Shown: positions 1 to 64,000, numbered from the stretch's first letter. The stretch is DNA of 64,000 bases from Blasia pusilla (GCA_050084515.1 CM114271.1:1364001-1428000); one strand, 5' to 3'. The notes: generated by a model not told the origin, from the letters alone. Translations and numbers: made by a program.

Positions 1-1959
1 GGAAACTAGGATATTTAACATATTTTCTTCAATTCCATAATTTTTTTTCTGCAATCATGATGCCTCATATCTTGATGAAATCGAAGGTTAGGTTATACTA
101 ATAAGGCTCTATTTCATAATCGTCATAGAGTCCGACTTATAATTCTCCTAGCTTCGCCCCAAAGCAGTCCTATCGTTGAGCTTTACAAGCGGAAAACTTC
201 CGTTGAATCCCAAGACTTAAATCAATATTTTATTCAAATAATAAATTTTCATATTTTTAAATCTCAATCAAAATACTTTTAAAAAAAAAAAAAAAGATAA
301 TATTTATGAAATAAATATTTACCTATTTAGCGAAATACCATAATTCATGCAATCTTATTAGTATATCAGAAATTATTTTTTATGAGTTTGCTTTCTATTT
401 GTTTACACAATATGATCTACGTTCTTATTAAATTTGTTGGATTGCTTAGTGATTGCCTAAAGGATAAAGGAAGAGTTACAACCACCATACTACACTTGAT
501 CCTAAATGCTTTCTAGGAGTGTAAGGTAAGATAATTAAAGGAGAGAGACCACAAACATTCCAATAATTGGAATGTTGTTGAACACCTTTTAACAACATTC
601 CAATATAGGAAAGAGGCAAGGAGTGCAAAAATCTAAAAGAAAAACCAACAAAAAAACCTTAAAGAGCTCCCGATTATTAGCTTGAAACAAATTTGACAAT
701 AACATTACTCGTTGGTTATATATGAATGGATGATGAGGTGCATGGCCCCCCACCAATTCCTTACGAGATATAATGTTACTCCTCCTACATACATAATGTA
801 ATGCCATCTATATATATTGCAAAAAAAAAGTAATGACAATGACTTACACAAATTTTCATAAAAATATACTAGTACAGTGCTAAAACTTTTTTCTTCGGCC
901 CAAAACATGTGAAACATTTTTTTCTATCATAGAAGAAGATAATTTTATATATTTTCATAAAAATATATAAACATATATAAATGCTTAAATTCTTTTTGTG
1001 TCCCTTCATGAGCTATACACTGTATACTATCTTTGAGCCTTCCCATTCCTTGTCCCGAATCTGCGGATTCCATTTCTTTTCTCGTTTCATGCGCTCTCCT
1101 TTCGCCTTTCTCCCGCACATGATTTACGAGCGTGAAGGCGAAGGAATGGAAGGGCCGAAAGGCACGAGGGGAAGACGGAGCAACGAACGAACATAGTTCA
1201 AGCGAAAGTGAGATCTGTACGATTCTGTAGGGGTTGGAGAGTTAGTAACAATTCGAGCGTGGACGTGAGGGGAGGCATTCCAGCTGGAAATGAACTGGAT
1301 CGCTTGTCATGTTTAGCATTCTGCGGACTCTCCCGGAATTCTCCGGATCGCGTTTGAATGGATCTGCCCCTCTACGGCCATCTCGATGCCGTGACGACTG
1401 CCGGGATTGCACGCGCGCTGGAGTGGAGGCACGATTCTGCGAGGAGCGGCGAGGTTTGTTGGATGATGAGGAGGAGGAGGAGGTGAAGCAGTAGACAATC
1501 AGTTAATTGCTCCTGCGAGTGCGGCAGATTAGGATTCTTCTGATTCTAGTCTACTGGAGCTGCGCGGGCTCGGGCTCGAGCTCCAGATGTCCGATGCAAT
1601 TTTCCGTGATGCAGGAGTTTAGGAAATAGGAGCCGGAGAGGAGAGTCCGTTTCTGCCTCTTCGAGTTGGCAATTCCTTCGGTGTGCATCGAGGGGACGGG
1701 TCGGAAGGTATGGGCAGGTGAGGATGGGTTCCCTGCGCTGACAGGGTAACTTGCGGATGGCGGACCAGTGAATGGAGAAGCGGATAGTTGAGTACATCTA
1801 CGAATGGTGTGGGATGAGGATGGTCTGGGTCGGCTCCGCATTGCTGCAGTAGGAATGAGGATCATGCAGGTTTTGTCTCTGGGAAAGGGACGGATGCGGT
1901 GGTGAGACTGGGGGTCGAGGGAAAGGGAAGGAAGAAGAGAGGGACAGAGCGAGTCAGCG

Positions 1960-2568
1960 ATGGTTTTGATTGATATTGGAGAGGATGCAACTCAAGCTCT
2001 GTCCTCTTCGTCGATCGGCGGAGCAGCAAGCGAGAGGCAGTTGGATGCGCTTGGGAGCGCTGCACTGGCGGTGATCTTAGGGTTGGAGAAGGAGGACACG
2101 GCGCTCGTGGGTCCTGTGTTTGAAGAGATGGACGTGGATTTCATAAAGCGGACTTACTCTGCCCTAGTTTGCGTCTTTCTTGAGGCAGCAAAGAACGATC
2201 TTTCGGAAACAGAGGTCGTGTCATTTTTGAGAAGCGAGTGCGGCTTTTCGGAGGTCCGGGGAGATCTAGTAGCTCGTCTGTTCGTCGAGAGGAAGGATGA
2301 TCTCCGAGGATTACTGTCTCAAACTGGAAATCACAGCTATATTCCTCAGCTGGAAGGCGTGGATTGGAGACTCGAGTACTGCGTACCCGCTCCTGATAAT
2401 CGGTTTGTGCGAGAGCTTCTGTACCGAGTTTGCTTCAAAACTACGAACAGAGAAGAGGGCAGGGAAGACAGGGTTGAATTTGTTGCAAGCGTGGATGAAT
2501 TGCAGGATCTAGTGTCCCGCCTAAAGGATGCATGTAAGTCGGTTGAGAGAGCTCTGGACCGCCGCTGA
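1960..2568 (+). CDS. COMMD3: COMM domain-containing protein 3-like (Commander/CCC complex subunit), intronless
   Basis: Intact 202-aa ORF. The C-terminal COMM domain PQLEGVDWRLEY...LYRVCFKT...VEFVASVDELQDLVSRLKDACKSVER matches the COMMD3 pattern (DVxWRLEY...LQDLVxKLKDAxKSxER). N-terminal helical region includes LEAAKND. Confidence 0.85.
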   Translation: MVLIDIGEDATQALSSSSIGGAASERQLDALGSAALAVILGLEKEDTALVGPVFEEMDVDFIKRTYSALVCVFLEAAKNDLSETEVVSFLRSECGFSEVRGDLVARLFVERKDDLRGLLSQTGNHSYIPQLEGVDWRLEYCVPAPDNRFVRELLYRVCFKTTNREEGREDRVEFVASVDELQDLVSRLKDACKSVERALDRR

Positions 2569-3499
2569 AACGTTGGGGGAGGGCGTATGTGTACTTTGGC
2601 TTCTGAAAATATATGTGACTTGTCAAAACTCTGCCGGTGGTGGATTCACGAAGCGGATCAGGTGGATTGCCGGTGTTAACTTTGTGGATTGAAATTTCTC
2701 ATGTGGATGGCGGATGAATCGACCCTGTGCGTGACGATGAGGAGCTTTGTCTCGCATTAGAAGCGTCTCTGTGCCCCAATCTCTTCCATCCGCGCCATAC
2801 AGTTGGCGAAGAGTGCTCTGGAAAATTGGATTCTTTTCACCATATCCGGCACTCCGTAAGATAGTAAACTCCCTTTCATGATCGGTAGTGCTGAAGGTCC
2901 GCAGAGAGTCTTCTAGATACCTAATGGACAGGCACCTTGAGCAATGCAGATTCGGCTGCATTTACCAGATGTTCGGATGTGCGATGAAAGGCAATTGTGC
3001 TCTTGGCTGTAAGCGTGGTTCTTCGTTGCGTTTGGAACCTGAGCCTCTCGGACCCTTGCTCTCGATTGAAGCACAACGTCAACTCGACATTGTGATTGTT
3101 TCTAGGGAATCGGTGAGCGACCCAGTTTGAGCAAAATCTGAAGAGGCGAGTTGCTAGTGCAGCAGCTAATCGTCTACTCAAGATGGACTTCGGCCACATG
3201 CCGAAGAGAGCTCTACTTGGATAGCACCGACTCTGTTTCAAACATTCAACAGTTAAAGTGAGTGTCGAAATGCGCAAGGACACTCGTGGGCATGATCGGA
3301 CTGAATGTATCATTTAGATGGTGCTGTTGAAGATGTACGTTTTATTGAGTGTCGCGGGAGAGGTGGCTTCGTAAGCTGAAAACGTATGGTCTCGGTCAGT
3401 TTATCTTCGTCCTGACACAGTTATAGCTTCGCGTGGAGACTTGTGGAATAATATCGTCAGACTTCGCCCATTAAACCATCTGTACAACAAAGAGTAGAG

Positions 3500-3608
3500 G
3501 AAGATCCCCAAAAACTCTCCTCCTTTGTTTTGACGGATGAAGGCTCATGGGAGAAGATCCCAAAGAACTCTGCTCCTTTGTTTTGACGGATGAAGGCTCA
3601 TGGGAGAA
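3500..3608. repeat. Tandem duplication of a ~53-bp unit
   Basis: gaagatccc..aactct..ctcctttgttttgacggatgaaggctcatgggagaag occurs twice back to back. Confidence 0.85.
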
Positions 3609-4989
3609 GGAACCTTTCTGCCCAGTGTTCCTTGATTCGTGCTTGAGATTCTTCAGTATCTCTCCTCACCTGCCATTCAGGTCGCCGTGTCTGTTCTTGC
3701 CAACATGATTTTTCAGGAATCTTGATTGTTGAACTATTTACGACAATGGAATTCAGGCATCTGTCACCTGGGCCACCTAATATAACGTCGGTCATCTTTC
3801 CGTATTTGTTCATACTAGTAGTATGCCCTGTGTAAACACACCTGTATCAACTCCGTGTAGACATTTTGGTAAACTTCCTAGGATTGCAAGTTACGATTCG
3901 TGATTGGAGCAAAGCTGATGCGTTACGAGGTTGTTGTGGTGCTGTAAGAATTTGGTATCAAGATATAGTACGTGGTGTATGAGTTATGGATGGGCACGAT
4001 CCGGTGTTTACCTTATGATGCAGAGAGGCACTGCAATATCATAAATAAAAGATTTTCTTCCACCTAGATATCTGCTTACTCTTCTGGTAGTACGAAAAAT
4101 GCGTCCTTGTGTTAGGATTCATCCAAAATGAATTCTAACACAATCCTAGTTATAGTTGGTGCCAGTATTACACATGGAATGAAAGTCATATATAATTTTA
4201 ATTTATCATTCATAATACATAATTAAATTCGAACTATTTCTTAAATATCATATGATTTTAAAGGACGTGTCAAAAGAATATGCACCCGTGCCATACCCGA
4301 ATTTAAATTAATTTCTAAAATGTCTGATTAATTTTCAAAATTCTTGTTGTTTTTTAAAACTATCGTATTGACTTAAAAGCAAATGATCCCATTAACTGAA
4401 GGTAAATTTTTTTTTTCGAAAAATAAATGTTAACCCGAAATTTTCATCTCCGTCTTCTAGTCGGTTCAACCGAACCCATTAAGAGGTGGGACTACCATTT
4501 AGCCTCCTGATGCTATCTTTTTCGAGAGTTCTCTAATTTTAGAATGACGAGTTTGTGAAAACAGACGTAACTAGGTGGAAAGTAGTGAAAGCATTTATGC
4601 AAGTTGTCCTCCGCAACAGCGGCTCCGTGTTCGACCTAAGAGTAAATGATGGACAATTAGTTACCTTCGAATCCGAAGTTGCGAGGTTCGAGAGGTCGTT
4701 GTATGCGTTTGGTTCTTATTGGGACTGTCGCTAATTAAGATAGTCTGAGTTAAGTTTCCCAACTATCTCGGGCATGAAGCTATGATGTGAACATAGGAAC
4801 TTAGTAAAAGCCTGCACATCCCCCGCACTAATAACCAAGCAAGTTCTTTCTTTACTCCATTGAAGCGAGTACAATTTCGCCTTTGCCATCCACAGGGCGA
4901 AATCTTATTTCCTCTTCATTGGATTTCGACTTAAGCCCTGATCTTGCAATGCCTTCATGTACATCCTCATGTAGTAGAACTTTTTACTT

Positions 4990-5372
4990 CCCAGGTCGTC
5001 CATGTAGTCCCATGTGTAGATACCAGTATCATGTGTATCGTCATACTTTATCCTGAACCAGCAATCAGTTCTCAGCTTTTAGTCGCAGGGATAATTCCAC
5101 ACGTGAAACGAGGTTAGGGTCAACACAGTAAGGCTTCTCGAGGTTTAAGTGGCTAAGTGCGCGATGAAGACGGCTTGCTTTGAAACCATTCCCTACACAA
5201 GCACATTCGCCAATTGCATCCTGAATACTGCAGGAATGAAGGGGCATTCAAGGGACGGGGCACCATCGCTAATTGTGGTAATTTGAAGTTGCGAGAAAAT
5301 GTACCTGATACCATAGTTCCCTACTGCCTCTATATCCAAGATTTGCACATGCCGTCTCCCTGATATGACCTG
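4990..5372 (-). pseudogene. Possible highly decayed GRAS-domain fragment
   Basis: Minus-strand translation VISGRRHVQILDI...LQITTI resembles the VHIID and LRITGI motifs. It is followed, after a frameshift, by ASRLHRALSHLNL...LSLRLKAEN. Stops and frameshifts; weak. Confidence 0.3.
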
Positions 5373-5735
5373 TCAACCTCACTACTCGGTGAGAGAATGG
5401 TACCTATGAAGAGCAGGGTAAACACCAATGATCCTTGAAACCCGTATGCAACGCTGTTTGTCACGTCTAAGAGATGAAGCAGTTAGAGGAACTTACTCTG
5501 GTCTGGCCGCTTGCTGTGGTACGCAGGCTATCAGCAGAAGGGCTCCGGACCCGTAAAAATTCAGCGGGGAAATAAAACTTGCCACCATCTTCATACTCGA
5601 GTTCTAAGCCCTGCAGTATCACGGAACCAAAATCCAAATTCCACCAACACGAGGATCAGTTTTCACTGAATGGAGATTAACATTTCGTTACAGCAGGATT
5701 TAAGGCTTGTGAAGTGGACGGGGACCAGAAACTAC

Positions 5736-6051
5736 TGTACCCCAAAGAAGGGCGTGAAATAGGTCTTAATCCATGACTCACAGCGATAAGTTTCAGAAAG
5801 TCTCAAGTCTGACTGAAAATCGGGCAAATCTCTGAGAACTTTCTCGTCGTCTTTGGTGCCATCTGACAGATACTGACTAATTACGCAGCTTGAGACGTAG
5901 ATGCGCTATCTCCATCTCATAACGCTTGAGGATTCTCCAACTGAGCCAAGCCACAGCGATAAAAGATGGACTCTGAGACAGGTCATTCGTTTTATTGTAT
6001 CCCAAAGAAGGGCGTGAAATAGGTCTTGATCCATGACTCACAGCGATAAGT
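5736..6051. repeat. Dispersed direct repeat, ~56 bp (5736-5791 and 5996-6051)
   Basis: tgta(c/t)cccaaagaagggcgtgaaataggtctt(a/g)atccatgactcacagcgataagt present twice with 2 mismatches. Confidence 0.85.
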
Positions 6052-7429
6052 CTGAGTGATATACTGGGAAGGCGCAGAAATTGCGATTGAATCATGATGG
6101 GGAGAAAGAGTATCAACTATGAAATCTCCTATCTCACTACTGTCGGCACTTAGGTCAAACTATATTCCCCATCAAGTATTTTCTAAATTGATATGCCTAT
6201 ATTCCCGATCAAGCATTTTCTAAATCGACTTTCTTTCTGTGCATACTGCTACTTTCCATCGGGGATGCTCTATGAACGATAGGGAAGGAACGCGAAACGT
6301 ACGGTATGAAAGGCGCGGTGAAAAGCTTCTTTCTCTTGTGCCTCCGGTGAACCGAACCTTCCCTCTACAAATGATTCTTCCTTGCGCATTCTTCCCGTGC
6401 CTCTTTTATCAGTGTGAGACGTGGGAATATACGTGGTGTGGCAGTACGACACTCATCACTCGAAGAAAGAGGGAAAGCATTGGGCATCAGAAATGAAATA
6501 ACAACATTCTTACATGCGTACGCAAACAATAATCATAGATCAGAGAACATGCCTTATAAGACGGAGAGGGAGGAGGAGCGCGGTGCAAGGTTATATTCAC
6601 AGGACGCACGATCTTCAGCGCCTCCTTGTGTACCCAGCGTGCGAGTCCTGGATTGACATAGCTCCTCCGGCAAATTCTCCTCACCGTCTCCATAGGCCTC
6701 CCTCCGATCGGACACCCGCTACGTTCTCTCCATTCCACTTCTTTCAAACTTTGAACCCTAATCGTTCTGAAGGAACCTCCGGTTTATTCTCCGGGCTATC
6801 TCCTGAGATCGTGGACTCGTCACTTATGTGTCGTTATTGTTTTAGTAAGGTGCCCGTGGCATGTCATGTAAATATTTTTTTAAAATAAAAAATAGAAATT
6901 TATAATATGTGTGTATTTTTTTAAAAATATTACATTAGAGCTTCAACATATATTTTTTTATTTTTTAATGCGGATGTTGTTATCTAATTCAGTCGTATCC
7001 ATTAATTAATAAGTTACCGGTGTTACTAGTTAAAGAGTGTTTAAAGAGCTTTTGTTGGTGTATAGAAATGATTAATGATGTTTTACATAAATTCACACTT
7101 TATCTTGTTGGCCAATCGCCTCGTTTCGAATAGAGAGTTGTTTGCGAATCAATAAGGCACTCTTCCATAATAATATAGATTCTTATCTCAAATACCCCCC
7201 TTTCAAAACCGCATACTGGTTTTTAATTGTAATTTGTATGTAAATTTTCTGACCTATTTTAAACAAAGAGACTCATAATTGTCCCTGCGAGAAGATGGGA
7301 GCAAGTAAATAAATTCTTACCTTTTTGGGAATAGTAAGAGAAATTTTTTTTTTTCACCTTGAGATTTATTAACAATCATATCAAAAGATCACGAATAGAG
7401 AATTGAAGTCTACATAGGTCAAAAAGCAA

Positions 7430-10400
7430 ACCAGAGTCACATGTGATAAATGAGATTTGTGGAATTAAAACTCAAACTCCATATTTTTCCGCATGATGAT
7501 TTCTGCATCGATTAGATGTTGCATGAAACTACGAATTGCCAACCTACTCTTGTTTGCTTGTCTCTCTGACATGGTTGCATAAAAACAGACAAGTCCGTCC
7601 GTAATATGAACATGGGTAGACAGGTTTGAACATATCCATGGACAAGGATTGGTTTTTCTTCCACATATGCAAAGAATACTTGCTCTACTTAATTGGGAAA
7701 TACAAATGGCTCTTGTCCAAGAGGTAAGCACCTACGAAAGTTTGCCAATAAAAACCCGTGATCATCAAGTACCATGCTTGAGTCACTACCATTCCATTGT
7801 GATTGGACCCACTTCCCCCTCATAAGGATCACTGGATGGTCTCTAATATCATAGTCTAAAACCAAAATATCACTTCATATCCCAACATAAGCATACTTTG
7901 AAACCCTCACTCCCTATTCCAACTTCAAAAGAAAATATAGAAGCTGTCCCAGAATCATAAGTAGACCATGTTGTAGGCCCCCCTTCGTCTACCCGAAAAT
8001 GATTTCCATAAGCCTTCATTCTTTTGTAGGATCGATAAATATGAGATGGTGGAACCCCTAGTTTTAATACCAAAGCTTCTACCTCTTTACCTTTCTCAGC
8101 CCATTCCCGCACCTTGGGTCTTATCCATGATGCAAAAGTCTCCTTTGTCCTTCCCTCTACCTTGAATAAGCTGCCAGGTTTCAAGAAGCGCTTGCAAATA
8201 AGTATTTTCAAGTTGCATCACAATTCTACTAGACTATTGAAACTATTTTCAGGTGTAAGGACAAGAAAACACATGGATTTGAAAAGAAGAAAAATTAGTA
8301 CTTACTCCTACCATTGGCTCATGCACGAGGTGTTTTCCAACACATATTGATGTGCACTTAAAAGAAGAGTGTGCGATAGAGTACTCTTCACACATGTCCT
8401 CCTTCTAGGACCTCTTCAAGAACACCCTCCTCTTCTGTTGCATCCCACACTCGTGTTTGGACAACTTTGAAGCCCTCCATATATTCAGTGATGAAGCCCA
8501 ATGCCTCATCGAAGATATAGCCTTTGGTCATGCATCCTTCTGGTCTAGCACGGGATCTTACATAGCCCTTTAATACACCAAAGTACCTCTCGATTGGATA
8601 CATCCAACGACAGCTTGGCTTAGAAGCAATCTAAGCCAATAATGTTCTCCTTCTTCTATACAAACATAAAATTCAAAGTAAAATTTTTTGAAATCAAACT
8701 TATATAGATAGGTTGTAAAAGAAGAATGGACCAAGTCTATGATGTAAGTCACTTGGTTGGATGAGATACAATCATCCAATTGATTGGCCGCAACCACTAC
8801 ACCCATGAACTTGACGGTGCCATTTTTTCCCTCCAGGAGTAGAAGGAGGGGAATTCAAGATATAAGTATGTTCTAGCTAGAGGATCCATATGATTTGTCG
8901 CAAAACATTGTGTAAGGGTGGTTTCGGTATTTCTTGCAAGAATTTTTGCAGGAGTTTCGTGATTACAAAAGTACACCATTTGTGCATCAGGTTGGTGCAC
9001 AACCAAACTTGCGATATTTGGTATCTCCTTGTATAAATTAAACTTGAATGGTCTCAAACGTGCTTAAGAAGAGAAGACATATCTAAAAAAAATGGAAGAA
9101 ATGAATTAGATTATGACGATAATATTTAGCATCATTAAATTCTACAAAAGTTATGAAGAAAAAAAAGCATGCATTACCTTGCATCCAGTCTTATCAACAA
9201 TATATGCATTTTTTTTCTGTACTTGAACCATGAAAAACTCCAAAAGAAATCGCAGTTGAGCCTTTATATACATATTTGTAAAAGTATTTTGCGGTAGACA
9301 CACTATTGGTGATCTCCAGTTTAATGTGGCAATTGAAGAGCACACAGAGTAGAGGATTGTACGGCATGACCCATCAATTGTCCGGAGGTTTGACACATTT
9401 CATAATATTCTTTCCGTACGGCATGACCCTAAACCCTAACTGGACCATCAAGTGTGTCATGACATCAAAGAAAGATGGAGGAAAATGGATCTCCATGAGA
9501 CACAATGTCTCTACTACATCTTCTTTCAATGTTGGTAGAGTGCGAGGGTCCCAAGTTTTCACATATAACTTTCGAAGTATCCTAGAAATCCTGATGATAG
9601 TTGTTCTCATTGGAGCCTTCATCAATCCTCTAACAAAATACGACAACAATTGTTGCATGAAAATATGGAGATCATGGGATTTCAAGAATTAGGGTCTTCC
9701 TATTGTCTTCCTTAGAATATGTTTCTGCAATGATCCTCCATACCCACTTGGCACTTTCAATGTAGCCACCCTACTTGTCAACACCTTCATTTCTTCAGGC
9801 ATAAGGACATAATTTGCTCTAGGCTTTACCTTCGCCAATAACCTCGATGGATGGGGTTGTAACCATAAGTGTTTTTTGATTCCTCTAGCTTCTAGATCAA
9901 GTCTTACTTGAATAGAGTCCTTATTCTTCAACCCAAATAAGGTTTTGAGGGTGTTCTCCGAAACATTCTTCTCACAATGCATAAGGTCCAACGAATGTCG
10001 TATTAGTAGATCCTAAAATAAAAAAAAATACATGAGAGAGCAAGAGTTTATTATGGTTGATTTGTTGAATCATATAAATACAATAAACTTACAAAGGTGG
10101 GTGACTAATATAAAATAAGTTTAGATCATTTGAGCCTTAAAACTCACGAGTTGGGGAGATCAAATTACTTACCTTCCAGTAGGGAAGATCAAACAAGACA
10201 CTCCTCCTTCCAATCCCATACTTTTTGTAAGGGTCTTGTTCTTGAATCTCTCCCCTCTTTACTTTTCCCCTTGGCGTCCCATAAAAAATGATCTTCGCTT
10301 CTGCCCATTGAAGGACTTGGCTACTTGTTACTCGTACAGGAGTTTTCCTTCTCTCAACACTACGGTTGAAGTGTTTAGCTATACTGATTCGTTGATAAGG

Positions 10401-11900
10401 GTGGTTACTCCACATATATCGTCTATGCCCTTGGTATGTATGCTTGTGACATGGTTTTGAATAATACGACTCAATATTAGGTCCACAAACTACACAAGCT
10501 AATCTACCCTTCGTGGCTTGGCGTGATACAACATCCAATCCCGGGTAATCATTAATAGTCCAGATAAGCATTGCCCTTAGATTGAAACAATCATTATCTT
10601 TCTTTGCACTCTGGTCAAAGGCAGGAACTCCAACCCATAGTTGTTGTAGCTCCTCAATAAGAGGTGCTAAGTAGACATCTAGATTATGACTATCCACTGA
10701 CTCTTTCCTTGGAATGATAAGAGCGAGCTGCAAAAAGAACTTCACTGTGCACAACCAAGGGGATAAGTTATAGTTCACTAGAACAATTGGCCAAGTAGAC
10801 CATACTGCATTCTTATCATTGAATGGATTAACACCATCTAAAGCTAAGCCCAATATGATATTCCTATGTTCCTTGCTGAACTCTGTCCATGTGACATCTA
10901 TATGCTGCCATTGTTTTGAGTCTCCCGTGTGCCGAACCATACCATGAGAAGATTTGTTCTTTGATGTCCATGTCATCAGCTCAGAAATAATCCTACACCT
11001 ATACATTCGTTTTAATCTAGGAATAATAGGGAAATGACGAAGCACCTTCTTTGGAAGTTTACTTTTTCCAACTTCTTGATAGCGAGGTGCATGGCATTTG
11101 GTACATAGCTCCAAGTCCTTATGGTTATCCCTAAACAACATGCATCCGTTTGGACAAGCATGGATCTGAACATAATTCAGTCCTAGCTTGGTGATTAACC
11201 CCTTGGCAGCATACTGATTTCTAGGAACGCTATTACCTTCAGGTAGAACTTGAGAACCTAAGAACTTTAATAGTTCATTAACAACCACATTGAGAACACT
11301 ATGTGCATTGAAAATGATTAAAAGTATCATAGTAAATATGATCTTACTAGTCTTAGCACCAAGAAAAAGAGGTTTATATGCCATCTTTAAGACTTCTTCA
11401 TCGGATCCCCAATCAATTGGACTAGAAGCTTGGTCACTCTCGTTTACTCCAGTTTCAAATGGTTGCTCCTCTTCATCAAGAGGAGTATCAACCATCCAAT
11501 CTTCAAAGCATCCAAATGCTTCATTGATCATTCTATGAACTTCAAAGTTCTTATAAAGATCATCAGATGCAGATTCTTGAGGGATTGGTGTAGGATCTAT
11601 CATATCACTATTCTTCAATTTAACTATTTGGTTAGCCCTCTTTTTCCATTCCTCGTTAGAGGAGTCATATTCTTGAATATTTCTTGAGATCCTATGTCCA
11701 GGATTTCTCTTATGGATCATAAGATGTTTCTCAATGATTGATATAAGCCTCAATCAACTTCCCTTACACTCAATGCATGGACATTTCAGCTTGCCTAAAC
11801 CAAGTTTTTTGGCTTGGTCCTTCTCTCTACGCCATAACTTTTCATCGTGACTAGCTATTTGATAGGGATCACTCAAATCCAAGTAATCGATGTACGTCAA
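7430..11900 (-). mobile_element. CACTA/En-Spm transposase (Tnp2/TnpD-like), pseudogenised
   Basis: Motifs CPCIEC; IHACPNGCMLF; LRHFPIIPRLKRMY; LGLALDGVNPF; STWPIVLVNYNL; WTINDYPG; intron 10013-10172; LDLMHCEKNV; MKSHDLHIFMQQLL; FPPSFFDVMTHL; WMYPIERYFGVLKGYVRSRARPEG. Frameshifts and stops. The element may extend to ~14997 but termini were not identified. Confidence 0.92.
8612..9430 (-). mobile_element. Internal Helitron Rep/Helicase fragment inserted in the CACTA transposase
   Basis: Minus-strand translation DN*WVMPYNPLLCVLFNCHIKLEITNSVSTAKYFYKYVYKGS; R|YV..; LVVHQPDAQMVYF; TTLTQCFATN...ARTYLYLEFP; GEHYWLRLLL. These are typical Helitron RepHel motifs. GT-AG introns at about 9083-9177 and 8656-8752. 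Confidence 0.85.
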
Positions 11901-14900
11901 CCAAGTAAAAAAAGAGTTTTATCATTTCAATTTGGACAAAACGTTCCATGCACGATAGAAAATAACTACAAGGGACAAGTAACAAAAATTTGAATTGAAA
12001 AAACTCCCATGTAATTTAAGTACCTCTTGGAGCTTCTTGATTTATCTACCATGCCGAGAACCTTGCCGTGTTAAGCTTCTCCTCACCCTTGCTTGATGGA
12101 ACCACCTTTGAACAAGATATCTTGATTGAAAAGCAAGATAGTCCAGGGAACTTATCATTTTTCACCTTCTTTGATGATGGAAAGGAAACCTCTACTTAAC
12201 ACTCCATCTTCTGCAAAAAATAGAGTATACCACTAAGGAATAGAGGAGTATAATTTATCTGCTGAAGTCTATTCTCTTTCTCTTATGCTACGACAGACAC
12301 TACTTATTGAGTACGCAGTGCATATGCTGATACGTAGGCTATACCTTCATCAAAGTTTTTGAGAGATTAACTATATAAACATATACCTTTCATGCCGTGC
12401 ACCTAATAAGTCACATCAGGCTTTCACCAAGTTTAGATGCTAGCTATTATCCTTGAAGTCCGTTCCTTAGTGAAAGGGGGAATTCTAGAAAAATTATCAT
12501 ACCAGAACACTTACTCAAATGATATGGCCTAAATTGGTTCAAGCTCTCACTCATGATTTCAAATGCTATAGCCCTTGAATTTTGTTGGATTAAAAAATCA
12601 ATTCATTAGTTATTTCAAGCTTTATCCCTGACAGGAACATATCCTGAATCCTCCACACCATGAAAGTGTGGATGGGATGGATTTAAATACTCCAGTGGAT
12701 TACATTCTAGATATAAACAATGGAAAGGGCAACACATCTCTCCAATAATACTCGCTTGGACTCTAGAGGTGTTTTATGTAAATATGTTTCCCAGGGCTTC
12801 CGCTCGGATAGGTAAAAATGCTTTCTGCGTAGTGCAAAACAAGATGTGTTATAAGCGAGGAGACAAAAATAGAGCAGGTGATGATAATGATGGGGAGCAG
12901 CAGCAAAAATCAATCTGTTTTTTTTTCCACACTCATTGATTCATTGATTTCAAGTGCAGAGATCTCTCTCAACAAATGCTATGGAGAGATTGAAGTGGTA
13001 AGGACGTGGGATGATTTCAGATGCGTTGACGGATCCTATCCTTGACAATGAGGATCACCATGGGGAAGGTTCAGAGCAGTCTACTTCAAGGTGGAAGCAG
13101 GAAGCCGCTCGGACATTCTTCTTCCTTTGCCTCAACTCCCCAAATGATCCACCTTCATGCCCCACTATCCTTCTGGCCGTGCTCTCGCCCACTCAAATCA
13201 GCGACTCTAAGCTTCGGAATCCTAGTTCCCATAGCAGCCGCAACAAGATTCAGGTCAACAATCCATCCCGAGATCCATCCCAGATTTCCGTTTTGGTTCC
13301 AAGTTACCAATCCATCTCACTCCCAAGTTTTCAACAAAGAAGCAACCAGTTTCAAACAGACGATCAATCTTAGGTCACAATGCAGCAGATCTGCATGGAG
13401 TTTCAATTCAGACTTGCATTCTAAGTCTCAATTCTCACCACAAATGGAATTTAAGTTTCAAAATGCGCAAAGACATGCACTACTCCAGAACGGAGAGAAG
13501 TTGCTTGATCGTTTTACCCGAAAAAGATGACAGTCACCGATAGTTGGAGAGCGCTAACAATGCGGATCGTCGAGTTTGCCCTTTTGAGTCAGTCTCTCTT
13601 CAATTTCCGCACGCCCACCTGCACTTCCTCGATACAAGATAAGTTCCGGATTCCAAAATCACCTTCACATGCAATTTTTCACCTGCTTGCTTACCAAGAA
13701 GAGTAGTGGAAGAGGCAGGGGAACCGAATGTCATTCCTCGAAAGAAAACTTGGCTGCATAAGAATCATGTTGTTCTAGAGTCCTCGTGTGATTCCATGCA
13801 TTCAAAAGCGGACCCCATCTCGTCTGTGATTTCTACATAGTGGGGAAACATTGCGGCCAGGCCATTCCTATTTGAATCGGAGCGTCTGTTGCTTTGCAAC
13901 TACCATCTTGTCGTCATTACCGATTGACCCGAAAATGAGAAGCAAAAACACCCAAAACCTATCCCTACACGCGCGGAAAGTACGAAAGCATAAGCCCCAC
14001 CAAAGGCATCGGAGAACGTGCATAGAAGCTTGCTACGCCAAATGAATGAAAATTTGATCAAAGGTCTAATCCAACCTGAGTGAGAGGAGAAATCGATCAG
14101 CTGATTGCCTCACTGTCAAATCGACGACTGCTATAGAAAATCAGAGGGAGGGAAGGAGCTTAAGGATCAGCCGAGCTCAGAGCATTGGAGGCCGCAAGTG
14201 AAATCAATGGATTGGAGGATTGCATCCTTTGATGTACCCCTCTAGCTCAATTGGAAGCCACTGTTGCTGCGTTGCCCACTCCACCGCAACCTTGAATTAA
14301 ACGGCATTCACCTCTCAAAGAAAACTCGTCCGATAAAAGAGCATGTAAAGCTCGTGCTGATGCCTATACGTTGGACGATGTGTCTCAAGATTCTTGGACA
14401 GCCTCACTTCTAAAAAATTAACGAGGGTAGCGGAGTTAAGAGCAAGAGTACATGAGAGTAGACAATCGAGAGTACATGAGAGTAGGGTTTCGCGCGTAGG
14501 CTTTGTTGGGGATCACGATGAGCCTCTTCTTTAAACTTGCACATATTTGACTCCCGCGTATTTTTATAGGGGTAGCGGCCACTTGGATCTTCTCTTCTTT
14601 CTAGTTATATCTTTCAGTTTTGGATTATAACTATACCTAGTACTTTTATTTCCACCTAATTTATATACTTATTAGTTAAATATTAACCGATTTATCATTA
14701 TTCTTAGTTTTTACACGTCATATACTTTGTTAGTCTATTAGTTATAAAAAATTAACTACATTTAGTTAAGAGGACTAGATCTAGTTAACTTAAATTCCTC
14801 GTCATAAAATGTGATATAAAATCATGTAATTTATAATAATTTTTTATTCCTACTAACAAATTTTAAATTACACGTCATACTTAGTGACTATGTTAAGTGA

Positions 14901-14997
14901 CATACTAAGACTATATGATTACATGTTAGTAATCTTAGGATTTCTAGTTCTAAAACTAGTGCCATAGGACCTAGTTGTAAATACTCTAGTTCTAAAA

Positions 14998-17900
14998 TCA
15001 TCTATTTCCTTCTAGTGACATTATCGTGGCCGCCCCCAACATCGTATTCGAAACATGCTCCTCATGAGCATCACCAATAGGAGTTGTCGCACTTGTTTCT
15101 CCCATGGCCCTCCGTGCCTGCACACCAATAACATCACCAACTCTTTGGGAACTCTGATCAGGACCCATCGATGGGGTCCTCATAACCTCAGACAATGTGA
15201 AAGACTGAGGGAGCCTGGTTTGTTTCTTGGATTCCCCTCGTTGTGGATCCAACTTTGCGGCTGCTCCACGCGTCATAATTGAGCGGCCTCCATCTGGGCA
15301 ACCCGCACATCCAACCATGATCCTCCATATCTTTGGCTGCTCCATATGATGTCGATGCCACAAATCCGGCATCGGGTAACCTCAATGCCATAGCGACAAT
15401 CTGCTCTTGTGGGTGCTGTATCTGAGCAACCATCCCAACCTCACGCATAGCGTCTCCCTCGACGCGTCTAGGTGGTGGGACTCTATCTCCTCCATGGGTA
15501 GCTCCACCACCATGTCGGGCAACTCCAACTCCTCGTCCCCCAACAGGTTCACCTGGTCCACGATCTCTAGCCCACCCGGACCGGCTACTTGCTTTGGTGC
15601 CCTCTCTGGCCCTCGGTGCGGACATAACTCATGGTGTAAATTGAAACACTTGGTGCGTGTGTGACCATACCTTTGACAATAGTCACACTGATAACCTCTT
15701 GGTGCAACACCATCTCCTCCTCCATGCTGAGGTACATGTTCATGAACCTGACGAGTGCAATCACGCTGATGATGGGCTCCACCACATGACCAACAAGTAA
15801 TCGTAGGCAGATGTTGCTGAGCCGCATATGAAGGCAGAGGTCTTTGTGGCACGGCCTCCTGGTATCCTCCTTGAGCTTGTGGTGCCACAGTCAACATATC
15901 TCAGAGTCCACGTTGATGCCTGGTGGTGTAGACGATCGTGAGTGCTCTCGCCCAGAACCCATGGTGGCTACGCTCTCCTCCGCCATGTTGCGCTCAATAT
16001 TCTTGGTGGTCCTTAAAACATCTCTCAATATAGGGGAGGTATTCATAAGAAGCATCCCCTCCCGCATCTGTGTCCGCAGGGTCTGATCCAGCATCGCGTA
16101 CCATGACTGGATAGCTTGAGCCTCTATCACCCCTTGAGTGACGTTGATCAACCGACGCAAGCGAGTGTAAGCCTCATGCAAACTCTTATCCGGGTGCCTC
16201 TGGAAGTCATGGATGCTCCGCAACTTCTCCGTCTGTACTCCTTGGTAGCTCGCCCTCAACTCATCCAAGAACTCAACCACAGGGTTGAACCTGGGACGAA
16301 CCCGACTAGATGGTGCAAGTGCTCCAGTGCAAGTGACCCCTCCTAAAACATCACTAGTGGAAGAGGAAGTAGCCTCTTGTGACTCCTCCTCCTCATCTCG
16401 GAACGGCTCCATCCATGACACATAGTGTGGGTCATAGTAGAGTCTCCATGGCTCAATCTCTTGGGCATATCTATGGAAGAACTCATGGTAATCATCCATG
16501 AGTGCCCCCTCTAAATGCTAGAACATACCATTCCAAACTGTAAACGGGTTGAACTCTCTAGAGTTACTAGCCCGCTGTGAGTCACACCAACTCCTAAACT
16601 CCGCAATGAAGTCGTGTAGCTCTAAAGTGCCTACAATACCCAAAAACCTATGCGGTCCTCTACCTCGGCCGTCCATCTCGTACGCCCAATAGTAGGACCA
16701 CTCAATGTGTACGGTGGATCACTAATACACTCCTCTACAGGCTTCCCCTCGTCTGAAGATGACATAGAAGGATATCAAGGTGGTCTCTCACGTGGAGATC
16801 CTAAAAATCTTGCACGAATCCGGGTAAACCCTCCATAGCTACTCTCAGGTCCACTAACTTGCCTCTCAAAATTCCAAAAGGATGCCGTGATGGCCCTTGT
16901 GCCCCTCTCACACAATTACTCTCAATCCCGCAAGTAATCCCTCAATCACTAAAACTAAACATGCGGCATTCAATCTACACTCTTGCACAGAGACGTGTGT
17001 TGTGCGACAACAAGCGGCGCGGTCTGACAAATCAATTGATATATCATCTTATCGACAAACCATCCTCAACTCTCGACATCCCACATAGGTCTATGTCCCC
17101 TAAACCCATACATCATTGATGCTCTCAGCATCAGCACAAAACCCAATATCCCAAATAACTTCCCAATATCCGGAAATCCCTCACCCGTGCAGGGTAAGAG
17201 ACCAGAATGGGCAACCTGAAAAAAATGTCAATGTTGCTCCTCGGCAACTACAAATCTCAACCCCAACTCGGTCGTGAAGACAACTCCTCCAATCAGCAAG
17301 TCGCACTCTTCTCGTACTGACGCTGCTCAAACCTCCTCAATGTGCGGTGTAGGTTCAGCGGTCCAGTGCAGCACTGGCGGCACAAAACGGCTACAAACAA
17401 CATGGCACTCGGTGGCTTACCCTCCTCAATCAGCAATTCACACATTCTGCTCCTTAGTGAAGGAGTGACTTCGCGATCAAGATGGTGCGGTGCGGCCACA
17501 AGCGGCACGACGCTGCAATCGGCGGCGCGTTGCGGCTACGGGCATCACGACACGGTACTCGATCGTTGTCAAGCGGCTGCCAATCACAACATAGCAACAT
17601 GAAATGAAAAACTCAAACACCATAACCTGAGGTCATCTACCATCACTCATTGATGACGAAACTACGATGACGGCGGCGGAGACCAAAGTACGTGGTGGCG
17701 GCACAAGTCAGAGAATCAACGATCATCGTGGAAGACCCTCCACTCCGTAATGGCAGCAATGGCAACTAAGGGTGGACAATGGCCGAATGCGGTTCTGAGA
17801 AACGCTAGGCGGCGGCGGACGGCGGACGGTGGACCGTTGACGGAGATAATTGACCGTTGATGGTGACGGTGGACCATTGACGGTGACGGTTGACCGTTGA

Positions 17901-19035
17901 CCATTGCTGGCGGACCATTGATGTTGACTAGGATGGTTGACCATTGATGGCAGACCATTGATAGTGACTATGATAGCGACGGCCTCCGCCGGCATGGTGG
18001 CTGGTTTAGGGTTTGAATAATTTAACCCTAAAAATCGCCTAGCAATGGCACTTTTGCAAGATTGACTATAACTTTTTGCTCTCAACTCCAAATTGTGCAC
18101 TATTTGTTGCAAAGCCTACACAGCTTCACAATCTACAACAATGTTAAAAAATATTTTGAATCGAACATTCGAGTAAAAACTGATAGGGATTTTTGTAAAG
18201 CCCAATGTCTCTTTCTCCTACACAAAATTTGGCAGCGCTTCTGCGCTGATTTCTGCCAACGAAAATGTAAAACCTATGAGAACACAAATCAGCAAGCTAC
18301 GTAGTGCTTCCAAGAGCACCGGTATGGAGCAATCCACCCCCATACTCAATTCCTATAAAAAATTGGGTAGCGCTTCCGCGTGCCACTCTCCCGTACAAAA
18401 ATCAGCAAAGCAAAACATCAAACTCGTACGGCTCTTGCTCCGGTGAGCACTCCCATGAGCCATGAAGCGGGGAACACGGTCCCCTAACCTGCACCATGAA
18501 GCTCTCTCACTCACTCGTTCTGTCTTACATCTAAGATCCAATCTCTCTCACAACACCATAGTTCTTACATGTGTGCACTCTCACATGTCTCTCTCAATGT
18601 CAAACCAAACCCACTCTCATAATGAGAGGCTTGGGTTATATTCACAAGGCAAGGGACCATTGCTCTACCGTCTTGTGCCAAGAGTTTCAACAAAGAGAGA
18701 ATGAGCTCTCAATCTCTCTCTCCTTGAGGTATACCCCTCCCAAGCTCTCTCCATGGTAACCTATGCTCCCAAGTCACCTCTTTGGCTCTTGACCTCATGT
18801 AGGAGGTCAAGGGCCACTTACCAAAAATAGAAAGTCGATCATATACTCAAAATGGTACTTACGTTAAATAGTTAGTTCCTCAATATGGCTCCAAATGGGC
18901 CGAAATGAAGGGGAAACTTGCACTCTCAGGTTTCCCGGAGCCTCAACAGGTTATCCTTGACCTATTGAGCCTGCCCTCCACTACTCACAAAGGCGCTTTA
19001 CTAGATCTCGCCAATATATCCTAAAAGACGTGACA
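14998..19035 (-). mobile_element. 5' half (terminus, leader, gag) of a Ty3/Gypsy element related to the 20808-39224 element; truncated
   Basis: Gag YQGVQTEKLRSIHDFQR...AYTRLRRLINVTQG is homologous to 36320-36703. Knuckles CWSCGGAHHQRDC and CDYCQRYGHTRTKC. Minus-strand 5' terminus TGTCACGTC at 19035. Core-repeat motif near 18602. Confidence 0.8.
17810..17965. repeat. Degenerate short tandem array (gaccgttgacgg/gaccattga-like units) in element leader
   Basis: About seven imperfect copies of gacc(g/a)ttga interspersed with ggtgacgg. Confidence 0.65.
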
Positions 19036-19220
19036 ATGCTATCTGGAGTTAGGGGGACCCAACTGCCAGCTAGGGGGGCGGTTGTGGGGTCCCAATGTAT
19101 ATGCGTGAGTGTATTTCGTTTATGTGTGGATCTATCCGTATGTTGGGGGAGATCGGTGTTGTATGGCGGGTAGATATGACCAGCGATGTGGGTTGTGTAG
19201 CGATGTGTATGCGCACTACA
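19036..19220 (+). mobile_element. 3'-end remnant of the same Gypsy family (PPT + terminal segment)
   Basis: gctatctggagttagggggacccaactgccagctaggggggcggt-TGTGG is homologous to the reverse complement of 21121-21174. Ends cagcgatgt...gcgcactaca, like the 20808 and 41127 termini. Confidence 0.75.
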
Positions 19221-20529
19221 TTATGATCGGTGGACCAATCTTTTCATGCGCCTATTCCTCTTGAACGTTAATCGTAAGTATTGCGGTACCGTACGTTCAA
19301 TAGGACAGACTCATACTATTAATCTGCATCCAAACACACTCACATTATTTTGGTTCTTGCATTCATCAAGCTCAACCCTCCTAATTCCTCACTTCCCAAC
19401 ACATACAAGTCTTCCTAGACTTGGAACAGACTCTCTAGATTTTTTCAGACACCTCAAATGACGCTCGTACACCTAGCGATCCCAATTGTCCAATGGACCT
19501 CAAATGAACCCTCAATGGAGACCCAACTAATAAGTCACAAGCAGGGTCGCACATAGACAAAGTTTGTGTCTACGACTCTACAAACATGTCCGTGCATGAT
19601 CAAGTACTCGCGGCCCGTACTTGAGCCCGTTGTATAGACCTGGGCTGGTTAAGCCAGCACCTGTTTTAGGGCAGGCTTAGGGCCCACACAAGGCCCACAT
19701 TTGAACTCGCACATGGCCTGCTTGACGAGCACAGGTCCTCAACTCGCCATGTGCAGGCTTGGCTTGGATGCAGGCCGTGGATACCCATGCGGCATGTCCG
19801 TGGATATGTCAAAAATTTTCCTTTTTCGTGCAACCTTGGTCACAGGTTGGAATCCAAGAAGGATCTCCAACATCCACTCACTAGCTTGGACTTGGCTTGA
19901 TGTTCGTACCCCAATGTCAACCTCTCAATCCATTCCGTACCCTTGGTTTGCCTCGTGTCTCCCCAAAGTGGAGTTCAATTCCCAAATACCCTTCAAGACC
20001 ACCCCCCTTATTTGTACTTCTGGGGATCTCCACCCTCCCCTTATCTTTGGGAAAGATACCTCAGGTTGCTTATTTTGACCCTCGATCCAACTGTCCTTCC
20101 AAAATTTATTGGGCAATATCTAATCTTTGGTTATGCATTTGTTTGGGTGTTTGTTGTATTGGAATTGATTTTGCATAAGCTTTCCAACGGTGTCTTGTTT
20201 GTCCCTAATGCCCCTTGAGTTTGGCCATTATGACCCAAAACATAATGAAATCCCAAACGCTAGTCAAGTTCCAATTTGGATTCATACTCCTTGGCCACCC
20301 ACTCTTCTTAGGCTCGACTCCTCTTGAGTCTTGGTTCACGTTTGGTTCCCGAATCTTGAGTCGCCACCATTAACACATGAAACACTTAATCTTGTACGCA
20401 TCTCACATCTCATGTCTCCTTCAAAAGCTCGTTCAAGAGACCTCTCCAAAGTGCAACCATCCTAGTGTGAGCCCATTAGAGTTTTGATATTACGCCTTGG
20501 CGATTATGTTAGGGTTTAAGTTTGATTGC

Positions 20530-20807
20530 GCTTAACTTTGTAAACCCATTTGCTACCAATAGATTTCTTACAGGATGGTATATCTACCAAATCCCAAGTC
20601 TATTTATGTGTTAATGCAATAAGCTCTTCCTTCATAGCTTCACTCCATTCAACCTTATACGCAACTTCTTCAAAACAACTTGGTTCTTGTTCATGAAGAA
20701 CGGTCATCATATATGTATGATATGTTGCAATGAATCCTTCATTTATAAATCTATGACATATAACCTGTGACTCTACTTGATCTACAAAGTTATTGCTCAG
20801 AGGTGGA
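20530..20807 (-). mobile_element. Ty1/Copia relic, start of RT (left part of the interrupted element)
   Basis: Minus translation EPSCFEEVAYKVEWSEAMKEELIAL..*TWDLVDIP, the classic Copia pre-RT motif. Confidence 0.8.
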
Positions 20808-21301
20808 TGTCGTGCGAATCCACATCGTCATACAACATACATCGCTGACATACCATACTCACATACATACATAACATAGACGAGAGCATACACAAACACA
20901 AGTGTACAAGTAAAAGACCTACTGTCATAAAACACGATTAGAATCCCATAAAATGGAGCCAAACCCACTCCACAATGGGAGAATCCAGGTCGAAGCTTGC
21001 GGGAAGCACCATAGCCAAGAGCACTACTCACTACCAAGGCTAACTCCCAACGCAACAGGCTCAACTCAAAGAACTAATTGTTCTTTGAGTACACTCCACA
21101 CCATACACAAACATAAGTGTACCACAACTCGCCCCCCTAATTGACGGTTAGGTCCCTCTAACTCCCAGGTAGCCCTATACATCTACTACATGCTATACAC
21201 CTTCGTGGGTGCACGAATCAGAAGGCCGGGTGCTAGGTTGTCCCATCGTTAGTCGCACATCTGTAATCCACATCATGCAAAGATCAAGTCATCTACCCCT
21301 C

Positions 21302-23334
21302 CTAAGTACATTGAGGACAAACCCACCTTCTAGTAGGAACAACATCCATACGTGGAGTCAAACACATCATGTGCCTACCCCTAGAATACCAATCACACAC
21401 CAACATACGGGCTGCGTTACCAGCAGACCCACACAACATGCACCTCAAGCTAGCACGTATCATGGCTAAGCTTGGGTCAACAGTACCATCCACATTTGGG
21501 AGATGACATGGCTCAAAATTACGCACATGGTCCTTCCAAACAACTCCATCACGAACCTCCAACATGAGAACTCCAGAAGCTAACACCTCTCGCACTTGTA
21601 AAATAGTGTGGCCTATCGTCACATCCAACGTTGTTGGTGCAATCTGCTGCAAATAGACATAGTCCCCCACATGGAACCTACAAATCAATGGTCGATAACC
21701 TCCACCCCGAATGGTTGCATACTGCAACGTATCCCTGTGTTGAGCAATGGCAAGATTCTCAAAGGATGTTGGCATAACTCTCCGGAAGAGCTCTGCCCGT
21801 TGAGAACACACTCTCATCCGCATCTCTGGGTCATCAAGGTTCACCACCTCACTAGAATCCCGACAAATTGCTGCTGGCAAGTCTGGATCTTGGCCGTGTA
21901 ACAGAAAATAAGGTGAGAAGGAAGCCAAGGATGCTTGGCGACTGAACCTATACCCCATGGCTAACCATGGCAACTAAATATCCCAGTCTCCAAGATGCCC
22001 CTTCTGTAGGCCATACTTACGCAATGCCCTCTTCACCGTATGAACCACATGCTCAGCCAAACCATACGCCTCTAGATGATCTCGAGACGTGGTCCGATGA
22101 TCAATCAACGCCTTATCACACAAGACCTGAAACTCACCTTGAAACTCTGTACCGTGGTCGGTCAGCACCTCAGATGGTGCACCAAAATGCCTAAGCACAA
22201 GTCACACCGGTTACAAACCATACAACGTGATACCAACTGCTGCACCTGAGTATGCATGCCACGCCACCAATAATGGCCAAGGAGTAAGCTATATGTACGC
22301 TTTACCCCAATATGTCCCAACTCCTCATGGGCATGTCGCACAATGCGCTCTCTCTGAGCCAAATGCGGCACCACTCGTACTCTACCATCCTCCCACACAT
22401 GAAGAATATGTGTTCCCTCCAATCGATACCTCCTAGCATGTTGAAGAACATGGTCTTGCTCCTTGACACTCACTATGCCTGGCATCCTACTGGTCCGTAG
22501 GAACTCCAACACCAACGCATCATCATGATGATCCGTACCACCATCTCCAACCTTAGGATCTGAAGGCTGGCCATCTACCCTCTGACTAGAGTGAGATGTC
22601 ATGTGGTCCTCCATACTAGAATCCACCCCTAACCAACATAAAAAGGCAGATGCATGCCATCCTGGCACCATCTCCTCATCAACCTCGCCATGCCATCTAG
22701 CCCAAGTTGCATCCTCTTGTCTAGTACATGGGTTCCTACTCAACCCATCAACATCAAGGTTGGCCACTCCAGGTCTATGTATCACCTGGAAGTCATACTC
22801 CTGTAAGATAAGAGCCCACCATGCAAGCTTCCCTGTAAGCTTGGTAGACTCCATCAACCACTTAAGCGGCTGGTGATCAGTAACAAGGGTAAAGTGTGTG
22901 CCAAATAAGTAACACCTAAAGTGTGCCACAGCCCACACTACTGCCAAGCACTCTCCCTCATATGAACTATAGCGCGACTCCGTTGCATTATTCGGACGGC
23001 TTGGGTAGGTCACCACAAACTCCATGTGCTCATCATCATGTTGTGTCAACACCGCTCCAAGTTCCAACATACTCCAATCCGTGTGCAACTAAAATGGGCG
23101 CCCTCCGATAGATCTCCTCAAGATAGGCGCGACCACCAACTAGGCCTTGAGCTCCACAAAAGCTCTCTCCTGATCATCTCCCCAGTGCCACTCTTGATAT
23201 GATTTCAGCAATTGGTTCAAAGGCTTTGCCATAGCACTAAATCCCTTCACATACCTCCGATAGTAGTTCGCCAATCCCATGAATGCCCGAACTCTACTCA
23301 CATCTACCGGACAAGGAATAAGTGTAATAGCCAC
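21302..23334 (-). pseudogene. pol 3' part of outer Gypsy: RT thumb, RNase H, integrase, C-terminal PHD finger
   Basis: HTDWS.LELGAVLTQ, YSSYEGECLAVVWAVAHFRCYLFG, LVTDHQPLKWL; HEELGH..YWW..C..C; VLTDHGTEF; SPYFLLHG; CMLC...LVCDWY...HMMC...WVCPQC. Confidence 0.9.
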
Positions 23335-24888
23335 TAGAGAGAATTGAGAAAAGACCCCTTGGTACTAAGAAAGATATGAAGATATTGATAAGACATTGAA
23401 TATAACTCATACACATTTAAATACAACTATTACAACAGAATCGTAATTTCGAACTCTCTTTTCATCAAATAATGATCCTCTTGGGGATCGAACTTATTAA
23501 ACGAATGTAAAATAGAAACTCTTGTACATTACATATAAGTGATAAAACTTTTTGGCACCGCTTCCGGGGATCATAAGCTTTGCTGAGGAGGGAGAGAGAC
23601 ACATGGGGAATCCAGGAGCGGGGAAAGAAGCCTCGTCTCCTAGAAGACCCAACCAGCTAGTTCTTACTGAAGACCATCTGCTATCTCTAGCGATCCCCCT
23701 TAGACAATGGATGAAAGAAGATAACAACCGGTTGCTTTACTACTCCATCAAGAATGAGAAAGCTTCAAAGTATATACAAGCTCGAGAGGGTACTACAAGC
23801 TTCAAAGTGTATATTACTCGAGAGGGTAAAGCAATCATTCATTCATTCTAGTGGAATTGACAGCATGCTCAGGTAGATTTCCTCTCGATATCAAGAAACC
23901 TCACAAAGACCTCAACATGAAAGCTCGCTTCTCCTACTTTCGGAACTCAATCCGTCTCGGCAGGCTACTCTCTATCAAACAGATTTCCTACAATCTTTAT
24001 GTTGATTATTTCATTGATGAGAAAGATTCGCCTGATTCACTCTTCACTCTATAGACCCAAAAAGAATACTCAGACATAAGCATTGCACATCAGAATGAAT
24101 GAATGATTGCTTTACTACTCCATCAAGAATGAGAAAGCTTCAAAGTGTATACAAGCTCGAGAGGGTACTACTCCCGTGCTCGGACCATTCCTACAACATG
24201 AGGACTACGTAAGAGAATGATGATTATGGCTTCTGTCTTGCTTCTTAAATACTTGCTGGAGTAGGAGTGATCCAAAGATTCAAAGCGTTCTTGATGAAGT
24301 TGGTGTCTTTTCAGCATTTGTAACTATCTAGATCTATGGTTCTCTTAGCTTTTCCTACGATCCCTATGAATCCGCAGAACAAAACTATCCTAACTATCTA
24401 TCTGATACAAAGGGTTGCGCCCTTTCCTAGTCTAACTGTTCTAACGGTGTGTCGCTTGAAATCATTGTCATTCTTAGCTTCGCTTCCCTGGACTTCTTGA
24501 GGACAAAGCGCTCCATTCTCCATTCTTCGTTCTTGTTTAATGTGCTTCTTGCTTCGTGCTTCGTACGAGAGCAAAGTACTTCTTTCTCTTATTCTTTCTG
24601 CTTCGTTATGCTTTGTTATAGAGCGAAGCACTTCGTAGACAAGGCTTTGTTGAGCTTTGTTATCGTTCCGAAGCTTCTTACTGAGTCTTGAGACTTCGTT
24701 ATTTTATTCTCCTCTCCTCTTAGGAAAATCCTTGATTTTCTATCTCTCTGCCTTGTCCTTGGAGCTTCTCGATTCACTTTAATCTTACTAATTCCTCCTC
24801 ATAATAATAATCAAAATCATAATGTACAAGAGTCTTCGTTGAATAAAAAGATATATTTCTTCAAAAGTACAAAATTATGGGTATCACA
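23331..24888 (-). repeat. 3' LTR of inner Gypsy (outer ~400 bp inverted, plus filler)
   Basis: 23847-24888 is a direct copy of 33446-34480 (~96% by manual count). 23331-23733 is the reverse complement of ~33051-33453 (~4 mismatches). Confidence 0.92.
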
Positions 24889-25071
24889 TACCCTCTCCCT
24901 CAAATGTGAGCGGCCCCGGCGAACACATCAGGATGTTTCTTCTAACTCCATAAAAATATCGTCTAAACTATCAAACTCAAGTGTAGGCGCAAAATGACCG
25001 TGAATAGTAGAAGGTTTGTTGATAATGTTGGGGGTGTGATTGCGCATTCTTTCTTGCGATTTATTAACAAC

Positions 25072-26871
25072 TTATTTACTTCCTAATACTTTGTTCTTGA
25101 CTAAGACATCAGATGGAGTAAATAATGGTAATTCTTCAAAAGTGATCGAGAGGTTGGGAACAACTTCCGGTAGAGACTTCGTATGGTTGTCGAATTGGCG
25201 CTTCCAATGTTTGTTGATATAGTCGATCTCTTTGCTCATCTGTTGTTCAAAATTCTTGCTTGCTTTGTCGACTAACTCCTTGACATCTTGCGGGTCTAAT
25301 TGTACTTTGTTGAGAAACTTCTGTTTTGCCTCCAAGACAGCGATCCTCCCTGTAACCTCCGACCACTGCGCCAATAAATCTATGTGCGTTTCTTGATGTT
25401 CTTGAAGCAATTTTGAAGATTGAGCATGTTGTGTGGCCAATTTCTTGAATTTGTTGCTAACACTATGCATTTGGTGTCAATATTATTTAATCAGTTGTGA
25501 AGCTTCCTTGATATGCGAAGCTAACTGATCAGCCCCACATTCTAGGTTAATCGCTAAGCTCTCCCATTGGCATGCGTTCCGTGCTTCGTACTGACTGTGG
25601 ACCAAGTTGCTTTGAACTCTGTGAAGCGTGGTCTTCGTGTTTTCGAGTTCTTGATCCCGCAGGTTAAGATTTGCTTCCACCACTTTACGTTGTGCTTTGT
25701 TCTCTGACGAAGCTTGGGCCCTACAGTTGAGATCATCAAGGGCTTGTAAATACTCATCCACCGTCGCTATGTCTTCCAGGTGGAGAACACGTTGAAGTTG
25801 ATTCATGACCGAGACAACTAAATTCAGGAACCACACCATATCGTTGGCTGTCTGGGACATGAGACAAAGTGCAGGACGGTGATCGCTAGCACAAGGCATC
25901 TTGTCAGAGTCCTCATGAGTTGCAGGTTCTGGTTTTGAGGGTGTTTCGAAATTAACCTTGCCGCGCTTTGGTCTTGGAAATTCGATGAACTCCTTGGCTT
26001 TCCCTGAAGCCGAAGTATGCGGATGTTGCTTTGGGGCTGCTTTGCGTGGCGGGGTGACTTCGCGGCTCCCACTAGTGACCGCTCCGCTCTTTCTTGGCAA
26101 GCGGACGGGAGTGACCTGCGACCAATATAGCGCTTCGTCTTCCGTCAATTCCTGCTTATGAATATATAGATGGATTCAAAAAGGAGACAAGAATGACTTC
26201 GTGCTCGGATGAAGCGCCTCCAGCATTGCTCGTACGTGCCCGTCGACAAAGGAAGCGAAGTTGACTCCTGGTGCTTCGGGGTCCAGGTGCTGATTCCAAA
26301 GGATATAGCACATCTTGACGAGCTTATTTGTTAGGTAGTAAGATTGAGCAGGGTAAACTAACGTCATCAAATGCTTACAACACTGTCCAAACAATGGCGG
26401 AGACATCGAAGTAGCCTTATAACCATTCTTGCCAAGGCGATCAGACGTTACACAACCGAGTGCCAACAAATCTTCGTGTTTTACCATGGCCTTGGTATCA
26501 TACTCATACTCTGGAGCAGTCGGGAGCATAGAAGTGGCTCGCTAGTCATACGACGTCCATTGTTGTGGTTGAGCTCGATATCGAAGACCCTTCCTTCGAA
26601 ACTTGGTTGCTGCACTTGAGAAGCGAAGCTCCCCGAGGAGTTCCCCGGATGTCAAGGTCCAATTAGCTTGAAATAAAGTCGCCAAAGATCGCTCTTCAAG
26701 CGCTTCGACCAAGTCTGGTGACAGCTTGACCATAGGCATGGCCGCACTTCGCAAAATGGGCGTGGAGTCTTCACGAGGCATGCTGGTAGGTTGATCTCGG
26801 TGAACGCCCCGCTTTGGTCTCCTACGCAACTTTGTGGTGACTTCGTCCATGAAAATACCTATCTGGTTCAC
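25072..26871 (-). pseudogene. Extra ~600-codon ORF downstream of integrase (unknown function, coiled-coil C-terminal half)
   Basis: ORFs 26542-26871, 26176-26529, 25483-26148 and 25072-25470 are all in one reading frame, separated by single in-frame stops. Confidence 0.75.
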
Positions 26872-27247
26872 TAGGGACGCTCATATAGTCCCAGTGTTAT
26901 GCAGGCTCTTGGTGTTGGCGCCGGAACTGCAAGAGTCAGTTTGGCGCTTCGCTCCTTTGCGAAGCTCAAGAACTCTCGCGCTTTGCGCCTCTGCAAAGCT
27001 CCCATACATCACGCTTCACGCTTCGCAAAGTTCTAGTCTCCTCACGCTTTGCCCTTTTGCGAAGCTTGAGGCAGTCGCTCACCCCCTTCCCTCTTGTTTC
27101 ACTCCAAGTAGGGTTGAGGCTCATAATACCGCCGAACATGCATTCCATTGACACGAGTGGGCAGGGATTCGCCCTGTAAGGTCCCCAGGTGTAGTGATCC
27201 GTTATCATAGATGGCCAATACCCGGTAGGGTCCCATCCAGTTTAATT

Positions 27248-30200
27248 TTAATTTTCCGGGAACTTTAGCCGCCGGTTATCGTACAACAGCACCAGGTCTC
27301 CAACGCTTATAGATTGTGGCCACAGATGTCGATCGTAACGTTGCTTGCGTTTGTTTTGCACATGTTTTGTCTGGCGTAAAGCCAACGTGCGTTCTTCCTC
27401 CAATGCAACTAAGGTCTCATTCCTTCCTTGGAAAACTTCGCCGACTGCATCTGTTCTCGTTCCTTCCAACACTCGATAAGTGGGCAAAGCCCATTCAATA
27501 GGTGTTAAGGGATGAACGCCATAAGTCAAGAAGAACGGGGTATACTTTGTATGAACCTTCTCAGCTGTTTGGTATGCCCACAATGCCGCGGCGATTTTCA
27601 TGTCCCAATCATAGGAATGCGTTACCGTCAATCGATTCAATATCCGGCAGATCAAGCCGTTAGATTTTTTTGTCAACCCGTTGGCTTTAGGGTTGTAGGG
27701 CGTGGTTTTCCGATGCTTAATGAGAAACTGAGAAGTTAGAGACTCAATAGTCTTGTTCAAGAAGTGAGTGCCACGATCACTTACTAATTCCAATGGGCAG
27801 CCATACTGAGTGATAATCATTTCGTATAAAAATTTGGCCACTGCCCCACTATCATCTTTTCGCGTCGCCATCGCCTCGACCATCTTGGTACAATAGTCGG
27901 TGGCTATAAGGATATACTTCCGCCGTGTTTGGCGAGTAGCGGGGGAGATAGGACCCACAAAGTCAATACCCCATTTTTCAAAAGGAGCTAGGGGCATGGG
28001 TACCAAAGGCCACCGCGAGGTAGCCGTTGGTCGACCTGCTCTTTGACAAGCATCACAACTTTGGATAAAGTTACCTACATCTTTGTACATAGTTGGCCAC
28101 CAATGACGTGCGGCCAAGATTTTCTTAACGGTATTTTTTACAGCGTAGTGTCCACCAGAATCAGCCGCATGCATGGCTCTGATAAGGTGGGGGATTTCTT
28201 CTACTTCCAAGCATCGCTGATACTCTTCATCCGCACCTAATTTGAATAGTATCCCCTGACATATCTCATATGGTCCTATCTTATGCAAAAAGACTGCTCG
28301 TTCCTCCGCTGTCATAGGGGCGGGAAGTCACAGAGTAATTAAAAAACGCAAAATATCTTCATAAAAAGATTGGCACAACCGGTCCTCCATGATGTGGAAC
28401 AGGTCTTCATCGGGAAAGGTGTCATCCACGGATTGTGTGAGGTCCGCGTTCGTCATCCTCAACCGGGAAAGAAAATCCGCTTTGGTATGAACCTTGCCGG
28501 CACGGGTAACGACATCGAATGTGAATTCTTGGAGCAAGTGGATCCATCGCGCAATGCGACCTGACAGGTCCGCCTTTACCATTAATGGTCTAAGCGTGAA
28601 ATGATCTACATGGAAGAAAAATTCGTATCATAATAAATAGTGTCGGAACTTTTTACACGAGAAGACCATGCCTAGCGCCTCTCGTTCGGTAGTTGTATAT
28701 TTTTGCTCCGTTGAAGATAGTTGTCGGCATGCGTAGTAAATCGGGAAGTCATGTTTTTTTTCATCCAATTGACCGAGCACCACTCCAATGGCAAACAAGG
28801 ATGTGTCCACATATACGTGGAAGGGTTTGGTCCAATCGGGGGACCGAAGTACAGGAGGCTTTTATAATGCTCCCTTTAAGGCGTCAAATGCCGCTTGGCA
28901 AGGTGGGGTCCACTCCCATTCGGTAGTTTTTTTAAGTAATGCGGTAAGAGCTCCTGCTTTCACTACATAATCTCTAATAAACCGTCGATAATATCCGATG
29001 TGTCCCAAGAATCCTCTCAATTCTCGGAGATTGGTGGGTGGTTCCAATGCGATGATAATATCCACCTTGGCCTTGTCGACTTCAATTCCTTGAGCCGACA
29101 CTCTGTGCCCCAACAAAATCCCTTGTTTCATGGCAATATACGATTTTTCCGGATGGAGGGACAAATACACTTCGTGACAACGAGCAAGGGTTAATTATAA
29201 TTTTTCCAAGTGTTCAGCCTCTGTACTGAAGATACAAAAATTGTCCAGGAAAATTTCAACAAAATTCCGTAGATACTCTTGGAAGATGGAGATCATCATT
29301 TGTTGGAAGGTATTTGGCGCATTGCATAACCCAAAGGGCATCACACGATACGCGAAAGTTCCCATGTCCGTGGTGAAAGTTGTGAGGGGCCGATCTTTTT
29401 CTCATATGGATACCTGGTTATAACCCGAGTATCCATCCAAAAAGGTATAACGCTCGTGGTCGGAAACTTTGTCCAAAATACTCTGAGTGAAAGATAGGGG
29501 GTGATGGTCCTTTAAGGTGGCCGAATTCAATTTCTGATAATCCTGGCACACTCTGATTTTTCCCATTTTTTTTTGGGTACAATCACAATGGGAGACACCC
29601 ACTCGCTACTTAACACAAGATAAATTATTCCTGCCCCGAGACGCTGGTCGATTTCGTCCTTGACTGACAACGAGTACTTTGGGTTGAGGTGATACTGCCT
29701 CATCCGTACCGGGACCGCACCTTCTTTTAGGTCAATTCGGTGTTCACCATACTGTGCTGGAATGCCTGTCATTTCATCCATGGAATATGCAAACACATCC
29801 AAATACTCAAACAACAACCTTTTATACTTAATGAGTTCGGTTGGAGACAAATCCGCCGAGAGGCGTAGAGACTTCTGACATGTAATTAAGACGTGTACGT
29901 AGTCCTTTTCTTGAACCATATTTTCTGTGAACTGGAATGTGCTATTACCCAGCTTCTCTTCCTCTCGGGTTGACTTCTGTTTGCTAGGTACCGACTCCTC
30001 GTCTATTTTGTAACATTCTAAATAATACACATTGGACGAGGACTCAGTAGCTGTAGTCTGCTCTTGATCTGACGTATAGCCTTCATCGGTCGGTGGCGTT
30101 TCTCCTTGGGATGGTCGTGATTTCCACGACAGCGTGATGAGCCACTTTGAGACCTGGTCTGGAGCCCGGAACGTGAATTGTCTCCTTTCCCAGTCCGTAG

Positions 30201-32460
30201 TCACTCTCGCACCGTACAAGCAGGGTCTTCCAATAAGCAAAGGATAGCCAATGGCTGTTAGGGGTTGCAATACTAAATAGTCCAAAAAAAATAGCACCCC
30301 GTCGAGAATGGTGGGATCTGAGTGAGCTATCCAAGGGGTCGCTTCCGGGGCTGATCCGCGAACCGCAGATACTTGTCTGTGGGCCCGTACTCCGTGTATC
30401 CTAGTGCTCTGGCCGTCTGTTCCGTCATAATGTTAATTCCACTTCCTGAGTCAATGGGGACCTTCTTAATGGTGTATCCCTCAATCTCCACTTCTACCTC
30501 TGGTGCTCCCAAATCTTCCACTTCGATACGGAACATATCCACTACTGGTAGATTCTTTGCAGACTTCTTGGGTTTTCTACGGCTTATCTTCCACTGTTGC
30601 AAAATTTTGCCGTACACAAGGTTATCCATTAATAATTGCAACAGGGTTATATTGGCCGGGGTTGACGCCAAGTCCCTGAGTAAGTCGTAGGCTTCTAAGA
30701 CCAGAGGTGACGTCGCGATGGCTTGCAATGCCGGAGTCATTTCGGTTCTCGTCTTCTCTATGGTCTGCCTCCCTTCTGGCCCCTGGTCTTGACGCACTTG
30801 AGCCCGAACCTGATCCTCAATATCCTGATGGAAGTACTTAGGGTGACTTCGATCGAAGGCCGGGTCAACATCTCCTTTTAGGATGTCCTTCCCGGCGCAG
30901 AAGGCGTCGACACTTTTCGTCTTGGGGTCTTTAGCTTCGCGCGAAGACAAAGCACCTTTCCTTGCCTTGGGGGTCCTAGCGGTCAGATTCTGGGACCTCG
31001 TGGTGACAGCAAGAACGGTTACTTGGAGCTCCTTGGGCCAGTCCGATGATTCTTTGGCCGCCGTTCTGTCCGAGTCCTCCTCCCTGATAGTGACTCGCCT
31101 TGGCCTGGGGGACCCTAACTCTTCCACTCGGACGAGTTGCACATTTACGTCATTCTTGGACTCTGGTTGGGCTGTTGGGGTGTTGACATACTTTACCAAC
31201 AACCGCGGGACCTTGGGCTCCGGGCATTCCATTGTAGTGTGCCCGCCCTTCTTGCAATTTCCGCACAAGGGATTGAGTCCTACTGGCCGCTTTGGATTTG
31301 GGCAATTATTAGCCTAGTGGTCAGCTGCCCCGCAATTATAACAACAATTCCTTTTTATGGGTGGCGTGAAGGCTGCCACACCCATAATTTGTCTTAGGGG
31401 TCTCTGTTCCCCGTATTCTAGAGGCACATATTGGGTGATCCAACTTCGTCCGGGATTAGGTGGTGGCACAGCTTGGATTGCATAGCACCCTTCCCACTGT
31501 TCGGGTTCATACCACCCTTCTTCTGTAGTTGGATCTTCCTGGATCCAACGTAAATCCCTCTGAGTATGACATTCCTGAGCAGTATGCCCTTGGATTCCGC
31601 AGGTACTGCACCAGATGTTGGGCCTCATTAGACCTGGTCGTCTTCAGGGATCCTTCTGGGCCGCCAGATGTACCTTCAATTCCGCCATTTGTTGACTTAG
31701 CTCTTCAATGGCAGACTTGCCTGCCTTCCTTACTGTTCCCTTCACTGGACTTTCCGCCCACTGGGGAAGGTGCTTTGTTGGTCGGGTTTTCCTTCGGTGC
31801 TTGGGAGAGTGGTGGCGCATGCTTTTTCTTTTCCGCTTAGATTTTAAATCTTTTTCGGAGTCCGAGGACTCCGAAGTGTCCCCCATAGAGGATTCCGTGT
31901 CTGTGGAAGATGCTTCGTCCTCCGACGAAGCACTAGTTTGCGAAGAACCTCGTCTTCGTGTTTTACGGGACTTCTCTGAGGCCTGGTACACCTCTGCGGA
32001 GGCTATGATTGCTTCCACGAAATCTCGTTGGCCTCACCGGAAGTACTAGTCCATTTCTTTGGACAGTCCCGACACGAACCAATCTACCAACTGTGAGGTA
32101 GTAGTGTGTTCAAGTTTATTCATCAGGCTTCAAAACCTTTGGGTTTATTCCATGAGGGTTTCCTTCTTTTTATGTTTCAGGTCGCGAAGCTTTGTAAGAA
32201 GCCTGTCCTCGACCTCCAGGTCACGGAACTCATGAAGAAAGGCCTCTAGTACCCTTTTCCACGCTTCCGTGACGTCCGCTCCGAGACCCTCGTACCATTG
32301 GCTTGCTCACTTTTTAAGCAGACCAGGAAAGACTCACAACAAATACTCCTCTGAGCCTTCCCCATTAGCCTTGGCTACATGGGTAAATTCAAGCACAAAG
32401 TTGTCAACATCATCTCGCTGTCCCCTTGCAAACGTGGGGTATCTTAGCAGCGTCTTCCTA
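27248..32460 (-). pseudogene. gag-pol of inner Gypsy (frameshifted, stops)
   Basis: Ordered gag, CCHC, PR (30327-31268), RT (28862-29760), RH (28328-28810), INT (27248-28315), i.e. Gypsy domain order. Confidence 0.92.
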
Positions 32461-33043
32461 GTGTTGGCCATTGGGAATGGTCTGCTGCTAGGTCCCGGGC
32501 TTGATGCTCGGGAGGGAGGAGGCAGCGGTTCCGATCTAGTTGATTTGGTTGGCTCCTCGTCCCCCGAGTCCCCAAAGGGATTCCAGGTTGACTCTTCGTC
32601 CGACTGCAAATTGGCAGGAGACGTGGTGGGGAGCGTATTCTTGTCCCTCTTCTTGATCTTGGGCTTCCTGCAAAGACGAAGACTCGGAGACACCCCATGC
32701 GGTCTCCAAGACGGGTGATCTTCTTGTTGCTTACTACGTCGATCAGCTCGCTGATCTCGCAAAGAGGGCCGGGAGACTTCCATGAGTCCCTTCTGGGATT
32801 CGGGAGCTTACTTCCGCACCCACGATCGCCACAAGGTAGGGGTCCATGGAGGGAAATTAAATCTTCCTAATTCCTAAGCCTACAGGAGTGTGCAGGTGCT
32901 CTTAATCTTCCTGCCAGGTTTTCCTCCCATAAACAGAAGTATCGGGTCATCACCAAGTACAATTGACGTTCATGGGCAAAGCACCATTAGGCGATTGGTT
33001 TGCTGACAATACTAATTAATTGTTCTATCTTTTCTAGCACCAA

Positions 33044-34480
33044 TGCAGCAAACCGGTTGTTATCTTCTTTCATCCATTGTCTAAGGAGGATCGCTAGAGA
33101 TAGCAGATGGTCTTCAGTAAGAACTAGCTGGTTGGGTCTTCTAGGAGACGAGGCTTCTTTCCCCGCTCCTGGATTCCCCATGTGTCTCTCTCCCTCCTCA
33201 GCAAAGCTTATGATCCCCGCAAGCGGTGCCAAAAAGTTTTATCACTTATATGTAATGTACAAGAGTTTCTATTTTACATTCATTTAATAAGTTCGATCCC
33301 CAAGAGGATCATTGTTTGATGAAAAGAGAGTTCGAAATTACGATTCTGTTGTAATAGTTGTATTTAAATGTGTATGAGTTATATTCAATGTCTTATCAAT
33401 ATCTTCATATCTTTCTTAGTACCAAGGGGTCTTTTCTCAATTCTCTCTAGTGGAATTGACAGCATGCTCAGGTAGATTTCCTCTCGATATCAAGAAACCT
33501 CACAAAGACCTCAACATGAAAGCTGGATTCTCCTACTTTCGGAACTCAATCCGTCTCGGCAGGCTACTCTCTGTCAAACACATTTCCTACAATCTTTATG
33601 TTGATTATTTCATTGATGAGAAAGGTTCGCCTGATTCACTCTTCACTCTGTAGACCCAAAAAGAATACTCAGACATAAGCATCGCACATCAGAATGAATG
33701 AATGATTGCTTTACTACTCCATCAAGAATGAGAAAGCTTCAAAGTGTATACAAGCTCGAGAGGGTACTACTCCCTTGCTCGGACCATTCCTACAGCATGA
33801 GGACTTCGTAAGAGAATGATGATTATGGCTTCTGTCTTGCTTCTTAAATACTTGTTGGAGTAGGAGTGATCCAAAGATTCAAAGCGTTCTTGATGAAGTT
33901 GGTGTCTTTTCAACATTTGTAACTAGCTAGATCTATGGTTCTCTTAGCTTTTCCTACGATCCCTGTAAATCCGCAGAACAAAATTGTCCCAACTATCTAT
34001 TTGATATAAAGGGTCGCGCCCTTTCCTAGTCTAACTATTCTAACGTTGTGTCGCTTGAAATCACTGTCATTCTTAGCTTCGCTTCGCTGGACTTCTTGAG
34101 GACGAAACGCTCCATTCTTCATTCTTGTTTTATGTGCTTCTTGCTTCGTGCTTCGTACAAGAGCAAAGTACTTCTTTCTCTTCTTCTTCCTGCTTCGTTA
34201 TGCTTTGTTATAGAGCGAAGCACTTCGTAGACAAGGCTTTGTTGAGCTTTGTTATCGTTCCGAAGCTTCTTGCTGAGTCTTGAGACTTCGTTATTTTATT
34301 CTTCTCTCCTCTTAGGAAAATCCTTGATTTTCCATCTCTCTGCCTTGTCCTTGGAGCTTCTCGATTCACTTTAATCTTACTAATTCCTCCTCATAATAAT
34401 AATCAAAATCATAATGTACAAGAGTCTTCGTTGAATAAAAAGATATATTTCTTCAAAAGTACAAAATTGTGGGTATCACA
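33044..34480 (-). repeat. 5' LTR of inner Gypsy (~1.44 kb)
   Basis: Minus strand begins TGTGATACCCA. Probable end ...TGCTGCA followed by T-TGGTGC (PBS-like). The inner boundary is approximate because the partner LTR is rearranged. Confidence 0.85.
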
Positions 34481-37210
34481 TATAACAGCCTCACACCAAG
34501 CCTCATGTCGTAGTGCACCTCCTGAACTCCAAAGTGGCACATCCAACAATGAGGATACCACTGCTGCAAAACTATGGACCTCCTCTATCTCCTGATGCAT
34601 AGGAGAATCCATAGCAGAAAAGTTACCCTCCAAAAAGTCTCCTGGCCAAGTGACTACTCCACTAAAACCAGCCACAAATGCTAACACTGTAGGGGAAGAC
34701 CCTCTTGGTCGAGCCCCATAAATAAATCTCATAGGAACATGGCTCATATGTCCATCTCCGGACTGCCAACTAGGTCTATAAGACGCTCTCTCAATCTAGT
34801 AGTCCATCTGAAAACCCATCGGGTAGAATACTGCTCCTCCAACTAGTACATCATACGACTCGGCTGATGTGACCACTGCAAGTACTCCCAACCTGGAGCT
34901 ATCAATTGCATGATCTGGTCTTAACTGTACAGACAACTTCTCTCGTATCATGAAATGAGACCCATCATTGGCTCCTCCAAGTGATGTCTGAATCTGGAAT
35001 GGGCAAGGCTCAAGCTCTAACCTCCGAAAACCCAAACCAATACATGTTGCCTTTCCCAACATCAAAGGTTGGGCACCAGAGTCTAACAAGACTCTATCTG
35101 GTCTATACACCTGTCCTGTAGGACTCACCAATCGGAATATCCCACTCCGGTTGTCCAACATACAAACACCACGTGTAAGCCTCCCACGATCAATGGCTGG
35201 CCGGGCTGGTAATGCATCCATCTTCGCCACTGCTGCCTGCCAAGTAGCACTGGCACATGACATAGACGGTTGCTCCACCGCAACACCCTCATCCACCTCA
35301 GCAAGTGTAGCAATAACACTCTCATGTTCACACAACGTGGCTGCTAGCTGAAATACATGAGCTAAGTCAATTCCTAAGGCCATCAACTCACTGGCCGAAA
35401 ACAATGGGGATCCCAATACTGAAGTTGCCATCCTCAATAGTGCACTAGATGCTGCATCCATGTCTACTACACGCGATGTAGATGCCTCAGCCCCCACTGT
35501 AGGCTCAATAGGCTGCGTAGGAACCATGGATGGAGTCCTAAGTACCTCAGACAACAAGAATGAATGGGGGAGCCTAGCGTGCCTCCCAACCTCACCCCTA
35601 TGTGGGTCCAACTCCACAGTAGCACCATGTGGCTGTGATGCTAGAGTGGCTCCTCTCGTAACTGCAGCTGATGCCTCAACCTGTGCTACACTCGCCATAT
35701 AAGAGAGATCATCCCCTCCATAAGAGGTGGAAGCCCCTGCTCCCGAACCTGCTCTATGCTGGATACCAGCCATAGTAGCCAACCTCTACTCCACTTGCTA
35801 AATCCTCGCAGCCATAGCCGACTCTGTCGTAGTGGTAGGGGCAACAACCATAGGCTCTCCAACCGCTGGTCCACCTCTACCACCCCTACCACCTTTACCA
35901 CCTCGGCCTCTTGGAGCTACTCCACCACGGCCGCGGCTTGATCTCAACTATAGATGAAGATCAAAGCAACACTCTCGAGGATGTCCTGGTCTCCCACAAT
36001 AATCACAATGAGTTGGGGCTGACTGAGGTCCATCCTCCAAAGTCCGTCTCCCATTCTCTTGGGGACAAAACCTCATAACATGATCACCTCCACATGTCCA
36101 ACATGATTTTCCTTGCTGCGGGGCAGAAAATGAAGGCAATGGTCTCTGCCCAAGCGTCCCTCTAGGACCTAACTGAGGTCGTGTGGACCCGACACAACTC
36201 CCACTACTACTACCACCACCACTACTACGAGATTGTGAGGTGGACTGTTGAACACGAGAAGTAGTAGTTGTATCCCTACTGAATGCGGATGTCACCACCC
36301 TCTCCTCCACCATGTTAAGTTAAATCTTCTTAGATAGAGCAAACACATGGGCCAATGTGGATGAATCATCACTCATAAGAGTAGCATCACGTACCCTACG
36401 GCGCAACTCTCTGTCCAAGATCCCATACCAAAATTGGACTGCCTGAGCCTTAGTCATACCCTGGGTAACTGAAATCAAGCGTCGCATACGAGTGTATGCC
36501 TCACAAAGACTCTCACCAGTCTTTCGCTCAAATTCTTGAAGACTCCTCAACTTCTCTGTCTTCACTCCCTGATAGTTCTTCTTCAACCTCTTGAAGAACT
36601 CTGCAACTGGGCTGAACGATGGTGGGGCACTAGTACCTCCACTAGTATCCCCACTGGTACCTCCACTTGTACCCCCACTCCAGCTTGTACTCGCACCACT
36701 CAACGTCGGGCTGGCTTACATAGTAAGAGCACTACTACCAATACCACCATGGGTGATGGACACATAGCTTGGAGATCAATTTTGCCTCCATGCCTCAATC
36801 TCAACAGCATGGTACCTCCTAAACTCACGGTAATCAACCATGGGTGGTCCCTCCAAGTGCTGAAACAACCCCTTCCAAGCCAAGAAGGGTGTAAACAACG
36901 TGGCGTTCCGCAACATCTGCATATCACACCACATATCAAACTCCTAAATGAATTCCTCAAACTTAATGGTGCCCACTGCACCCGAGTATCATCGTGGGCC
37001 CTTCATGGCCCCATATATCCCTTCCATGTCCCAAATCAATGGAGGTGCAACACTCAATAACAACGTAGAAGACTCGGTGTTTGGAACACCCTCGTCCTCC
37101 TCTTCATCAACCGTCGGAAGTAGAAAAGGTAGTTGATACCTCAATCCACTCCGTGTAAAACCACCACTGTCCGCACCACGGTCCCCAACTAGACCACCAG
37201 ACAGCTCCAT
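34481..37210 (-). pseudogene. gag and protease of outer Gypsy
   Basis: Gag core YQGVKTEKLRSLQEFERK; knuckles CWTCGGDHVMRFC and CDYCGRPGHPRECC; protease VLLDSGAQPLMLG...YDVLVG. Confidence 0.85.
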
Positions 37211-37972
37211 GATGACAAACGCCGATGCCGCACCACCACTAAGTAACCAAGTGACGTCGATGTCGTTGTACTATTCTAGCTCTACTAGCTATGGGTGTGG
37301 GTAACCTAACCTGCCATCACCACAAGAAGCCTCCCGCGATCTACTGGTCATCACTCCAACCTCACTACCGGTAGCACACATGAGTAAAACTACTACGGAA
37401 ATCAGCGTCAACCCTAACAATGGGCGTGCATGCAAGAAGCAACGATGGAGGGGATCCAAACACAGGAAGTCCAGCGACGACCCTCTAATCGCAAATGGAA
37501 ATCAAGGTAACAAAATCTACCAAAGGTGGCGCCCCCTAACTCCATAGAACCAACCACAAAATTCTAACGAAATAGTTGCTCCACCGGTGGTCGATGACGT
37601 GCTAGTCGCACTCTCAACACCTGAAAATGTCACCCGCATGGAGAGGCCACACTGTACTATGCGCTAGAGGTCCATAAACCAAAAACCCGAGATGCATAAA
37701 ACGCCTAACACATCTCCTAATAATACCAAATGAGCTACACTAATGTGTACACTGGCGTAGTTAAGAACTCAACAGTTAAGCGTCTTCCAGGCAGAAGAGC
37801 CCAAAGATGGATGACCAGTTATGCAACACTCAACTCACAAATCCGGAAAAAATTGCCTCACGCCCAAGCAAGCAAGCTTGCTTGCTTGCTCCTTGCTCCT
37901 TACTCCGCCTCTCATGCCCACTCGCCACGAGCTACCACGAGTTGCCTCAAAGCCTCGAAACGCCAAGAAATG

Positions 37973-38303
37973 CCCCGTTCGCCACGCTTCGCTATGGAGA
38001 GAGGCCCAACCAGGGCGCCCCCACCAGGATAGGTGTCTGCAACAATGGACGAGTCACCAACCAACCAACCCTCTGATCTGCTGTCCACCATAGCCAGACC
38101 TTGAGCTAGTCCGCAAAATTTTGACCAGCGATTACTCCAATAATCCTCAACCAAAATTGAATCTCTTTCGACCCCGTTCGCCATGCTTTGCTATGCTTCG
38201 CTATGGAGAGAGGCCCAACCAGGGCGCCCCCAGCGGGATAGGCGTCTCCAAAAACGGACGAGTCACCAACCAACCAACCCCTCCGATCTGCTCTCCACCA
38301 TAG
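37973..38303. repeat. ~120-bp direct repeat pair in the leader of the outer Gypsy
   Basis: cgctatggagagaggcccaaccagggcgccccca...ggacgagtcaccaaccaaccaaccc...ccaccatagc at 37973-38093 and 38172-38303. Confidence 0.85.
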
Positions 38304-39224
38304 CTATTTATTCAACCAGAATTCAATTGGCCACCATAGCTACCTCTCCACAAAAAATCAGCTATAACCGAGCTTTGTACTCCAAGCTAAAAATCAGACA
38401 AACTTGCTGTCCATACACCTCCAGAATCGCAAATCCGACAACGCTTCCGCCCAGATTCATGCACACAGAAATCTACAACACTCTTTTATCATAGTAGCAA
38501 TCCGCTCCACACACTCAAGCAGATAGCTTCACATGAGATCACAATAGAGGTGGCAATAGGAACCTCCAACCTACAGAGCTTCCGCACTCCAAGCTCTCCA
38601 CATCAGAAAACCGTCGAACACGAACCAGAATCTTCAATCTTTGATAACTTCCAACTTCCTTGATGAAATCTAGCAATCTAAAGTGCGTTGGAAAGCTCTT
38701 AGCAAGGAACTTCTTTCCCAACCAACCACGCACCAGATCCACAACTCCAATATAGGCCACAAGCCACGAATATCCACGACTGAGTACACAATCAACCCTA
38801 AGTAGATCCTATTGATCTACGATCGAAGCTACCATCGATCTACTCCAGTTCTTTGAGTGAAGTCCGTGAAAGATCTACTATCATAAAACACGTATAGAAT
38901 CACATACAATCAAGCCAAACCCACCCCACGATGGGAGAATTCAGGTCGAAGCTTGCGGGAACCACCATAGCCAAGAGCTCTTCTCACTACCAAGGCTAAC
39001 TCCCAACGCAACAGGCTCAACTCAAAGAACTAACTATTTTTTAGTACCTTCCACACTATATCCTCCAACCTAAGGGAGGGCCCTACTGGAAAAGTCACCC
39101 TCAACGGAGTAACCCCCAACCCTATGTATGAAACCGCATCCCTATCTATACACTACGGCCCTACATAAGGTATGGCCTCTACTAGCACACTATACTTTAC
39201 AACATAATCCGTATAGTCATGACA

Positions 39225-40250
39225 TGGATGCCTCTGACATCTGACTTGAGCTCTAACTAGTGTTAATATACAAAATACGTACTCTTCTAGACAATGGATT
39301 GAAAGATTTAATAGAAGAAGCTAGGATCTCTCTTCAAGGGTTATCATCATATATGCATGATTTGTTGTAAGGAATCCTTAATATATGAATCTATGAATAG
39401 GATGTGTGACCCTACTTGATCTATACAATCATTGTTTAGAGGGAGATGTCTCCAACATCTAACTTAAGCTCTCACTAATATCAACACACTCAATTCACAC
39501 TCTTCTTGTCCATGGATTTATAGAATTAACTAAAGAGCTTGGGACCTCTCCTAACCCTACACTAGTTCTCCAAGAATTTTTAAGTAATATTTGTTTATTT
39601 ATGGTCATATTTCCTCCTTAAATAGACAAGTTTAGAGGTGGGATAGGCTTAGATAGAAGATACCATGACTTCAATTCACCAAAAATAACATTATAACTAA
39701 TAATAAGCTGCGTAGAGGATGGAATGTAGCAATTGTATCCTTGAATTCCATCAACGTAGCCAATGAAGATGTATCTCTCTAATTTGGGATCAAATTTTTG
39801 ACGTCTTTCAAAAGGAATATGAGCATAACAAATACAACCAAAGACATTGAAGAATGAAAAATCAGGTTTACTTCTTGGGAAAACTTCAAATGTATTCTTA
39901 TCATTAACTCTTGATGTTGGAGTTTTCTTGATTAAGAAGACTACGCAACTTTTGCCCAATACACCTTAGGCATGTGCTTCTCATTCAACATGACACATAT
40001 TGCCTTAACAACATGTCCATTTTTTCACTAAGTCACTCTAATTTTTTGTGGTGTGTAATGGCAATTGACTTGTTGTTGGATGCCATTTTGACGTAAGTAG
40101 TCATTAAAATTTGTTGAAAGGTACTCTCCTCCTCCATCACAATGTAATTTGAGAAAGTATTGTCTAGTCTGCTTTTCTACCATAAGTCTTAATGTCTAAA
40201 ACATTGAGAATACTTCTGACTTGGCTTCAAGAAAATATACGCATTTATAC
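39225..40250 (-). mobile_element. Ty1/Copia relic, integrase region (right part of the interrupted element)
   Basis: ORF 39618-39959 VFGCICYAHIP...KFDPK...IFIGY...GYNCY; upstream DGGGEYLS motif. 39225-39330 plus 20700-20807 align to a diverged duplicate at ~39340-39550. Confidence 0.85.
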
Positions 40251-40790
40251 CTAGCATCCGTTTAGGGAAATAAAAGGAGCACATGACCATAACCATAATA
40301 ACCCCCATGTTGAATTACACCATACGGACCAGCCAAAGATAGAAAATTGAATACATCCAGCAAATATGGACAAGGAGCCACCAAAAATAGCCCATCAAGA
40401 AAGAGAGCAAAAATATGAATATATATGCATGTTATTGTTCTTGTCATCTCTCATGGGAAAAAAGTCATCAATAAATGAAATAGAGTACTGGAAATCACTA
40501 AGGCTATGTTGTGTTATTGTCTCCACACCACTATGAATCGACTTCAACATCTTTGATGCTCTTCTTAATCTATCTTGATCTTGAAATGGAAATCTAACTT
40601 ATTTTCCACGTTGGTAAGTAGGATATACCTCCAAGATAGTAGGACTCGATAATTGAAGAAGTCCTACTACTAGATTAGATGAAGAAAGAATTTTTAATCA
40701 TCAAAGATTTATATGCCTAATTCTCTTATGCCACATATTATCATGTCATAACATAGTAGGACTAGAAAATTTAGGAAGTCTTACTATGTT

Positions 40791-41127
40791 TTGAGCAGAG
40801 CCTTTTGGCTCTTCCCAAGGTTATGAGAGAGGGAGAGATAACTTTTCCAAGACATTTTTCTCATGTTGGCCTTAGAAGCACCTCTCTTGCTTTGTGTGTA
40901 GTAAGAACTAGGGTGCTAGCGTCCAGATTCTCTCATAGTAGAAGGTGGATGTGGCTCAATATGCCGATATAGATTCGAGAGTGAAGCCGGCTGTGTGGTT
41001 CTTGATGTATATGTGTAAGTGTATTTTGTTTATGAGTAGATTCACCAGTGTGTTGGGAAGATCGATATTATTTGGTGTAGATGTCACCAGCGATATGGAT
41101 TGTGTAGCGATTTGTGTGCGCACGACA
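40791..41127 (+). mobile_element. Terminal fragment (core repeat + 3' terminal segment) of the asymmetric Gypsy family
   Basis: 40795-41000 is homologous to 50415-50620. 41006-41127 is homologous to 19096-19220 and ends gcgcacgaca. Confidence 0.75.
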
Positions 41128-41479
41128 TAGATGCAAGTGATATCCGTTCACCCTACTATTGGAAAAAAGCACGATGTCAATAGACTCAATAAGTATCACC
41201 ATAGGTCCAACAAGTCAAGCCTACATCCGAGCATCTTGCAAAAGATAAAGCAACTACAAGTCTTTCTCCTATAGACACACTAGGGCCAAACTAGGCCCTT
41301 AGAGTACCCATCCTCTTATAAGGTACATGGTACAAGGATTCTGCCACTATGGTTATTCTTGCAAGTTTTTTGGATATTTGAGCGTTTTGAGCTGAACACC
41401 ATGCCATAGTTTAAGGTTTTCAACAATTGCAACATTTTCAAAATTGCAACTAGTTGAAAACTTCTCTTCATGGCTATCA

Positions 41480-41640
41480 AACTATAGTCTCGTTGTCGCA
41501 ACTCCCTCTCAAGTACGTACTCCATATGATATTCCATCACTTGTGCCTTAGTCGCTCCTCCAATTTCCTGTACCAGGCGACTCATGCATGTATAAGCCTC
41601 TCTAAGCCCCCTCCCCCAGTGGTTACATTGGATTGCATGT
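41480..41640 (-). pseudogene. Small gag relic of the same family
   Basis: MSRLVQEIGGATKAQVMEY...LERELRQR resembles RMRRLISVTQGMTKAQAVQ...LDRELRRR. Confidence 0.55.
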
Positions 41641-41749
41641 CCCCATGAGGTAGTTTTGATAAGAAGGGCGGACTACTTGAAAGAAGCACAAACTAGTAGT
41701 GGAAAGATTGAGCTCAAGTGAGTTGGGAAGGGAGTTGACAATGACTACT

Positions 41750-42087
41750 AGAGTTAGAAATTGTGGTTGTGTAACACACTGAGAATACTTCTATGGAAGG
41801 ACATTGAGCATCTATTTTGAAGAGGTGGAAGAGTTCCAGCACGGTTGAAATTTGCAATGAGGTGCATTAATTATAGATAGCCTTGTGAAGTACTGTTTTG
41901 CAATGACAATTACTAAGTCTCAAGATCAAACATTAGAGAGAATTGGCCTATACTTGCCAAATCTTGTATTTCTCATGGGAAATTCTATGTTGCCTTATCT
42001 AGAATAGGTTGATATGATGACCAAAGTAAAAATTCTACCAACCAAGTTGGTGTTTACACTGGGAACATCGCATATCATGAATGCTAA
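41750..42087 (+). mobile_element. Helitron/PIF1-type helicase C-terminal relic
   Basis: FAMTITKSQDQTLERIGLYLP..(frameshift)..SHGKFYVALSR and terminal TGNIAYHEC*, matching the PIF1 motifs FAMTINKSQGQTL, SHGQLYVALSR and TxNIVYxE. Confidence 0.75.
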
Positions 42088-43781
42088 ATAAATTTAAACC
42101 AAATTAAAAGTTGAAATATGTTAATGAGCCATGATGGAGATTTTTTTAATCGTCTTGTTTCATCCAAAAAGTTAGCGATTTGGACCAGCCACGGGGCAAA
42201 AACGGTTCTACTCCATTTATTTTCATGCTAAAGCATATAGCATGGGCATTCTTCTCGAACACTCCTGATATTTTAATATCTTATGATATAATATAATAAT
42301 AAATTTATATTCTTTCGTCAAAACTTTATTAGAGTTTTAACGAAATATTCGTGGCGAGGAAATAAATACGCCCGAGGAGGTTTGTACATAGTGAGGAGGG
42401 CAGAACGGCGGTAGCTTTGTTGGTGTTGTTGTTATATATGTATCCAACAAAAGGCTGTGTAGCTTCACGGGCGTCCACTTGTCGACAAGCAATTGAACGA
42501 GGGCACGAACTTTTCCCGGCGTCGCAGGCGTCCACCCGGTCAAAACAAAAAGGGTACGTAAAGGTCTCGCTCAGTCCATTCTCTTGACTTGTGTGCAGGT
42601 GACACGATACTTTTTGTTGTTGTTGTACTGGGGCTAATAGGCCTCCCTCTGAAGCTCCCTGAAAGTTTCTGGAGAGCGTGGTTTCACCTTTTGCAGGACT
42701 GTGCATGCATGGATACAGCGGGAAAGCAGTAGAAAAGGAGTTTCTGGATCGGACAAAGATAGAACTCGTTTGATCATGATTGACGGTTGCCAATTCGTCG
42801 GTTAAGGTGGATTTTACGCGATTCGTGGTTTCACGCGAGCGCGGCTGTGCAGTGTGCGGTGCATGAGATAGATGCAAATGATGTTGTTCCCCGGATTCCT
42901 TGTCTGATTCGTGCCTCAGAGGAGTGAATTCATTTCGTTTCATTTCCAGCAATAGAATTGTAGGTGGAAGGAAGCTGCGGAAGGCGGAATACTTCGAGCC
43001 GACCTAATTAAGAAAACTACGCAAGCCAATCGGTGATGGACACTAGCTAGTATCGCGATCCTCTGGGAGATCTCACGGAAAGGTTATCAGGCTAGCCGCA
43101 AGTCTATATTGTAGTTGGAGGAAGTGGTATTATTTATTTTATTATGGAAATGTTTCTCTCAGGAGGTTGTCTCCTTGCCTCTTAGAGACTTCAACATCAT
43201 CCGCTTTTGTGAGAACGGAGAAGTGGCTACCACGTTAATCGACATGTGTTGATGGAAAGCCTGTGTGATCGGATTCAGGAATCCCGCACAACTACCTCCT
43301 GAGATGATAGGCTCTACAGGACGTCGCAGTCTAGCTATCATCAACCGCCCGAGATGCCTCGGCCACTGATTCAAGACGAGGAGATAGACAGTGGAGGATG
43401 CGATTGTGATTTCAACATGTCCGGACTTTGTACGCATCCACACCTGAGATGCCGCCACCACCCATTCAAGAAGAGCAGGTGGATGATGGAGGAGGCAATT
43501 GTGAATTCAACATGTTCGACATCGTTCAGATACATGGTTCCATCCACGGAGTCGAGTGAGAACAGGAGCGGAAGTCGGAAAGTTTACTAAAGCTACGCTA
43601 CGATTTTGAGGCATTTTCAGAAGACTCTTCGGCTCAGAGAAAAGCTGGATCACCATAACTTGAAGAAGCTTCGCATCTTGCACGAGATTGCAGGGAGCTC
43701 AAATCCTCATGTAGCAGGTCGATTCTGACGAATGCCAAGAGTCTCGTTCATTATTTGTAAGCCAATAGGCTTGCAATCATC

Positions 43782-45907
43782 ATGACTGCGTGGGCGGAGC
43801 CATGGAATGTGGCTCTGGGATGCGTAGCTTTCATCGTCTGGTGGATTCTGGCAGTGTTTCCAGCAGTGCCATGTCTTCCCATCGGCAGAACTGCGGGATC
43901 TCTTCTAGGCGCCGTCCTCATGGTGATTTTCCAGGTCATTCCTCCAAAAGCTGCATTTCAGGCGATAGATCTTCCCATTCTTGCCCTTCTTTTCGGCACT
44001 ATGGTGCTGAGCGTTTACCTGGAACGAGCCGACGTATACAAGTACTTGGGATCTATCCTGTCGTGGAAAAGTAGAGGGGGCAAGGATCTCTTGTGCCGAG
44101 TGTGTATACTTTCAGCCTTGTGCAGTGCTTTTTTCACCAACGATACCACTTGTGTGGTTCTCACCGAGTTTGTACTGAGGCTTTGCAACAAAAAGAAGCT
44201 CCCGCCGTTGCCTTTCCTCATGGCCTTGGCTACCAGCGCCAACATAGGATCCGCGGGAACCCCCATTGGAAACCCTCAAAATCTAGTGATTGCGGTTGAA
44301 AGTGGAATTAGCTTCGGGAAGTTTATGGCAGGAGTCGTTCCAGCGGTTGTGGTGGGAACCGTGGCGAACATGATCTTGTTGCTGTTGTTCTATTGGAAGC
44401 GTTTGTCGACGGATTCGGATGTCGAAGACGGTCACGCAGCACGTGAATGTCCTCCAGCCGGTACCGATAGTGTTGTTGAAATCAAGGAGCTCTCCACAAT
44501 CCCTGCTGCCATTTTACCTAGTGCGGATCGCTTCGAGCAGCATTCCATCGAAGCACCAGCGGTGCCGAATGAAGATGTATCATCTGGACAGGCGGATGTT
44601 CCATCGCACGAAGCGAATGTAGCACCATTCCCGAACGGAATGGCTAGTGATTCTCAGAGGCAATCCATCGATGGGATTGGGAGGCTGGGTGGAGTAAATC
44701 GTCGGATGCTGAGGTCGAGGTTGTGGAAGGCTTCCGTGTTTACGGTCACCGCAGGTTTCCTGGTAGCCCTCTTGGCCGGATTAGATCTTTCATGGAGCGC
44801 CGTAAGTGCAGCGGTTGCTCTCATGATCCTTGACTTCTCCGACGCCGGACCCAGCCTCGACAAAGTAAGGATGCTCTCTCTCTAGTACTCTCGTTGTAGA
44901 TTTTTTTTAAATGGAAAGAAATGTCTGTCCGGGCTCACCGTGCACAAGAAATCAATTCATTCATTCTCATAGACCTGCTGAAGATCAAAAAATAGAGAAA
45001 AGTTCCTCTCCTCGATCTTGTTGCTCAAAATTAGGATATTAACAACTAACCCAGAAGGCTATGCCCTCCTGCTCACATCTTCCCGTCCCTGTCCTTACTC
45101 TTATGATTTTTCCTCTTACGAATTGGCACCCGATCGTTCCATTCTCATACTCGCACCGCCTGCAGGTTTCTTACTCTCTGCTGGTGTTCTTTTCGGGGAT
45201 GTTCGTAACAGTCGAAGGATTCAATCTCACTGGAGTCCCCGGCAAGTTCTGGGACGCGGTCGAGCCTTACTCCCACATCGACAACATCAAGGGGTTGACG
45301 ATTCTCACTCTGGTCGTCATCGTCCTCTCCAACGTCGCCTCCAACGTACCCACCGGTATGCGCTTGCCCTCAACAAGGATTCCCCCTTTCCCTGGATCAT
45401 AACTGCCAACAATCATCTCCCAAATGATGATCAAGTCTTAATGTGTCACACTATGTGAACACTTTCTTACATCAAGAATGTCGGATATCTTATCAGACCT
45501 CCAGAAGCCTCGCTATCTGTTTTTCAGGGAAACAGAAAGCAAGGGCTGACAGCTTACTGCTAAAATAAATTGCGATAGCTGCTTAATGATTCACTCATGG
45601 AACTGAGAGGTGATAACATTTGTGTTTTTGTTTTTTGGTAGTATTGCTGCTTGGAGCGAGAGTGGCAGCTTCGGCAGCAGCGACGAGTGGATCTAGTGTG
45701 ACGAAGGCGTGGCTGATATTGGCGTGGGTGAGTACTGTGGCCGGAAATCTGACGTTGCTCGGTTCAGCAGCAAATCTTATCGTCAGCGAGCAGGCACGAA
45801 CAACCCCTTCCGTAGGCTACAATTTCTCTTTCCGGAAACATCTCCCATTCGGCATCACGTCGACCTTGATCGTCATAGCCGTCGGTCTGCCCCTCATCAA
45901 AGGATAG
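43782..45907 (+). CDS. LSI2: Silicon efflux transporter Lsi2-like (ArsB/CitMHS anion permease); exons 43782-44864, 45166-45355, 45642-45907; 512 aa
   Basis: [109 protein letters not shown] introns give an in-frame 1539-nt CDS. Confidence 0.95.
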
Positions 45908-48412
45908 GTCTCTAGCGCGCGCCGCACACTCAGCCAAATCCACTCGCAGACGCACTGCGATCGATCAACCCCTTGTCGAGTTTCCTAGACGTTCTCATGC
46001 GCATCCAGAGGCACGACGAACGACGAACGAACGAACGAGTCTCTGCACGGTCCGCCGTCGGACGGAACACAGCGGTTGCGTGCTACCTCACAACTGACAG
46101 TGTCTCGACTTTACGGACGCCGTAGGAAAGTCCCGAAAAGAGAGCAACTTTGACCTAGTCAGAACTAACCACGTACACTTGACGCTGAAGGCACCGCAGT
46201 CGAGTAGCTACCGTACAACCAAAGCCTCAAATTGTCGGGCAGTGGGTCGAAGTCCGCACGTTCCGCTCCAGACGGTGATATCCCATGGCAAACTTACTTG
46301 CGCGGGTTTTGGGCCGCACGAGACCTGTTTGTAGTTGTAGCTACCTGGCTATGGAGTTAGGGTATGTTTGTCCTGGTGATGCTCGAATCCGTCAGGCTCT
46401 GCGACCTAATTGATTGAAAGAGGGGCCCCTGTGCTGGCGGATTGAAGCATCTCTGGATTCTGCTTGCGGGCTTTGACCTCCGTTTGCAGGAGGACAAAAT
46501 TATTTCCAGGTACTCATCACAATCAAGAGTTGACTTCAAGTTCTAATAAATAGCAATTTTTTTCTTGCGATATTATGGCTTTTGCAGCTTTTTTTTTAAA
46601 GTTCCTAGTCTAGGTGCTATTTCTTTTGAAAATCCCTACTGTAAAATATTTATTCTATTAGTTGAAATATGAGTACCTGCCTCTTGTCCTTTTAATTTTT
46701 AATTCTGAGATGTTTTTAGTTTTAGATTTCACATCTAAATAATTAAATTGAAAGAATACGGGATTTAAAGAAATAACTGTCCTCTAAGGATTTTTATAAT
46801 GTTGACACATATCATTTAAAAAAAAAGTTCAATTACAAAAATAAAATTAATTAGAATGAAATGAAGGAATGGAAACTTTTTAAAATTTGAAAATCATCTC
46901 TACATAACACGGATAAACCTCTAGTCTATCTTATTAGAAGATGGTTTTATGAAATCCCTCCTCTTGCATTTGACATTAGCTCAAAGTTAAGTTATGACAA
47001 AAGAGAGTTGAATTAAAGAAATAACCGTAAACTCGTGTGCGAAGGAGCATATTATTAGTTATCACTTTTCTCTAACATTTATTAGAAGACGTAAAGAACA
47101 TTCCATGCTAAAACAATATGTGAAAATATTCCATTTAATACTATCATATCCCCATTGTATGACACGTGCAATATAGTACTCGTTACTTTAGAAGTACTTT
47201 CTCTTTAAAAAAAAATTGTCTTGAGTTTATAGACAAACTCTAATACGCCTACTTTTTAACAATGAAGTAAAAAAATTCTATAGGGAGAATATGTAGAGCA
47301 TGAAATCTCTTTGGTCTTATGCTTTAGAATCTACCAATAATTGCATATCCTTGATTTTCATCCTGAAACCATATTCTTTACACATGAAAAAATATTGAAA
47401 AGAGAAGATCCTATATAATTGTAGAAAGTTTAGTTTATAGAGGGAAGATAACACTTTCTTGTTACATGAAGATTCCTATTGCTTTAATAGTGTAGATGTT
47501 GTTGCCAAGCCCTATGCATCATCTTTTAGTACCCTAGCACAGAAAGCTCCAAAACACTATTTCCAATGGACAATATTGATTAACCTCTCTTTTGATGTGG
47601 GTATATAAGGCATTTCAACCTCTTTGCTAGCCTAGTTCTTGACAATATTCTTTTTGGTTTGACTTTTTCTGTTCTTATTGGATACATAGCAGACATGATT
47701 TAAAGAAGATGAGTGGAGCCATCAAAACAACAAGGAAGGGGAACTTAGAGTGAATGATAATACCAAGGTCACACTCAACTAGTGGCAAAGAAAAAAGGGG
47801 GGAATATCCTACATTTCCAGACCACTAGTGGTATTAACAACATCCTCAACTAAAGAAACGTAGCTTCTAGCAAAAGAGCATTTAGTTGTAGTACTTTTTG
47901 CAACCTAATCTTATTGCATAAGCCATTTTCTTGGGCACATTGCTAAGCGATGAATATAATATTATGTATAATATAGTAACATAGTACATTAAAAGACCCA
48001 AATTTTGGATTGGATAAATTTGTCATTCTCAACAAAGGAAGATCCATGCCCAAGACTCCATATATCTAAATACGTAGTGGGACAAAGCTATGTCCTTTGT
48101 AAAGAGTCTTCTTCCCTAGCGGTATTCTAGTATTCTTGCTCGTAGTGGCAATCTCCCTTCTTCAACCACATGAGCCCAATCTTACTCTTGTATAAGATTT
48201 GTAGTTATGACATTAGCCACAATGGTATATCATGTCTTCTTCCCATCAATCTTAACCAAAGGATGCCAATTCTCTCCAAACCTTATTGTGCTTTCAAAAA
48301 AGTTTGATAGAAATGAAACTTTGAGGAATGTCAAATTTTGATGTGTATATTGTCTCATCCTTCTTCTTTACTTATGGATTTCAGTTTGATGGTTTAGGAT
48401 AGAAAGTAAGTA

Positions 48413-48414
<2 letters not shown>

Positions 48415-48474
<60 letters not shown>
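48415..48474. repeat. (TC)30 microsatellite
   Basis: Pure dinucleotide tract. Confidence 0.98.
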
Positions 48475-48478
<4 letters not shown>

Positions 48479-49295
48479 TGTCATCCATCCATCCAATTCA
48501 AATCATGTGTGTGGATGGCATATTTAGAGCCCCAAATAAACCACACTAGACAAGACCCAAAGCAAGCATTTCAACTCAAAAATTGAACCTTATTGGTATG
48601 TATCTCAATCTCTACTTAGCATTCCTATGAAGAATTTTGAAAATTATGTTGTAGAATCACATTCAAGCTACGATCATGTCATTTTAAGAACATCTTAATG
48701 GGCACAATAAGTGCCCCATCACAAGCATCATACATGTGGAAGCTCATTTTGAATGTCCAACTAGTCACTAGTCATAAAGATTAACAAATTCAGAAATCAA
48801 AATGGAAAAAGAAATCCCTCACCTTGACAAAAAGGCTTCTTGTACAATGCCCTACAAAAACCATGTGAATAGGAATTTCACTAACCCCATCGGTTAATTA
48901 AGAATGAGGGGAAATCCTTGTATAAATAAAAGATCAGAAAAAAATACTAGAACTTTCATCGGGAACAAATTTAATATTTCAAAACTTGGAACAAAACATG
49001 TAAGGTACTAAAATAACAATACCTCTCTACTTTGCAATATAGGTGAAAATCCACCAAGTTTCCATAAGAAGTTCCATTGACACATTAAAATCCTATATTT
49101 GAGGTAATAGAAGTCCTATTGAGTCCCCCATACTATAAGATCAGTCCCAAAAAAGGAACAAACCAATTAATCAAATCCCAAAAACAAGACCTTCAAGATT
49201 TCTACTTCTACAAATCGAGAAGTTCTAAAGAAAAAAATGGAGAAGTGACACAAGATGCGAGCTAATTCATGACTACACTAAAGGTATACTACATA

Positions 49296-49838
49296 GGATC
49301 CCCTTTTGTTAGTGCCTCTTCTAAAAGTGTGAAATATTTCATTGTTCTAATGCACTTGATGGCGTACTTTACGGCTCTTTGATGGGTGTTCAGAATTTTT
49401 ATTATCAATAGTTATATCATGTCCAAAATCTATCATCACTACATTTGAAGAAACTTTGCAAGTACAGTGTGCACAACCGCACTATAGTCTCAACACATTC
49501 GCAAGACTGTAATCTTGAGCCACACTTTACAACTACGTCGTGGTTGTGAAGTGTCATTACCACTACGTACTTGGATCCCCTTTTGTTAGTCCCTCTTCTA
49601 AAAGTGTGAGATATTTCATTATTCTAATGCATTTGATGGCGTACTTTACGGCTCTTTGATGGGTGTTCAAAATTTGTATTATCAATAGTTATATCACGTC
49701 GCAAAGCTATCATCACTACACCTTTGAAGAAACTTTGCAAGTACAGTGTGCATAACCGTACTATAGTTGCAACACATTTGCAAGAGTGCAATCTTGAGCC
49801 ACTCTTTACGACTACGTCGTGGTTTTGAAGTGTCACCA
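49296..49838. repeat. Tandem duplication, ~277-bp unit
   Basis: ggatccccttttgttagt...gaagtgtca starts at 49296 and again at 49573, about 90% identical by eye. Confidence 0.9.
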
Positions 49839-50165
49839 CACAGCCATAACATATAACAAAATCATATGATACTCATAATAAGTCACATGATAACTATCAA
49901 ATACTCATAAAATAATCGCAAATTTGCAATTATCACTCACATAGCAACCTCAAAGAAACCGTAAACTATTTTTTTAATAATATTCATTTTCTTTTCGTTG
50001 TAAATTTTGGAAAATAAAATTCACATCCCAAATTCAAAAAATTGCAAAATCTCCAAAAAAAATTCATATATAAAGTATTTCTAAATTTTATAGCAATTGC
50101 AACAAGAATCATCCTACTTTCTAGGCCAAGGTCGTGCACCTAATGCATCATGCCCACAAGGATGT

Positions 50166-51200
50166 TGTCACATCTTATTTTGACGTAGGTAGAGTTCTAT
50201 CGCGTCGTCGGCATGGAGAGTCAGCGGGATTTTTGGGGGTAACTTCGTCCCGAGATGTCGGATGAGGTTGGCGAGAGGTCTGTTGTGTTGGAAACGTTGT
50301 TTATGACAATTTACTTATTTTGGTTTTAGTCTGTCAAGTGACCCATTGACCAAGTCAACGGTCACTCGGTAATCTGTGGACGCAGTTTACCGTTGGGAGG
50401 GCTATTTTTGGGGGAAGAGCTTTCTGGCTCTTCCCAAGGGTATTAGAGTGAGAGAGATGGCTTTCTCAAGCCATCTTTGTGAGCCTTAGGAGCGCCTCTC
50501 TTGCATAGACGTGTGTGGATGTGTAGGAGTTAGGGTGCTAGCATCCAAATTCCCTCATAGTAGAGGGTGGATGTGGTTCGATATGCCGATGTAGATTCAT
50601 GAGTGGAGTTTCAGGCCGAGTGAGCCGTTTTTACTACTCTTGATTTTATATGAGAAAGATGTCAAGGGGTAGGTGGGAATTCGTTGTTTGCAGGTAGGCA
50701 AGCGACTTGCCTCGTTGGGGAGCCCCTGGAGACGTGTGTGTGGTGTTTTGTGTGTTGTTTTCTGTTCAAAAGGCCGTGCGCGGAAGCGCTGTCCGTTTTT
50801 CTCAGATTTTGTTGGTGGAGGTTGATGGGGCATATCAGCTGAGTGTAGCGACGGGTGTTCGTGAGTGAGTCGTGAAAGAGTGAAGGTTGGGAAAGAGAGA
50901 GAAGGGCACGTTGGGTCCACACAGCCGCCGGGGGGCTATCTAGTAAAAGTGGCTAGGTTGGAGGGGCAGCCGTTTAGGTCACTTTGGGTAGCCAAGTCGG
51001 GACAAGTAAAGTTGGCCAATCGCGTGGCCACCAAGTGTTCGACGGAGGAGGGCGGATGGACTAGCCACATAGGGTGCCATGCCGAGAATGGGGGATCAGG
51101 GAGTCTAGAGCGGACCGAGGCAGGTAGGACTCAGGGAGTTAAGGCAACATAGGAGGTGGCTGTGGTTGTGGGCCCATAGGGTCGAGAGGGCTCTCGATAT
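50166..51200 (+). mobile_element. 5'-end fragment of the asymmetric Gypsy family (terminus, core repeat, leader)
   Basis: Starts TGTCACATC. Core repeat at 50415-50650 is homologous to 40795-41012, then diverges into a GC-rich leader. Right boundary uncertain. Confidence 0.6.
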
Positions 51201-52556
51201 TCCGAGAGATCAGAGCCTTTATGGCTCTAGTCTCCGGAACTCCAGGAGCTCCGGGACCCGTCCTAACCCCCCTACCCACCTGCAACCCCACCACCCACCC
51301 GCGAGTTCTAACACGAGCGGTCTGCCGGAGGAAACCCTCCGGCCGACGACTAAATGTCCGCCCTGTGGGTCGGATATCCGATACCCAGGTCGGACCCATC
51401 CCACCATCTCATCCCAATCTAAATCGTCCCATCCCATCCCATCCATCCCATCCATGATGACATTATCTGGAGGTTGCATGAACGCCTATGAAAACAACGG
51501 AGAACAGTTGAATTGATCCACCAAATGTAGGGAAATAAAACCCCTGGGATGGCCGGCCTCCTTGAATCGATCCGTGTAGAAGCCAATCATATTTCTCCCA
51601 ACTTAATTAGTCGATCCACCGCATTTAGAATCGACCAATGGTAGGAGGTCTAGAATCAACAGATGATGATTCTTAACCCAAGAGATCCAACGATGGAAAT
51701 GACCCACACTCTTTGAATGACCCCCTGTTAGGGCTCCCGCCCCTCCATTTTCCCTGGACAAGAAGTGAGGCGCATGAAGCCTTGTTTGAATGCCTTCCAT
51801 GTCGAATACCTTCCGTTGGGCATTGCACTCTACTCACACTTCCAGATTGGAGACGAAGACAAGGGGATAGAATTGTTTCTAGGTTTGGTTGCATTGCGGC
51901 GTTACTTTTTCATTTCTCGTCGAAGGGCTCTCCGTCAACAAGCGGATCTGAAAAAGCGGGTTGATTGTTGCTTGCTGTCCCCAATGCTAATCGTCATGGG
52001 GAATCTGCAAATGGAATGTTCGTGAGGAGCCCCGAGTAAGCCCAAGTCGACCAGGAGAAACAGCTGAAGGAAAGAAGAAGGAAAGGAGCCGGAAAGGAGC
52101 CAAGCGGATTTGTCGGAACTGGCTGTTTTTTTATTCGCGTCGACGTTGCGAGGTATCCACGAATTTTCCTCCCTCTCCTCTCTCCGTAGTAAGTTAATCC
52201 TTTTTTGTATTTACTGCCCCTCGAGGGCACTTTTACCGTGGGCGTTCCATGTTAAGAATGTGAAAGAATTGACGCTCATGTGGATTGTATTCTGTCAAAT
52301 CCACATGAATGCAATCTGGCGGATCATCATCATAGTAGCCACAAAAATACCGAAACTGTAGAGACTCGGCTGACCCGATCTTAGCCGCTACCTTATGCGG
52401 AAGTGAATCGCGTCTCCATTGGTGAGATTTTGGGTTTGCTGTGTTGAGAACACACTTGCCGTAATCATCCCTTGATTGCACATTAACACCTTGATTGCAC
52501 GTTAATGCACTACGAGTGCTCTTTGGTCATGGCCTTTCACTTTTATAATACGAGTG

Positions 52557-52697
<141 letters not shown>

Positions 52698-53983
52698 GGA
52701 TAGGGAGCAAATAATTGCACTTACGATGTAATAGCCACAATGTAACCAACACCCAACACAATTGTCCAGTGCCAAGATCTTCAGTCTTGTGTCCAATCCA
52801 ATGCGACATCTGGCGGTAAGTACAACACATGAGACGTGGACAGAGTAATGGAAGCAAATGTTCGAGTGAGTGTAAAGCAATCTTATATCCATATGGTGTA
52901 GTCTTCCCCACCTTCAAGCGATGGGGGAATAGAAATAGATCCAGGAGTCTCCTCGGATCAAGTCCCCTAGAAGTTCTGAAATAACGTACACCAAAGCTTG
53001 GCCGCTTTTCTCATAAGTTCGGATGAAATTCCAATCAATCCACGAACCTCATCTATCATCTCTGAACACCCAGGCATCACAAAAACTAAGCATGTATGTC
53101 GACTAAGCCGTTGCTCGTAAGGACCTGAAAGAGCGAACTCACACGGAGCCGAGCCGTCTGTCAATTCGTGTGCGACTTTGTCGGAGAAAATCTGCCCGGT
53201 GCTTGATATGGTCGTCCGGTCCTCTCTTCTCATCTCATCTCAATAAAAGTGGCTGCATGCTCTTAATCTCTCGCTCCCCATCCGCTCGAGACCGCCGAGT
53301 GGTCGAGATATTTGTCTCGTCTTCTTGTCCATGCGGTTCGTTAGTATTTTTCGCATCGCGGGTGGTGGCGATGGCTTTGGTAACTTGCCAAGTCGAATCG
53401 ATTGCCCATCGCCCTCACGGATTGTAGCAATGGGTCGCCGGGCCGTTATCCGCCGTCGTGTCGTTGTTTCGGTGGTCGTGGTATTTTTACTTGTAAAGAT
53501 CATCCATCCTCAAAAGTATGCGTCGTACATTTTTTCGGACCACTTCCGCTTTCTTAGCTTTATCCTTTGACTGGATGTTGCCAGGAGCTTTTGGTGTGAG
53601 ATTAAGTCTTTCCGATTCAACCGGGAGCATTGAATTGGCCGCTGAATTGCTCGTGGTCCGCATTGGTCTTGTCTCAGAGCGAGAACATTGAAGCAAATGT
53701 CGGATAACTTCCAAATTCGGAAGATCGCAGATATCAACCATTTCTCGAGAAGTGGTTGGGGTACGTGTGATTGAACAACAACCAAATGCACTCCGTTTGC
53801 AGTAACTAATCGTGACCCTTAGGAGCACTCAGCAGAGTTTGGGCACGCCCCGGCCCAAACTCTTCATGTCATAGCTCATAGGGACTCGGATAGGACTTCA
53901 AATTAATTGGTATTTGAAGCCCTCAAAGAAATAGGAGTGGTCAAGACTAGTCTTTATCGCTTTCATTTCACATTCTCGAGCAA

Positions 53984-55106
53984 TGCCGTGCACGTCGTGT
54001 GGAAGAGCGTATAAATATCCTCCGTCGGGACGGTTGGTTCGCTCTTGCTCTTGCTCTTGCGGCTCTCATGGGCGGTGGATGCGAACGTCCTCAAGCCCAC
54101 CGCCATTGACAATGGCTCGGCACCGAGCACAACGAGGGGCATGCGGCGACTTCTTTCGGGAGCTCTGGGGCTACCGGAAGGCGTGAGGTTGATCTCATTC
54201 ACAGAGACCACAAGGATTCTCCTCTTCGTAGCGGCTCGGAGGATTTGACATTCGAGGAGCAACTTGCACTAGCCGCCCCTGACGGCAACAACCGGGCAAA
54301 GCTTCTCGACAAAACTGGGCAATGTCGGGAGGCATTTACGACTGATTTTGAGTCATCTGTCATTTGTTGGCAACGGGAGTACATCACGGACTGAGCTCGG
54401 CACCCAAAGCAAAGAAATACTCGGTCATCGTGGACACGGGAGTGATCTCACTTGGATCCAGTGTAGTCCTTGTTCGACTTGCTTCCGGCAACCGAGTCCT
54501 CTTTTCGACCCGTCAAATTCGAGCTCAGATAGAGCTTTAGAGTGCTCGGACACTCGATCTCTCGGAATTCGGAGCTCTTGAGTCCGGAGACCGAGCCATA
54601 AAGACTCGATCTCTCGTCGTGGAGACATGCTCTCCAAGGTGGCAAGACTTCTCTGAAAGCACGGTGATCATCGACCACCGTGGGGGTCTTCTAGGGAAAT
54701 GGTGACATTGTCCAAAGACCAACAGATCAAACAAAGCAAGTCGGTGACATGGCCTTCGGCTATGGGCACGACAACGGGCTCATTCTCGGTGTCGATGGGC
54801 TGATTGGGCTCGGCCAGGGTCCTATTTCTTTCACTTCTCACTCGGCTCACTCTTCAAAGAACAAATTCTCCTCACGCCTTGTGAGCATGGCGTCTTCCTC
54901 ATCGGAGGAGGAGTGCCGTCCCTTCTCGAACAAAGGCAAGTACACTCCCATAGTGAAAAACAACTTTCATTCGACCTACTACTACGTGGGGCTGATTGGT
55001 ATCGGTGTTGGGGCACCTTCTTGAGTATTCCAGTTAGCTCGTTTGCAATCAATTCATCGGGTAGTGGTGGTACCATCCTCGACTCAAGACACGGACGATC
55101 ACGTAG
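53984..55106 (+). pseudogene. Nepenthesin-like (A1 pepsin family) aspartic protease pseudogene, 3'-truncated
   Basis: Signal-peptide-like start; (D)TGSDLTWIQCSPCSTCFRQPSPLFDPSNSSS; AFGYGHDN..GVDGLIGLGQGPISF; YTPIVKN..TYYYVGLIGIGVG; GSGGTILDS. Multiple frameshifts; ends at a CT tract. Confidence 0.88.
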
Positions 55107-57372
55107 CTCTCTCTCTCTCAGGTAATGCGATAGGGAGCAAATAATTGCACTTACGTTGTAATAGCCACTAACTCTAAAGATACATCTCAAGGAACCCGAC
55201 ACTTTGGCAGCGGAAGAATAAACCGAGCCGTAAGCTTTTCTAAAGCTCGTCTTTACCACGAGCCTATGGAGATCCGGATGTGTGCGAGATCCTTTGGGGA
55301 GAAAGAAGGAACAAATTTTAAAGGAAGGGGAGCGTGGCACTAGTGCCCGGTGATTGAATTGGACTATTGCCTCGGGGATCAAGATGACCATTGGACTTGC
55401 CCAATGAAAACTGAATTATTGCCTCGGAGATGAAGAAAAGTGAGGTTTAACATCGCCCCAATTTTATTTGAAGCTCAAGAATGATGCAGGGATTCCCATA
55501 GATGAGCAAAGAGGGATTTCTTGGTGTACCATGGTGGACCCCGGTTACCATTCGATTCGTCGTCTAAGACCAGGCTCGAGATATGACAGAGGTCAACGTA
55601 TGATTTCGATGCTAGAGTCTTACCTACGTACTCGACCTTAGGAAATCTGCACTTGATCCTGGGCCACATGCCTCTTGGAACAAGTACAAGACCCGATGGG
55701 GCTTCAATTTTCTCCGACATTACTGCGCAGAATTCATCCAACGTTAGATTGCATTCTCGCAGCGTCATCCTGGTCACGCTCGTTCAGATCTCATGATCAT
55801 AAAGGAGCAGCCGCTGGTCGATTCGAAGAACCTAAAGAAATTGTCATTGATCGAAGGGTCAGCCTAGCTATGGAGGTCCGATCGGGTCGTGCCTAGTTCA
55901 TGACTAGCACGTTCTAGAGTCGAAGTTTTCCTCAGGATCACAAGATCTGGCAGAAACATGAAGCTGCCTTGTGTTGTGGAGTCTCTATTCGCCAATGGTG
56001 GTGTACACCCTATTCGCTGAAATCCTGAGTTTTTTGAGTATTCGCATGACACCAAAGCCTGGCCGCCTTTTCTCATTTGTTCTGGATGAAATACAACACA
56101 ACTACCAACCAAGGGCAGCTCTAGTTCGCACCCTCAACTTGCTTGACTACTCAACTAATCACATGTCGCACGAAATCTACACGCCAAGAGATGAGGTTAG
56201 ATACATACAAGAGAGGTCGTAAAGGCGCTCATGGCCACAAGCACTATCACAGCTTGGTTGATTGAAAGGGAGAACCTCCCACTTTTGAACAGTATAAATC
56301 CTGTTACATTCGACGAGTCATTCAAGTTGCCTGTGATAAGCACTTGGGTGGCCTCTCCAAAATATAAGTAAGCAAATCCACCCATGGTCGCATATCTGCA
56401 TCCAGTTCAAGATGAGAATCAGAGAGGATGCCTTTTCTTTCGAGAAGCACTCGCCCTGAACTGATTTGACTTCTTGCTTGAGAAATATCCCTAAATAGAG
56501 CTGAATTTCTATGATATCTACAAGCACGCCCCAAACTTATTTTCACTCTTAGCCGATTCAGGAAGGAAAATAGTGCTTCCATTACTTACATGAGAAAAAT
56601 CCCCAAAAAGGCTAGATTTATGTAGCGGTTGAAGGGATGCGGATTCTTCATGATTTTGCGCAGAGAAGGCACACCTGCATGTCCTGTGTACCCCCACAAA
56701 CCAGAGGCAACTATCCCCAATCAATGATTTTATGTACGCTGCTGGCAGGATCTATGATATCCTTGCACTATGGGTCCACGGCGTATGCTACCACCACAAT
56801 TGCTCCAGGAAAATCACATTTTGGAATTCCATGTTTTAAAAGTTTGGATCAGATTTGTCTCTAGCTCCTACGACTGTCAAACAGAAGGTCAAGAAAATAT
56901 AATCCTTGTAATGCTTGTGTTTGTGCCTATACTCCTTGAGTGGTTCTTCAAATACAGTAAGAGGTGTCTAGAATTTTAGCCCACCAATGCATCTCTTGAT
57001 GCTATGAACATACGGGTGTCTTGGAAAAAAAATTTCGTGGATGCGTTGGCAAAGAGCAATGAGCAACAGACATCAATATTTGTCTCTTGTTTCCTCTAAC
57101 ATGGGATTCTTAGTAGTCAATATCATTATAAAGTCAGAGAAAAAAAGAAGGCACTCTGTAAAATATGGAAGGCATTTCAGTAAATTAGGGAAGGCATTCT
57201 CTGAAGACAATTCTCCTTTAGTAATGTTTAGGAGCTTGTATTGTATCCTATCTTGAATGAGCATGTTCCTTGCTCACAAGCAATGGGTTAAATATGGTGT
57301 AATCCCCTTGGGTCATTGTGAGGTGATGATTTGTGATTCCTCATTGAATGTGTTTCAGGTTTTTTCTTTCCC

Positions 57373-59214
57373 ATGGCTACTTCCATATCAAATTCTATCT
57401 GGGTAGTGTGTGGTGTTGCATTGGGGGAAAATACCTACTGGCGATATTTGCATGATGGAACTAAGTGGATGTGCTTGGTTTGTAGTCGCATTTACTCAGC
57501 AAAGAACAAAACCAAGTGCAATCGGCACTTGACTAAGAAGCACCCAAACTTGGACCCATGCTACTTAGTACCTTTAGAGAATGCAGGCCGGCGTCCAAAA
57601 GACCCTGTCAAGGGCCGTAAAAGGAGCATTAGTGACTCACAGAGAGAAAAAGAATTGATGAAGAAATCAGGGGATGCTAGTGAGCATTTAGAGAAAATGA
57701 GGAGGGAAAAATTATACAGATTTAGACTGCAGTGGTCTGAGATATGGTTGACCATGGAACGGGATCCTATCATCCCACACTTGTTCAAGAAGCCGGCCTT
57801 GTTGGTTCTAATGGAGTGTGATCTCCCAAAGTGTCTTTGTATCCAAGATTGGGATGAAATATTGGATAGAGATAAATATGCGTTCTGTATTGTGAAAGTT
57901 CGAGAGTGTGGGGAGAGCAATGTCATGATGGATGTCATGGTGTTGGGATGCTTGGGTGCCATTCAGAGAGCTAGTGAGCCTGATTCTACTGACCTCATTG
58001 GAAGGGGAAAAACTTACTTCATACATTTGGAGTTGGTGAAGAAACTTTGGGGAGTAATAGAGCATAAAGAGGGAGTATCATTGGGTTTGCTTCCACCTGA
58101 TTTCAATGAAGAGAGATCAAAGCAAGTGAAGGAAACACTTGCTTGGATTGCTCGGAAAAAACAAAACTTGATGGGTTGGCTTGAGAAGGATCAAGCCAAA
58201 TATGCAGATTTTGTGGCTAGGCAGCAGTTCAATGAATGGTTGGAGAAGAGGAATGTGGAGAAGATGAAAGAAGTTTGTGAAAAACAAGCTTCTGCATATG
58301 TCCCAAGGGAGAAGAGGGGTGTAGAGTTGGAATGGTCAAGGAAGACTATTCAAGAATCTGCAAAGTGGGGGGGTAGCTCTAGGAAGTCATCTCCCACTTT
58401 ACAAGGAGATGAAAATGATGATATTAGTGATTTTCAAGTTTTGCGCCCAAGGAGAAGATCGAAGATGGCTTCTAGGTCTACTGCCGAGCAGACTACAACA
58501 AAGAGTGGGGATGAGAATGTCGCTTCACCATCTGTGCAAGAGCCTAGGAAAAAAGGCATGCGTACTCGATCCATGGGAGGTGCCTCTTCTTCCAAGGAAG
58601 CACTTCCACATGTTGTTCACCAAGATGTTGGTGAGTCTCTTGCCTCGCCCAGAGAGAGCTTGGTTTCAGTTGGAGCGGATGAGGGTGGTTTTGGAGTAGC
58701 TTCATGTGTTGCAGGAATAGAGGAAGGCATTCTTGCAAACCAGAGTCATGAACTTGGTATTGGCTCTCCATCTATTGAGACTATTCCATGTGGGAAAACC
58801 TTTCAATGTAGCTCACTTGTGGGTGACCAAGATGTTGGTGGGTCTCTTGCATCGTCAAGAGAGAAGTTGGTTTCGGCGGGAGTGGATGAGGCTGGTTTTG
58901 GAGTAGCTTCATGTGTTGCAGGAATAGAGGAAGGTAATCCTATGGTGGTGGTTGGTGGTGATCTGATCGGGTCATCACGGAGTGAGAGTCTTCCATTTGA
59001 TTTCACCTCCGAGAGGCTATTGGAACAGGGGTCAAGCCTTCATGGGGAGGATGAGCATGCGGAGATTTTTGATGAGTTGGGAGATAGTGTAGTTGACCCT
59101 ATGGATATTGTGGAGACATTGCTGAGCCGTGTGGATAGCATAAACCATAGTATAATGCATAGCCCCAGAAGATACATTTGTTACCCCGGTTGGTGGTGCT
59201 TTGGATGGTCATAA
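57373..59214 (+). CDS. Large ORF/exon of unknown function with N-terminal C2H2/BED-like zinc finger; probably transposon accessory gene
   Basis: 613 open codons, preceded by acceptor-like tttcag. WMCLVC...CNRHLTKKH motif; charged helical middle; low-complexity tail with a 36-aa repeat. Continues with a frameshift/stop to ~59812. Confidence 0.55.
   Translation: MATSISNSIWVVCGVALGENTYWRYLHDGTKWMCLVCSRIYSAKNKTKCNRHLTKKHPNLDPCYLVPLENAGRRPKDPVKGRKRSISDSQREKELMKKSGDASEHLEKMRREKLYRFRLQWSEIWLTMERDPIIPHLFKKPALLVLMECDLPKCLCIQDWDEILDRDKYAFCIVKVRECGESNVMMDVMVLGCLGAIQRASEPDSTDLIGRGKTYFIHLELVKKLWGVIEHKEGVSLGLLPPDFNEERSKQVKETLAWIARKKQNLMGWLEKDQAKYADFVARQQFNEWLEKRNVEKMKEVCEKQASAYVPREKRGVELEWSRKTIQESAKWGGSSRKSSPTLQGDENDDISDFQVLRPRRRSKMASRSTAEQTTTKSGDENVASPSVQEPRKKGMRTRSMGGASSSKEALPHVVHQDVGESLASPRESLVSVGADEGGFGVASCVAGIEEGILANQSHELGIGSPSIETIPCGKTFQCSSLVGDQDVGGSLASSREKLVSAGVDEAGFGVASCVAGIEEGNPMVVVGGDLIGSSRSESLPFDFTSERLLEQGSSLHGEDEHAEIFDELGDSVVDPMDIVETLLSRVDSINHSIMHSPRRYICYPGWWCFGWS
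58621..58934 (+). repeat. In-frame ~107-bp internal repeat (58621-58727, 58828-58934)
   Basis: QDVGESLASPRESLVSVGADEGGFGVASCVAGIEEG vs QDVGGSLASSREKLVSAGVDEAGFGVASCVAGIEEG. Confidence 0.9.
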
Positions 59215-61429
59215 GACATCCAAAGAGGGTCACACTCATGATGATGGTGCTTCTCCTGCTGAATGTTCAGCTCTTGTGGGACCTTCTTCCCATGATCTTT
59301 GTGCTATAAGGAAGAATTTGTTGAAGGTTTCATCTTCATATGTACCCAAAAAGAGGAAGGGAAAGAAGAGTGTGGTAGTGCAGATTGAAGATGAGTCACA
59401 TGAACATTGGGGGAGGTTTCATTTAGATGAAGATATGGATCAGATTTCAGAGAGCCAAATTCTCACAGATCTCAATGAGGTAAATGATGAGTGGGCTACT
59501 CTACCCAAGAGCCAAATTGTTGATCTGCTTGATTGTGGGGAGGTACAAACAGATTTGCCAAATGCCTCCCAACTTAATGTTACTTAGATCATGGCAGAAA
59601 CAGACACAGATCTTCTTGTAGATGATAGCCACTTGAGGCCCAAGAGAGTTCTACGCCATACGGGATTATCCCCCACAGTGGAGGAGTGTAGAGAACTAGG
59701 GAAGTCCAAGGGTGAGATTATTCAAGATATGTTGATTACACCACCAACTCGACAGCAAAAAAGAAGAATGTATGGCAAATCAAAACTTGGGCTGAAGCGG
59801 CCTTTGAAATAGGTAACCTTTCAAATTTTAGTATTGAGAGCATTGCTTTTTTGTAGTTGTTCTCTTATGGCATGTAGGGAAGATCACGTCCACAAAGGAT
59901 AAGTGCTCATGATGTGGTTTGTTCATTTGTTCATTTCAGGTGCGAGTTGATTCTGGATTCAAATGGCAGAATTCTCGGCTTTTTCCATGGCTACAAACTT
60001 TATAGTGTATTTGTGGCATACGTTTGAATTAATAGATAAAGGAAAAGAGTGTTTAATGCTCTTTCTCATTACAAACCTATTTTAGTAAATGTCATTTTCA
60101 AAGGACAAATGCCACATTCTTTGATTCAGATTGTAGGAAGATTGGGATAGGAAAGGAATGGAACTATAGTCGATATCTCCAACGCCTTCTTGGGAGGATA
60201 GGTGGCATTGTATTTGTCTACTATTGCAGATTTTTGTACTGTGTTTCTTTACCTTTTGTATTTTCACCCTTTCTTTGTGACAGTAGGAGAGTAAACAAGA
60301 GTGTTACCTTATGAACATCATAGTATCAAGAATGATGGTCATTTGCCTCCTTACTTGTTACAAATATGGTTTTTTTATTCTGGATGAAAGAAATGTGAGC
60401 ATTGGAATCCTGTTGATTATTAGAAGCATTACTTATGAGAGCGCGTGCATTGTCTATTGAAGGCATTCTACCATTCCCATTCATTGGGCGTGCATCTATC
60501 TTTTCATGTTTACATGTTGTATGGTTGGTTACTCATCAAACAGGGTGAATTGGAAGGTGTCTTGGTTTGATTTTTTCTATTTCTCTTGCTCCTTTTGGAC
60601 ATGCATTCTTCTCTTCTTCATTTGTAAGACAATTAATTATTTAGATTCATTGAATGGTTGATCTTGTTGTGGTCTAGCTTGCTTGCTGATTGATATCCAA
60701 GGCAAGTTTACAAGTGGATGCATTTGACTCAGCATGATGATGTACTTGTCATGTTTTGGTGAATACATAGTTAAAGCTTTAGACTACATGGTCCTTTTTA
60801 GGATGAACAAGTTATGAGATTGGAAACACTCGGATTTTTTCACACAGAACTCAAATTGTTAGACACGTAACTTTCACACCCTTTTCTTTGTGAAGAAAAT
60901 ATTTGTTTGTGAGTGACTTTAGTTTATGAGAGTGTGCGGACTGTCTTCACAAGCATTTCCGTGTATCCTATTTTACAGGCACATCCATTTTTTTGAGTGC
61001 TTTTGTGTTGTATGGTTTGTTATATATGGTATCATGGTGAATTGGGAGATGTGTCTTGATTTAGATTTCTTTATTTCCCAAAACTGTTGGACATGCTTTC
61101 TTCTCTACTTCTTTTGTGCCGAATAATTTTTGGATTCATTTAATGGTTGATCTTGATGAGTGCTACGGCTTGCTGATAAAGAACTTATAAGATTGGAAAT
61201 AGCCATTGTGTTGGTGATAGAACGTTTACACTCCTTTTGTGTGAAAGTTCACAAGAGTTTCCATCATGTTCTTCCCTAATGATAGCATGGTGCTTCAAGA
61301 AGGCATTCCGGCTATCTTTGTATCACTTTCAGTTTCTTAAGTCTACCAGGGACTCGAGTTTTACTTCTCAAAAATATCTTCACCATCTTTCTTTGTACTT
61401 CTCACTAATCAGAACTCTAGAGATGATGA

Positions 61430-63887
61430 ATGTGTGCGGGAAGTATGGACCTCAATAATCCTATCGACTTGACATCGACTCTTCCCCATCACATGAAGCC
61501 ATGGACAAAGGATTCAACAAAGTGCTTTGACAAAAAGGATTTTGGCCATGAAGAGACAGAGGTTCAAACAAGCACGCCGATGGGGAACATATCAAAAAGA
61601 CCTCTAGTGGAATGTCTATAATGCAAAGATATATCCCTTGGTATAGGCTTGAGGATTTCATTATAGGTGAGGGTATCGGAGACAATATAAATCCCACTAC
61701 CTTTTGGAAAGGTACATCAAAATGCATAGGAGAAAGGTTACGAGAAGAAGAAGGAGAGGAAGCATCTTACACTATTTATTTTTGTGCTTACGGGCCTCAA
61801 GACAATCGACGCTTGCATCAACCATTGTGAACAAAGTAGTAGGCGAAGTTTCATTATTTTTACATATAATTACATAGTCCTTATTTTAATCGTTTATTAT
61901 ATTTTTGTTGAATAAGTGTCACACGTTCAATTTAGAGCATATGATTGTAGTCCCATGTAGTTGAGTGGTCAATTTATTCCTGATAGAATGCATTCGTGCG
62001 TATATTGAACAAGTCAAACCTTCCCAAGACAGGCCCGGGAAGTCGTCCTCGTGCACAAAAAATAATCCGAGGAGAGAGTTGGAAGCGAGGATGCCAATGT
62101 CATTTTTCAGTATCCAAACTGAAGTCTCCAATGCATGCGGCCAGAATAGTTTACAAACACAGATTGCACATAGACAAGGATGGAAAACCATGCCATGGAT
62201 CTAATGATCCAACAAGTTTGGGAACTCCAACAATGTATTCTCCTAGGATCTCAAATGAGCTGAGATGCTACATAAAAGAGAGACTTCGTCTTGGGGTAAA
62301 GCCCCACCAGATTATGTCGCAGCATGGCCTCATGCTAAAATATCGATCTGAAACATCTCTTGACTTTCAAAAAAGCATGATAAGGGATGATTTCATGCAA
62401 ATGCATGATATTGCAAATGCAAAAAAGGAGTTGAATATGGAGACGTTCCAGTTTTGCATAGATGAGAATCAATCATTATGTGCATTTGTAAATCTCTATC
62501 CAGAGAAGGTCTTTATTTATGAGCCTTATTTAGATGATGCCAGACCTTTCATATTGGGATTCCATAGCACTTGGCAGATGCAAGCGATGGTGAAATATGG
62601 ACACAACAGATGTATTTGAGATGCCATTGCTACTTGTAAGAAACCTCATCTGTTGTATACTCTTGTGCAGTTTCCTTTGTACACTATTTTGGTGTTCGAC
62701 GAGCACCATACTGGAATACCTGTAGCTTGGATTTTGACTAGTAGCTCAAAGGAGGTGCATTTGGTGAAATGGTTGCGGGCAGTGGCGGAAAAGTGTAGAC
62801 TACAACAAAAATCTTGGGAGCCAAATGCAATCATAGTGGATGATGCCAACGCCGAGCAAAATGCATTAAGGTATTCTTGGGATCCTAAAGTTGCAGTATC
62901 TTGCTGAAAGGGTACATCATACTTTTTTTAAAATGAAAAAACCTGTGTCAAATTTCCATCCAATTCAGATATTGATTACATTAGGAAAGGCATTCCGAGA
63001 CTGTTATCTCAATGAAAGTTAAGCACATGGTTATATTCACTTGCAAGGTAACTTTTGCAAAGTCAAATATCATACTTTGTCTTTGGTATGTACGCCATGA
63101 CTGGCTAAAGCAGCTAAAGCGGAAGGTCAGATGCGCGATAATGAGAGCTCACATGTCACGACGCCTAGGGGAGATTATGTATGTAAATCGATGTGGCACG
63201 TACACTAGAGGTGTGATCTTGGACAATGCGAGAATGATGTTGCATCAATTCTATGTAGACTTCAGGGATGAAGTGAAGTTCATCAACTATATACAGACTT
63301 ATTGGGAGCCAAAACTAGGTGGCTACAAACACTTTACCTTTTTTCCCCTTCCATAATTGTTCCCTTTTTTATCACACTTTCATTAACTTTGTGCCACTCA
63401 TTGCAAGGGCCAGCATGTACAAGATAAGGATGTGATTTGTTTTTGTGTGCAGACAAGTGGGTTAAAGCGGCGAGGGACTACCCTCATGCAAACCAGGACA
63501 AAAATGCTGCAATTGAAGCATATCATGGAAGCATGAAGGCAGTTCTAGCAGATGACAACAAAAGTATGTCTCAAAGAAGAGGAGACTACTTGGTTTGGAA
63601 GCTCAGTAGTTTTGTAGAGGCATGGTACTTCCATATACACTTGCTGAAAAAAAATGGGTTTGTTCGAAATGCAGTAGAGGAGCAATATGTGAATAATGCG
63701 ATTCAAGGGAAGAGAAATCCCCAGATGATGTGCAACTTACTGTAATCTAGGGGCAAGTTAGGATGGCACGGGTGAGGAGCCAAACCATACCCAATAAGTG
63801 GTATGAAGTCTACAACTATGACACTGAATGGGGCCATTGTGAGTGTCCTTGGTCACTAAAAGGAAACATATGCAAACATATGGTAAG
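61430..63887 (+). mobile_element. Mutator-like (MULE) DDE transposase with SWIM zinc finger, multi-exon, disrupted
   Basis: RGCQCHFSV..H..PCHG; PFILGFHSTWQMQAMVKYGHN; FPLYTILVFD..GIPVAWI; IVDDANAE; LCLWYVRHDW; HANQDKNAAIEAYH; SWIM CECPWSLKGNICKH. Stop at 62617-62619 and frameshifts. Confidence 0.85.
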
Positions 63888-64000
63888 AAAAAGGTTGGTT
63901 TGTCTTGGATAGCATAAAATTAAGCAATCTTGCACCTTTTTCTGCACGTCATTTTATTGATTGAATCTTTTCAATTGATTCCTTCCATTTCTTTGTTGAT

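Follow-up and report, generated by a model that had tools for sequence, protein, structure and literature searches.

A decayed Ty3/Gypsy element from a streptophyte lineage with split, circularly permuted terminal repeats

The block at 20808-39224 of the window (the whole 64,000-nucleotide stretch of DNA analysed here) is a single insertion. The inserted element belongs to a streptophyte Ty3/Gypsy lineage and is an old copy, no longer intact; its odd ends are partly the result of decay and partly genuine family structure. In the integrated form of this lineage the long terminal repeat (LTR) is split and circularly permuted, although the integrase is of the ordinary DDE type. The family plan reads: 4-bp target site duplication (TSD), A1, a putatively self-priming primer binding site (PBS), gag/protease/(DNA methyltransferase, DNMT), reverse transcriptase (RT)/RNase H/integrase-PHD, polypurine tract (PPT), C1, NN, A2, (0-4 nt), C2, 4-bp TSD. 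A and C are each repeated, which gives a split direct repeat pattern as in DIRS/Ngaro elements. We regard this family structure, together with the account of decay in the window copy, as very nearly certain. Integration through a palindromic site inside the LTR is the best reading of how the arrangement arises, with a probability of roughly 0.6.

The + strand termini of the insertion are TGTCGTG...CATGACA, with TGGA on each side; the outer element is oriented on the minus strand, from 39224 to 20808. Its flanks are continuous, since both align in succession with a neighbouring ~230-bp duplicate that serves as the empty site (20674-20811 with 39315-39450 on the left, 39228-39332 with 39446-39550 on the right). 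The host sequence of the insertion includes a flanking ORF at 39618-39965(-) with an SH3_retrovirus match (8.7e-25), which we take to be a Copia-type integrase tail. An earlier note on this DNA had described a single insertion whose ends share only a ~190-bp core and which has no recognisable tRNA PBS, and these observations were confirmed. Self-BLAST found one homologous segment between the ends (20910-21105 versus 38866-39060, 88.8% over 196 nt), which permissive scoring extended to 21117-20910 versus 39074-38866 (87% over 210 nt); the other seven of the eight permissive rows were 11-41 nt long with E >= 0.88, i.e. at chance level. No tRNA gene or Rfam match was detected in the window or at the element ends. 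The reading of the 18.4-kb block as one element has to be corrected, however, as it contains a nested element. In the orientation of the outer element, the features are:

39225..39228, no strand: TSD TGGA, right + strand copy, 5' flank of the element (flank reading and empty-site alignment)
38858..39224, minus: A1, the complete 5' split repeat, with head (the earlier note's "unique A") and core, starting TGTCATG and ending TTCA (full-length alignment)
39020..39031, minus: 12-nt stretch within A1, complementary to the PBS-like site; putative transcript 5' end (complementarity)
38848..38859, minus: putative self-priming PBS-like site ACTCAAAGAACT, spanning the A1 end into the leader (complementarity and A1 alignment)
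34499..37117, minus: ORF1 remnant (gag, protease region), stopping before the DNMT domain found in relatives (tblastn)
23331..34482, minus: nested, rearranged younger Gypsy, outside the described family (self-comparison, Pfam)
21305..23346, minus: pol remnant with the C-terminal half of RT, RNase H, integrase (H2C2 and DDE core) and a C-terminal PHD finger (Pfam, tblastn)
21128..21138, minus: PPT AGGGGGGCGAG, at the same position in three subfamilies (alignment)
21101..21127, minus: C1 remnant, first ~27 nt, followed by a 233-bp deletion (alignment gap, columns 214-446)
20910..21100, minus: A2 remnant, core only, its head and the C1/A2 palindrome deleted (core homology, alignment)
20808..20909, minus: C2, the 3' terminal split repeat (the earlier note's "unique C"), ending in CGCACGACA (alignment)
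20804..20807, no strand: TSD TGGA, left + strand copy, 3' flank of the element (flank reading and empty-site alignment)

Relatives were found at 80 loci on metagenome contigs, and contigs of public runs were aligned to the window. These copies are old (6-20% divergence between repeats). Elements of the family start with TGTCATG... and end with ...CATGACA. These two sequences also meet inside the element, separated by 2 nt at the C1/A2 junction, and make a palindrome ..GACA NN TGTC.., with a spacer of exactly 2 nt in all 30 loci carrying the junction. The 3' side could be scored at 55 of the 80 loci, corresponding to 47 distinct sites: 23 showed INT-C-A-C, i.e. the A1-B1-A2-B2 arrangement, 21 showed INT-C only, and three were of other kinds. 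Seven complete elements from two subfamilies (s1 and s2) were detailed; their identities are 80-92% for A1/A2 and 87-94% for C1/C2, and the A and C of the two subfamilies are not alignable with each other. The earlier note had taken A and C for parts that a normal cycle cannot copy, which is wrong, since relatives repeat the whole of A (~290-340 bp) as A2, and C as the internal C1. It was right that the two ends do not duplicate a single LTR. Decay alone does not account for this, which is a trait of the family: C stands beside A1 in none of the 17 related loci with a 5' side (about 15 distinct). Intact copies with A-core-C at both ends, which the note had named as the contrary case, were looked for among the relatives and not found. 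The 4-bp TSD also recurs in other copies. Among 14 distinct two-ended sites it is exact in eight, matches at three of four positions in three, is absent in two, and is exact in one further site if a mutated first base is permitted; the TGGA of the window is one more beyond this tally.

The coding capacity of the family is that of Ty3/Gypsy. The intact relative L016 encodes gag-PR-DNMT and RT-RH-INT-PHD, with protease in ORF1 and RVT_1, RT_RNaseH, Integrase_H2C2 and rve in ORF2. The pol order PR-RT-RH-INT with an H2C2 and DDE integrase, the PBS and PPT at opposite repeat borders, the TG..CA ends and the short TSD all agree with this superfamily; two complete co-linear terminal LTRs are not present, the ends being A1 and C2. 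In this lineage a PHD finger forms the C-terminus of the integrase, and the intact members encode a cytosine methyltransferase as well (PF00145: 1.8e-13 in L016 ORF1; a weak match of 0.0019, below the cut-off, in L055). Tyrosine recombinase (PF00589) is absent from L016 and from the Pfam lists of 146 relatives, and rve is present.

The window copy can be followed along this plan. Its A1 aligns along the whole length with A1 of L002, L055 and L013, with BLAST matches as well, and its C2 is 84% identical to C of L002. Nucleotide identity to relatives is 75% and reaches down to 34499. The ORF1 remnant, which includes a weak Retrotrans_gag match at 36320-36715, corresponds to amino acids 37-833 of L016 ORF1 (24% identity, E 1.6e-46, tblastn); homology stops at amino acid 833, and the methyltransferase region is missing. 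The nested Gypsy proper occupies 23841-34482, has 1050-bp LTRs that are 95.7% identical, and is accompanied by an inverted 403-bp copy of its leader at 23331-23733. About 2.2 kb of coding sequence, comprising the DNMT and the N-terminal half of RT, was lost at this insertion. The pol remnant, supported by Pfam and by tblastn with nine relatives, retains the domain order RH, H2C2, rve, PHD and has its stop codon at 21302-21304. At the 3' end, a 233-bp loss seen directly in the alignment removed the rest of C1, the palindrome at the C1/A2 junction and the A2 head. What is left of C1 and the beginning of C2 form a direct repeat of 21 nt, and ~16 nt are absent at the A2 3' junction with C2. Because of these later deletions, only the ~200-bp core appears common to the two ends; sharing of the core only is true of this copy, but it stems from the 233-bp deletion and is not a family feature. 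Contigs of four public runs, from the same or a close species, join the PPT side straight to C and skip the core (at least 13 such contigs in X1 and X4). Loose ends in the public runs bear the A head at 21099/21106, and a go-back joint from 21129 to 20913 (depth 10.6) reads as an A end joined to a C start.

The priming sites lie at opposite borders of the repeats. In most copies the PPT consists of 6-9 consecutive G. It immediately precedes C1 in six of the seven complete s1 and s2 elements and also in L016; for the seventh (L070) the sequence examined began inside C1. The PBS complement differs in sequence among subfamilies, while its position (the last A1 bases into the leader) and its pairing are kept. 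It measures 17 nt in s1 (L002 and L013) and 15 nt in s2 (L031, L048 and L069), and its partner lies at about A position 162-185 (163 in most), ~25 nt past TATAAA. A decayed TATA-like motif near 39056-39063 is found just upstream of the 12-nt complementary stretch in the window A1. The complement has frequently decayed: exact matches of at least 10 nt occur in seven of 15 loci and in the window; the other eight loci have 8 nt or none. Folds closed by the PBS stem gave z-scores of -3.2 and -3.9 in windows whose limits had been set at the paired stretches. Complementarity of 12-17 nt, with different sequences in the two subfamilies, resembles Tf1-type pairing with the putative transcript 5' end and suggests Tf1-like self-priming from a transcript that would start near A position ~163. 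Such a self-priming site would explain the missing tRNA PBS. With a PPT directly ahead of C1 and a PBS directly after A1, reverse transcription looks canonical and should yield C-NN-A LTRs, and the end-to-end transcript or alternative priming proposed earlier is unnecessary.

The copies of each repeat have remained alike, as under concerted evolution. No diagnostic column separates C1 from C2 (0/114 in s1, 0/188 in s2) or A1 from A2 in s2 (0/369), and the two found for A1 versus A2 in s1 (2/355) are both at alignment edges. Repeats within an element are slightly more similar than across elements (0.939 versus 0.927 and 0.905 versus 0.885).

Integration through the palindromic site may be pictured as follows. 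Transcription would start about 25 nt past the TATA box within A, the RNA 5' end would fold back onto the PBS as in Tf1 self-priming, and priming at the PBS and PPT would produce a cDNA with C-NN-A as its LTR. The integrase would then ignore the cDNA tips and cut each strand of the ..GACA NN TGTC.. site within the LTR at CA; this cut would directly yield two 3'-processed ends, to be inserted with a 4-bp stagger. Joined cDNA tips (a 2-LTR circle or equivalent) would give the A-int-C-A-C product, and a 1-LTR circle, linear cDNA or recombination between C1 and C2 would give A-int-C. The latter form makes up about half of the copies, a class in which primary product and deletion are indistinguishable. 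The A2/C2 junction varies partly by ordinary point mutation and is therefore no proof of de novo end joining. A random cut of a 2-LTR circle predicts that A-C-A-int-C should be as frequent as A-int-C-A-C; the former was seen in 0 of the 17 5' sides, an asymmetry for which the internal-site model does not account.

That asymmetry bears on a DIRS/Ngaro-like alternative, by which the split repeats would serve, in the way suggested for tyrosine-recombinase elements, to regenerate the complete element from an RNA shorter than itself through template-directed circle formation, with the DDE integrase performing only the last step. Under replication of this kind the extra A-C copy would have a set orientation; it is indeed always 3', a bias that random cutting of a circle does not predict. 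PAT, Ngaro and VIPER elements use a tyrosine recombinase and are not known to make a TSD or to encode a protease or a DDE integrase, whereas all three, the TSD being of 4 bp, are present in the window family. The order A1 - coding - B1-A2-B2 is shared with these DIRS-order elements, PAT and Ngaro being defined by the A1-B1-A2-B2 repeat order in the available text of the source (PMC4157794). However, C-NN-A is bordered exactly by a canonical PPT and PBS, which LTR-type priming needs and the DIRS scheme does not; with the tyrosine recombinase absent from L016 and the 146 relatives, and TSDs present, we consider this alternative unlikely.

Mobility at the DNA level, Ginger- or IS3-like, would have the integrase move the whole of A1...C2 as DNA, with the repeats merely inherited. 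Ginger likewise has TGTNR ends and a 4-bp TSD, and a PHD finger occurs in some Ginger1 transposases (PMC2836005); yet no fixed difference tells A1 from A2 or C1 from C2 by position, despite subfamilies diverged beyond alignment, the inverted repeats at the ends measure only ~7 nt, and RT, RNase H, PPT and PBS are all conserved. This route, also raised in the earlier note, is accordingly disfavoured and very improbable. Post-insertion decay of a canonical A-core-C element, in which the 5' LTR lost C and the 3' LTR lost A, could draw on the 233-bp deletion at the 3' end and the 2.2-kb internal loss. It is contradicted by the relatives, where C never follows A1 (0/17) and C1 precedes A2 in 30 loci, and by the window A1 itself, which continues unbroken into the conserved PBS, and we give it hardly any credence. 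The rearranged interior might also suggest an assembly artefact, or a chimera that recombination made from two different elements. Continuous flanks and an intact TSD contradict this; single relatives match both halves end to end, and the same plan occurs in many independent contigs and public runs, so that such an origin can practically be dismissed.

The family has partial parallels elsewhere. The Tf1/sushi-Tcn1 group of self-priming Gypsy elements has normal paired LTRs and a chromodomain, in place of which the window family shows split LTRs and a PHD finger; it resembles that group in the lack of a tRNA PBS and in a putative RNA 5' end that is complementary to a site at the repeat end. Tcn1 is reportedly the plant chromovirus clade for which self-priming has been predicted. 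The prediction is given in the available part of the REXdb paper (PMC6317226). Unlike LTR-LTR and IS3 circle junctions, which are formed from cDNA tips, the abutted ends of the window family lie inside the LTR and are recopied each cycle, and their spacer is 2 nt versus 4 nt in circle junctions. IS3-family circle junctions are a parallel for a DDE enzyme working on abutted ends. The same likeness holds for the palindromic LTR-LTR circle junctions cleaved by the integrases of foamy virus and HIV-1 in vitro, as described in the available text (PMC1180852, PMC1905944). Ginger1/2 elements share a Gypsy-like integrase (PMC2836005), but have 40-270-bp terminal inverted repeats and no RT; in our family the inversion at the ends extends over only ~7 nt, and RT and RNase H are present.

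Closest is KnitGypsy-Dnmt3 of Klebsormidium nitens (de Mendoza et al. 2018, PMC5890265), for which the legend of Fig. 4c states a DIRS-like repeat structure with Gypsy domains, and which has the same Gypsy domain set and a DNMT within the polyprotein. The K. nitens protein P0074 (RT, DNMT, integrase) is 47% identical to L016 pol over 88% of the query; repeat structure and kinship both place the family with the streptophyte Gypsy-DNMT3 elements. The window element differs in coming from a liverwort or other bryophyte and in having lost its DNMT part. TSD, palindrome, PPT/PBS and mechanism are not given in the available parts of the K. nitens account. That figure legend was the only earlier record of the pattern in the literature searched, Repbase and Dfam lying outside the search. 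Split-repeat Gypsy elements with a DDE integrase are a barely described kind, of which the window element is a further member.

LTR finders presuppose two co-linear LTRs and will overlook, or draw the wrong boundaries for, a lineage whose repeats are split or absent; about half of the family copies are without any terminal repeat, which affects repeat annotation of bryophyte and charophyte genomes. Split direct repeats had been tied to tyrosine recombinases and are otherwise typical of those elements. Their occurrence alongside a DDE integrase, 4-bp TSD, PPT and putatively self-priming PBS decouples repeat architecture from the recombinase. Whether abutted ends at a palindromic junction are a natural substrate of a retroviral-type integrase is testable in the tractable plant Marchantia. 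Possibly, though we hold this only tentatively, the streptophyte DDE-integrase lineage as a whole (Klebsormidium, Closterium, liverworts) integrates via an att-like palindrome inside the LTR and not via the cDNA tips, through a joined or circular intermediate, the provirus being a circular permutation of the reverse transcription product. If true, the lineage would form a living link that connects LTR retrotransposons with the split-repeat elements of the DIRS/Ngaro type and with the way in which IS3/Ginger-type DDE enzymes transpose through circle junctions.

Self-comparison of the Gypsy-type insertion at 20808-39224 (minus strand; the window element) revealed a single homologous segment between its two ends, 20910-21105 versus 38866-39060, with 88.8% identity over 196 nt. 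In a permissive local search of the ends, this homology widened to 21117-20910 versus 39074-38866 (87% over 210 nt) and no second end-to-end homology was found, the other seven of eight matches being 11-41 nt long with E >= 0.88. On the plus strand the element runs from TGTCGTG to CATGACA, and TGGA flanks it on both sides. The flanks are continuous in a neighbouring ~230-bp host duplicate (20674-20811 versus 39315-39450; 39228-39332 versus 39446-39550). The earlier note had thus described the ends correctly (one shared segment, TGT termini, TGGA on both sides, continuous flanks), and its claim that both stem from one insertion event is borne out by the TGGA pair and by flanks that continue one another. 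The empty site can be reconstructed because the host sequence holds this duplication, which is tandem-like, with ~80% identity (20674-20811 plus 39225-39343 versus 39315-39550). The surrounding host sequence is Copia-like; its ORF at 39618-39965 (minus strand) matches SH3_retrovirus (8.7e-25), a domain of Copia-type integrases.

Related loci (80 in total, with labels of the form L002) were taken from metagenome contigs scanned with an INT-PHD alignment. Two subfamilies were compared: s1 shows 75-88% DNA identity to the window element and s2 ~49% protein identity, and the repeats A and C of s1 are not alignable with those of s2. The complete elements from s1 and s2 (L002, L055; L031, L035, L048, L057, L070) carry a single repeat, A1 (280-340 bp), at the 5′ end and C1 (113-180 bp), A2, and C2 at the 3′ end. 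Identity within these elements was 80-92% for A1/A2 and 87-94% for C1/C2. The 3′ side was scorable in 55 of the 80 loci, as the other 25 ended too early or belonged to other subfamilies; L015, L022, L040, L042, L052, and L066, from such other subfamilies, gave no match to the A and C queries and lie outside the count. Distinguished by their 3′ flank, 47 distinct sites comprised 23 with INT-C-A-C, 21 with INT-C followed by unrelated sequence for at least 450 bp, and three others. On the 5′ side, A stood alone in 17 loci (about 15 distinct). The arrangement that the earlier note had named as speaking against its reading, A-core-C at both ends, was absent among the scored relatives: C adjoined A1, on either side, in none of the 17 loci with a 5′ side, and no co-linear C-A pair was found at both ends. 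The A-int-C copies (21 of the 47 distinct sites, e.g. L001, L010, L017, L029, L030, L036, L039, L043, and L050) are without any terminal repeat, and exact 4-bp TSDs occur in such copies where both ends are present (L001, L050, L065, L075).

Element ends in both subfamilies read TGTCATG... and ...C(A/G)(T/C)GACA. The 4-bp TSD, noted earlier in the window copy, recurs exactly at 8 of 14 distinct both-end sites (AAGG, CATA, ATGT, ATAA, TACA, CCAA, GTAT, AACT); of the remainder, one becomes exact once a mutation of the first base is accepted, three match at 3/4 positions, and two do not match. At the internal C1/A2 junction both element ends lie 2 nt apart, forming the palindrome ..GACA NN TGTC.., with a spacer of exactly 2 nt in 30/30 loci and varying letters (GC, AC, AT, AA, GT, TC). 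The A2/C2 junction in s1 holds 1 nt (A or G) in 8/10 loci, and 20-nt and 46-nt inserts in the other two. As proof of de novo end joining, this variability was judged suggestive and not decisive, because same-site copies in different assemblies also differ there. Such copies, at one insertion site in several assemblies and with small differences including junction letters, were L004, L020, and L026 (same 3′ flank) as well as L041 and L046; they may represent alleles or closely related hosts.

Set against this plan, the extreme ends of the window copy are explained by deletion. Alignment with L002, L024, and L020 placed one 233-column gap in its 3′ end, which takes C1 from about the 28th base, the palindrome, and the A2 head to just past the TATA box; further gaps of 16 columns at A2/C2 and 8 columns in C2 were present. 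The window A1 aligns over its full length with A1 of the relatives, down to the PBS. Of the segments set out in the earlier note, 'unique A' is the head of A with its 3′ partner deleted; 'unique C' corresponds to C2, and of its partner C1 just 27 nt remain; and 'short B starting TGTGG' is that 27-nt C1 stump. Two other origins of the core, the repeat part common to both element ends, were rejected: (i) a tRNA-derived sequence, as it looked tRNA/SINE-like by eye, whereas ARAGORN predicted 0 genes, no Rfam family reached its gathering score, and a search of the two element ends at E <= 10 gave one chance sRNA match and nothing else; and (ii) an insertion with a long TSD, prompted by a 21-nt direct repeat around the 3′ core, which in the alignment is the C1 start kept beside the C2 start.

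Contigs of four public sequencing runs (X1, X2, X4, X7) were aligned at >=80% to 20608-23330, i.e. the 3′ part only. In X1 and X4, no fewer than 13 contigs have joints from 20877-20899 to 21102-21115 that bypass the core. Loose ends at 21099/21106 resemble the A head of window 39055-39085, and one go-back joint from 21129 to 20913 (depth 10.6) reads as the A end joined to the C start. These contigs show the undeleted plan, either in the same genome or in ones closely related to it. Thousands of contigs with 80-99% likeness were found on this interval in X1, X2, X7, and X4, the commonest changes being transitions (C>T, G>A, A>G, T>C), and many diverged family copies appear to be present in these runs. 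Summed contig depth, which is not a copy number, was in the thousands inside the element and about 50-2,600 in flank bins.

A G-rich polypurine tract (PPT) lies directly 5′ of C1 in s1 and s2, in 6/7 complete elements (the stretch of the seventh, L070, began inside C1) and also in L016. At the other border, A1/A2 homology stops at ..TTTTCA (s1) or ..TTCAAT (s2), and the last bases of A1 into the leader form a PBS-like site. Its complementary stretch in A lies around position 162-185 (for most loci 163), and the TATAAA box precedes that stretch by ~25 nt. Exact complementarity extends over 17 nt in s1 (L002, L013), over 15 nt (L031, L048, L069), 13 nt (L050), and 10 nt (L035) in s2, and over 12 nt in the window copy; eight other loci have 8 nt or nothing. 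The pairing is kept between s1 and s2 despite different letters, and RNA folds of the inferred R-U5-PBS, in hand-chosen windows, close with the PBS stem (z -3.2 and -3.9). The site looks like self-priming of the Tf1 type, which would explain the missing tRNA PBS. The absence of a tRNA PBS reported earlier stands. Priming looks canonical (self-primed), and the alternative priming suggested in the earlier note is not needed. The chromovirus clade for which the REXdb survey predicts self-priming is presumably Tcn1.

C-NN-A is bordered on its outer sides by PPT and PBS, and reverse transcription would therefore be expected to yield a cDNA that carries C-NN-A as its LTRs. Relative to this cDNA, the integrated copy would then be circularly permuted, with the opening at the palindrome within one of the LTRs. 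If both strands of ..GACA NN TGTC.. were cut behind CA, two recessed 3′ ends would result, each with a 5′ overhang of 2 nt. Recessed 3′ ends of this kind are the state of processed retroviral ends. For the A-int-C-A-C form, the A end and the C start at the two tips of the cDNA would have to be joined, in the manner of a 2-LTR circle. Three sources could yield A-int-C: a 1-LTR circle, a linear cDNA cut at both of its sites, or C1xC2 recombination at a later time. Palindromic LTR-LTR junctions have been recorded as being cleaved by integrase, for foamy virus and for HIV-1 in vitro (PMC1180852, PMC1905944).

The earlier note had also considered integrase-driven mobility at the DNA level, as in Ginger transposons, which are described as having TGTNR termini, TSDs of 4 bp, and in some cases a PHD finger, together with long inverted repeats and no RT (PMC2836005). 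TGT ends, the 4-bp TSD, and PHD are shared with the window family, whereas the long inverted repeats and the lack of RT are Ginger's only. Diagnostic columns were almost absent between C1 and C2 (0/114 in s1, 0/188 in s2) and between A1 and A2 (0/369 in s2; 2/355 in s1, both edge effects), and repeats of one element were slightly more alike than repeats between elements, by a small excess only. The repeats thus seem to be renewed in each cycle and not inherited, which makes Ginger-like movement unlikely.

One observation does not fit the opening of a circle: were a 2-LTR circle cut at random, A-C-A-int-C should be as frequent as A-int-C-A-C, yet the former was seen in 0/17 5′ sides. The model lacks a directional step, and a DIRS-like, template-directed route is therefore the rival with most weight, if still a rather improbable one. 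The A1-B1-A2-B2 pattern defines PAT/Ngaro/VIPER elements, users of a tyrosine recombinase (PMC4157794); the window family has the same split-repeat pattern, but no tyrosine recombinase was found in L016 or in the Pfam lists of the relatives. The earlier interpretation is partly supported: the family is indeed non-canonical at integration, but the extreme look of this copy is due to deletion. TOC1, with its unusual LTR arrangement, is a parallel.

The coding content of the window (outer) element is interrupted by a nested, younger Gypsy:

36320-36715, minus strand: weak gag match, outer element
22162-23088, minus strand: RNase H and H2C2 zinc finger, outer element
21977-22201, minus strand: integrase core, trace, outer element
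21302-21973, minus strand: PHD finger, outer element
23331-34482: foreign stretch, holding the younger Gypsy and an inverted leader copy
23841-34482: younger Gypsy, 1050-bp LTRs (95.7% identical), own gag, RT, RH, and INT

The inverted copy (403 bp, 99%) of the younger Gypsy's leader lies just outside that element (23331-23733 versus 33051-33453), as does a 65-bp LTR piece at 23732-23796, and no matching TSD was present at the flanks of 23841-34482. When nine related polyproteins were aligned to the window, the outer pol began only at 23346-23331, corresponding to residue ~290-336 of ~1040-1170; in comparison with intact L016, the outer ORF1 homologue ended at 34724 (residue 833 of 1369). Therefore ~2.2 kb, comprising DNMT and the N-terminal half of RT, is missing at the nest (size taken from L055 coordinates 7303-9527), and this coincidence indicates a rearrangement, not a clean insertion. 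The outer 5′ leader also carries a direct repeat of ~118 bp (89.8%; 37978-38094 and 38187-38304, 209 bp apart). Upstream of the outer element, 16077-16649 (minus strand) shows 24% identity to L016 ORF1 residues 79-298 (E 2.6e-11) and is probably a gag remnant of another related element.

L016 is apparently an intact element at 1-9317. Its ORF1 (1369 aa) contains gag, aspartyl protease, and DNA_methylase (1.8e-13), its ORF2 (1047 aa) RVT_1, RNase H, H2C2, rve, and PHD; PPT-C-GT-A follows downstream, and both contig ends lie in GC-rich repeat sequence. Among named proteins, those of Marchantia polymorpha come closest to the INT-PHD part (79-81% identity), and the wider lineage takes in Riccia, Calypogeia, Closterium, and Klebsormidium nitens, with PF00145 (DNA methylase) beside RT and integrase in many members. 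A K. nitens RT-DNMT-INT protein shares 47% identity with L016 pol. For KnitGypsy-Dnmt3 of Klebsormidium, the Fig. 4c legend states that repeats are arranged as in DIRS and domains are those of Gypsy (PMC5890265). Judged by its sequence, the window element belongs to this lineage as a liverwort representative. The phrase 'streptophytes (Gypsy-DNMT3)' appears in a 2026 preprint, in passages that do not describe the structure. The REXdb survey gives TSD lengths of 4 or 5 bp depending on the lineage and predicts self-priming in a chromovirus clade, and neither 'PHD' nor 'Marchantia' occurs in its text (PMC6317226). No description of the palindrome, TSD, PPT/PBS placement, or repeat-free form of this lineage was found in the literature searched, supplements, Repbase, and Dfam aside.

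Elements of the kind to which the window family belongs have barely been characterised; the mechanism proposed here is testable. Its A-int-C copies are undetectable by LTR-finding programs, and the insertion sites repeated across assemblies offer a means of dating insertions.
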